A stretch of 43,033 bases of DNA. It comes from an uncultured Pseudomonadota bacterium (GTDB lineage: Bacteria; Pseudomonadota; Alphaproteobacteria; Rs-D84). The translations under genes were made by a program, and so were the position numbers. Location: NCBI GenBank assembly GCA_947165335.1, contig CAMVAB010000002.1, positions 1-43,033 of the forward strand, written 5' to 3'. The notes under the pieces are model-generated. The model was not told the DNA's origin and made no database searches. It saw only the letters and a program-made list of their open reading frames with translations. This document shows, one piece after another, positions 1 through 43,033 of this stretch (position 1 is the stretch's first letter; each line of letters opens with the position of its first letter).

Positions 1-2
1 TC

Positions 3-185
3 GTATCTGCACTGCATACATTTGATTTACCAATAACTGCGACATGGCGTGAAGTCGGTACAAAATATAGGGCACTTGCAAAAAAATATCACCCTGATAC
101 AGCAAAAAACAAAGACACATCAACCGCCGAATTTACGCGTATAACAACCGCATACGAAACATTAAAAAAGTATTTTAAAAAATAA
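3..185 (+). CDS. J-domain (DnaJ-like) protein, C-terminal end; 5' part lies outside the window
   Basis: Frame 3 is open from the window edge to TAA at 183-185. The translation ...WREVGTKYRALAKKYHPDTAKNKDTSTAEFTRITTAYETLKKYFKK carries the HPD tripeptide and the flanking helix pattern of J domains. Confidence 0.6.
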   Translation, partial: VSALHTFDLPITATWREVGTKYRALAKKYHPDTAKNKDTSTAEFTRITTAYETLKKYFKK

Positions 186-296
186 TTAACTACAAAATTT
201 TTCACAAAAAATTTTGTGTCATTATGAGAAACAAAATTAGCAACCAAGTTCACTGTTGTTAATTTTGTGACGTGATAATCCAGTATATCTTTATGT

Positions 297-622
297 GTCG
301 GCTTTGCCGACTACTTATTTAGTTCCCCGCCTTGGGCGGGGCGAAGTCTCGGCGTAGCAAAGCGGAGACGGATGGATTGTGGCGTCAGTCACAAGACGGG
401 GAGGGTTGAATTTTTTTACGAACTTTCTTCGCAAATCAACCTCTCGTTGCACCCTCCCCACCCTGCGGGTCCCCCCCGCCTCGGGCGGGGAATACAAGCA
501 AGGTTTTGGAAACGAAGTGCACCGAAACCGTTGCGGTATACGCGCAGACACAACGTGTCGAGCGAACCTTGCTCTCTGGAAACCGATGATAAAAAAACAC
601 CGGTAGGAACCGGTGTTTTTTT
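297..622. ncRNA. Candidate structured non-coding RNA / GC-rich element of unknown class
   Basis: Visibly GC-rich in an AT-rich window. The six overlapping ORFs tracked here show no protein-like signal. Hairpins are dense: GTCGGC-ttt-GCCGAC 297-311; CCCCGCC-ttg-GGCGGGG 325-341 and its near copy 474-490; GGGGAGGGT 398-406 pairs with ACCCTCCCC 451-459, enclosing GAGGGTTGA 401-409 / TCAACCTC 436-443; long-range AAGCAAGGTT 496-505 pairs with AACCTTGCT 565-573. It ends at an intrinsic terminator (591-622). Strand is not resolved. Confidence 0.3.
591..622. terminator. Bidirectional rho-independent terminator (CACCGG-loop-CCGGTG family)
   Basis: A7-ACACCGG-taggaa-CCGGTGT-T7. It lies between the GC-rich element and the 3' end of the convergent CDS 658..1416. 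Confidence 0.7.
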
Positions 623-657
623 GTGATCCGCTTTCGCTGCCGCTGCAGCGAGATTGT

Positions 658-1416
658 TTATTGTGGATTTGCATACAAGCCGACGCGAAGCGTTCCGTAG
701 GTCCGGGCGGCGTTGCCACAGCCGTACGTGCAATCCGACGCACAATTCGCGGCCGTCACGTTGCCGTTGTAGAACGCCCAAAGCGACGCCACGGGTGATA
801 AATAACTGCCATCTTTTTCGGCATCATATCCCGTCACTTTACACCAACAATATGATCCGGTATTTCCTATTGGTTCACCATTTTGTCCCTGACTATATGA
901 AGAACCAACCGGACTGCATCTTGCCATCCCCTTTATTGTTCCATAACTAAATTCTGCTGCCCATTCGCCGTTGTTGGTCAGGTTATAAGCATCTGGTGTT
1001 TTCCTTCTGGTACCACTAACTGTACTTCCTGTGCCATCAAATTTTATAAATGCATATCCTGTACCGTTTGGTGATGATGCATATTGTGACAATGTTGTTA
1101 TATCAAAGCCCATCGATTTTACCCTCCATCCGCCGAATGTATATCCGGTTTTATTCATTGTATTTGTTGGTAATGTTATCACACTGTCGTATGTACATGT
1201 GTTCGCTGTATTATTTGTTGGTGTGATTTTTGTATTATCGCTGTACCAATTAATGTTTATGGTATTTGCATCCCATGTTGCGCGTAATGTTGCCGGGCCG
1301 GTATCTGTCCCCAATATTGGTTCATTACATTCGTTCCCAGAACCGCTTACAGTTGTTGAATATGATGGCACCGCCATACATATTGCAAGAGCTGATGTTA
1401 ATAGTATTTTTTTCAT
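658..1416 (-). CDS. Secreted protein with a Listeria-Bacteroides-type repeat (Flg_new-like) and a Cys-rich, GC3-rich C-terminal tail
   Basis: Strong RBS (AGGAAGGAAG) before the ATG at 1416. N-terminal signal peptide MKKILLTSALAICMAVPSYS. ITLPTNTMNKTGYTFGGWRV matches the 'tGYtFgGW' repeat signature. The last ~45 codons (658-~795) switch to G/C at most third positions. Confidence 0.6.
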   Translation of the reverse strand: MKKILLTSALAICMAVPSYSTTVSGSGNECNEPILGTDTGPATLRATWDANTININWYSDNTKITPTNNTANTCTYDSVITLPTNTMNKTGYTFGGWRVKSMGFDITTLSQYASSPNGTGYAFIKFDGTGSTVSGTRRKTPDAYNLTNNGEWAAEFSYGTIKGMARCSPVGSSYSQGQNGEPIGNTGSYCWCKVTGYDAEKDGSYLSPVASLWAFYNGNVTAANCASDCTYGCGNAARTYGTLRVGLYANPQ

Positions 1417-1469
1417 ATCTTCCTTCCTTTTTCATATGTTATTGGTTTTTATACCAAAACACAATTAAA

Positions 1470-1579
1470 AACCACCATATTATCATAAGGTGGTTGGAGG
1501 TTCAGAACAATTTGAACAGAAATTGTACGCTTATTCATATATATCGCGTTCCTCCAACCATTGTTGGAGGCGTTTTTCG
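1470..1579. promoter_or_regulatory. Attenuator-like set of mutually exclusive helices / small RNA candidate
   Basis: AACCACC 1470-1476 pairs with GGTGGTT 1489-1495. GGTTGGAGG 1492-1500 pairs with CCTCCAACC 1551-1559. CCTCCAAC 1551-1558 alternatively pairs with GTTGGAGG 1563-1570, followed by CGTTTTTCG (terminator on +). Read on the minus strand, the 1470-1495 hairpin is followed by TTTAATTGTGTTTT, upstream of the CDS starting at 1416. Confidence 0.3.
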
Positions 1580-1756
1580 TCTGCTTTAAGACGCTGTTCA
1601 ACTGGGTTCTGACACCCCATCAGTAAAACTCTTACCGACATGTTTATTTTATCAAAAAATACCTGTTTGTTTCAACACAAAAAATATACTTTATTTTATG
1701 TTTGCGTGTTTAACTTTTTATGCTATGCTTTTGCAAAGCGAACAATAGGAAGAAAT

Positions 1757-2653
1757 ATGTATGATGTAATTATTTTGGGTTCGGGGCCTGCGGGATTAAC
1801 TGCCGCAATATATACTGGACGCGCAAACAAAAAAACTGTCGTTTTGGCTGGTTCCGCACTTGGTGGACAAACCGGCGAAATTGCAAAACTTGAAAATTAT
1901 CCTGGATGGGCCGGTTCTGGTATGGAACTGATTCAATTCATGAAAAAGCAAGCGGAAAGTTTTGGTGCAAAAATCGAATTCGCATCTGCAACTGATATCA
2001 AATTTAACGACGATAATACATATACTGTTATTTGCGATAACGGGAAAAATTTGGATACGAAAACTGTTATACTTGCAACTGGTGCCAAAGCACGCAGATT
2101 AGAAATCGAAGGCGCGCGTGAATTCTTTGGTCATGGTGTTTCATATTGCGCAACATGCGATGGTTTCTTTTATTCTGGTCGCGATGTATTGGTTTATGGT
2201 GGTGGCAACGCCGCATTAAACGACGCGCTTTATTTATCAGATATTGCAAAATCAGTGACTATCGTTTATCGCAAATCTGAATTCTTCCGTGCAGAAGGTA
2301 TCCTGCGTGATCGTGTTGCTGAAAAAGAAAATATTAAATGTATGTATAACACTGAATTAAAATCTATTGCCCAAAAAGACGGCAATGATAAACTGATTGT
2401 TACAACCACGGACGATCGCGAAATTGAAACGGATGGAATCTTTGTTGCTATTGGTCACGAAGCCAACACAGATTATTTATCTGAAAACATTAAACGCGAC
2501 GATATGGGACGACTTGATCCGTCATCTTTGCCAGCAGGAATGTTTGTTGCAGGTGATGTCGAAAGCAATATTAAAATGCAAATTGCAACTGCTGTTGGCA
2601 CTGGTTGCACAGCGGGCATGAATGCAATCGCTTATTTGAATTCAAAGGAATAA
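1757..2653 (+). CDS. trxB: Thioredoxin-disulfide reductase
   Basis: ATG 1757 preceded by AGGAAG. MYDVIILGSGPAGLTAAIY is an FAD GxGxxG motif, the redox-active site is YCATCDGFF, and a second dinucleotide motif is VYGGGNAALNDA. The 39 upstream codons of tracked ORF 1640.. look non-coding. Confidence 0.9.
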   Translation: MYDVIILGSGPAGLTAAIYTGRANKKTVVLAGSALGGQTGEIAKLENYPGWAGSGMELIQFMKKQAESFGAKIEFASATDIKFNDDNTYTVICDNGKNLDTKTVILATGAKARRLEIEGAREFFGHGVSYCATCDGFFYSGRDVLVYGGGNAALNDALYLSDIAKSVTIVYRKSEFFRAEGILRDRVAEKENIKCMYNTELKSIAQKDGNDKLIVTTTDDREIETDGIFVAIGHEANTDYLSENIKRDDMGRLDPSSLPAGMFVAGDVESNIKMQIATAVGTGCTAGMNAIAYLNSKE

Positions 2654-2691
2654 ATATATGGGCGGCCGAACAAAGATTGGTGGCAAACATT

Positions 2692-2722
2692 AAAAAACAC
2701 CGGCAAATGCCGGTATTTTTTT
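2692..2722. terminator. Bidirectional rho-independent terminator (CACCGGCAAATGCCGG core)
   Basis: A6-CACCGGCAAATGCCGGTA-T7 between convergent trxB and CDS 2721..3260. Confidence 0.75.
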
Positions 2723-3260
2723 ATCTTTCGTTCTTATAAGCATCTACTGCAAATACAGATGCAGGTGCAAAATCTTTTATGGCCGCAATAAAATTATTTG
2801 CATTCCATAATTGAACCACTTTGTTTATTTTAATAATTTCTTCTGCATCTAAATCAAAAACCAAAGAATTACCATAATAAAGCCAAACACCATCATTATT
2901 GTCTTTACCATGTTTTACGTGGTGGGCGATTTTTTCACCTAAACGTACTAATAAATTATTACCAGTTTTGTCATATGGCATATCTAATATAGGATCAAGT
3001 TTATTATATAAATCGCCATCCGCATAAACAAGATCTTTACCAGAATACAAATATTTCTTTGGTTCTTGTGCAATTTTCAACAGAAATTCATATGCGTGTT
3101 TTGCTTTTGTGTGTTCTTGAATTGCATCGCTACGATCTTTTTGTGTTGGGAAATATTGTTTTTGAAGACGTTTGTGTTCTTTCTGTAAAACCGTATAGCA
3201 CCATTGTGCATATCCGGTTAATAATTTCTTTATTGTTTCATCTATATTTTTTGGTGCCAT
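2721..3260 (-). CDS. Hypothetical protein (179 aa), no recognisable domain
   Basis: Uninterrupted ORF with window-typical composition. GGAG lies 6-9 nt upstream of the ATG on the minus strand. No motif recognised. Confidence 0.5.
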   Translation of the reverse strand: MAPKNIDETIKKLLTGYAQWCYTVLQKEHKRLQKQYFPTQKDRSDAIQEHTKAKHAYEFLLKIAQEPKKYLYSGKDLVYADGDLYNKLDPILDMPYDKTGNNLLVRLGEKIAHHVKHGKDNNDGVWLYYGNSLVFDLDAEEIIKINKVVQLWNANNFIAAIKDFAPASVFAVDAYKNER

Positions 3261-3320
3261 AAAAAACTCCTCATTTACCCTAGCAATTGTACCATAAAAA
3301 CACGTAAAAATATATATAAT

Positions 3321-3349
3321 TTGTTGAAATTAGAAAAATATAGTATAAT
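3321..3349 (+). promoter_or_regulatory. Sigma-70-like promoter upstream of typA
   Basis: TTGTTG (3321-3326), a 17-nt spacer, then TATAAT (3344-3349), about 30 nt before the typA start. Confidence 0.4.
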
Positions 3350-3381
3350 ATATCCACTTGCGAAAAACAAAGAAGAATCAA

Positions 3382-5226
3382 ATGAAAATACGAAATATTG
3401 CTATCATAGCTCACGTTGACCATGGTAAAACAACCTTGGTTGATAATATGTTGAAACAGGCCGGAACATTCCGCGAAAATGAACATGTTGAAGATCGCGT
3501 CATGGACAGTGGCGATATTGAACGCGAACGCGGTATCACAATATCTGCAAAACCTACATCTATTCAGTGGGGTGAATATAAAATTAACATTGTGGACACA
3601 CCGGGACACGCTGACTTTGGTGGCGAAGTAGAACGTATTTTATCTATGGTTGATGGTGTAGTTTTGTTGGTCGACAGTGCCGAAGGTCCCCTGCCACAAA
3701 CAAAATTTGTGTTATCCAAGGCATTAAAATTAAACCTTCGTCCTATAGTTTGCATAAACAAAATAGATCGCTCTGACGCACGTCCAGACGAAGTTTTAAC
3801 AGAAACATTTGATTTGTTCGACAAACTTGGCGCAACAGATTCCCAACTTGATTTCCCTTACCTTTATGCTTGCGGAAGAGATGGTTGGGCAATTCGTGAT
3901 TTGAAAGATATCGATAATCCAAACAAAGATTTAACACCATTATTCCAACTGATTGTTGATCATGTTCCTGCACCTGATTGTAATGGCAACCGATGCCAAT
4001 TGGATGCACCTTTCAAAATGTTGGCTACTACATTGGAAGCAGATCCATACGTTGGTCGAATACTCACTGGTAAAATTGAATCAGGAACCGTTCGTGTTGG
4101 CCAAAGTGTGAAAGCTATCAATATGGCTGGCGAATTTATTGAAAATGCAAAAATAACAAAAATTATTGAACACCAGGGTGTAAACAAAGTTTCCCGCGAA
4201 AGCGCATCCGCTGGGGACATTGTTGTTGTTGCTGGTTTTTCAAAAGCTACTGTGGCGGATACACTCTGTGACCCATCTGTTACCGAACCAATCCCTGCTA
4301 TGCCAATTGACCCACCAACATTGACTATGACTTTCTTTGTTAATACATCACCATTGGCTGGACAAAGTGGTAAGAAATTGACTTCCCGTATGATTGGTGA
4401 AAGATTGTTCCGCGAAGCTGAAACAAACATTGCTTTAAAGGTAACACAAAGTACAAACAACGAAGCATTCGAAGTTTCTGGTCGCGGTGAATTACAACTC
4501 GGTATTTTAATTGAAACAATGCGCCGCGAAGGATTCGAATTATCCGTATCTCGTCCTCGCGTTGTTATGAGAACAGATGAAAATGGCGAAAAGTTAGAAC
4601 CAATCGAAGAGGTTGTTATTGACGTGGACGATGAATTCAGTGGTGTTGTTATTGAAAAAATGACAAAGCGCAAAGCAACTATTACCGAAATGAAACCATC
4701 AGGCGTTGGGAAAACACGTATTGTATTTTCGGCACCATCACGTGGTTTGATTGGTTATTTGTCTGAATTCAGAACAGATACTCGTGGTACTGGTATTATG
4801 AACCGCGTATTTGATAAATATGATTTATATCGTGGTCCAATTACACAATATCGCCCTGGGGTTTTGGTTTCTATGGAAGCGGGCCAAACAACAACATATG
4901 CTCTGCATAATTTGGAACCCCGCGGTGTTCTTTTTGTCGGCCCACAAACAGAAGTTTATTCGGGGATGATTGTCGGCGAACATAGTAAAGAAAACGATAT
5001 TGAAGTAAACCCGGTTCGTGGTAAACAATTAACAAACGTTCGCAGCGTTACTGCGGACGAAAAGTTGTTCTTGGCTCCTCCTCGTAAAATGTCATTGGAA
5101 GAAGCATTGTCTTATATCCAAGATGACGAATTAGTAGAAGTAACCCCAGCAACAATTCGTTTGCGCAAAAAAGAATTAGACAGCGGTAAACGTAAAAAAG
5201 CATATCGTTTTGCTGAAACCGATTAA
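3382..5226 (+). CDS. typA: Translational GTPase TypA/BipA
   Basis: MKIRNIAIIAHVDHGKTTLVDNML (G1), DTPGHADFGGEV (G3), NKIDR (G4). Length is about 614 aa. The TypA-style N-terminus and C-terminal region ...LRKKELD... are present. The tracked ORF begins at TTG 3358, but ATG 3382 fits the family N-terminus. Confidence 0.9.
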   Translation: MKIRNIAIIAHVDHGKTTLVDNMLKQAGTFRENEHVEDRVMDSGDIERERGITISAKPTSIQWGEYKINIVDTPGHADFGGEVERILSMVDGVVLLVDSAEGPLPQTKFVLSKALKLNLRPIVCINKIDRSDARPDEVLTETFDLFDKLGATDSQLDFPYLYACGRDGWAIRDLKDIDNPNKDLTPLFQLIVDHVPAPDCNGNRCQLDAPFKMLATTLEADPYVGRILTGKIESGTVRVGQSVKAINMAGEFIENAKITKIIEHQGVNKVSRESASAGDIVVVAGFSKATVADTLCDPSVTEPIPAMPIDPPTLTMTFFVNTSPLAGQSGKKLTSRMIGERLFREAETNIALKVTQSTNNEAFEVSGRGELQLGILIETMRREGFELSVSRPRVVMRTDENGEKLEPIEEVVIDVDDEFSGVVIEKMTKRKATITEMKPSGVGKTRIVFSAPSRGLIGYLSEFRTDTRGTGIMNRVFDKYDLYRGPITQYRPGVLVSMEAGQTTTYALHNLEPRGVLFVGPQTEVYSGMIVGEHSKENDIEVNPVRGKQLTNVRSVTADEKLFLAPPRKMSLEEALSYIQDDELVEVTPATIRLRKKELDSGKRKKAYRFAETD

Positions 5227-5256
5227 ACAAACCCGCCAAAACGGCGGTTTTGTTTT
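5227..5256 (+). terminator. Rho-independent terminator after typA
   Basis: AAACCCGCC-aaaac-GGCGGTTTTGTTTT immediately after the TAA. Confidence 0.6.
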
Positions 5257-5307
5257 ATATTGTTTTATTCCTATGAAATCATTATAATTAAAGAAAGGCG
5301 AAACAAT

Positions 5308-6231
5308 ATGTTGTTATCATTATTATCAAAGATATATAAAAACCACGAAAAAATTTTTATTGCTTTATTAACTACTTTTGTGTTTTCGCATTCTTGGCGA
5401 ACAAGAATAAAAATGGTATTATCTGCCCCCGAAGGTCCAAATGAATTTCTTAAAAAATCTCGTGAATTAAAAAAACAATTTAATCCAAACACAAAACATT
5501 TTATTTCTGTTGTATCAATAATGAAAAACGAAGGTCCATATTTAAAAGAATAGATCGAATACTACCGAATAATAGGTATAGAAAAATTTTATTTATATGA
5601 TAACGAATCCAGTGATAACACAAAAAAGATTTTAGAACCTTACATTAAACAAGGAATTGTGGAATATATTTATATGCCAGGAGAAAAAATGCAACTATCC
5701 GCTTACGAACATTTTTTAACACACTATGCAAAAGAAACTCTTTGGGCTGCTATCATAGACCTTGATGAATACATAGTGATAAAGAAAAAAACTTTGCATG
5801 AATTTCTCGATAAACACAAAAACGCATCTCAGATATTAGTTCCATGGGTGTTTTTTGGTTCCAATGGACACGTCAAAAAACCAAAAGGTTTAATGATAGA
5901 AAACTATACAAAACGAGCAAAGAAACAACGTTTATACAAAGGCATTATAAAACCCCAATTAACAATGCAAATTCTTGTCCATAGACATATAGTTGCGGGG
6001 AAAACCTTGTTTCCAAAAATGAACGAAATAATGGTAAATCATTATTATTGTAAATCATTTGAAGAATATAAAAAACGCACAACACGTGGCGACGCTCTGC
6101 ATGGTAAAAAATTTGCGAAACAAACTTTTAACGAAGCAAATTTTCATAAATTTGATATAAACGACAAAGAAGATACATTTATATTAAGATATGTTGATGA
6201 AATAAAAAACCGATTAAAACGGAGCAAATAA
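5308..6231 (+). pseudogene. Glycosyltransferase (GT92 / Glyco_tranf_2_4-like) interrupted by one in-frame TAG
   Basis: ORFs 5260..5553 and 5659..6231 are in the same frame and are separated only by TAG at 5551-5553. ...MKNEGPYLKE*IEYYRIIGIEKFYLYDNESSDNT aligns with the downstream paralog ...MKNEGPYLKEWLDFHIIVGITKFYLYDNDSTDNT, so the stop replaces a Trp codon (TGG->TAG). Confidence 0.7.
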
Positions 6232-6232
6232 T

Positions 6233-7174
6233 ATGGCTTTACCTGTGATATCTAAAAAAAGAATATTTTTATCAAAACTTTTAACTTTTTGGATACCCGT
6301 AAAAAGTTATCGTCGTGCATTTCGTGGTATAATACAATTTGGAATAAAAAAATATTTCAATGTTTTAAAACAAGATAAAAATACAAAATTTGAAAACGAA
6401 ATTGCTATTGGCGCAATTATGAAAAACGAAGGTCCATATTTAAAAGAATGGCTAGATTTTCACATTATTGTCGGAATTACAAAATTCTATCTTTATGACA
6501 ATGATTCAACAGATAATACAAAAGAAGTTTTAAAACCTTATATAAAGAAAGGCATCGTAGAATACAATTATTGGCCTGGGCGCGCCATGCAAATGCCGGC
6601 ATATCATGATATTTTAAACAAACATTCAAATGACACTCGTTGGCTTGCCCTGATAGATTTAGATGAATTTTTGGTTCCTGTTGAACATGACACTATCCCA
6701 GAATTTTTACACACCCTGCCAGATGGTTTTGCACAATTGGTTATAACCTGGGTCATATATGGATCTTCTGGACACGTTCATAAACCAAAGGGTTTGGTTA
6801 TGGAAAACTTTAAACATCATGCAGCAAAAACTTGGGGTGTAAAATCTATTATAAATCCGCGTTTATTAGTTGGATATCGTAATTTACATGCCAATTTCAT
6901 TGCTGGTTGGACTATTGATAACAACGGAAAAAAACTTGGGTATATAAATCAAAGCAAAAACCCACCAGCATATAACAAATGCAGAATAAATCATTATTAT
7001 ACAAAATCTTATGATGAATATATTGCAAGATTAAATCGTGGGTCCGCAACAACAGAATCTACACAAAGTTATAGAAACGCAGAAAAATTTAAAGAATATG
7101 ACAGAAATGAAGTGTATGATGATGTTACAGACAGATTCATAGAAAAACTACATGAGATGGAGAATAAAAAATAA
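6233..7174 (+). CDS. Glycosyltransferase (GT92 / Glyco_tranf_2_4-like), intact tandem paralog
   Basis: MKNEGPYLKEW, FYLYDNDSTDNT and LIDLDEFLV (DxD) motifs. It starts 2 nt after the upstream stop. Confidence 0.7.
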   Translation: MALPVISKKRIFLSKLLTFWIPVKSYRRAFRGIIQFGIKKYFNVLKQDKNTKFENEIAIGAIMKNEGPYLKEWLDFHIIVGITKFYLYDNDSTDNTKEVLKPYIKKGIVEYNYWPGRAMQMPAYHDILNKHSNDTRWLALIDLDEFLVPVEHDTIPEFLHTLPDGFAQLVITWVIYGSSGHVHKPKGLVMENFKHHAAKTWGVKSIINPRLLVGYRNLHANFIAGWTIDNNGKKLGYINQSKNPPAYNKCRINHYYTKSYDEYIARLNRGSATTESTQSYRNAEKFKEYDRNEVYDDVTDRFIEKLHEMENKK

Positions 7175-7236
7175 TACTGTTTTAGTATATTGAAAAAATA
7201 TATTAAAAATTGTATATTAAAGACAAAGAGATATTT

Positions 7237-8088
7237 ATGTCTGAACCTAGACGGTTATTTTTATTTGCAGGATACGATAAAGACGGCATTATTGACGATG
7301 CGTTAAATTATTATGTGCGCACGCTTTCAAAATACGGCGACGTAATTGTATGTATGGATTGCGACATGACGGAATCCGAAACCGACAAATTAAAGCCATA
7401 TACAATCGCAACTATGGCTAAAAGGCATTGCGAATATGATTTTGGATCATATAAACGTTGCTTTCAATACGCTAAAGAACACCACATATTAAAAAATTAC
7501 GACATATTATATATGGTAAATGATTCTGTATTTGGTCCAATGTTTGATATATCAAAGACATTAAAAAAAATAGAAAAAAAACAGACCGATGCATGTGGTC
7601 TTATCGTTTCAACACACAAAACACACGAATATATGGAATCTTGGTTTGTGCGTCTTAATAAAACTATATTTATGTCAGATTGGTTTGATACTTTTATCTG
7701 TTCTGTAAAACAAGAACAAGCAAAAACCGCAGTTACAATAAAATATGAACACGGTTTAACCAATATCATAGCACAACATAATTATTCATGGTCTGGTGCA
7801 TACACTATCCATGGGCGCGAAACCTATAACCGACCAAAATATCTTTTTAAACATGGATGTCCTTTTATTAAAAAACTATCTTTCACGCGTCACAATGGTG
7901 CACTTGGTCGTCAAATTAAATTTATATTAAAGCACAGCGACAAAACAGCGGCTAAACATGTAATAAACAGCGCCACACGTCTTTACGGCAAAGAATATAT
8001 GAATTGGTTTTTAACATCTAATCCTTTAAAAATATTTTGGCGTAATATTACATATGCTATAAAAAAAATAAAAAATGGACAAATATGA
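7237..8088 (+). CDS. Rhamnan synthesis F (RgpF)-family polysaccharide biosynthesis protein
   Basis: LFLFAGYDKDGIIDDALNYYVRTL, HCEYDFGSYKRCF and NDSVFGPMF match the recurrent signatures of RgpF-family proteins. ATG 7237 is preferred over the TTG at 7210. Confidence 0.65.
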   Translation: MSEPRRLFLFAGYDKDGIIDDALNYYVRTLSKYGDVIVCMDCDMTESETDKLKPYTIATMAKRHCEYDFGSYKRCFQYAKEHHILKNYDILYMVNDSVFGPMFDISKTLKKIEKKQTDACGLIVSTHKTHEYMESWFVRLNKTIFMSDWFDTFICSVKQEQAKTAVTIKYEHGLTNIIAQHNYSWSGAYTIHGRETYNRPKYLFKHGCPFIKKLSFTRHNGALGRQIKFILKHSDKTAAKHVINSATRLYGKEYMNWFLTSNPLKIFWRNITYAIKKIKNGQI

Positions 8089-8921
8089 AAAAACTAAAAA
8101 GAATCTGTGCAATAACAATGTGTCGCGATGATGAATTTTTCTTATCGCGCTGGATTGCTTATTACGGAAAACAATTTGGCACTGAAAACTTATATGTATT
8201 ACTAGATGGAACCGATCAAAAAATTCCTGAAAATACAGGGTTGGCACATATAACAAAATTACCGCATGAACAATTATCACGTGCGATGGGTGACAGATAT
8301 AGAATAAATAAATTATCAGAACTTGCACACGAATTATTAAAAAAATATGATATTGTAATTGGCTGTGATGTGGATGAATTTTTAATTGTTGATCCAAAAA
8401 CAAAAAAAACATTGGCACAATATTTATCAAATAAAAAAATTCATACCACCCTTTCAGGTCTTGGTTTAGATATCGGACAACATTTGTATAACGAAGCCAT
8501 TTTAGACAAAGATGCACCTTTTCTTGAACAACGCGAATACGCGCTACTTTCTACACGTTATACAAAACCAGTGGTTATAAATAAACCAGTAAAATGGGGC
8601 AGCGGTTTTCACAGCATTCGTCATCATAATTTTCACATAGATAAAAATTTATATCTGCTTCATTTTGGTGCAATCGATATGAATATGTTGGAAGAAAAAG
8701 CGCAAAAACGCGGCAGTGATTGGTTAAAACATTTAAAAAGACGTGGCAACGGAACAATTAATACAGTAACCAAATCAAAGGCGAAATCTGAAAAATGGCT
8801 GTCTATTGCACGTTTTTTACAAACATATATTCGACCAATATATGCACTAAGGAAACCTGCTATGCTGGGATTGAGAATTGTTGTAAAAATTCCGATACGA
8901 TTTAAGAAATCAGGGATATAA
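8085..8921 (+). CDS. Glycosyltransferase family 2-like protein
   Basis: ATGA start/stop overlap with the upstream gene. ICAITMCRDDEFFLSRWIAYY, LDGTDQ and CDVDEFLIV (DxD) motifs. Confidence 0.6.
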   Translation: MKKLKRICAITMCRDDEFFLSRWIAYYGKQFGTENLYVLLDGTDQKIPENTGLAHITKLPHEQLSRAMGDRYRINKLSELAHELLKKYDIVIGCDVDEFLIVDPKTKKTLAQYLSNKKIHTTLSGLGLDIGQHLYNEAILDKDAPFLEQREYALLSTRYTKPVVINKPVKWGSGFHSIRHHNFHIDKNLYLLHFGAIDMNMLEEKAQKRGSDWLKHLKRRGNGTINTVTKSKAKSEKWLSIARFLQTYIRPIYALRKPAMLGLRIVVKIPIRFKKSGI

Positions 8922-10035
8922 TTTCTTTAATAATTGTTTTTGAATCAAACCTATTTAATGCTTTTGTTGATTCTTGTACCATTTTTTTAATGTTTACTTT
9001 GCCATTGTAAACATCACTCATACATTTTGCTAATTGTTCTGCCTTTCCAGGTTCAAAAAGCAAACCACCGCGACCGTCCAATAAAATTTCACGTGGACCA
9101 TATTTACAATTTGATGAAATATTTATTGTTCCAACAATAGCATTTTCAACTAATACCAAACCAAACCCTTCTGCATAGCTTGATAAAACATTAGCCAAGG
9201 CACCATTCATATAAGCAAAAGGATTTTTTTGAGCCCCGACAAACATTATTTGTTTGTTTGATTTCAAATCATTTGCGTATTTTTTATATTCTTCGGCTTT
9301 ATTTCCGTCCCCAACAATAACTAATTTTACATCTGGTTTTTTGTTTGATTGCCAAAACAAATCAAAACCTTTTAATAATGTTTTTATATCTTTATCAGGC
9401 GTTAAACGTGCCACACTACAAAAATATTTACCCTTGGTTTTATTTTTGTTTTTTGCTTTTTCTTTTATACTTTTTATATCTATTGGATTATAAATTCTGA
9501 CAATTTTATTTGCATATTGCGGATACATTTTTTTCAATTCATTCGCACATTCATCTGTCAACACAACAACATTATCATAATGCTCAAAATTTTTATAAAA
9601 ACCTCTTTCTATAAAAACTTTTAAAGAAGAATGAAACCATGCTATTTTTTTTGCACCTTTGATATGTTTTAATTCATTCGCAAAACCGAAATCATGATAA
9701 TCTATAAAAACATCTATGTTTTTAAGTTTTCTGGAAACAAAAAGACGTTTAACATTGCGATAAATATCACGTAATAAATGGATAAATATGCGCCAAAGGA
9801 AAAAGTGCGGCAATTTTGTCCCAAGCCACGAACATGGGTATAAAGAATAAAGTTTTATATTTTTGTTTTGTTCAAAATATTTTTTATATATATTTTCGTG
9901 TATATTAACATATGTTATAACTGAAATATTTATGTTTTTATGCTTCTTTAATTCGTCCAAAGTGCGAATCAACACAGATTCGACACCACCTAATTGCATA
10001 TCGCGCAAACAAAAAGCAACATGTATTTTTTTCAT
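8902..10035 (-). CDS. Glycosyltransferase family 4 (GT-B fold)
   Basis: C-terminal EGFGLVLVENA motif (E-x7-E type) and N-terminal GGVESVLIRTL. The 3' end overlaps the convergent gene by 20 nt. Confidence 0.75.
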   Translation of the reverse strand: MKKIHVAFCLRDMQLGGVESVLIRTLDELKKHKNINISVITYVNIHENIYKKYFEQNKNIKLYSLYPCSWLGTKLPHFFLWRIFIHLLRDIYRNVKRLFVSRKLKNIDVFIDYHDFGFANELKHIKGAKKIAWFHSSLKVFIERGFYKNFEHYDNVVVLTDECANELKKMYPQYANKIVRIYNPIDIKSIKEKAKNKNKTKGKYFCSVARLTPDKDIKTLLKGFDLFWQSNKKPDVKLVIVGDGNKAEEYKKYANDLKSNKQIMFVGAQKNPFAYMNGALANVLSSYAEGFGLVLVENAIVGTINISSNCKYGPREILLDGRGGLLFEPGKAEQLAKCMSDVYNGKVNIKKMVQESTKALNRFDSKTIIKEIISLIS

Positions 10036-11055
10036 CTATTTTATTCCGATAAATTCATAAATCTTTTCACGTAAATCGTACCATTCGTTTGGAACATTAT
10101 CAAAAACGCCCATATCGCGCATTTCAATAAATTCGTCCCTTGCAGATTTAATTTCTTCGTCAGTTTTCAAATATCTTAATTTACGAAAAGCCCAATTTAC
10201 AAAAAACCACATAAATTGAGATTGCCATTTTTTCATTTGTTCATTATCGGCTTTCGCATCATATAATTTATACGCAGTTTTTATCCCTGTGCATAAACTT
10301 TTCATGATACGCAATTGTTTTGCGGACAAAACAATTCCCCCAAAGTTAGGTATATAATAGTATAAAGGCAAAGGCACAACTGTCGCCCGTGGACGTTTCA
10401 GCATGATCGCAGACCACCATGGAAAATCTTCAAATAAAATACCTTTGATAAACGGCGTATCTTTGATTAAAGATTTTTTATAAAGATTTTTCCAAACCTG
10501 ACAATGTTTAATCAACCATTTGCGATTTGGATTTGTTTGATTATGTGTGCGTTCTGTTGCCAATTCAAAAATATCATCGACAGTTCTGGTTTTGATTTTA
10601 TCGATATTATATTTTTTCTTTATACCAAAAGGCACAACATTATCAGTATCAAGGCGCAAAACATGACGCACCATAAGTTGTGGACGATAAAATCTGTCAT
10701 ACGAAAAAGAAACTATATCTGATTTATTTTTAATCGCCGTATTATATGCGATTTCCATTGCTTGCGGATGAATAAAATCATCGCTGTCCAAATACATTAT
10801 ATATTTACCCGTCGCATACGGCATACCGGCATTTCTTGCGTCTGACAAACCGCCATTTTCTTTATGAACAACAATAAATCTTTTATCTTTTTTTGCGTAT
10901 TCTTCCGCAATTTTTCCGGATTTATCAGGGCTGCCGTCATCAACACAAATTGCCTGCCAATCACTAAAAGTTTGATTTCTAACACTGTCTAAACAACGGC
11001 GCAAATATTTTTCAACGCCCCACATTGGAATGATAATTGAAATCTTTGGTTGCAT
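10036..11055 (-). CDS. Glycosyltransferase family 2
   Basis: ISIIIPMWGVEKYLRRCLDSVRNQTF, VDDGSPDKSG and LDSDDF motifs. Confidence 0.8.
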   Translation of the reverse strand: MQPKISIIIPMWGVEKYLRRCLDSVRNQTFSDWQAICVDDGSPDKSGKIAEEYAKKDKRFIVVHKENGGLSDARNAGMPYATGKYIMYLDSDDFIHPQAMEIAYNTAIKNKSDIVSFSYDRFYRPQLMVRHVLRLDTDNVVPFGIKKKYNIDKIKTRTVDDIFELATERTHNQTNPNRKWLIKHCQVWKNLYKKSLIKDTPFIKGILFEDFPWWSAIMLKRPRATVVPLPLYYYIPNFGGIVLSAKQLRIMKSLCTGIKTAYKLYDAKADNEQMKKWQSQFMWFFVNWAFRKLRYLKTDEEIKSARDEFIEMRDMGVFDNVPNEWYDLREKIYEFIGIK

Positions 11056-11064
11056 ACACGCCCC

Positions 11065-11982
11065 CTACATTTTATTTATCATGACATCAGCAAAAGATCC
11101 CGGAATCGGATTATCGGATCCGCGATATGTCGTTTTTTGAAAGAAAGCACCGCTTGTTACTTCGTCAAAAGTTTTTTGATCAAAAGGTTTATTTTGATAT
11201 CCCCACCATAATGCGTGCGTTGGATCTTGGGCAACATGTGGCATCTTATCAAAATATTTTTTCGCGCGTTTATCATTCATAACCAAAGTCTTGAACAATA
11301 ATTGGTGCATAAAATAATCGAAAGTATGATTCTCATGGATCCAGTAATCAAGTATCATCGCGCGCCATGCAGCCAAAAGATATGCGCCCTTTCTTGCACG
11401 AATGAAACAATTTTGCATGAAAGAATATGGGCTGCCACCAATATTATAATTATCCCCGGTTAAATAAACAAAGAAATCTTCTTTCTCTATCCAGTCTGGA
11501 ATCGGCGCAGTTACAAATCCGGTTGAATCAAGCCAATATCCACCATGTCTGTATAACAATTCAACACGACAAATATCTGCAAAATGTGCATGCCCTATTT
11601 TACCGTCTTTGTATTTTTGAATTATTTCTTTTGGCAATGATATATAATCAAAAACAGTATTTGCGTCCAACACAATCAGTTCTTGTTTACAATGACGGCG
11701 CACACTGCGATAACATGCCTTTACTAATGCAGGCGCCTTATCTTCACCTTGAAGCCATATTGTGAAAATTTTATCGCTTTTATCATCTTTAACAGGTTTG
11801 GTTTCAGGAACATCACTAACAGTCTTTAAATATCTTTTAAAATATTTTGTAACAACCTTTGCAGTTAAATCCGTTCTGATTTTGCGTCGCTCTATTCGAG
11901 ATTTCCAAAACGGATTTAATATATGTCCGAATAAAATTATTCTAAACAGTGCAAAACTTCGTGCTATTTTCACTGAAACCAC
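11065..11982 (-). CDS. Capsular polysaccharide synthesis (Caps_synth-type) glycosyltransferase
   Basis: IFTIWLQGEDKAPALVKACYRSVRRHC ... KDGKIGHAHFADICRVELLYRHGGYWLDST matches the Caps_synth signature. The start is uncertain: GTG at 11982, only 12 nt after the recA stop. Confidence 0.6.
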   Translation of the reverse strand: MVSVKIARSFALFRIILFGHILNPFWKSRIERRKIRTDLTAKVVTKYFKRYLKTVSDVPETKPVKDDKSDKIFTIWLQGEDKAPALVKACYRSVRRHCKQELIVLDANTVFDYISLPKEIIQKYKDGKIGHAHFADICRVELLYRHGGYWLDSTGFVTAPIPDWIEKEDFFVYLTGDNYNIGGSPYSFMQNCFIRARKGAYLLAAWRAMILDYWIHENHTFDYFMHQLLFKTLVMNDKRAKKYFDKMPHVAQDPTHALWWGYQNKPFDQKTFDEVTSGAFFQKTTYRGSDNPIPGSFADVMINKM

Positions 11983-11994
11983 CCTTGGTTAAAG

Positions 11995-13062
11995 TTATTC
12001 TATGCTTTCTTCAACATCATCCGATGGACCTGTCGTCATTTCTTCTGCGATACCATTTGCCTTGGCCATGATTTTATCAAGCAATTCTTTTTGGACATCT
12101 TCATGATCTTTCAACCATTGACGTGCATTTGCTTCACCTTGACCAATACGTTCATCGTTGTATGAATAAAATGATCCCGCCTTTTCAATCAAGTTGTATT
12201 TTACACCCATATCCAATATTTCACTAATTCTTGAAATACCTTCGCCATACATGATTTTGAAATCAACTGTACGGAAAGGTGGCGCGACTTTGTTTTTAAC
12301 AACTTTGACACGCGTTTCATTACCAATAACATTTTCTTTATCTTTGATTGCCCCAGTTCTGCGAATATCAAGACGAACAGACGCATAGAATTTCAAAGCG
12401 TTTCCACCAGATGTTGTTTCAGGACTTCCAAACATCACACCGATTTTCATACGAATTTGGTTAATAAAAATTAACAATGTATTACTGCGTGAAACAGAGC
12501 CCGCTAATTTCTTCAAAGATTGCGACATCAATCTTGCAGTTGTCCCCATATATGTATCACCGATATTGCCTTCTAATTCTGCCTTTGGAACAAGGGCCGC
12601 AACAGAATCTACTACTACAACATCAACCGCACCAGATTTAATCAAAGTATCCGCTATTTCCAATGCCTGTTCCCCAGAATCAGGTTGTGAAATAATTAAA
12701 TTAGAAACATCAACGCCCAACTTTTTTGCATATGATGGATCCAAAGCATTTTCTGCATCAATATATGCACATGTGCCACCTTTCTTTTGAGATTCGGCAA
12801 CAGCATGCAGAGCCAATGTTGTTTTACCAGAACTTTCAGGACCATATATTTCAACAATTCTTCCTTTTGGATAACCGCCAATACCAAGCGCGATATCTAA
12901 CCCCAAAGATCCTGTTGAAATTGCTTCGATATTTTGTTGAGAACCATCACCCATTTTCATGATGGCTTCTTTACCAAATTGTTTTTGAATTTGTGCAAGC
13001 GCCGATTCTAGTGCAGGATTTTTTGCTGGCGCGCTTTCTTTTACTACTTCTTTTTTAGCCAT
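11995..13062 (-). CDS. recA: Recombinase RecA
   Basis: [16 protein letters not shown] (Walker A), [12 protein letters not shown] and [37 protein letters not shown]. Confidence 0.97.
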
Positions 13063-13123
13063 TAAATACCCCTTTCGTTTATACCAAAATCATACTAAGA
13101 AAAAATGTTTAACGCAAGGTCTA

Positions 13124-14338
13124 TTATATATTGTGTGACCATAAAACTATTGTTGACAAAACCGACATCACCGCAGTAATTATCCATACCGCAGAAGTAG
13201 ACCCAAATAGCGCGATACAGATTGTCCCAAGTACCGGTGCAATCACACTTGGGAAATTTACACTCGTTCTAAAAAAGCCATAATATTTTGATTGTTCGCT
13301 TTTTGGCATGCTATTAAAAAACAATAAATCATGAGATGATTCCATCAATGCACCTGATATTTGCCACAGAACGAATACAAACAATAATACGGGGCCGCTT
13401 ATAAATGTCGCTAAAATAGAAAATATTGCGAACGAAGCAAAACCACAAGTTAACCAAAATCGCGGACCATATTTTTTAATATATTTGCCGATAAATAAAT
13501 TTGTTATTACATAAGGTAAAACACCGACAGATAAAACCGCACCCAAAACATCATTTGAAAAACCGTTCTCTATTACCACAATTGGTACATACAAAAGCCG
13601 CATCGATCGCAAAGCATAAAAACCAAAATTAACAATATATGCACGTAACATTCCTGCTTTCTTAAAGAAACTTATCGCAGACATATGCAATATACGAAGT
13701 GTTTTTTGTATGTTTACGCGTTTTAATTTCTTATCTTGCTGAACAATTCCAAAATGTTTAAAGAACAGAAGTCCTGAAAAATAAATCATCCCAGCAGCTA
13801 ACAGCGGCATTCTATAATTTCCACCAAAAAAATTCACAACAGTCATTGCAAACATAGGTGCAACAAGACCACCAACATCCCCCCATAAATGGAAACGCGC
13901 ATTTAATCGTTCCATGCCGACATTTTTTGAAAAATCTGACATAAAAAGTGGCAACAAAAAACCGATAATTGTCAGTGCAAAATTAGTCACATAATCCAGC
14001 GTAATAAACGTCATCGGATGCACAGAGAAACTCATCATAGAATAACATGCGCCTAATGCTGCCATTGATACATATAATAATCGTGTCTTGGTAAACCAAT
14101 GTAAAATCTCTGCGGAAAAAAGCCCTATGATAACCGCAAAAAAAGCATAAACTGCAGCATAAATACCCACTGCTGCAGATGCTATTTCTTCGTTAAAAAA
14201 TACTTTAAAAATACCCAACAAACAAAGAGAATATACGGCATTTACAATGCTGCTCGCAAAACCAGTAAACAACCCCAGATTTGCAAAAGAAAATCCGTTA
14301 ACATTGTCCCTGATAGAAAGATATTTTTCTCGTCTCAT
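13124..14338 (-). CDS. MFS-type transporter
   Basis: 404 aa with roughly 12 hydrophobic segments and a central basic loop (QQDKKLKRVNIQK). No substrate can be inferred. Confidence 0.55.
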   Translation of the reverse strand: MRREKYLSIRDNVNGFSFANLGLFTGFASSIVNAVYSLCLLGIFKVFFNEEIASAAVGIYAAVYAFFAVIIGLFSAEILHWFTKTRLLYVSMAALGACYSMMSFSVHPMTFITLDYVTNFALTIIGFLLPLFMSDFSKNVGMERLNARFHLWGDVGGLVAPMFAMTVVNFFGGNYRMPLLAAGMIYFSGLLFFKHFGIVQQDKKLKRVNIQKTLRILHMSAISFFKKAGMLRAYIVNFGFYALRSMRLLYVPIVVIENGFSNDVLGAVLSVGVLPYVITNLFIGKYIKKYGPRFWLTCGFASFAIFSILATFISGPVLLFVFVLWQISGALMESSHDLLFFNSMPKSEQSKYYGFFRTSVNFPSVIAPVLGTICIALFGSTSAVWIITAVMSVLSTIVLWSHNI

Positions 14339-14391
14339 TTAATCCCTTATGCAAACAATAGCACACTAAAATAAATTATGAAATATTTTTA

Positions 14392-14868
14392 TTAAACAAA
14401 TCTTGATGTGTTCGCATGTGTTAACGCAATTGCAATAGCATCACTTTCATCCGCCGTTTTAGGATGGGCAGCGGGTAATAATATAGTTAACATTTTGTAT
14501 ATTTGATCTTTGTCTGCATGACCAATCCCAGTCAAAGCTTTTTTTACCTTGTTTGGTTCATATTCGAACACAGGAATATCTTTTGTTGCGACTGCTGTTA
14601 TCGCTGCCGAACGCGCGTGTCCAAGAAGTAATGTTGTTTTACCATTTTTATTAACAAAGATTACTTCGATACTGCATTCTGTCGGTTTAAATTTTTTACA
14701 AATTTCAGAAACACCATTAAAAATAAACGCTAACCTTTGTGCAAAATCTATTTTTGTTGGCGGCAAAATAACCCCACTGGCGACATACTTTCGCGATGAT
14801 CCCGCAACATCTATAATTGCCCAACCTGTATGTAAAAGCCCTGGATCAATACCCAATATTCTTTTCAT
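14392..14868 (-). CDS. ruvC: Holliday junction resolvase RuvC
   Basis: ILGIDPGLLHTGWAIID (catalytic Asp), 158 aa, C-terminal DESDAIAIALTHA. Confidence 0.9.
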   Translation of the reverse strand: MKRILGIDPGLLHTGWAIIDVAGSSRKYVASGVILPPTKIDFAQRLAFIFNGVSEICKKFKPTECSIEVIFVNKNGKTTLLLGHARSAAITAVATKDIPVFEYEPNKVKKALTGIGHADKDQIYKMLTILLPAAHPKTADESDAIAIALTHANTSRFV

Positions 14869-14869
14869 T

Positions 14870-15205
14870 TTATTTCCGTATTATTATTCTATTAACAGCA
14901 TCTGTCCCATAATGTTTATCTATACTGTTTTTTATATCATCTAATTTATAAGATAATTCAAGTGCGAATGCGGGAGATGCCGCTTTTAAAACAACATTAA
15001 ATTTCTTATCTTTTGTTTTTTTAACAGCGACCAATTTTGCAATTTTTGCGGTGTCGTTCCCAACAATATTCGCCCAATCGTTTACCAAATCAGCATCAGT
15101 TATACGACCACCAAACAATTCAATAAAACCACCAAACACAGATGCTAATGTTTGTGGACGATTTTTTCTGGTATCAAGATTTATTTTTTTATCTTGGTTT
15201 GACAT
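14870..15205 (-). CDS. DUF721 (DciA-like) domain protein
   Basis: 111 aa. W..IVG...A....P......G.L.v.......a.eL-type pattern (NDWANIVGNDTAKIAKLVAV...VVLKAASPAFALELSY). It sits between mltA and ruvC with overlapping or abutting ends. Confidence 0.55.
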   Translation of the reverse strand: MSNQDKKINLDTRKNRPQTLASVFGGFIELFGGRITDADLVNDWANIVGNDTAKIAKLVAVKKTKDKKFNVVLKAASPAFALELSYKLDDIKNSIDKHYGTDAVNRIIIRK

Positions 15206-16283
15206 AAGTGTACTCTTTTGGCATCAGTATAAACATTTGTCCAGTGGCGTGTTGACCATGTGCAACCTGATATGCTTCATCCCCAGAACCAAAGAATATA
15301 TCGGCGCGTATCCATCCCTTGATTGCACCGCCAGTATCTTGAGCAATCATTAAACGATTGAATGAACGACCATCAGATAATGTTGTATTGATATACACCG
15401 GCAATCCCAATGTATACAAAGAATCATCCATCGCTACACTGCGGATTTTAGAAAGTGGTGTTCCCAATTTTCCGATCACGCTTTTTTGTTCTGTTTCATA
15501 GAAATAAACATAACGCGGATTATTATAGATAACTTCTTTTGCCAAACTTGGGTTTTGTTTCAAATGGCTCCACACCGCATCAGCACTATATCCACCCGCT
15601 GGTTTAATACCTTTTTGTTGTAATTGTGTGCCAATAGATTTGAACGGCATATCATTTACCGCAGCAAAATTTAATTTGACCAAAGAGCCATCTTCCAATC
15701 TTAACATGCCGCTGCCCTGGATTTGAAGATTTTGAACATCAACAATATTTGCCCAATATAAAACGCGCCCTATTTTCTTGTTCACAATATCACGTTTGGA
15801 AACGTTTTTATAATTTCGTCCGTCAATAGGCACACCCATTATTGGTTCATTGCAAACCGCGCTCTGGTGTCTGCAACCATCAATCACAGGCGAATAATAC
15901 CCTGTATATGTTCCAGTTTTGCCACCTTTTTCATTAAACACCTGATACGGTTGAAAATGCGATTCAAACCAAGCGCGCACAGTTGAAATACTGGCCGAAG
16001 CACTCGGCAACATATTGCACTTTTCACGTAATAATTCGGGGTCTGGTATCACAGAACCATTATATTGAATCTTCGCTTTACATGTATTACGGAATGCCTG
16101 CAGCGCATATCTGACATCGTCATCACGCCACCCCGGCAGCGAAGAATACGACACAGCATGCAAATTAGAGGGTATTTTAGAATCATCCCCAACATGTGTT
16201 GGTGTGGACAAATCACATCCGGCCAAGGCCACAACAAACACTGTCAAACCGATAAAATTCCATATTTTATTAAAATTAAACAT
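15189..16283 (-). CDS. mltA: Membrane-bound lytic murein transglycosylase A
   Basis: Signal/lipobox-like VALAGC. QGSGMLRLEDGS, AQDTGGAIKGWIRADIFFGSGDEA (MltA plus 3D domain signatures). Confidence 0.85.
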   Translation of the reverse strand: MFNFNKIWNFIGLTVFVVALAGCDLSTPTHVGDDSKIPSNLHAVSYSSLPGWRDDDVRYALQAFRNTCKAKIQYNGSVIPDPELLREKCNMLPSASASISTVRAWFESHFQPYQVFNEKGGKTGTYTGYYSPVIDGCRHQSAVCNEPIMGVPIDGRNYKNVSKRDIVNKKIGRVLYWANIVDVQNLQIQGSGMLRLEDGSLVKLNFAAVNDMPFKSIGTQLQQKGIKPAGGYSADAVWSHLKQNPSLAKEVIYNNPRYVYFYETEQKSVIGKLGTPLSKIRSVAMDDSLYTLGLPVYINTTLSDGRSFNRLMIAQDTGGAIKGWIRADIFFGSGDEAYQVAHGQHATGQMFILMPKEYTYVKPR

Positions 16284-16365
16284 TTTCTACATTCCCCCAC
16301 TTGTAAAAATGATTTCTTAATGCTATATTATCATAAATCGATGAATAAAAAAAGGAGCAATCGTA

Positions 16366-16818
16366 ATGCCAAAATTTAATATTATATCTCAATTCTTGAA
16401 AGACATCTCTTTCGAAAGCCCAAATGTCCCTGAATTATTCTTTAAACAGGACAATGGCCAGGCAAAAATCGAAATCAATATTGACATCAACATCAAAGGC
16501 GCAGAAAACAATTTGTTTATGGTTGATTTGATTACCAAGGTTCACTCTAAATTGGAAAAAGACGATAAAACAATCTTTATGATTGAATCTACATATACAG
16601 GAATGGTTCAATACGAAGAAAAAGACGAAGAAACCAAGAAGAAAACATTATTGATTGATGTTCCAACATTATTGTTCCCATCTGTTCGCGCAATGGTAAC
16701 AAGATTGACAGCAGAATCAGGTTTCCCAGCATTCGTAATGCAACCTGTTGATTTTGCAGCGCTTTATGAACAAAGACAGGCCGCTGCAAAAGAAACACCA
16801 AAACCTGCAAATCAATAG
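16366..16818 (+). CDS. secB: Protein-export chaperone SecB
   Basis: AGGAG RBS. FNIISQFLKDISFESPNVPELF and ...LLFPSVRAMVTRLTAESGFPAFVMQPVDF are typical SecB. Confidence 0.9.
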   Translation: MPKFNIISQFLKDISFESPNVPELFFKQDNGQAKIEINIDINIKGAENNLFMVDLITKVHSKLEKDDKTIFMIESTYTGMVQYEEKDEETKKKTLLIDVPTLLFPSVRAMVTRLTAESGFPAFVMQPVDFAALYEQRQAAAKETPKPANQ

Positions 16819-16830
16819 TGAAATACAGTT

Positions 16831-16860
16831 AAAAAACACCGGCAAATGCCGGTGTTTTTA
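16831..16860. terminator. Bidirectional rho-independent terminator (CACCGGCAAATGCCGGTG core)
   Basis: A6-CACCGGCAAATGCCGGTG-T5 between convergent secB and the yebC-family gene. Confidence 0.75.
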
Positions 16861-16875
16861 TTGTTTATCAAAATA

Positions 16876-17592
16876 TTAAGCTGCTGCCGTAAATACTTTC
16901 TGAACATCATCGTTCGCATCCAGCGCATCAACCAATTTTTCGAGTTTTGCGTAATTCTCGTCGTCTAAATCAACTGGCATATTTGGAATCCATGTAATTT
17001 CTGCGTTTTCTGGTTCGCCCAGTTTATCCGCTAATGCCTTTTGAATATTCATAAAATTATCTGTTTTGGTTGTGATGATGAAACCTTCTTCGGATGATTC
17101 AAGATTATCAGCATCAACTTCCATAACTAATTCCATCATTTCATCTTCTGTTTTACCAATGGACGCTGGGTACATAATTTGTCCAACATGTGAAAACATG
17201 AATACAACAGAACCTTCTTCGCCCATGTTGCCGCCATTTTTAGCAAAGATATTACGGATTTCTGGAACCGTTCTGCGTGGATTATCAGTCAAAGCTTCTA
17301 CAATTACAGGAACCGCGTTTGGACCATAACCTTCGTATCTAACTGCTACGAAATTATCGGTATTTGCACCCGACGCCTTTTCAATAGCGCGTTTGATATT
17401 GTCGTTAGGCATAGAATTTTTACGTGCCTGTAAAATTGCCAAACGCAATCTTGGGTTGTTATCTGGATTTTTATCACCCAATTTTGCCGCCATAGTTATT
17501 TCACGTGCCAATTTTGTAAACAAACCGCTGCGTGCTGCATCAACCAATCCTTTTTTGTGTTGGATGTTATGCCATTTACTGTGTCCACTCAT
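16876..17592 (-). CDS. YebC/PmpR-family DNA-binding regulator
   Basis: MSGHSKWHNIQHKKG...NPRLRLAILQARKNSMPNDNIKRAIEKA, 238 aa. Confidence 0.9.
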   Translation of the reverse strand: MSGHSKWHNIQHKKGLVDAARSGLFTKLAREITMAAKLGDKNPDNNPRLRLAILQARKNSMPNDNIKRAIEKASGANTDNFVAVRYEGYGPNAVPVIVEALTDNPRRTVPEIRNIFAKNGGNMGEEGSVVFMFSHVGQIMYPASIGKTEDEMMELVMEVDADNLESSEEGFIITTKTDNFMNIQKALADKLGEPENAEITWIPNMPVDLDDENYAKLEKLVDALDANDDVQKVFTAAA

Positions 17593-17642
17593 ATTTGACC
17601 TTTTGATTTAATTATATTAAAATTACACCAAAAGGATAACAA

Positions 17643-18209
17643 ATGATTGGAAAATTGCAAGGTGTAATTGACTATACTGGCCCTGATTTCGTTATTTTAA
17701 TGGTTGGGGGTGTCGGGTACAAAGTTTATACCCCTGAAATACTTTCGCCGAAATCGACGGTTTCGCTTTGGATTGAAACCGTTGTTCGCGAAGATTCAAT
17801 CCGATTATTCGGCTTTTCAACAATTGCCTCTCAAAACCTGTTTAACCAATTAACAACTGTTTCTGGTGTTGGACCAAAGGTTGCAATGGCAATTATGTCG
17901 ACAATAAAAACAGAAACTTTGATGACAGCAATCGCTACTGGGGATGCAAAAACCATATCTGCTGCGCCGGGTGTTGGTAAAAAAGTTGCTGAAAAAATCA
18001 TAGTTGAATTGAAAAATAAAATGGGTGGTACGAACTTTGATTTTGGAAGTGAAAGCTCTGTATTGTCTGATTTATTAGCAGCACTTGAATCATTAGGATA
18101 TCGCCGCATGGATATTGTCGACATGGCTCAAAAACTCGTATCAAACAATCCTGATGCAGACGTTTCGAAATTGGTTCCAATGGCATTAAAAGAAATAAGC
18201 GGAAAATAA
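17643..18209 (+). CDS. ruvA: Holliday junction branch-migration complex subunit RuvA
   Basis: MIGKLQGVI...VGGVGYKV, HhH region LTTVSGVGPKVAMAI and APGVGKKVAEKI. Confidence 0.9.
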   Translation: MIGKLQGVIDYTGPDFVILMVGGVGYKVYTPEILSPKSTVSLWIETVVREDSIRLFGFSTIASQNLFNQLTTVSGVGPKVAMAIMSTIKTETLMTAIATGDAKTISAAPGVGKKVAEKIIVELKNKMGGTNFDFGSESSVLSDLLAALESLGYRRMDIVDMAQKLVSNNPDADVSKLVPMALKEISGK

Positions 18210-18210
18210 T

Positions 18211-19506
18211 ATGCAAATGAACGATACTGTTTTTGCCCTATCAAGCGCACCTGGAAAATCAGGCGTTGCTGTTATTCGTATAAGTGGCAACGATTTATCC
18301 GCACTTTTCAAACGCATTATAAAAAAACGAGATTTCAAATCACGCCATGCGTATTATACCAATTTCAAAGATGATAACGGCGATTTAATTGACCAATGTG
18401 TCGCGATGTTTTTTGCCACGCCAAATTCTTTTACAGGCGAAGATGTTATTGAAATCTATTCACATGGATCACCAGCTGTTATAGATAAAATCTTTGAATT
18501 TTTGCGCACCAAAAAATGCAGAATTGCAAATCGCGGTGAATTTTCACAACGTGCTTTTTATAATAATAAAATGGATTTAACCGATGTCGATGGTTTGATT
18601 GCCCTGCTTGACGCACAAACAGATAAACAAAGACAGAACGCATTAAAATCTTTAACTGGTCGTGATTCAGCCATATATAAAAATTGGCGCGATGATATGA
18701 TTGAAATATCTGCATACGCTGCAGCTATTCTTGATTATGATGCTGACGATTTACCAAAAGACATCGATAAAAAAATATTAAAACAAACTGAAAAATTACT
18801 AGATGAAATCAAATCTAATTTATCAAATGTAAAATCAACGCGCGCAATTCAAAATGGGTTTAATATAGTTTTGGTTGGCGAAACAAATGTTGGTAAATCA
18901 TCTATCTTTAATAAGCTCGTTGGTTCAAATCGCGCAATCGTTTCTGATATAGCCGGCACAACACGTGATGTTATATCCCAACAAATAGATATAGATGGAT
19001 ATTTGGTAAATTTATCAGACACTGCCGGTATTCGTGAAACAAATGAAGAAATTGAAAAGATTGGAATTGAACGCACACATAACGAAATTGAAAATGCTGA
19101 TTTGATTTTATATGTTTATAATAAACTACCGAAACAAATCAAAGACAATGGAATAACAATTATAAATAAATCTGATTTATTAAAAGAAAAAAATAATAAA
19201 AATGTAATTTATACTTCCGTAAAAACAGGTGATGGTTTTGATGAATTATTAAATGTGATTAAAACCAAAATGCACGAATTGATGGAAGGCGCCGAATCAA
19301 AATTGTCCGTCAATGAACGCACCTATGAATTATTAAATGAAGCAGTCAATGAAATGGAAAATGCCATAAATAAATACAATGGTAATTATGATATATTTGC
19401 CGAACATATAAGACGTGCCGGCGATGCCATTGGCAAAATATTGGGTGTAATTACAACAAACGAAATCGCGGATGCAACATTTTTACGACTTTGTCTTGGA
19501 AAATAA
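18211..19506 (+). CDS. mnmE: tRNA modification GTPase MnmE (TrmE)
   Basis: DTVFALSSAPGKSGVAVIRISG, G domain GETNVGKSSIFN / DTAGIRET, C-terminal RLCLGK. Confidence 0.9.
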   Translation: MQMNDTVFALSSAPGKSGVAVIRISGNDLSALFKRIIKKRDFKSRHAYYTNFKDDNGDLIDQCVAMFFATPNSFTGEDVIEIYSHGSPAVIDKIFEFLRTKKCRIANRGEFSQRAFYNNKMDLTDVDGLIALLDAQTDKQRQNALKSLTGRDSAIYKNWRDDMIEISAYAAAILDYDADDLPKDIDKKILKQTEKLLDEIKSNLSNVKSTRAIQNGFNIVLVGETNVGKSSIFNKLVGSNRAIVSDIAGTTRDVISQQIDIDGYLVNLSDTAGIRETNEEIEKIGIERTHNEIENADLILYVYNKLPKQIKDNGITIINKSDLLKEKNNKNVIYTSVKTGDGFDELLNVIKTKMHELMEGAESKLSVNERTYELLNEAVNEMENAINKYNGNYDIFAEHIRRAGDAIGKILGVITTNEIADATFLRLCLGK

Positions 19507-19514
19507 AAAACATT

Positions 19515-19544
19515 AAAAAAAGCCGGCAAATGCCGGCTTTTTTA
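19515..19544. terminator. Bidirectional rho-independent terminator (GCCGGCAAATGCCGGC core)
   Basis: A7-GCCGGCAAATGCCGGC-T6 between convergent mnmE and acyl-CoA ligase 1. Confidence 0.75.
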
Positions 19545-21122
19545 TTCTTTTCTATCAGGATATTTACCATCTATCAAATTCTTTCGAACAAGATGATGTT
19601 TTACTTTTTGTGTGCTTGTCATTGGTAAATCTTCTGTTGTCATCGCAAAGTGCGTCACCCATTTATATGAAGCAACTTTCTTGTTTTGATTTGCGATTTC
19701 AGCAGCTAATTTTTCAATTGTCATTTCAGGCGATACTTGAAACACACCATAAGCAACAGTTTTATCACCAACTTTGTGTTCAAATACAGCAACATTTTTG
19801 ACACCTTCGATTTCGATGAATAAACCTTCCAATTCATCTGGATAAACATTTTTACCAGAATCTAAAACAATCACTTGTTTTTTACGTCCAGCAAAATGTA
19901 ATTCGCCATTTTTATCCATATACATCATATCGCCAGTATTAAACCAACCGTCTTGATCAAAAACTTCGTTGTTTACTTCTGGATTATTCAAATATCCGTT
20001 AAACACCTGGTGTCCACGAACCCATAATGTCCCAACACCATTTTCATCTTTGTTACGAATATCACATTCATTATTAGATGTTGGTGCACCAATAGAATAA
20101 GGTAATCTTTTGTTTGTTGGTTTAGAAATACAGATTGGTCCAACTGTTTCTGTTAAACCATAACCTTGAATAAAAGCAAGCCCGAGTGATTCATAAAAGT
20201 TTTCAACCTCCGGTTTTGTTGCAGCACCACCAGCGATTAACAATCTTGCACGACCACCAAATACTGTAAGCAACGGTTCTTGGACTTTGCGAACAAAGAA
20301 ATCTAATCCCATATCTTTTAATGTTTTTTGGTTTTTCAAAATAAATGATGCGACACGCCATTTGTTTTGTTCTTTCATAGTTGCAACAATTTTATTACGG
20401 AACAATTCCCAAACACGTGGTACCGCAGGTATAACATGTGGTTGGAATTTTTTGAAATCATCCAATATATATTTTGGGTTAACTGTTGGTTGTAAAACAA
20501 GTGATGCACCATAATGAACAGTTGCTAGAATACCGATAGCAAAACCAAAGATATGGTACAAAGGCAAAAACCCATACATCACATCACCGGAATGAAAATA
20601 TTCAGACATATCTTCCAATGAATTTGCACATTCTGTTAAATTAAAATGTGTTAACGGAACAACCTTTGGTGTCCCTGTTGATCCGGATGTAAAAGACAAT
20701 GTTGCAATATCTGTTGATTCAGACGGATATGCCCTTAAATCATAATCTATATCGCCATCTTTTTTGGTAATGTCATAAAATTTAAATTTGTCCGTTTTAT
20801 AAAAGAACGAAGGTTCAGCACAAACAAATTTACATCCGGCAATTTCACACATTTTGTCATATTCAAGTGCCGTAAGATTTGTATCTAACATTAAAACTGT
20901 TCCACCTAAATACCATACAGCAAACAAAGTTAATGGAAATTGTGGTAAATTATGAGATAAAACCCCGACAACATCGCCATGTTTTATTCCCATTTTATTC
21001 AATGTCGACGCGCGCGCGCGCACCTGATCCAAGAACGCGGAATACGTTATGTTTTCTCTAGCCAAGAAAACAACTTCTGGCCATTGGGCAACTGCATTTT
21101 CCAATTTTTGATACATATTCAT
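19542..21122 (-). CDS. AMP-dependent long-chain acyl-CoA synthetase/ligase (COG1022-type), paralog 1
   Basis: TSGSTGTPKVVPLTH, QGYGLTETVGP, GWFNTGD, GRKKQVIVLDSGKNVYPDELE. The start is set at MNMYQ (21122) by alignment with the two paralogs. The tracked ORF extends 12 codons further. Confidence 0.8.
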   Translation of the reverse strand: MNMYQKLENAVAQWPEVVFLARENITYSAFLDQVRARASTLNKMGIKHGDVVGVLSHNLPQFPLTLFAVWYLGGTVLMLDTNLTALEYDKMCEIAGCKFVCAEPSFFYKTDKFKFYDITKKDGDIDYDLRAYPSESTDIATLSFTSGSTGTPKVVPLTHFNLTECANSLEDMSEYFHSGDVMYGFLPLYHIFGFAIGILATVHYGASLVLQPTVNPKYILDDFKKFQPHVIPAVPRVWELFRNKIVATMKEQNKWRVASFILKNQKTLKDMGLDFFVRKVQEPLLTVFGGRARLLIAGGAATKPEVENFYESLGLAFIQGYGLTETVGPICISKPTNKRLPYSIGAPTSNNECDIRNKDENGVGTLWVRGHQVFNGYLNNPEVNNEVFDQDGWFNTGDMMYMDKNGELHFAGRKKQVIVLDSGKNVYPDELEGLFIEIEGVKNVAVFEHKVGDKTVAYGVFQVSPEMTIEKLAAEIANQNKKVASYKWVTHFAMTTEDLPMTSTQKVKHHLVRKNLIDGKYPDRKE

Positions 21123-21184
21123 ATTAAACCTACCTTTCTTTATTCCATCGCTCGGCACTTTCGTGGCCGGCGACGAACTATATT

Positions 21185-22765
21185 TTATTCATGTCTTAAT
21201 GTATACTTTCCATCTATTAACCATTGATGAACAACGTGATGTTTGATCTTCTGGGTGCTTGTCACTGGCAAATCATCTGTTGTCATTGCAAAATGTGTCA
21301 CCCATTTGTATGACGCAACTTTTTTATTTGCGTTCGCAACTTCTGCAGCTAATTTTTCAAGTGTCATACCTTCTTCAACACTGAATACACCGTATGCAAC
21401 TGTTTTGCTACCTATTTCATGTTCAAACACAGCGACACTTTTTACGCCTGGGATTTCAATGAACAATCCTTCCAATTCGTCAGGATAAACATTTTTACCT
21501 GAATCCAAAACAATCACTTGTTTTTTACGTCCAGCAAAATGTAATTCGCCATTTTTATCCATAGACACCAAATCACCTGTACAGAACCAACCTTCTTTAT
21601 CAAAAGATTCTTTGTTGGCTTCTTCATTGTTCAAATAACCATTTAATATTTGGTTTCCACGAACCCACAACATGCCTATTCCAGATTCGTCTTTGTTGCG
21701 AATTTGTATTTCTGTATCACCCATTGGTGCACCAAACGCGTATGGAACACGTTTTTTGAGCGGTCTTGAACAACAGATTGGTCCAACAGTTTCTGTCATA
21801 CCGTATCCTTGAACAAAAGCCATCCCCAGTTGAGTATAGAATTTTTCAACTTCTGGTTTTGTTGCAGCGCCCCCAGCAACCAGCAATCTTGCACGACCAC
21901 CGAACACAGCACGAATTTGATTCAAAACTTTATCAACCAATTTACTAAGTCCGATCTTACGCAACCAATTTTGATTGTTCATAACGAATGATACAATACC
22001 CCATTTTTTCTTTGCTTTAATTCCGTCAATAATCTTTTTACGGAATATTTCCCACAACTTTGGCACAGCAGGTATAACCTGAGGTTTATATTGTGCAAAA
22101 TCTGCCATAATTGCATTTGGATTTATTGTTGATTGCAACAATATCCCCATACCAAAATGAAGTGGTGCTAAAAATCCTACTGCAAAACCAAACACGTGGT
22201 ACAGAGGTAAAAATGCATAGAACATTTCACCCGGTTTTAACCATTGATTCAAATATTCTAAATTATCAGAACAAGAAATCAAATTAAAGTGTGTTAACGG
22301 CACAACTTTTGGAGTTCCTGTTGATCCAGATGTGAAAGACATAGTTGCAATATCACTATCTTTTAATGGGTATGCTTTTAAAGATTTATCTACTTTGTCA
22401 TCTTTAGTTTCTATATCAAAAAATTCAAAATTTTTTGTTTTATAGAAAAACGATTTTTCAGCGCACACATATTTGCAACCAGTAATTTTTGTCATATTAT
22501 CGTATTCAATAGCGGTTAAATTTGTATCCAACAATAAAACCTTGCCACCCAAGAACCATATTGCAAACATAGTTATTGGAAATTGTGGTAAATTATGCGA
22601 TAACACACCAACAACATCACCTGCCTTTACCCCCAATTTATGCAAAGTCGTTGCACGTGCTTTTACTAAATCTACAAAATCTTTAAAATTTACATTTTCG
22701 CGAACCAAAAATATGGTTTCTGGATTTCTTTTAACATTTTTTTCTAACAATTGATACATGTTCAT
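21185..22765 (-). CDS. AMP-dependent long-chain acyl-CoA synthetase/ligase, paralog 2
   Basis: Same motif set. 526 aa, collinear with paralogs 1 and 3 over the full length. Confidence 0.8.
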   Translation of the reverse strand: MNMYQLLEKNVKRNPETIFLVRENVNFKDFVDLVKARATTLHKLGVKAGDVVGVLSHNLPQFPITMFAIWFLGGKVLLLDTNLTAIEYDNMTKITGCKYVCAEKSFFYKTKNFEFFDIETKDDKVDKSLKAYPLKDSDIATMSFTSGSTGTPKVVPLTHFNLISCSDNLEYLNQWLKPGEMFYAFLPLYHVFGFAVGFLAPLHFGMGILLQSTINPNAIMADFAQYKPQVIPAVPKLWEIFRKKIIDGIKAKKKWGIVSFVMNNQNWLRKIGLSKLVDKVLNQIRAVFGGRARLLVAGGAATKPEVEKFYTQLGMAFVQGYGMTETVGPICCSRPLKKRVPYAFGAPMGDTEIQIRNKDESGIGMLWVRGNQILNGYLNNEEANKESFDKEGWFCTGDLVSMDKNGELHFAGRKKQVIVLDSGKNVYPDELEGLFIEIPGVKSVAVFEHEIGSKTVAYGVFSVEEGMTLEKLAAEVANANKKVASYKWVTHFAMTTDDLPVTSTQKIKHHVVHQWLIDGKYTLRHE

Positions 22766-22794
22766 AATTTTATCCTTATATCTATTACAACAAA

Positions 22795-24375
22795 TTATTC
22801 ATGTTTATTTGTGTACTTACCATCTATCAGATTTTGACGAACAGCATGATGTTTTACCTTTTGTGTACTGGTCATAGGCAAATCATCAGTTGTCATTGCA
22901 AAATGTGTTACCCATTTATATGAAGCAACTTTCTTGTTTTGATTTGCAACTTCTTTTGCTAATTTTTCAATCGTCATATCTTTATCAACACTAAATACAC
23001 CATATGTAACAGTTTTATCTTTAACCTTGTGTTCAAACACAGCGACATTTTTCACACCTTCAATTTCCATGAAAAGCGCTTCAAGTTCATCTGGATAAAC
23101 ATTTTTACCAGAATCTAAAACAATCACTTGTTTTTTACGTCCAGCAAAATGATATTGTTTATATTTATCCATGTATACTAAATCGCCAGTGTTAAACCAA
23201 CCGTCTTTATCAAAAGAATCTTTATTTGCTTCTTTGTTATTAAGATATCCTTTGAAAACGTTTGGTCCACGAACCCATAATGTTCCAACACCTGTTTCAT
23301 CCATATCCCTGATTGTGCATTCAGAACATCCAATGGGAGTTCCAAAAGCGAACGGCACACGATGTTTTGACGGTCTTGAACAACAAAATGGTCCAACTGT
23401 TTCGGTCATACCATATCCTTGAACAAAAGTTATACCCAAAGATTCATAGAAACTTTCAACTTCTGGTTTTGTTGCTGCCCCACCCGCAATCATTAAATTG
23501 ACACGGCCACCAAAAATATCTTGTAATGGTTTTTGAATTTTCTTAACCAGCCATCCAAAACCAATTTTTTTCAAGAACTTTTGATTTTTAAGAACAAATG
23601 ACACAAACCACCACATATGTTTTTCTTTGATACCTTCTATAATCTTGTTACGAAAAACTTCGTAAAGACGTGGCACCGCAGGAATACAGTGTGGTTTATA
23701 AGTTTTGAAATCATCCAAAATATTTCTTGGGTTAATCGTTGGCTGCAACAAAATACCCATATGAAAATGCAATGGTGCCAAAATTCCAGCAGCAAAACCA
23801 AATATGTGATAAAGTGGCAAAAATCCATACATAACTTCGTTTTTATGTATCCATTTTCCCATATCTTCATAGTATTCTGATGAACTTATCAAATTGCCAT
23901 GCGTCAATGGAACAACTTTTGGATTGCCAGTTGACCCAGATGTAAACGACAATGTCGCAATATCTTTTTCGGTTAATTTTGCAGGTTTTAATTTCGCATC
24001 TGCCGCCCCATCTTTTGTTTCAATATCAAAGAATTTGAAACCCTTTGATTTATAAAAGAAAGATTTCTCAGCACATACCAATTTGCACTTAACCGTTTTG
24101 GTCATGTTATCGTATTCAAAAGGTGTTAAATTTGTATCCAACAACAAAACTGTACCACCCAAATACCATATCGCGAAAAGAGTCAGTGGAAATTCAGGAA
24201 TATTGTGTGACAATAAACCAACCACATCCCCAGCTTTTACACCAATTTTATGTAAAGTTGTTGCCCGTGCTTGAATCAAAGACAACGCTTTTTTGAAACT
24301 GATTTTTTCGCGTACCAAAAACAAAGCATCTGGTGATTCTTTCACCACTTGCTTTAACACTTGATACATGTTCAT
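22795..24375 (-). CDS. AMP-dependent long-chain acyl-CoA synthetase/ligase, paralog 3
   Basis: Same motif set (TSGSTGNPKVVPLTH, QGYGMTETVGP, GWFNTGD, GRKKQVIVLDSGKNVYPDELE). 526 aa. Confidence 0.8.
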   Translation of the reverse strand: MNMYQVLKQVVKESPDALFLVREKISFKKALSLIQARATTLHKIGVKAGDVVGLLSHNIPEFPLTLFAIWYLGGTVLLLDTNLTPFEYDNMTKTVKCKLVCAEKSFFYKSKGFKFFDIETKDGAADAKLKPAKLTEKDIATLSFTSGSTGNPKVVPLTHGNLISSSEYYEDMGKWIHKNEVMYGFLPLYHIFGFAAGILAPLHFHMGILLQPTINPRNILDDFKTYKPHCIPAVPRLYEVFRNKIIEGIKEKHMWWFVSFVLKNQKFLKKIGFGWLVKKIQKPLQDIFGGRVNLMIAGGAATKPEVESFYESLGITFVQGYGMTETVGPFCCSRPSKHRVPFAFGTPIGCSECTIRDMDETGVGTLWVRGPNVFKGYLNNKEANKDSFDKDGWFNTGDLVYMDKYKQYHFAGRKKQVIVLDSGKNVYPDELEALFMEIEGVKNVAVFEHKVKDKTVTYGVFSVDKDMTIEKLAKEVANQNKKVASYKWVTHFAMTTDDLPMTSTQKVKHHAVRQNLIDGKYTNKHE

Positions 24376-24445
24376 AACATAAAATCCTTGTTGTTTTTAT
24401 ATTGGACAAGGTATATTATAGTATTATAAAAAAAAGATTGCAAAT

Positions 24446-25219
24446 ATGAAAATACTAACTCTGAATATAAATTCTATACGCGCCCATATTGAAAGTTTTA
24501 TGGATATTTTACGCAGAAACGAATATGACACCATACTTGTCCAGGAATTAAAGGTCGAAAACGCCAATTTTCCATATAATTTATTGGATGAATACGGATA
24601 TAATATCAAAGTCTTCGGTCAAAAATCATGGAACGGGGTCGCTACTTTTTCAAAACATTCCATTGAAGATGTGATTATGGGTATGCCAAACTATCCTGAT
24701 ATAAATGCCCGTTTTCTTGAATCTGTAATTAACGGTCATTTGCGCGTAATAAATGTATATATGCCAAATGGCGACTGTATTGAATCACCAAAGTTCCCAT
24801 ATAAATTGGATTGGATGCGCAAATTCACACAATATATTTCACAATATATCGATTCCGAAGAACCAGTTATTATTGGTGGCGATTATAATGTCGCTATCGA
24901 AGATCGTGATATTTGGAATCCTAAAAATTATATCGGATCGTCCATTTCTGCGCCTGATGCGCGCGATATTATGAAACAGTGGCTTGATATGGGTTGGATT
25001 GATGCATGGCGCGAATTACACCCCGATACAAACGAATATACATGGTATGGATACCGCGGTCGCGATACTGTTGGTAATAACCAGGGTTTACGCCTCGATT
25101 ATTTCCTTTGTAATAAGCGTGCGGCAAAAATGATTAAAAATTGTGAGATAGATAAAAATCCACGCTTGGCCGACAAACCAACTGATCATTGTGGATTGGT
25201 ATTAGAAATCAAAGATTAG
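24446..25219 (+). CDS. xthA: Exodeoxyribonuclease III
   Basis: MKILTLNINSIRA, ILVQELK, GDYNVA and C-terminal SDH-type motif PTDHCGLVLE. 257 aa. Confidence 0.9.
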   Translation: MKILTLNINSIRAHIESFMDILRRNEYDTILVQELKVENANFPYNLLDEYGYNIKVFGQKSWNGVATFSKHSIEDVIMGMPNYPDINARFLESVINGHLRVINVYMPNGDCIESPKFPYKLDWMRKFTQYISQYIDSEEPVIIGGDYNVAIEDRDIWNPKNYIGSSISAPDARDIMKQWLDMGWIDAWRELHPDTNEYTWYGYRGRDTVGNNQGLRLDYFLCNKRAAKMIKNCEIDKNPRLADKPTDHCGLVLEIKD

Positions 25220-27684
25220 TCATCAACACGTGCCAAATCATCATATTCATGATATTTTGCGCCAACACTTTCGCGATATTCATAGGCCGCGATTTTATCT
25301 GTGCTATATTGTCCAAATAATTCTTTAATTTTTTGAACACTCGCATCTATCATAGCCTGCGCTTCATCATCTTTGTATTCAAATTTTTGAACATCGCCTT
25401 TCTTTAATTGCAAAAATTGTAAAATTGGAATATTTGATATATTTTTAACCAGAAAACCACCCGACTGCATTATATATCCTTCTAACGGAATTTGTGGCAT
25501 AGTCGCATCCAATAATTGTTTTTTTGTTGGTGCCGCGCCCGTTTTAATATCTGCAACAATACCGTCCATAACCATATCAGCACGCGCACGAACATTGCGT
25601 CCTGCGATTTTAACAACACCAGATATTTCTTTATACACTTTCTTCTTGTCTTTGAAATATTCTTCAAAAAATGGTGCGATTTCACAAAATCTTTTATGCC
25701 AGAAATAGAACAAAATTGAATTTGATTCTAATTCTTGCTTTGCGCGCGCATCCATTTGTTCAATTAAACTGTCAGCCGTATAATCAGTTGCTTTTTCAAT
25801 TACATCATGAACAATCGTTCCAAATTTACGCGCATCTGGCAAAACCCAATAATCATCTAATTTTTTCAATCTTAAAATATGTTTAACATAGAAAGCATAC
25901 GGATTATGTATCAACAATTCAAGTTCAGTCACATAAACATCGCTTTTATCAATTGGTGGGGTTGGCGCACTGTAATCAAGTGGTTCGTATTTTACATTAT
26001 CAAGTGCACGCACAGATTCTAAAACATCTTTTGCTTCGATTATATCAGAACACGCAACACGAATACGTGATAAAAATCTTGATTCTGTTGTTAATGCGCC
26101 GCCCGATTGTTTTGAACGCAACCAATATACTTCCTTTGCACAAGATAATGTCATAAAATCAAGCGCCATTAGAGACACCTTGCGATTTGGCGATGGCAAT
26201 CCAATTTTGGTCGCAACATCACGCGGCAACCAAGCATTCTCGTATCCCAATGCTGAAAACATACCTTCATTAAGACCAGTCAATATTATTACATCAGCAG
26301 TTTGCATACGCGATTCAATAGTTCCCAACACGCATACATTACAATCATCTTTTTTATTTGGTCGTATTGTGACACTCCCAATAGCGTCCATAACAAAAGC
26401 ACGTGCATCGAAAATATTTAAAACAATATCATTGGCACATAAAATATCAGACATATTTTTTATACTCTGCCAAATTGGGACATCTTGTTCATTTTCAACA
26501 ATAAAATCAGGTTTTAATTCATATTCGTCTGATTCAATCACAGATACCAACATATCAAATAAATTATAATTATGTGATGCATATAATTCTTCAAATTCAG
26601 TTTTTTTATTTTCAATCCACCAATCAAATAAATTTAAAATACTGCGTCCCAAATCTGTCATAGTCCCAGATATACCAGATGAAAAATCGGCATTTATTCC
26701 AAAACGCAACATTTCTGTTTTTATTCTTTGATTAGCAGCCGCATCAGGCGTTATCACCAATACAGATTTATTTTGCGCAATGGCGTTTTTTGTAATTTGT
26801 GCAACTGCGCGCGCTTCTTCACTTTCGCGTGCACATTCAATCAATTTACAATTTGTTAATTTTGTTTTTATATGTTCGCCGCTGTTACCAAATGCAATAT
26901 TCATTATATCTATGACATCGTTTTTGCCAACATCCAAAACATTTACATCGTTAGGCGACAAATCCAATCTTTGTAAAAATTTGTATTCACTTTTATATGG
27001 ATTTGTATCTAATTTGAAATCGTCAATATTTCCAGAAATCTTTCCAGACAGAATTATTTTACCATATACTTTGTTTGCTATCGCACACATTAAATCAGCC
27101 GTAGCTGGCACAGATGCAGTCGATCCACAGACAATTACGCAATCGTATTCGTCTAACTTTTTTATCCAATTTCTAATATCATTATTTCGTTGTTGGGTTG
27201 ATGTTAATTTATCATTTGGTAATTGTTTCAATATATCAAGTATGCGTGCTTTATTTTGAAAATGATTTGCATATTTTTCATCTATTATGGACGACCAATT
27301 TATATCAGCAATTTTAATACCTTCGTTTTCAAGATAATCTTGCATACGAATAAAATCACGTGCCAGCGGCAACGCGGTTGCAATATTTTTTACATGCGCA
27401 TCCATAGATAACAATTTTGCAAGAACAATTATCCTTTCTTGGTTTGATACAGAATCTATTTCTTCTTCTTCTGTACCAGCACCTAATGGAATTAAATGTG
27501 GCAAAAGAACGCTGTGTTCTATTTTATCTACAATCATTTTCTCAACACTTCGCACAGCACGATTAGACGGTAAAAAAATCAACACGCGTGAAAAATCAGT
27601 TTTGTATTGCGATATCATTTCCCACAACGCATCCAGTATGCGCGTTGGATCAGACACACAAAATACATTTTTATTTAACACCAA
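25216..27684 (-). CDS. addB: AddB-like double-strand break repair nuclease (PD-(D/E)XK C-terminal domain)
   Basis: VIVCGSTASVPATADLM resembles the alphaproteobacterial AddB signature. No Walker A was seen in the N-terminus. C-terminal RADMVMDGIVADIKTG is a RecB-type nuclease motif. 822 aa. No addA gene is adjacent. Confidence 0.6.
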   Translation of the reverse strand: MVLNKNVFCVSDPTRILDALWEMISQYKTDFSRVLIFLPSNRAVRSVEKMIVDKIEHSVLLPHLIPLGAGTEEEEIDSVSNQERIIVLAKLLSMDAHVKNIATALPLARDFIRMQDYLENEGIKIADINWSSIIDEKYANHFQNKARILDILKQLPNDKLTSTQQRNNDIRNWIKKLDEYDCVIVCGSTASVPATADLMCAIANKVYGKIILSGKISGNIDDFKLDTNPYKSEYKFLQRLDLSPNDVNVLDVGKNDVIDIMNIAFGNSGEHIKTKLTNCKLIECARESEEARAVAQITKNAIAQNKSVLVITPDAAANQRIKTEMLRFGINADFSSGISGTMTDLGRSILNLFDWWIENKKTEFEELYASHNYNLFDMLVSVIESDEYELKPDFIVENEQDVPIWQSIKNMSDILCANDIVLNIFDARAFVMDAIGSVTIRPNKKDDCNVCVLGTIESRMQTADVIILTGLNEGMFSALGYENAWLPRDVATKIGLPSPNRKVSLMALDFMTLSCAKEVYWLRSKQSGGALTTESRFLSRIRVACSDIIEAKDVLESVRALDNVKYEPLDYSAPTPPIDKSDVYVTELELLIHNPYAFYVKHILRLKKLDDYWVLPDARKFGTIVHDVIEKATDYTADSLIEQMDARAKQELESNSILFYFWHKRFCEIAPFFEEYFKDKKKVYKEISGVVKIAGRNVRARADMVMDGIVADIKTGAAPTKKQLLDATMPQIPLEGYIMQSGGFLVKNISNIPILQFLQLKKGDVQKFEYKDDEAQAMIDASVQKIKELFGQYSTDKIAAYEYRESVGAKYHEYDDLARVDD

Positions 27685-28225
27685 TTATTTCCTTTAATTC
27701 ATCAAGACCAAATTTCTTTTCAGCCGATGTTTCTAAAATCTTTTCAAGCATAGCAGGATGATTTTCATGTGATAAATCTGTTTGAATTTTTTCACGAACA
27801 CGTTTGTCTTTTTTAGTGAAAACTATTTGATAACAAATACCGTTTTGATCACAAAAATCCATTAAATCAAGATCAGAATCTTTTGGTCCTATTCTTGAAT
27901 CTATTAAAATAAATAAACGACGTAACTGTGAACGATTTAATAAGTATTCTTCGAGTCGTTTTAACCAACGCATTGCATCCGCTTTTGATACGCGGGCAAA
28001 ACCATATCCAGGCAAATCAACTATCATTGCTTTGTCATTAAAATTGAATAAATTTAAACTTTGTGTTCGTCCTGGTGTGTTTGATGTGCGTGCAACTTTT
28101 TCACCCAACACAGCATTTATCAACGATGATTTTCCAACATTACTGCGCCCAACAAAAGCATATTCTGTAAATGCTGTATTTGGCAAAGATTTAACTGTTT
28201 CAAAAGATCCGACAAATTTAATCAT
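27671..28225 (-). CDS. engB: Ribosome biogenesis GTP-binding protein EngB/YihA
   Basis: EYAFVGRSNVGKSSLINAV, DLPGYGFA, TKKDK. It overlaps the addB-like start by 14 nt. Confidence 0.9.
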   Translation of the reverse strand: MIKFVGSFETVKSLPNTAFTEYAFVGRSNVGKSSLINAVLGEKVARTSNTPGRTQSLNLFNFNDKAMIVDLPGYGFARVSKADAMRWLKRLEEYLLNRSQLRRLFILIDSRIGPKDSDLDLMDFCDQNGICYQIVFTKKDKRVREKIQTDLSHENHPAMLEKILETSAEKKFGLDELKEIIGVK

Positions 28226-29013
28226 TATTTATTCACCAATTTTTTATATGCTTCTTTTTTTGAAATCCCCGTACGCGCTGCTAACTCTGCCGCAGCTGAT
28301 TTAGTAGAAGAATTTGAAACTATGTCATTCACGATTTCGCTGATTTCATCATCTGTCATTTTCTTATCAGGTGCAGGTGCAACCACAATAACTATTTCAC
28401 CCCGTGGTGCCTCTATATTCACTAAATCAGCAGGATATCCAATTATTGTTTCTTCATGAATTTTTGTAATTTCACGAACTATTGCAATTTTGCGCTCTGG
28501 CATAACAGACGCCAAAGTTTTAATTGTATCCATTATACGATTTGGACTTTCATAATAAATAATTGTGTGACGAATTTTATTATCATCACGAACCTTCTTT
28601 TCATCAAAGAACCCTAGAAAAGAAAACCTGTCTGTTGGAAAACCAGATAACACCAGCGCAGATATAGCAGCCGTTGGTCCCGGAACCATAAACACCCGAA
28701 CACCTGCTTCACGTGCAGCACGCACAATACGAAAACCAGGATCACTTATCCCCGGCATACCGGCATCAGATACAGTTGCTATTGCCAACCCTGTTTGTAT
28801 TTTTTCAATCAAAGAATCAACAACTTCGCGTTCATTATGATCATGGCACGCTACTGCTTTTGTTTTGATATTAAAATGATGAGCCAATTTTGCGAACACG
28901 CGTGTATCTTCGGCTGCAATTAAATCAGCATTTTGTAAAACTTCCACCGCCCGAGGTGATAAATCAGATAAATTTCCTATTGGTGTTCCAACGACATAAA
29001 GCCCTGATTGCAT
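28225..29013 (-). CDS. rsmI: 16S rRNA (cytidine1402-2'-O)-methyltransferase RsmI
   Basis: MQSGLYVVGTPIGNLSDLSPRAVEVLQNADLIAAEDTR, DAGMPGISDPG. Start set at ATG 29013; the tracked ORF has a 21-codon non-homologous extension. Confidence 0.9.
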   Translation of the reverse strand: MQSGLYVVGTPIGNLSDLSPRAVEVLQNADLIAAEDTRVFAKLAHHFNIKTKAVACHDHNEREVVDSLIEKIQTGLAIATVSDAGMPGISDPGFRIVRAAREAGVRVFMVPGPTAAISALVLSGFPTDRFSFLGFFDEKKVRDDNKIRHTIIYYESPNRIMDTIKTLASVMPERKIAIVREITKIHEETIIGYPADLVNIEAPRGEIVIVVAPAPDKKMTDDEISEIVNDIVSNSSTKSAAAELAARTGISKKEAYKKLVNK

Positions 29014-29062
29014 TTTAAATCCTTTTATAGTAGAATAATACATGCAAAAAGTAGGTTTTTCA

Positions 29063-30673
29063 ATGTATATGAACAAATTTTTAATTTTTATGAGTGTTTT
29101 GCTTGCCGGATGTGGCGCAAATCATTCTTTCAAAGCAAACCAAGCCGCGACTTCTAACCCGGTTGATGTCCAAGAAAGCTATCTTTATGCTTCGTCGGTT
29201 TATGGCGCTGATAATTCTGGGCCCGCGGCAAATGTTGCTGTGTTGTTACCTATGAGTGGCGAATCAAAAACAGTTGGAAATGACATAAAAACATCTATTG
29301 AAACAGCGTTTTTGCGCAAACCAAACCAAAATATAAAAGTTTCTTTCTATGATTTATCAGGTGAAAAAGCAGAACGAAATCAAATTATAAAAACAACATT
29401 AAATACGAATCCTGATGTTGTTATCGGCCCTGTTTTTTCAGAAGATGCCACTATGGTTCGCAGTTACAAACAATCAAAAACACCTGTTATTTCATTTACA
29501 TCTGATATAAATGCTTTGGGCAACAATGTTATGACCATGAATTTATTGCCAAGTCAAACTATTGAAACAATCATAGCTCAAATGATGACAGATGGCGCAA
29601 AAAACATTATTATTTTGGCTCCAAATGAAAAATCTGGTCAGTTAATGACCGCAGTAGCGGATAAAACAGCGTCTTTATATAAATTGCCTGTTGTTGGCAT
29701 CTTTTATTATGATTCCGGCAATTCAGATTCTATCAAAGAAGCATCTATTCGTGCATCTATGTACGAAACCCGCAGTGCTGCAAACACCCGCGCGCGTGAG
29801 GTTTTATCTGATATCATTAACAAAGAATCTCTGTCGGCAGAAACCCGTAACAACCTTCGTAAACAACTTGAAAAATTAGAACGCAAAGATACATTAGGTG
29901 AAATTCCGTACGATGCGGTCTTGTTCCTTGGTAATGGCGAAGACGCAAAAACAATCGCATCTTTCTTGCGTTATTACGGGGTTGGGAATCGTGATGTAGC
30001 ATTTTACGGAACAACACTTTGGCACGGGTCCGATATTACATCTGATTTTACTTTAAGTGGCGCAAAATATGCGACCTTGCCGGAAATATCTGATAATTTC
30101 AAAAGTTTATACAATATGGTTGCCGGCAAAGATCCAGATTATCTGGCTGCATTTGGTTATGATGCTGCTAATTTGGCACTAGGAATTATATATACTCAAA
30201 AATCAAAAGATGCATACCTTTTTGATCCAAGCGGATACATTGGAACAACTGGAATATTCAGAATTCAACCGAATGGGGAATCCGAACGCGGTTTACGTGT
30301 TATGGAATTAAATGGTTCAGGCGATGTAAATACAGTAAAAGAATCTCCAACTAACTTTATTACATTATTGTACAATGTTGATTCTACTAATTTAAGTCCT
30401 GTACCAATGCGCGAATTACAAACACGCGGTATAAACCCAGGTGATTATATAACAATACCTGAAAATTTACGCAAAAAATCTGCATACAAAACAAAAACAA
30501 TCGGCGCAAATTATCGCATTGACGAAGACACGACGGATACAGAAAACAATTCTGCGCCAATACAAGTATACGAATCAGAAGAAACTGAAACTATATCGGA
30601 CCCTGAATACCAACCAGTTAAAATCGAAAGCGTTTCTCGCAAATACATCGACAGTGTTGAAGTAGAAGAATAA
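29063..30673 (+). CDS. LpoA-like penicillin-binding-protein activator lipoprotein (periplasmic-binding-protein fold)
   Basis: Lipobox VLLAGC. VAVLLPMSGESKTVGNDIKTSIETAF, VVIGPVFSEDA and PVISFTSD fit a type-I periplasmic binding fold. Its divergent position next to rsmI mirrors the E. coli yraL(rsmI)/yraM(lpoA) arrangement. The exact start (29063 or 29069) is uncertain. Confidence 0.55.
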   Translation: MYMNKFLIFMSVLLAGCGANHSFKANQAATSNPVDVQESYLYASSVYGADNSGPAANVAVLLPMSGESKTVGNDIKTSIETAFLRKPNQNIKVSFYDLSGEKAERNQIIKTTLNTNPDVVIGPVFSEDATMVRSYKQSKTPVISFTSDINALGNNVMTMNLLPSQTIETIIAQMMTDGAKNIIILAPNEKSGQLMTAVADKTASLYKLPVVGIFYYDSGNSDSIKEASIRASMYETRSAANTRAREVLSDIINKESLSAETRNNLRKQLEKLERKDTLGEIPYDAVLFLGNGEDAKTIASFLRYYGVGNRDVAFYGTTLWHGSDITSDFTLSGAKYATLPEISDNFKSLYNMVAGKDPDYLAAFGYDAANLALGIIYTQKSKDAYLFDPSGYIGTTGIFRIQPNGESERGLRVMELNGSGDVNTVKESPTNFITLLYNVDSTNLSPVPMRELQTRGINPGDYITIPENLRKKSAYKTKTIGANYRIDEDTTDTENNSAPIQVYESEETETISDPEYQPVKIESVSRKYIDSVEVEE

Positions 30674-30726
30674 ACGCTTGCGTTTATAAAAAAATAAGAT
30701 ATAATCACAGGGCTTATGAATTCGTA

Positions 30727-30801
30727 GCGAGCATAGTTCAAAGGCTAGAATGCAAGCCTTCCAAGCTTGAAATGAGGGTTCGATTCCCTCTGCTCGCACC
30801 A
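30727..30801 (+). tRNA. tRNA-Gly (anticodon UCC)
   Basis: Manual cloverleaf: acceptor GCGAGCA/TGCTCGC, D arm GTTC-AAAGGCTA-GAAT, anticodon arm CAAGC-CTTCCAA-GCTTG, 4-nt variable loop, T arm GAGGG-TTCGATT-CCCTC, encoded ACCA. Confidence 0.9.
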
Positions 30802-30890
30802 AGGATGTAGCGGGTAGCGTATGAATCGGGTATCCTTACGACGCGAACATCAATTCGTTGCTAACAACGCAACTCATTGTGTTCTTATAC

Positions 30891-30915
30891 GTTCGGATTC
30901 CCTCTGCTCGCACCA
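30891..30915 (+). repeat. Direct repeat of the tRNA-Gly 3' end (T-loop to CCA)
   Basis: GTTCGGATTCCCTCTGCTCGCACCA matches GTTCGATTCCCTCTGCTCGCACCA (30778-30801) apart from one extra G. It lies 89 nt downstream of the intact tRNA. Confidence 0.85.
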
Positions 30916-30921
30916 CGGATT

Positions 30922-31007
30922 GGGCGCGCGCCGGAGTCGGAGAGCCGGGGCAGACTGTAAATCTGTTGTCTTTGACTGAGGTGGTTCGACTCCACCCGCT
31001 CCCACCA
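30922..31007 (+). tRNA. tRNA-Tyr (anticodon GUA), class II long variable arm
   Basis: Anticodon arm GCAGA-CTGTAAA-TCTGT, variable arm with GTC-ttt-GAC stem, T arm GGTGG-TTCGACT-CCACC, encoded ACCA. Oddities: C at position 8 and a C4:U69 mismatch in the acceptor stem (GGGCGCG / CGCTCCC). Confidence 0.75.
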
Positions 31008-31014
31008 AAAACAC

Positions 31015-31046
31015 AAACCGACCAAATGGTCGGTTTTTGTTTTTTG
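31015..31046 (+). terminator. Rho-independent terminator after the tRNA pair
   Basis: CCGACC-aaat-GGTCGG followed by TTTTTGTTTTTTG. Confidence 0.7.
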
Positions 31047-31162
31047 CTGTGATGTTGGTTTGGAAAGAATCCCTTTGGTTCGACAAGCAGTAGATTTTAC
31101 AAGTGCAACGCGGTGAAATCGTCACGATTGCCGCGCAGCCGGCACACAGTGCCGAGCGAGAG

Positions 31163-31294
31163 ACTACGAAGATACATAATTAGAAAAATCATAAAAACGG
31201 TGTTTTTTAATACGCTTTTTTATAGATTTTTATTATTGCGTATCAAGGCACCACCTTATCCCCATTTTGTGTTTATACATTTTTATGATATAAT
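31163..31294 (+). repeat. Duplicated promoter/leader module, copy 1 (includes TTGTGT-16-TGATATAAT promoter)
   Basis: About 125 of 132 nt are identical to 31819-31950. It contains -35 TTGTGT (31267-31272) and extended -10 TGATATAAT (31286-31294), then AAAGGAGAG RBS and the ATG at 31321. Confidence 0.8.
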
Positions 31295-31320
31295 ACATTC
31301 ATATAATCAAAGGAGAGATT

Positions 31321-31638
31321 ATGAAAAAAATACTTTTATTTTTACCTATATTTACTTTGGTTGCTTGCGATAATGTAGATATATCTAAATATTCGGAAGA
31401 TGTTCAAAATTGTTATAATAAAACTATTTCTGGTGAAGATAATTGCACTGAAAACAAGAAGATTATTGTTAAATATTGTGAATGTATAAGTACAGGAAAA
31501 GCAGAAATAAAAGCACCAAATGGTGAATCTGTATCTGATTCAATACGCGCATGGGTTGATATGCAAAAACTTCGCGACAAATGTGCAGAAAAAACAGGTT
31601 ATACTTTTTGTGAAAAAGATGAAAGCGCAACAAAATAG
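31321..31638 (+). CDS. Small Cys-rich lipoprotein (105 aa)
   Basis: RBS AAAGGAGAG. Lipobox FTLVAC. Seven further Cys residues. Confidence 0.6.
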   Translation: MKKILLFLPIFTLVACDNVDISKYSEDVQNCYNKTISGEDNCTENKKIIVKYCECISTGKAEIKAPNGESVSDSIRAWVDMQKLRDKCAEKTGYTFCEKDESATK

Positions 31639-31818
31639 AATTATAACCATTTTTCGTTAAACGCTTTTACCCGTTGCATTAAATCAGTAAATTCTTTTTC
31701 TACTCGATTAATGCAAGCTGATTTCCACCAAAAAGGAACGGGTGGAGCCGCCAGAGCACCATGACACGATAGTGTCATACGAAAATGAAATTTTCGTGAA
31801 TAATTGGTGCGCATGGCA

Positions 31819-31950
31819 ACTACGAATATACATAATTAGAAAAATCATAAAAACGGAGTTTTTTAATACGAGTTTTTATAGATTTTTATTATTGCGTATC
31901 AAGGCACCACCTTATCCCCATTTTGTGTTTATACAATTTTGTGATACAAT
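31819..31950 (+). repeat. Duplicated promoter/leader module, copy 2
   Basis: Near-identical to 31163-31294. The -10 region is TGTGATACAAT. It precedes the ATG at 31982. Confidence 0.8.
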
Positions 31951-31981
31951 TGGTAAGTGTATATATCAAAAGGTTTTTTCT

Positions 31982-32761
31982 ATGCCACACATCTGTCAAA
32001 GTTGTTCTATGCCAATGGAAGATGAAAAAGTTTTTGGAACGAATAAAGACGGTTCTAAAAACGCCGATTATTGTATCTATTGTTATAAAAATGGTGAATT
32101 TATAGATAAAGTTTCAATGGAAGAATACATCGACATGTGTGTTCCTTTTCATGACCAGGCCGGTATGACCGAAGAACAAATGCGTCATCATTGCGAAACC
32201 GTATTTCCAACATTGAAAAGATGGAAAAAATCCAGAACAAAGGAAAAAAACATGAATTACATTTTAGTTGCTGACAAACAAGAAGCTGACAATTTAAAAA
32301 TCCCAAATAAATTAAAAGACAATGTTAAAATTATTCTATTGGGATGGGGGGCAACATCATCTATTAAAACATTATCAAAAATGTTATTGAATGGTGAAAT
32401 AACAAAAAATGATAAAATATTCAATATTGGATATGTTGGATCTAATGAGTTTCCTATTGGCAGTGTTGTAATTATTGGGAAAGCGCTTAAAGAAAACCCT
32501 TCGCATACTGTCAAAGAACCACCTATAAAATTAGATGACGAATCAAAAGTTAAATGTTATTCATCACTAAATTTCGTAGAATCAACAAAACACATTGGCG
32601 TATTTGATATGGAACTTTACACGCTGGCAAGCTTTTTCAAAAAAATAAAATCTGTAAAAATTGTTTCAGATAATTTGAATTATCATGAATATAAACAAGC
32701 ATCGATTGAATCAGCATGGCAGAAAGCGAATAAAATTTTATTTCAATGGATAGAACAATAA
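31982..32761 (+). CDS. Fusion protein: N-terminal putative zinc-ribbon domain + C-terminal nucleoside phosphorylase/MTA-SAH nucleosidase-like (PNP_UDP_1) domain
   Basis: MPHICQSCSMPMEDEKVFGTNKDGSKNADYCIYCYKNGEFIDKVSMEEYIDMCVPF...FPTLKRW matches the 'CQSCGMP...FGT..DGS...YC.YCY.NG.F' zinc-ribbon family. The C-terminal LLGWGATSSIKTLSKML...IFNIGYVGS...IGSVVI...VFDMELYTLASFF...IVSD resembles the phosphorylase-superfamily core. Sequence upstream of 31982 in tracked ORF 31742.. is the duplicated non-coding module. Confidence 0.55.
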   Translation: MPHICQSCSMPMEDEKVFGTNKDGSKNADYCIYCYKNGEFIDKVSMEEYIDMCVPFHDQAGMTEEQMRHHCETVFPTLKRWKKSRTKEKNMNYILVADKQEADNLKIPNKLKDNVKIILLGWGATSSIKTLSKMLLNGEITKNDKIFNIGYVGSNEFPIGSVVIIGKALKENPSHTVKEPPIKLDDESKVKCYSSLNFVESTKHIGVFDMELYTLASFFKKIKSVKIVSDNLNYHEYKQASIESAWQKANKILFQWIEQ

Positions 32762-32789
32762 AAAAACACCGGCAAATGCCGGTGTTTTT
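32761..32789. terminator. Bidirectional rho-independent terminator (CACCGGCAAATGCCGGTG core)
   Basis: Identical 18-nt core to 16837-16854, between convergent genes. Confidence 0.75.
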
Positions 32790-32790
32790 A

Positions 32791-34203
32791 TTATCTTTGT
32801 TTTTGCTTAATACCACCAAACACAAAACTTATTTCAGTACCTTTTATTACTGTACCATCTGTGCGGTGTTGATCGTAAAAACCTTCTAATACAACTTCAT
32901 TTGGTTCTACCGTATCGCTCGTTGCTTTGCTTTTACGAGCAGGAGCGCAATAAACATTGTTTAAACCAGTTGTTAAGTTTTCTTCTTCACCATAATACAA
33001 AGGCGACGATACGGCTATTGACATATTTTCGTTACTTGCATCATCTCTTGAAGTATAAAATTTAACATCTGAAGAAAGTGGCGATACTTCACGAACCCCC
33101 GAAAAATTATTATGGATTTTATTATATATACCCCATACATTTTCTGGTAAATCAGACTGGTAATTTTCAACATAAAATTCAATCTGTTGTGTGTTACGAT
33201 TTGTGATTACTTTCACCGTATACCAATTATTGAAAGGCATTGTCAAAGTATCAGCAACAGTTCCATGAGATAATGTTGCCGCGGCAGAATCTGTTTGAAA
33301 TACACGCAATCCAACCCCAACAATTCCACCATAAGAATGCGGACTGTCTGTATTATCTGTTGGCATCACAGATACATATGCCGTTCCTTTAAAATTCATT
33401 GGATCGGATGGCGTTTGTAAAACTTTGCTGTCCACACCACCAAAATAAGGGAAAGTTTCGTGTTTACTTGGTTCGCCCTTGACAGGTGTCGATCCTTGAA
33501 CCAAACCAAAATCGGCATGTCTTAAACCAATTTTATTTCCTTTTGAAGACATTCCTATTGTATCTATTTCAAACTTCCATCGACCATTACCGTCTATGAT
33601 AGCTTGATAAATATGTTGTACATGACCTGCATCAGCATTTATAGATTCAAGATGATCTTTGGCCTTTTTTGCCAACGCACTGTCTGACATATTTTCAAAC
33701 TCCAAATGATACAGAGCATCAGAAACACCTTCTATTTTCCAGTCTTCTCTTGGATCAGGGAAACAACCCCCAACATAAAAACTCCATCCTTCCGCTCTAA
33801 AGAAAGCCGTACCATCTTCAGATGAAACATTGACGCGTCCAAGATATTCTTCGGTATCGTTGGAATAATCCAAAGTTTCTGAATCTTCGTCATTTAATTC
33901 AAAACTATAAAGACCTTCGATTCTATTTGATACAGCATAAGGTCTGATCATACAATCTCCACCAACAAAAAATTTCGAACCATTAATATCAGACAAATGT
34001 GTCATAAACAAATCGTTCGATTGGGTTTGGTTATTAACATCAGCATATTGGCCAGTTGGCATATTTTTATCGTTGACTTGCATTTCTGGTTCCATAGCAT
34101 CTTTACATGCGGTCATTCCGCCCATTAAACCAGCCAACAAAAAAACTTTTGCGTTTTTTATATGATTTGAATATAAATTCTTAAAAAATGGATTTGTTTT
34201 CAT
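32791..34203 (-). CDS. Large lipoprotein (470 aa), possibly a TbpB/fHbp-like surface lipoprotein
   Basis: Lipobox GGMTAC. Internal ...ADFGLVQGS...FPYFGGVD...PMNFKGTAYVSV and C-terminal ...VLEGFYDQH...GTEISFVFGGIKQKQR loosely resemble the beta-barrel signatures of TbpB/fHbp-type lipoproteins. This is a weak, by-eye assignment. Confidence 0.35.
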   Translation of the reverse strand: MKTNPFFKNLYSNHIKNAKVFLLAGLMGGMTACKDAMEPEMQVNDKNMPTGQYADVNNQTQSNDLFMTHLSDINGSKFFVGGDCMIRPYAVSNRIEGLYSFELNDEDSETLDYSNDTEEYLGRVNVSSEDGTAFFRAEGWSFYVGGCFPDPREDWKIEGVSDALYHLEFENMSDSALAKKAKDHLESINADAGHVQHIYQAIIDGNGRWKFEIDTIGMSSKGNKIGLRHADFGLVQGSTPVKGEPSKHETFPYFGGVDSKVLQTPSDPMNFKGTAYVSVMPTDNTDSPHSYGGIVGVGLRVFQTDSAAATLSHGTVADTLTMPFNNWYTVKVITNRNTQQIEFYVENYQSDLPENVWGIYNKIHNNFSGVREVSPLSSDVKFYTSRDDASNENMSIAVSSPLYYGEEENLTTGLNNVYCAPARKSKATSDTVEPNEVVLEGFYDQHRTDGTVIKGTEISFVFGGIKQKQR

Positions 34204-34273
34204 AATAAAACCCTTTATTTTTTCGGTTAAAATAACGCTAACACATAAAAATCTTTTGTCAATAAAAAATCAT

Positions 34274-34300
34274 AAAAAAACACCGGGGATTCCGGTGTTT
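34274..34300 (-). terminator. Rho-independent terminator ending the lol-containing operon
   Basis: Minus strand reads AAACACCGG-aatcc-CCGGTGTTTTTTT, 12 nt after the stop of CDS 34312..34599. Confidence 0.7.
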
Positions 34301-34311
34301 AATACAAAGCA

Positions 34312-34599
34312 TTATTTCATTGGTGGAAAACAATTATTTCCGCCATCTGGGCAACAAACCATCCAACCATCACCTGCATCAGTATAAACTTCGCCAGCAC
34401 AACAACCATTTTTATCTGGTCTGTTTCCGTCTGGACATTTAACAAAAAAACCATCCCAATTTATCACTAAATAATGCGCAACATACCCAAACGATCCACC
34501 AAGAATAAAAGCGGCCAAAACAAACATCCATAATTTAGATTTTGGCGATGATTTTTGTTTAATTGGTTTCTTCACGATTTTCTTTTTCATATGTCCCAC
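34312..34599 (-). CDS. Small membrane-anchored Cys-rich protein (95 aa)
   Basis: Lys-rich N-terminus, one TM helix (LWMFVLAAFILGGSFGYVAHYLV), then KCPDGNRPDKNGCCAGEVYTDAGDGWMVCCPDGGNNCF. The start abuts the upstream stop. Confidence 0.5.
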   Translation of the reverse strand: MGHMKKKIVKKPIKQKSSPKSKLWMFVLAAFILGGSFGYVAHYLVINWDGFFVKCPDGNRPDKNGCCAGEVYTDAGDGWMVCCPDGGNNCFPPMK

Positions 34600-35244
34600 C
34601 TATTCTTCAATTATTTTTTCTAACTGAATTATAAAGTCAATTGCAGGATTAGTCAATTTTTTTGCTTTTTCAATCATACGTTCTGCCTCTGCCTGCATTT
34701 GAAGACGTTTATATGTTTCAACAATTTCAATTGATTCTTCTTCATCATCCAAGTTATCATCAGTTAATGCACGTGCAATTTCTAATTCTTGTTTTGCCAT
34801 TTCTTTATATTTACCAGAATTTTCAGGGCATCCACGTTCTGACAAATTCGCATATATTTTTGCATTATCGATATGATCTTCTGAATCTTGTGATTCCACC
34901 GGTCTTAATCTTTCCTGCAAAAGCATCTCGATTTGCCCACACGTTGTTTCTGGTAATTTTTTTTCTTCAATTTTTGGTTGTGGTTTGGGTTCTTCAAAAA
35001 CCCTGTTTAAACAATTTTCAGAATAAACTTTGTTCAATTGCGCGATCAAATCCGGCTGTTGATTTGTTGCTGCCATCATAATTTTATTTGCTAATTCATG
35101 ACACTGATATTGTGTCATTGTTGAATGGTTTACTCGATCAGAACCATTTAATATAAAACCAACAACCATACCCATTAAAAACAGGATAACCAAACCAACA
35201 ATACCGTATACGGAATATCTTTTTTTATTTTCTTGTTTTGTCAT
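34600..35244 (-). CDS. Membrane-anchored, acidic coiled-coil-like protein (214 aa)
   Basis: One N-terminal TM helix (VYGIVGLVILFLMGMVVGFIL) followed by a charged helical region. No domain recognised. Confidence 0.5.
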   Translation of the reverse strand: MTKQENKKRYSVYGIVGLVILFLMGMVVGFILNGSDRVNHSTMTQYQCHELANKIMMAATNQQPDLIAQLNKVYSENCLNRVFEEPKPQPKIEEKKLPETTCGQIEMLLQERLRPVESQDSEDHIDNAKIYANLSERGCPENSGKYKEMAKQELEIARALTDDNLDDEEESIEIVETYKRLQMQAEAERMIEKAKKLTNPAIDFIIQLEKIIEE

Positions 35245-35266
35245 TTCTCTCTCCTTTTTATTTTTA

Positions 35267-35977
35267 TTATTTTACTATACCATCTTTGATGGTAATAATT
35301 CTATCTGCTTTTTTTGCCAAATTCATATCATGCGTCACAAATAACATTGACATTTTGTTTTTACGAACCAAACTAAGCAACAAATCAAAAACAGTTATTG
35401 CGTTTTGCGGATCCAAAGATCCAGTTGGTTCATCCGCCAATAATATTTCAGGATTATTTGCAATTGCGCGTGCAATTGCGACACGTTGTTGTTCACCCCC
35501 AGACATTTCAGATGGGAAATGATTGCACCGGTGTGCAACATTTGCCGCTTTTAATAATTTCATAGCCCGACTATTTGCAACACTTTCATCCATACCATTT
35601 GCCAACATTGGCAACACTACATTTTCAAGCGCGGTAAAATCAGAAAGCAGATTATGTTTTTGATAAACGAAACCTATTTTTTGACGACGCAACATTGTAC
35701 GTGTTTCTTCACTGATTTTATCAACAGGCATTCCATTTATAAATATATCCCCACCTGTTGGTTTATCAAGCAATCCCACACATTGTAATAATGTAGATTT
35801 TCCAGAACCACTTTGTCCAACAAGTGCGACTATTTCACCGCGATACAAATCAAAACCACCACCACGTAAAATCTTTAATGGTTGACCACCTTCGACAAAT
35901 GTTTTTTTAATATCACGAACAGACATCACTATGTCTTTTCTCGATATTTTTGATAAAGAATTCAAAATACTTGCCAT
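35267..35977 (-). CDS. lolD: Lipoprotein-releasing system ATP-binding protein LolD
   Basis: GQSGSGKSTLL (Walker A), LSGGEQQRVAIARA, LLADEPTGSLD (Walker B). It lies directly downstream of the LolC/E permease gene. The start could instead be the internal MSVRDIKK at 35926. Confidence 0.85.
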   Translation of the reverse strand: MASILNSLSKISRKDIVMSVRDIKKTFVEGGQPLKILRGGGFDLYRGEIVALVGQSGSGKSTLLQCVGLLDKPTGGDIFINGMPVDKISEETRTMLRRQKIGFVYQKHNLLSDFTALENVVLPMLANGMDESVANSRAMKLLKAANVAHRCNHFPSEMSGGEQQRVAIARAIANNPEILLADEPTGSLDPQNAITVFDLLLSLVRKNKMSMLFVTHDMNLAKKADRIITIKDGIVK

Positions 35978-35986
35978 AGTTTTTCC

Positions 35987-37243
35987 TTATTCATTACGAA
36001 GTGTTTCAACCGGATCTGTGTTCGCTGCACGCCATGCCGGGTATAGCGTTGCCAAAAAAGCCAGCGCAATCGCAATTATTGCAATACTGATTACTGTAGA
36101 AGGCACCAATTTTGATGGTAATTCTGATAACGAATACAATTGTGCCGGGAACAAATCACGCCCAGTAACAAATTGGAAAAATTTACGAATTGGTTCGATA
36201 TATATTGCCATCACAACACCAATAAATGTTCCAAATACTGCACCAATAATACCAATGCTTGTGCCAGCCAATATAAATATTTTCATCATAGATTTGCGTG
36301 ATACACCAAAAGTACGCAAAACTGCGATATCTTTATTTTTATCTTTAACCAACATAACAAGTGATGAAATTATATTAAATGCAGCAACGATAACTATTAA
36401 CAACAATATTAAAAACATCACACTTGATTCAACCTGAAGAGCGCCAACAAAACCACGATTTAAATCGCGCCAATCACGAATAACAAAACCGTCAGGCAAC
36501 AAAGCATCCAATGCACGAACAACTGTTTCACTTTGTTCTGCATCAGTTAAAAATAAATCAATATGGGTAACACTGTTATCTATATTCAAATATTTTTGAG
36601 CGCTGTCCAGCGGCATAAATATATAACCGTTATCATATTCATACATTCCCATAAAGAACGAAGAAACAACAGGATACGCCATTATACGCGGCATTGTTCC
36701 AAACGGAGTTGCTGTTCCACCATTTGCAGCAATCAATGAAACTTTGTCCCCATTTGTCACATGCAAATTACGTGCAAGTGACGAACCAATTATCAATTCA
36801 TCATCTTTGACTTTGTCTAAACTTTTTCCATATATGCGCGTTCCTGTATTAGTCTTGGCAATTAAATCAGGCATTCTTATTCCACGAACCATTGCGCCTG
36901 AATTATTTCCATTCGCAGATGCCATTATTTGACCTTCGGCAATTGGGACAATCGAAGTTGTGTATTTTGCAACCACTTTATTTTGACGCATTTTGTCGAT
37001 TAAGAAATCATAATCAGAAATTGTTCCGGCCTGGTGGTAAACAACAACATGACCGTTCATGCCAATTATACGCGACAGCAATGTATCATGAAAACCGCCC
37101 ATCACGGACATAACAACAATCAAAGTTGCGACGCCCAACATAATACCAATCAGCGAAACCCAAGAAACAACAGAACCAAAGCCACGTTTTTTCGCGGCCA
37201 TGTATCTGAATGCTATCTTTTTTTCTAATCTTGAAAACAACAT
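35987..37243 (-). CDS. Lipoprotein-releasing ABC transporter permease, LolC/E family
   Basis: FRYMAAKKRGFGSVVSWVSLIGIMLGVATLIVVMSVMGGFHDTLLSRIIGMNGHVVV parallels the E. coli LolC N-terminus. A large periplasmic loop and C-terminal FtsX-type TM bundle are present. 418 aa. Confidence 0.85.
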   Translation of the reverse strand: MLFSRLEKKIAFRYMAAKKRGFGSVVSWVSLIGIMLGVATLIVVMSVMGGFHDTLLSRIIGMNGHVVVYHQAGTISDYDFLIDKMRQNKVVAKYTTSIVPIAEGQIMASANGNNSGAMVRGIRMPDLIAKTNTGTRIYGKSLDKVKDDELIIGSSLARNLHVTNGDKVSLIAANGGTATPFGTMPRIMAYPVVSSFFMGMYEYDNGYIFMPLDSAQKYLNIDNSVTHIDLFLTDAEQSETVVRALDALLPDGFVIRDWRDLNRGFVGALQVESSVMFLILLLIVIVAAFNIISSLVMLVKDKNKDIAVLRTFGVSRKSMMKIFILAGTSIGIIGAVFGTFIGVVMAIYIEPIRKFFQFVTGRDLFPAQLYSLSELPSKLVPSTVISIAIIAIALAFLATLYPAWRAANTDPVETLRNE

Positions 37244-37259
37244 TTTTATTTCCGTTTAT

Positions 37260-38594
37260 TTATTCATTTAAAAAATCACGCAATGCATCACCTGATAGCG
37301 GTGTCATTTTTTTAACACTGTCTGTATCCACGATAGAAATCAAACGTGGCGACATAAACACAACCAATTCTGCAAAAGGTGATATCAGTGTTTCGGGTGT
37401 TGTTACAAACGAATGTGTTGGTATACCAATAATCACATAATTATCACCAACATTAGATGGGATTTTGAACGAAGACAATTCGCCATTGCTTGTGCTTAAT
37501 ACAATCTTAGCATCTATCTTTTTGTATCCACCATAATTGCCGTACGTTCCCGTTGCACCAATAATCAAATCTGTTTCAAGACGGTCTTCTTTGCCACATT
37601 GACCGATATCAAAACGCGATTGCCATCCGTTTGGAATTGCAAATGTTCCCTGGGAAATCAAAACCATGCTGGCTTGCTGAGAAATAAATTCTTGTAATGT
37701 TTTTGTATTTATTTCAGGACTTACTACTAATGCACGTCCAACGACACCCGGTATAGACATATGAATATTATTTTCACCAAATGCTGGCAACATATTCATC
37801 CAAACAATTGCATCATCTGCTTTTGGATAAACACGATATACATCTATATCCCACGCTAAAACATATTTTTTAGACGCGACATCAGAAATAATTTTTGAAA
37901 CTTCGCGTTCGGTCTGATAATCGCCTTCGAAAACAACTGTTTTATCCTTCCAATTTACTAATAAATTATGGATATCAGCGCCACGCATAGCGTCCAACAT
38001 CGCCATAATTATAGTTTCATCTTTTGGCATTTTTATCATCCATTTACCATGGCCAGTTAAATGAATTTCACCAAATTCAGCATCATACGAATAATAAACA
38101 CGCCCCAGTTTCGCCATTAATTCAACAGCATCTGTCAAAGAACTCGTAGAAATAGATCCTGAAATTTTTTCAAAAGTTGCCTGATCTTCAATCACAGAAA
38201 TATCAGTGTCTTCCAATAATTTTTCAAGTGCGTCTTTTACATACATCTTTTTGAATTCATAATCAGAAACTTTCAAATCTGGCAACGCATCGCCTGTATT
38301 AAGGCGAACTATTTCTATCTTTTCTTCTGGAACGACTGAAACGACACTTTGATTATCCCAATCAACCGTACATCTTTTTGGTAAATCCAGCGCAAAATGT
38401 TGAACTGTATCAGTAGTTAACGCTGCTTTTTTTGGGAAAATAGGCACTGAATTTTCATCTATGACCCTATTTTCAACAACATTCACTGTGTCATATTGTT
38501 GTATGTTTCTGTTCATGTCAGTACATCCCGCAATACCCAAGGAACAAAATCCAACCAATATAAAAATTGCGTTTTTTATGTAATTTTGTGCCAT
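37260..38594 (-). CDS. Lipoprotein with divergent secretin-like architecture (N0/N1-like modules + secretin-like C-terminus)
   Basis: Lipobox LGIAGC. FKKMYVKDALEKLLEDTDISVIEDQ...LTDAVELMAKLGRVYYSYD is N0/STN-like. MLDAMRGADIHNLLVNWKDKTVVFEGDYQTEREVSKIISDV is N1-like. LAWDIDVYRV, LQEFISQQASMVLISQGTFAIPNGWQSRFDIG, VGDNYVIIGIP and ELVVFMSPRLI parallel secretin (PF00263-type) blocks. The canonical vPlLgdiPvlG block is not evident. It sits 16 nt upstream of lolC/E. Confidence 0.4.
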   Translation of the reverse strand: MAQNYIKNAIFILVGFCSLGIAGCTDMNRNIQQYDTVNVVENRVIDENSVPIFPKKAALTTDTVQHFALDLPKRCTVDWDNQSVVSVVPEEKIEIVRLNTGDALPDLKVSDYEFKKMYVKDALEKLLEDTDISVIEDQATFEKISGSISTSSLTDAVELMAKLGRVYYSYDAEFGEIHLTGHGKWMIKMPKDETIIMAMLDAMRGADIHNLLVNWKDKTVVFEGDYQTEREVSKIISDVASKKYVLAWDIDVYRVYPKADDAIVWMNMLPAFGENNIHMSIPGVVGRALVVSPEINTKTLQEFISQQASMVLISQGTFAIPNGWQSRFDIGQCGKEDRLETDLIIGATGTYGNYGGYKKIDAKIVLSTSNGELSSFKIPSNVGDNYVIIGIPTHSFVTTPETLISPFAELVVFMSPRLISIVDTDSVKKMTPLSGDALRDFLNE

Positions 38595-38630
38595 TTCCTT
38601 TCCTTTTTTTATTTCTTTAATCTATTTATA

Positions 38631-38954
38631 CTAAATATTCATAACTTTTTCAAACTCTTCTAGCGTCATTTCATAAATAGGTTTTTGATTAGGCGTAGTA
38701 AGATTTTTTACCTTTTCAAACTGTTTTTCAAACAAATCCATCATAGATTGAATTTCGTCTGGGATCATTTCACCCGACTTTTTTAACCTGTTCCCATATT
38801 CTACAACATATTCTAAAACATCAGCGGCAAAAAAGCGGCCGACATAATTTTCTATTGCAATTCCGCCCTTTTCAACACATATAGCAGACAAAACAGTGGC
38901 CATTTCATTATAAAAATTTGCTAATTTTACATAATTTTGAACAGACAGTGCCAT
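38631..38954 (-). CDS. Hypothetical cytoplasmic helical protein (107 aa)
   Basis: ORF with an AGGAGAAAAC RBS region. No signal peptide or recognised domain. First gene of the same-strand block. Confidence 0.45.
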   Translation of the reverse strand: MALSVQNYVKLANFYNEMATVLSAICVEKGGIAIENYVGRFFAADVLEYVVEYGNRLKKSGEMIPDEIQSMMDLFEKQFEKVKNLTTPNQKPIYEMTLEEFEKVMNI

Positions 38955-38994
38955 GGTGTTTTCTCCTTATCCTTTTGATACATTATAAAAACTA

Positions 38995-39023
38995 TTGCCA
39001 CGGGAACGCAATTAAATTATAAT
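38995..39023 (+). promoter_or_regulatory. Near-consensus sigma-70 promoter, likely giving a leaderless mRNA
   Basis: TTGCCA (38995-39000), a 17-nt spacer, TATAAT (39018-39023). The ATG at 39032 is only 8 nt after the -10 and has no SD. Confidence 0.45.
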
Positions 39024-39031
39024 AATAAATT

Positions 39032-39412
39032 ATGAGAATGAAATATTTATTTTTTGTACTGGCTCTATCGGCATGCGCATCTGCAAATCGTGGTTCGATT
39101 GACGACGCTACAATATTAAATTGGGAAAATGACGCTGTAACAACCGAACAGTTTATTCGCGACCATAAATCGTGCCTTGGGATAAAAGATAAAAATTATG
39201 TTCCAAGATCAAGAATAGCTAAATTATTATCCCCAAACCAAAGTGCACAAATGCCTGATTGGGATGGTCTTTGGGTGACATTTCAATCTAATGAATACAA
39301 AGATGTCGGTCAGCGCGCTCTGCTTTCTGTGCCACCTAACACTGCTTCTAAATCGGTTGGATATTATCGCAAATGTATGTTAAGACGCGGTTATTTACTT
39401 CGTGCAAAATAA
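39032..39412 (+). CDS. Small lipoprotein (126 aa)
   Basis: Signal peptide with lipobox LALSAC. No domain recognised. Confidence 0.55.
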   Translation: MRMKYLFFVLALSACASANRGSIDDATILNWENDAVTTEQFIRDHKSCLGIKDKNYVPRSRIAKLLSPNQSAQMPDWDGLWVTFQSNEYKDVGQRALLSVPPNTASKSVGYYRKCMLRRGYLLRAK

Positions 39413-39425
39413 ATTATTACGACCA

Positions 39426-39454
39426 TTGGCTATTTTATAAAAATGTGGTATAAT
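39426..39454 (+). promoter_or_regulatory. Near-consensus extended -10 promoter, likely giving a leaderless ftsQ mRNA
   Basis: TTGGCT (39426-39431), a 17-nt spacer, TGgTATAAT (39446-39454). The ATG at 39462 is 7 nt after the -10 and has no SD. Confidence 0.45.
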
Positions 39455-39461
39455 ATATACC

Positions 39462-40151
39462 ATGAAAAAATCCTTGTTCTTTTGGTTGTATTTTATTGTG
39501 TCAATTATATTGGCGGTTTATTTCGCGGCTCGTATTATAACAAGTCAAATGGGGCGCGGCCCTGTTTCATACGTAAAACATATTTCAATTATCAGCGATT
39601 CGAAGGATGCAGATCTTGAATCTGTTAAAATGGCGATTGGTATTACAAATGGAACTAATATAAAATCCGTAGATTTACACCAAATTAACAAACGTATTAT
39701 GAACGTACCGGGCATTAAGAACGCATCTACGCGTCGTTTAGCAAATGGTGATATTATTGTGAAAACCCAGCAACACAAAATTGCCGCCCAGTGGAGTGAC
39801 GGTGTAAATTTTTATCCGTTATCATTAGACGGTGTAAAAATAGATAAACCGACTAGTGAACGCAATTCAAACACCATTGTTTTTCAAGGCATAGTCCCTG
39901 GCAATCTTGACGAAATTATAAATGGATTAACACCTATTTCTAAATATATAGATTATGTAAATATGGTTGAATCAAGACGTTGGAATATTCATACAATAAA
40001 CGGAACTGTAATTTATTTACCAGAAGACAATCTATCAATTGCCGTAAACAAGATAAATGTATTAAATCAAACGCACAAAATATTATCACGACAAATTGAT
40101 ATTATAGATATGCGCGATAATGCAAGAATTTTAGTAAAAACAAAGAAATGA
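39462..40151 (+). CDS. ftsQ: Cell division protein FtsQ (POTRA-containing)
   Basis: N-terminal TM anchor (LFFWLYFIVSIILAVYFAA), then a POTRA-like segment (VKHISIISDS...VDLHQINKRIMNVPGIKNASTRRLANGDIIVKTQQHK). Its position immediately upstream of an ftsA-like gene, with an ATGA overlap, supports the call. Confidence 0.7.
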   Translation: MKKSLFFWLYFIVSIILAVYFAARIITSQMGRGPVSYVKHISIISDSKDADLESVKMAIGITNGTNIKSVDLHQINKRIMNVPGIKNASTRRLANGDIIVKTQQHKIAAQWSDGVNFYPLSLDGVKIDKPTSERNSNTIVFQGIVPGNLDEIINGLTPISKYIDYVNMVESRRWNIHTINGTVIYLPEDNLSIAVNKINVLNQTHKILSRQIDIIDMRDNARILVKTKK

Positions 40152-41932
40152 AACTTTCTAATTCGTCATTTTTATGTTTAGACATTGGAACATATGGCGT
40201 GCGTGGATTTGCACACTGTGTGCGCGATGCGCGTATTACACAATCTGCAATGCATTTTGTAAAAAACACAAACACTATATTTGCGTTAAGAAAAACAACA
40301 GACGAATTAGAACAACAATTAAAAACTCATTTTAATTATATTTTTGTGACTGGTAATTTTGGTATGTCAGATTTCAGAACGGTATCTGACACAATGTTAT
40401 GGAATGACGAACATAAAATAACGGAACTTGATTTACGACATCAAATCGCAAAAATACCATCATTAAAAGATTTTTATGCAATGCATATTATTCCTGTTTT
40501 TTACGGAACACCAAAAGTAAAAAATATTGGAAACACTCCGATTGGACACATTGATACACAATTAAAATCTATATTCAGTGTAATATCCTATGAAGAAGAT
40601 AAAACCAGATATATATCTGATATATTACGGCGCGCACATATCCAAGCCAGTGGTTTTCTTGATCCAACTTTTTTACAAAATTTAATTTACAGAAAACAAG
40701 ATGAAAAGGTTTTGTTTTTAGATTTGGGACACGAATATACAACTGTATCCATATGGACAAATCGTGGACCATTGTATTTTAATAAAATAAAATTTGGTGG
40801 CCGCGATATAACGAACGCTATTTCAATCGGATTGCAAATTGGTGTAAATGACGCAGATACATTAAAAGTAGCAGTATCAAGCGCTGTTCCAAACGAAATG
40901 GACAGATTTACACCTGCGGATTCATCCGAAAAATTTGCATCTTTTTCTGTTTCAGATATAAACGATATATTTATTCCAAAATTGAAAGAATTATTAAACA
41001 TTGTTTTTGATCAATCACAAAAATATATCGAACAATATAAACCTGAAAAAATAATTTTGACAGGCGGTGGCGCAACAATAAAAAATATAAACGAATTAAT
41101 TGAAAAACATTTCAAACTGCCGGTGGAAAATCTCGGGGACAGTGCATCTATAAACGCATTATCAGAACACATATGGAATAACAATCTTGATGAACGCAAT
41201 GCGTATATTCAAAAGCAACAAAAGATTGAAAATTTAATTAAAAAAATAACAAAAATTTTCCATCGTAACAAAAGTTCAAAAAAGAAGAAATTCATTCCAA
41301 TTTTACCAAGCACTCTGTGTTTTGATATGTCTGATATGACAACATACACAATGTTTGCCAGTGCCGGAATATCTATGATACACGTTGATATAATGGACGG
41401 TTTTTATGTTAATAAAATTGCCGGCGGCATTAAAGAATTATCACAAATAAGATCAAAAACGGGCGCACATTTACATGTTCACTTGATGACCGAAAGCCCA
41501 TCTGTTTGGGCGCGTGACGCTGTAAATGCTGGGGCCGATACTGTTATAATTTCAACAAATACTTCTGGTGTCAGAGATGCAATTAAAATTGTAAAAAATG
41601 CCGGGAAACGTTGTGGTATCGCATTAAATCCTGATTCAAACATTGAAATATTAATTCCTATATTAAAACAAATTGATGAAATTATGGTTATGGCTGTTAA
41701 TCCTGGGGCTGCCGGCCAAGAATTTGATGAAAACGTCATTCAAAAAATCAAATCATTAAATTACACACGTAAAAAACACGGGCTTAAATATGTGATAAGT
41801 GTTGATGGTGGTATAAATCCTGATACGGCAAAACAATGTTGGAATGCTGGCGCTGATTTATTAATAAGTGGTTCCTACCTTGCAAAAGCACCTGATTTTG
41901 ATTTGGCAGTACAAAGTTTATTGAAGCACTAA
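40148..41932 (+). CDS. In-frame fusion: FtsA-like actin-fold protein (aa 1-~382) + ribulose-phosphate 3-epimerase-like domain (aa 383-594)
   Basis: FtsA part: LCLDIGTYGV, VLFLDLGHEYTTVSIW, KFGGRDITNAIS, IILTGGGATIKNINELIE, and an amphipathic tail IENLIKKITKIFHRNK. Rpe part from nt 41294: ILPSTLCFDM, MIHVDIMDGFYV, HVHLM, MAVNPGAAGQEF, SVDGGIN, LISGSYL. There is no stop and no ATG/GTG/TTG at the junction. Confidence 0.6.
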   Translation: MKLSNSSFLCLDIGTYGVRGFAHCVRDARITQSAMHFVKNTNTIFALRKTTDELEQQLKTHFNYIFVTGNFGMSDFRTVSDTMLWNDEHKITELDLRHQIAKIPSLKDFYAMHIIPVFYGTPKVKNIGNTPIGHIDTQLKSIFSVISYEEDKTRYISDILRRAHIQASGFLDPTFLQNLIYRKQDEKVLFLDLGHEYTTVSIWTNRGPLYFNKIKFGGRDITNAISIGLQIGVNDADTLKVAVSSAVPNEMDRFTPADSSEKFASFSVSDINDIFIPKLKELLNIVFDQSQKYIEQYKPEKIILTGGGATIKNINELIEKHFKLPVENLGDSASINALSEHIWNNNLDERNAYIQKQQKIENLIKKITKIFHRNKSSKKKKFIPILPSTLCFDMSDMTTYTMFASAGISMIHVDIMDGFYVNKIAGGIKELSQIRSKTGAHLHVHLMTESPSVWARDAVNAGADTVIISTNTSGVRDAIKIVKNAGKRCGIALNPDSNIEILIPILKQIDEIMVMAVNPGAAGQEFDENVIQKIKSLNYTRKKHGLKYVISVDGGINPDTAKQCWNAGADLLISGSYLAKAPDFDLAVQSLLKH

Positions 41933-42322
41933 TTTACGCCCCATGCCATTTTCTGATATAAAAACATGAATTGTGTTTGCTGGTAATTTATCTTTTGCAA
42001 TATCAGGCCATTCAATTAAAGTAATATCATTATCAATTGCATATTGCAGACCAATTTCTTCGAGTTCTGATGTATCGTTTATTCTGTATAAATCGAAATG
42101 TGAAATACCGTCATAATTTTGAACAATAGTGAAAGTCGGGCTTGGCACAACAGTATTTTCCCCACGCAAAGTTTTAATTATTTCACGCGCGATTTCACTT
42201 TTTCCCATACCTAAATCACCATGCAAAGCCACAGTTTGTGGCGCACGCAGACTTTTAGCAAATTCACGTGCCCATGCACGTGTTTCATTTACATCGTTTA
42301 AAATAAAAACTTGTTGTTTCAT
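41918..42322 (-). CDS. tsaE: tRNA t6A37 biosynthesis protein TsaE
   Basis: VALHGDLGMGKSEIAREIIKTL (P-loop), PSPTFTIVQNY, FDLYRI, IEWPD. 134 aa. The 3' end overlaps the convergent fusion gene by 15 nt. Confidence 0.85.
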   Translation of the reverse strand: MKQQVFILNDVNETRAWAREFAKSLRAPQTVALHGDLGMGKSEIAREIIKTLRGENTVVPSPTFTIVQNYDGISHFDLYRINDTSELEEIGLQYAIDNDITLIEWPDIAKDKLPANTIHVFISENGMGRKLVLQ

Positions 42323-42325
42323 TCT

Positions 42326-43033
42326 TTATTCCACCAATAATAAATCATCTTCTAATTTATGAATTGTGTCACGTAATGTGGCCGCTTCTTCAAATTCAAG
42401 ATTTTCAGCCGCCTTTTTCATGCGTTTTGTTAATTCAGCAATCTCTTTACGCAAACTTGCTGCATCCCAAACACCACTTTTATTATAAACGAACTTTTTC
42501 GATTTGTCAGTTTTTTCTTCTTTTTCACGAACTTCATCAAAAACAGATTTAGATATTGTTTTTGGTGTTATATTATGTTGTGTATTATACGCTTCTTGTT
42601 TTTCGCGTCTTCGTGCAGTTTCATCCAGCGCAGCACGCATAGATTCTGTTATCGTATCGGCATATAAAATAACACGACCATTCGCATTACGCGCAGCGCG
42701 TCCAATTGTTTGTATCAGCGAACGTGTCGAACGCAAAAAGCCCTCTTTATCTGCATCCATAATCGCAACCAATTCACATTCTGGAACATCTAAACCTTCA
42801 CGCAAAAGGTTTATACCAACCAACACATCGTATTTTCCAAGACGTAAATCACGTAATAAATCTATGCGTTCTAATGTATCTATATCAGAATGTAAATAAC
42901 GCGCCTTTACACCATTTTCACATAAATAATCTGTTAATTGTTCAGCCATTTTTTTGGTCAGTGTTGTAACAATAACACGCCCTTTTGTCTTTTTAACTTC
43001 ATCAAGCAAATCATCAACCTGATTTAATGTTGG
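42326..43033 (-). CDS. uvrB: Excinuclease ABC subunit B, C-terminal part (5' end outside the window)
   Basis: The frame is open to the window edge: [55 protein letters not shown], and C-terminal UVR domain [21 protein letters not shown]. Confidence 0.95.

Follow-up and report, generated by a model that had tools for sequence, protein, structure and literature searches.

A putative orphan secretin of the type IVb pilus lineage encoded in an apparent operon with housekeeping lolCE-lolD

Gene row and transcription signals

Does a secretin-like lipoprotein gene lying directly beside lolCE and lolD belong to a dedicated route for lipoprotein export? The question is raised by six minus-strand genes in a 43,033-nt stretch of DNA from an uncultured alphaproteobacterium (contig CAMVAB010000002.1; hereafter, the window), which an earlier note had read as a candidate lipoprotein-export module. 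The six ORFs and the gaps between them (36, 16, 9, 22, and 0 nt) were confirmed by recomputation, as was a single terminator at the end of the row, a G+C-rich hairpin of 9 bp with a T run after it (34300-34278, minus strand). The features of the locus are as follows.

38955..39031, no strand: divergent intergenic region (77 bp) between p107 and a conserved lipoprotein gene (39032-39412)
38631..38954, minus strand: p107, 107 aa (blastp to Y proteins, tblastn across loci)
37260..38594, minus strand: SEC, the 444-aa lipoprotein (phmmer, hhalign, AF2, Foldseek)
38523..38534, minus strand: SEC lipobox I-A-G-C, residues 21-24 (read from the translation)
38055..38342, minus strand: SEC N0-like (STN-like) periplasmic domain, residues ~85-180 (AF2 secondary structure, Foldseek, hhalign)
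37869..38048, minus strand: SEC N3-like ring-building domain (beta-alpha-beta-beta-alpha), residues ~183-242 (AF2, hhalign)
37329..37865, minus strand: SEC shortened secretin domain, residues ~244-422 (hhalign)
35987..37243, minus strand: lolCE, 418 aa (TIGR02212; Pfam MacB_PCD and FtsX)
35267..35977, minus strand: lolD, 236 aa (best NCBIfam match TIGR02211; Pfam ABC_tran)
34600..35244, minus strand: p214, 214 aa (present in Enterousia-like loci)
34312..34599, minus strand: p95, 95 aa (translation; present in Enterousia-like loci)
34278..34300, minus strand: intrinsic-terminator-like hairpin and T run closing the gene row

The 16-nt gap between SEC and lolCE contains no terminator-like hairpin, and a GGAA ribosome-binding-like motif lies between the SEC stop codon and lolCE; other minus-strand terminator-like matches are weak and all fall within lolCE. 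The 77-bp intergenic region, which holds a plus-strand promoter-like site (38995-39023; 11/12 positions) and a minus-strand TTGCGT-17-TATAAT-like match read by eye and not reported by the scan, is likely the promoter region for p107 and the lipoprotein gene at 39032-39412. The p95 ORF has a GTG start, 9 nt before an ATG in the same frame, and this gene may also have its own transcription, given a strong promoter-like site (11/12 positions; 34656-34628) immediately upstream; promoter-like sites in the region are not commoner than in shuffled sequences (34 vs 30 +/- 5). Pfam scans of the ~39 larger ORFs bore out the reported absence of pilus, T2SS, and T3SS genes from the window, the nearest pilus-type match being a weak PilM_2 match on the actin-fold protein FtsA.

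Secretin homology of the 444-aa lipoprotein

Remote sequence homology and fold searches agree with the proposal that the 444-aa protein is a divergent secretin, and the three segments quoted for it (LAWDIDVYRV, VGDNYVIIGIP, and ELVVFMSPRLI) are all found in the translation. SEC has no Pfam, NCBIfam, or PDB sequence match, and neither PF00263 nor TIGR02520 was matched directly. A phmmer search of 1.84e9 representatives reached PF00263-bearing secretins (E 2e-7 to 7e-4), and hhalign paired an alignment of SEC (A1) with one of PF00263-bearing secretins (A2) over 325 columns at 99.9% probability (E 1.2e-32). All seven PDB matches of the AF2 model (pLDDT 87.2, pTM 0.77) with E<=1e-3 in Foldseek were secretins, the best being BfpB (9u5s; E 3.8e-10). 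Because TM-scores against secretin protomers were low (0.14-0.24), the structural match holds at the level of domains and not of the whole chain. A search of viral models (BFVD) gave one significant unnamed match, with f1 pIV at E 0.016, and tblastn connected the family to a Rhodoferax plasmid gene annotated 'type II and III secretion system protein'. The canonical secretins nearest to SEC are located in secretin-T2SSE-T2SSF clusters and match BfpB, their best solved relative, at E 1e-24. On sequence and model evidence, SEC is a predicted divergent, shortened, lipid-anchored outer-membrane secretin relative of the type IVb pilus (BfpB/PilN-like) lineage.

BfpB has the domain order lipid linker-N0-N3-secretin (PMC12531336). 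In SEC, the predicted acylation site is Cys24, which has Thr at +2 and is invariant across a 12-member alignment (A3). The SEC model matches XcpQ N0-N1-N2 crystal structures (4e9j, 5mp2, and 5ngi; E 1.5e-3 to 1e-2), weak STN and Secretin_N Pfam matches occur in 3/34 family members, and hhalign pairs the N0-like domain with the N-terminal region of STN-bearing secretins and the N3-like domain with the region immediately preceding the secretin domain. Measured against the nearest canonical secretins, the SEC secretin domain lacks ~70 aa, and hhalign places three deletions (21, 22, and 19 residues) at positions where canonical sequence is present in the BfpB and GspD alignments; the lost stretch includes the part aligning to the canonical gate hairpin and a conserved VPxLGDIP-type motif. 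Long strands of this domain were modeled with pLDDT above 90. Two cysteines mark the family, Cys75 (150 of 151 members) and Cys333 (151/151), and both are absent from all five canonical outgroup secretins.

The SEC family and its conserved module

The family is narrow (~113 clusters at 50% identity) and its records derive mostly from gut or rumen samples. Among source-named records, the only cultured relative is a distant plasmid homolog in Erythrobacter aureus, and the remainder are uncultured MAGs or metagenome contigs whose given taxon is usually Alphaproteobacteria. Comparison of ~160 SEC loci revealed a conserved module consisting of a double-HTH regulator, two proteins termed X and Y, SEC, and a protein termed Z, and the order HTH-X-Y-SEC-Z is found in L084-L087, ~55 metagenome loci, and MT835708.1. 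The CI/LexA-like regulator is the first module gene wherever upstream sequence suffices, outside Enterousia. X and Y are acidic soluble proteins with no family matches, and Y always precedes SEC in the wider family. Z spans the inner membrane once, with its tail in the cytoplasm and a small conserved domain in the periplasm (~95 aa, two invariant cysteines), for which a fold search gave nothing significant and only weak LysM-like matches.

The gene after SEC is Z in 57 loci and lolCE-lolD in 89 loci and L082, never both; a lipobox-like motif (strict pattern) is present in 75/89 lolCD-linked and 40/57 Z-linked SEC members. The lolCD-linked members group together in a single clade that is nested among Z-linked ones, and 11 of ~17 family clusters at 70% identity have SEC without lolCD; the SEC-lolCD linkage appears to have arisen once. 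Pilus genes (ATPase, platform protein, or pilin) and T2SS and T3SS genes were absent from the examined flanks, namely the window, the called genes of six annotated distant loci, and the ORF-listed stretches of L096 and L148, and no BfpG/TcpQ-type partner gene was recognizable by sequence-family matches in the examined SEC loci. In the wider family, the conserved gene order shows SEC as the putative outer-membrane member of a separate envelope module (HTH-X-Y-SEC-Z).

Linkage to lolCE-lolD

Both transporter genes had been named correctly: the lolCE product scores 414 bits on TIGR02212 (cutoff 362), and the lolD product matches TIGR02211 (LolD) best, though its 261 bits fall short of the cutoff of 308. 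They encode a LolF-type single permease of the lipoprotein-releasing ABC transporter and its ABC ATPase. The order 107-444-lolCE-lolD-214-95 proved to be conserved across 80 Enterousia-like genome loci (p107, SEC, and lolCE in all 80, lolD in 77, p214 in 72, and p95 in 71, with some loci ending early at contig ends), and lolD adjoins lolCE in 77/80 related loci. Several related loci carry an extra 252-aa gene inserted between lolCE and lolD.

SEC is still linked to lolCE-lolD at 35-44% SEC identity. The SEC-lolCE-lolD block is intact in 90 loci, i.e., every intact locus of the clade, and persists where identity has fallen to 35% for SEC and 45% for LolCE, despite changed flanking genes; the sole exception (L081) has a transposase fragment after SEC. 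In L082, SEC and lolCE overlap by 8 nt. Z was lost from the locus where lolCD arrived, and gene blocks that persist in this way frequently reflect functional coupling; both points count against the reading favored below.

Small flanking genes

Profile searches with p107, p214, and p95 gave no Pfam, NCBIfam, or PHROG match. The small, soluble, helical p107 falls among 782 clusters, every one of which is named hypothetical, and has invariant Cys26, Tyr37, and Asp45 (alignment A7). In blastp, residues 301-355 of a Y protein (L083_Y406) align with residues 3-57 of p107 (E 1e-7), and L082_a147 aligns at E 1.5e-4. Searching by tblastn with p107 located the gene upstream of SEC in 80/80 Enterousia-like loci, and in 75 of these loci the same position is matched by the L083_Y406 query. 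p107 is a remnant of module gene Y that corresponds to its conserved C-terminal domain.

The acidic, helical p214 has an N-terminal membrane anchor and conserved Cys motifs, with 29-68% identity among its 72/80 Enterousia-like loci. It is not related to Z (hhalign probability 18%, with the TM helix alone aligned). One locus, L018, has a p214 paralog downstream. The membrane-anchored p95 carries one six-Cys domain (C-x9-CC-x~12-CC-x6-C, CFPP end), and its relatives (75-283 aa) contain that domain once or twice, together with either a signal peptide or a TM helix. Neither p214 nor p95 has a match in any SEC locus outside the Enterousia-like group, and the 470-aa lipoprotein encoded downstream of the row has none in any of the 80 related loci.

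Proposed function of the putative orphan secretin

These comparisons speak against a single dedicated lipoprotein-export module: most family lineages have SEC without lolCD, the lolCD linkage apparently arose once and in one clade, p107 is a remnant of Y, p214 and p95 are restricted to Enterousia-like loci, and the 470-aa lipoprotein is unmatched in related loci. We favor, at a probability of roughly 0.55, the reading that SEC is an orphan secretin, stemming from those of type IVb pili, which shares one operon with housekeeping lolCD and serves the X/Y/Z module. SEC would descend from lipoprotein secretins of the BfpB/PilN kind whose pilus machinery was lost. In one clade, Z would have gone from the locus and housekeeping lolCE-lolD would have come to lie directly after SEC; within that clade, the upstream part would have shrunk in Enterousia (including the window) to p107, the C-terminal domain of Y, and the Enterousia-like group would have gained two Cys-rich envelope proteins, p214 and p95. 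With Z replaced, Y reduced, and p214/p95 added, the six-gene row is better seen as a composite operon than as one machine.

From established knowledge of lipoproteins and secretins, SEC would be exported by Sec, acylated at Cys24, and sorted via LolCDE and LolA to the outer membrane like any lipoprotein, where it is predicted to oligomerize through its N0/N3 domains and secretin beta-sheets into an outer-membrane-attached ring. In place of the periplasmic gate hairpin of canonical secretins there would be a short turn that bears Cys333, probably in a disulfide bond with Cys75 (both invariant), so that the predicted ring would be either gate-less or newly plugged. The ring would work for the X/Y/Z module instead of completing the Lol route at the outer membrane, the fusion with lolCD bringing co-expression only.

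Within the lolCD-linked clade, SEC could instead act with LolCDE as an outer-membrane receptor, insertase, or surface-export pore, replacing LolB or adding a surface-exposure step. The tight block of the 90 intact loci (16-nt gap here) despite differing flanks points in this direction, as does the fact that Z, the presumed inner-membrane partner, is missing exactly where lolCD is present; moreover, T2SS secretins bring lipoproteins such as PulA and InvL to the surface (PMC12802150), and the Aat system pairs a LolCDE-like transporter with an outer-membrane channel (PMC7943197). However, the linkage is of single origin and is lacking in the 11 of ~17 clusters, lolCE is an ordinary equivalog above the TIGR02212 cutoff and no specialized paralog, the SEC model has no LolA- or LolB-like fold (Foldseek), and conservation of the block does not extend to p214, p95, or the 470-aa lipoprotein. 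The conclusion of the earlier note, drawn from the restriction of LolB to beta- and gammaproteobacteria, that the outer-membrane end of the route is open is weakened: Caulobacter LolA performs the functions of both LolA and LolB (PMC9963962), which already explains LolB-less alphaproteobacteria and leaves no obvious gap, and the absence of LolB is general whereas the SEC family occupies a narrow lineage. The Lol-export reading of the row is thus weakly supported, and a functional SEC-Lol link is a minority reading that we regard as quite unlikely.

Loss of ~70 secretin-domain residues, including the gate-hairpin stretch and the VPxLGDIP-type motif, would also fit a SEC that is no longer a pore and serves as a ring/scaffold-type envelope protein or a sensor. 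Its STN/N0 domain would signal to Z and then via X/Y to the double-HTH regulator, much as TonB-dependent transducers signal to FecR-type proteins, with Enterousia keeping a remnant only; the regulator at the head of the module outside Enterousia, the topology of Z (cytoplasmic tail, one TM helix, small periplasmic domain), and weak STN matches in some SEC members are consistent with this. We nevertheless consider it unlikely, as the rest of the secretin domain is well conserved and its confidently modeled long strands (pLDDT above 90) argue for a retained beta-sheet assembly, X and Y have no family matches linking them to signaling, and the Z domain has only the weak LysM-like matches. Even less is to be said for a role of SEC at the outer membrane as an accessory to a type IV secretion system of the Rickettsiales (rvh-like) kind, which we judge very improbable. 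In ~19 Z-type loci, the HTH gene is indeed immediately preceded by arrays of two to four VirB6/TrbL-like paralogs (L085 u673 reaches 26.0 bits on PF04610, cutoff 25.9), but several Z-type and all lolCD-type loci, including the window, are without VirB6-like genes, and no further VirB gene occurs in the SEC locus flanks. To our knowledge, known type IV systems use VirB7/9/10 and no secretins, which conflicts with such a role.

Comparison with known systems

Canonical secretins (GspD, InvG, PilQ, and pIV) share remote significant homology with SEC over N0, N3, and the secretin domain, and the C-terminal ELVVFMSPRLI is the counterpart of their ELxxFxxPxII strand. In contrast to the 550-750 aa of canonical T2SS, T3SS, T4aP, and filamentous phage secretins, SEC has 444 aa; it is lipidated where those are pilotin-dependent, and it has no cognate inner-membrane machinery nearby. 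Compared to LolCDE-LolA(-LolB), the lolCE and lolD of the window are ordinary members, and SEC itself is a predicted Lol substrate; we know of no secretin in any described Lol system. Precedents for handling lipoproteins exist for a secretin in the T2SS (PulA or InvL, GspN; PMC12802150) and for a LolCDE-like ABC transporter with a TolC-like channel in Aat (PMC7943197). These comprise a complete T2SS, or a specialized LolCDE paralog with a TolC-like channel and an acyltransferase, whereas the SEC locus has housekeeping LolCD and no other part of either system. With the type IVb pilus secretins (BfpB of EPEC, PilN of R64, and TcpC), SEC has in common the N-terminal lipobox and a lipidated linker-N0-N3-secretin order without an S domain, but its neighbors are HTH, X, Y, and Z instead of pilus genes, and its ~70 aa shorter domain has a replaced gate-hairpin region and the Cys75/Cys333 pair.

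Structure of the six-gene row and its surroundings

The six minus-strand ORFs of the row all lie where the earlier note had placed them, with gaps of 36, 16, 9, 22, and 0 nt, and the single terminator said to close the row was recovered as a hairpin followed by a T run at 34300–34278. They encode, in order, a 107-aa protein (p107), the 444-aa secretin-like lipoprotein (hereafter, SEC; 37260–38594, minus strand), LolCE, LolD, a 214-aa protein (p214), and a 95-aa protein (p95). The naming of the two transporter genes was borne out: the 418-aa protein is LolCE (TIGR02212: 414 bits vs. a cutoff of 362), a lolCE-equivalog permease with MacB_PCD (MacB-type periplasmic domain) and FtsX domains in Pfam, and it adjoins the 236-aa ATPase, for which LolD was the best match at 261 bits, under the cutoff of 308. 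The window holds no second lolCE, and none turned up within ±8 kb flanks at 80 related genome loci. The 16-nt junction between SEC and lolCE carries a GGAA ribosome-binding-like motif and no hairpin, and this terminator-free gap is compatible with co-transcription of the two genes. The best promoter-like match of the region (TTGACT-17-TATAAT, 11/12 positions; 34628–34656, minus strand) lies inside the 3′ end of p214, just upstream of p95, and p95 may therefore have its own promoter.

As the earlier note had held, the window contains no pilus, T2SS, or T3SS genes: Pfam scans of its other large ORFs returned housekeeping genes only (recA, ruvC, mnmE, typA, uvrB, tsaE, ftsQ, ftsA, glycosyltransferases, and three AMP-binding enzymes). 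The G+C content is about 35%, and the best-named homologues belong to Candidatus Enterousia and uncultured gut Alphaproteobacteria. Five further features of the window were recorded:

19542–24375, minus strand: three tandem paralogous AMP-binding (acyl/aryl-CoA ligase-type) genes, 526–538 aa
31163–31294 and 31819–31950: 132-nt direct repeat, 95% identical, 656 nt apart
32791–34203, minus strand: 470-aa lipoprotein, directly downstream of the row
39032–39412, plus strand: 126-aa lipoprotein (lipobox LSAC), divergent from p107 across a 77-bp spacer
40148–41932, plus strand: one 594-aa ORF, FtsA-like actin-fold (PF14450, about 177–335) fused to ribulose-phosphate 3-epimerase (PF00834, 387–578)

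For the 470-aa lipoprotein, to which the earlier note had ascribed a TbpB/fHbp likeness, Pfam, NCBIfam, and PHROG gave no match, and tblastn did not find it at any of the 80 related genome loci; it is thus strain-specific and lies outside the conserved block. The 126-aa lipoprotein was found in 79 of 80 related loci at 72–93% identity, with one 66% match at a contig end, and is better conserved than p107, p214, and p95; it matched no family and is absent from the non-Enterousia loci. The epimerase domain of the fusion ORF, which directly follows ftsQ, is complete, and the ORF occurs at 67 related genome loci, most of which match the fusion over its full length (46–78% identity); several of the loci with Z after SEC (see below) match only the Rpe part. 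One copy of the repeat ends 27 nt ahead of the start of a 105-aa Cys-rich lipoprotein gene and the other lies at the 5′ end of a Zn_ribbon_2 ORF, ahead of an internal ATG where translation may actually begin. The repeat looks like a duplicated promoter or leader.

SEC is a divergent secretin

Profile, fold, and domain-order evidence agree that the 444-aa protein is a divergent secretin, as the earlier note had read it, and the lipobox IAGC (Cys24) and the three motifs quoted for it are present in the translation. The relationship is visible only by phmmer against 1.84 billion proteins, by hhalign, and by Foldseek. PF00263 did not match SEC at E ≤1 or 34 members of its family at E ≤0.1, no NCBIfam secretin model (TIGR02520 included) matched SEC, direct searches of SEC against Pfam, NCBIfam, PHROGs, and PDB sequences found nothing, and the 34-member family profile had no match among PDB sequences. 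Weak STN and Secretin_N Pfam matches occur in 3 of the 34 members. The exhaustive phmmer search (1.84 billion representatives) yielded just 113 relatives, and its weakest long matches (566–744 aa, plus one of 475 aa), reached at E 2e-7 to 7e-4, bear the PF00263 Secretin domain, in three cases together with STN; in NCBIfam they match MshL, PilN, and GspD best. Aligning the SEC family with five of these PF00263-bearing secretins in hhalign gave a probability of 99.9% (E 1.2e-32) over 325 columns (query 88–426), starting in the N0-like region and ending at the C-terminal strand ELVVFMSPRLI. A plasmid tblastn search independently matched a protein annotated as 'type II and III secretion system protein'.

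The AlphaFold2 model of SEC, built with the family alignment as input (pLDDT 87.2, pTM 0.77), was compared with the PDB using Foldseek, and all seven matches at E ≤1e-3 are secretins, led by BfpB (3.8e-10) and followed by PilQ, InvG, EpsD, and one T2SS secretin, with XcpQ N0–N2 crystal structures next. Secretins are homo-oligomers of 12–17 subunits that form a double beta-barrel channel; the SEC monomer model gave TM-scores of only 0.14–0.24 against protomers taken from oligomers, so the resemblance holds for individual domains and not for the whole chain. AF2 secondary structure, Foldseek, and hhalign all place N0 and N1/N3-type ring-building domains ahead of the secretin domain. The model follows the BfpB-type domain order:

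After Cys24: disordered linker
Residues 60–74: short helices
Residues 85–180: N0-like domain
Residues 183–242: N3-like domain
Residues 244–422: secretin-like domain

A shortened secretin domain with an invariant cysteine pair

The secretin domain of SEC spans about 177 aa vs. about 250 aa in its nearest canonical secretins and BfpB, and the alignment with canonical secretins shows three deletions of 21, 22, and 19 residues. The first converts the long hairpin after the 'F-x-V-G' strand, presumably the gate 1 hairpin, into a short turn, GQC(333)GKED, and the third removes the stretch bearing the canonical VPxLGDIPxxGxLF-type motif; in terms of published secretin structures, the three deletions presumably fall at gate 1, at gate 2, and at the membrane-associated loop. 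SEC thus appears to have neither full-length gate hairpins nor the VPxLGDIPxxGxLF-type motif. Cys333, in the shortened turn, is invariant in 151/151 family members, and Cys75, in the segment before N0, in 150/151; both are missing from the canonical outgroup secretins. From this conservation pattern, a family-specific disulfide between Cys75 and Cys333 at the truncated gate is a reasonable inference.

SEC belongs to a conserved gene module

In six distant contigs, 72 metagenome loci, and one scaffold mislabelled 'Bacteriophage sp.', SEC stands in a conserved module in the order HTH regulator, X, Y, SEC, Z. The regulator carries a pair of HTH_3 domains and, at its C-terminus, a weakly S24-like part. 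X and Y are soluble and acidic; both are conserved at the ends and variable, with low complexity, in the middle. In Z, a disordered tail on the cytoplasmic side is followed by a single TM helix and by a periplasmic domain of about 95 aa that is conserved and contains two invariant cysteines; the AF2 model of Z from 28 homologues (pLDDT 80.8 overall, mostly >90 from residue 101) predicts a beta-alpha-alpha-beta topology for this domain. Foldseek found no significant structural match to the Z model, and its weak matches (best E 0.54) include several LysM-containing structures; because they are weak, they give only a hint that Z may bind peptidoglycan. The Z profile likewise had no match in the PDB. 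A role for Z as a BfpG/TcpQ-like N0-fold partner is not supported, since the periplasmic domain is confidently modelled and yet has no significant or N0-like Foldseek match. Comparisons of Z with p214 and p95 (hhalign) and with the small proteins encoded after the canonical secretin genes of pilus clusters were negative. Z, p107/Y, X, p214, and p95 matched nothing in Pfam, NCBIfam, PHROG, or the PDB, and all their database members are named hypothetical.

Pilus, T2SS, T3SS, and filamentous-phage assembly genes were absent from the window, from the called genes of six distant loci, and from the listed ORFs of two more; the remaining loci were screened for module genes only. A phage or plasmid origin of the module was also considered and rejected: PHROGs matched only the HTH regulator, and the sole 'phage' record with a SEC homologue (MT835708.1, human faeces, 'UNVERIFIED: Bacteriophage sp.') looks like bacterial chromosome, not phage, and is an ordinary locus with Z after SEC. 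In this record four VirB6-like genes precede HTH, X, Y, SEC, and Z, and many other loci with Z have two to four large tandem VirB6/TrbL-like paralogues directly upstream of the module. Coordinates of four such arrays:

L084, 1–6159
L085, 1–4012
L086, 2–5796
L162 (MT835708.1), 2207–10078

One paralogue reaches the PF04610 cutoff, and no other VirB genes are visible in the flanks of the arrays, which recall the rvhB6 arrays of Rickettsiales.

A distant relative of SEC is encoded on a plasmid of a cultured alphaproteobacterium, Erythrobacter aureus YH-07 (NZ_CP031358.1; L163 8686–9819). This 377-aa hypothetical protein (WP_115418396.1), whose gene is preceded by that of a 1304-aa hypothetical protein, aligns with the SEC family from N0 through N3 to the middle of the secretin domain (hhalign 98.4%, E 8.5e-15) and is a possible experimental handle.

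Distribution and origin of the lolCD linkage

The order p107-SEC-lolCE-lolD-p214-p95 is kept in 80 Enterousia-like genome loci (70–85% identity). Of these genes, p107, SEC, and lolCE are present in 80/80, lolD in 77, p214 in 72, and p95 in 71; contig ends cut some of the loci short. Neither p214 nor p95 has a counterpart in any locus beyond this group; p95 has a six-cysteine repeat that occurs once or twice per secreted protein in its relatives. In some Enterousia-like genomes, a gene for a 252-aa soluble protein lies between lolCE and lolD and overlaps both at its ends (L018 10576–11334; like spacing in L038, L048, L057, and L061). LolA was considered for this protein and rejected: it is soluble, has no PHROG match, and by eye its N-terminus has no signal peptide.

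Across the family, SEC is followed either by Z (57 loci, in 11 clusters at 70% identity) or by lolCE-lolD (89 loci, plus L082), never by both. In a neighbour-joining tree of SEC, with members collapsed at 70% identity and rooted on canonical secretins, all lolCD-linked members form a single clade surrounded by Z-linked ones, so the linkage has arisen only once. Linkage of the outer-membrane component to lolCD does not extend across the family: lolCD follows SEC in this monophyletic clade only. Its sole member without lolCE, L081, has a transposase-like fragment directly 3′ of SEC (2072–2753) with the motif RGKRGRGATGKTPVFG, which by eye we take to resemble ISXO2/IS1595-type transposases; the fragment explains the missing lolCE, and L081 is therefore not a counter-example. 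Within the clade, the upstream part of the module shrinks stepwise, from HTH-X-Y-SEC (L083, L108, L112, and L148) through HTH-147 aa-SEC (L082) to p107-SEC in Enterousia, where p107 matches the conserved C-terminal domain of Y. The six-gene row is a composite of a module remnant (p107 and SEC), a housekeeping Lol transporter, and two Cys-rich envelope proteins.

Possible function of the SEC module

SEC is a shortened lipoprotein secretin, an apparent orphan that comes with a conserved set of partner genes. We tentatively propose, at a probability of about 0.4, that HTH-X-Y-SEC-Z is an undescribed envelope system built on an orphan secretin and independent of a type IV filament, T2SS, or T3SS motor; no published description of the family or its arrangement was found in the literature. 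On the account that needs the fewest assumptions, SEC would itself be a Lol substrate and would form a secretin-type ring, attached to the outer membrane and remodelled at the gate, that serves the function of the X/Y/Z module; its fusion with lolCD would mean co-expression only.

The interpretation of the earlier note stood in part: the homology of SEC to secretins held, and so did the linkage to lolCD, which is real within a single clade. A dedicated Lol-export module is not supported. That SEC works with Lol as a dedicated device for lipoprotein insertion or surface export seems unlikely to us, even though the SEC-lolCE-lolD block is kept in every intact locus of the clade while its flanks change, persists down to 35% SEC and 45% LolCE identity, and includes one SEC/lolCE junction that overlaps by 8 nt. 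Also in its favour, Z is missing from precisely those loci in which lolCD is present. In T2SS, secretins are able to bring lipoproteins to the cell surface, and in the Aat system a LolCDE-like transporter is coupled with a channel in the outer membrane. Against it, the linkage originated only once and SEC lacks lolCD in most lineages, the lolCE gene here is an ordinary equivalog, and the SEC family is narrow in lineage, whereas the absence of LolB is general; in Caulobacter, LolA provides the LolB function (PMC9963962). In its most explicit form, LolCDE would have replaced Z in the Enterousia-side clade as the inner-membrane partner of a shortened, apparently gate-less lipoprotein secretin, forming with it a dedicated trans-envelope route in which LolCDE, whether or not LolA takes part, would pass acylated proteins to a pore in the outer membrane for insertion or display at the surface. 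We regard this as quite improbable; if true, the Lol pathway would there end in a secretin. The orphan module seems the likelier reading.

To our knowledge, the recognised role of secretins is confined to that of outer-membrane gates in T2SS, T3SS, type IV pili, and filamentous phages; recently they have also been linked to slime secretion. A conserved secretin family with motor genes absent from all loci examined would mean that the secretin scaffold has been put to a new use. The family is further marked by a shortened gate region, a new invariant cysteine pair, and a set of partner genes of its own. The hosts are little-known, small-genome Alphaproteobacteria, mostly from animal and human gut samples. 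Should the lolCD fusion be functional, a minority possibility, it would bear on lipoprotein routes to the outer membrane or surface in LolB-less bacteria.

Comparison with type IVb lipoprotein secretins

The nearest canonical secretins of SEC match BfpB at E 1e-24 and are encoded in type IV pilus-like clusters of the order secretin-small protein-T2SSE-T2SSF. Lipoprotein secretins are described as the hallmark of type IVb pili, and they have the order lipidated LG linker-N0-N3-secretin, with the S domain absent (PMC12531336). SEC shares these BfpB-type traits, namely the lipobox, the order linker-N0-N3-secretin, and the absence of an S domain, and BfpB is its best fold match. Unlike PilN, BfpB, and TcpC, SEC has no TIGR02520 match and, in the loci examined, no recognisable N0-fold partner of the BfpG/TcpQ type, Z being without an N0-like match.
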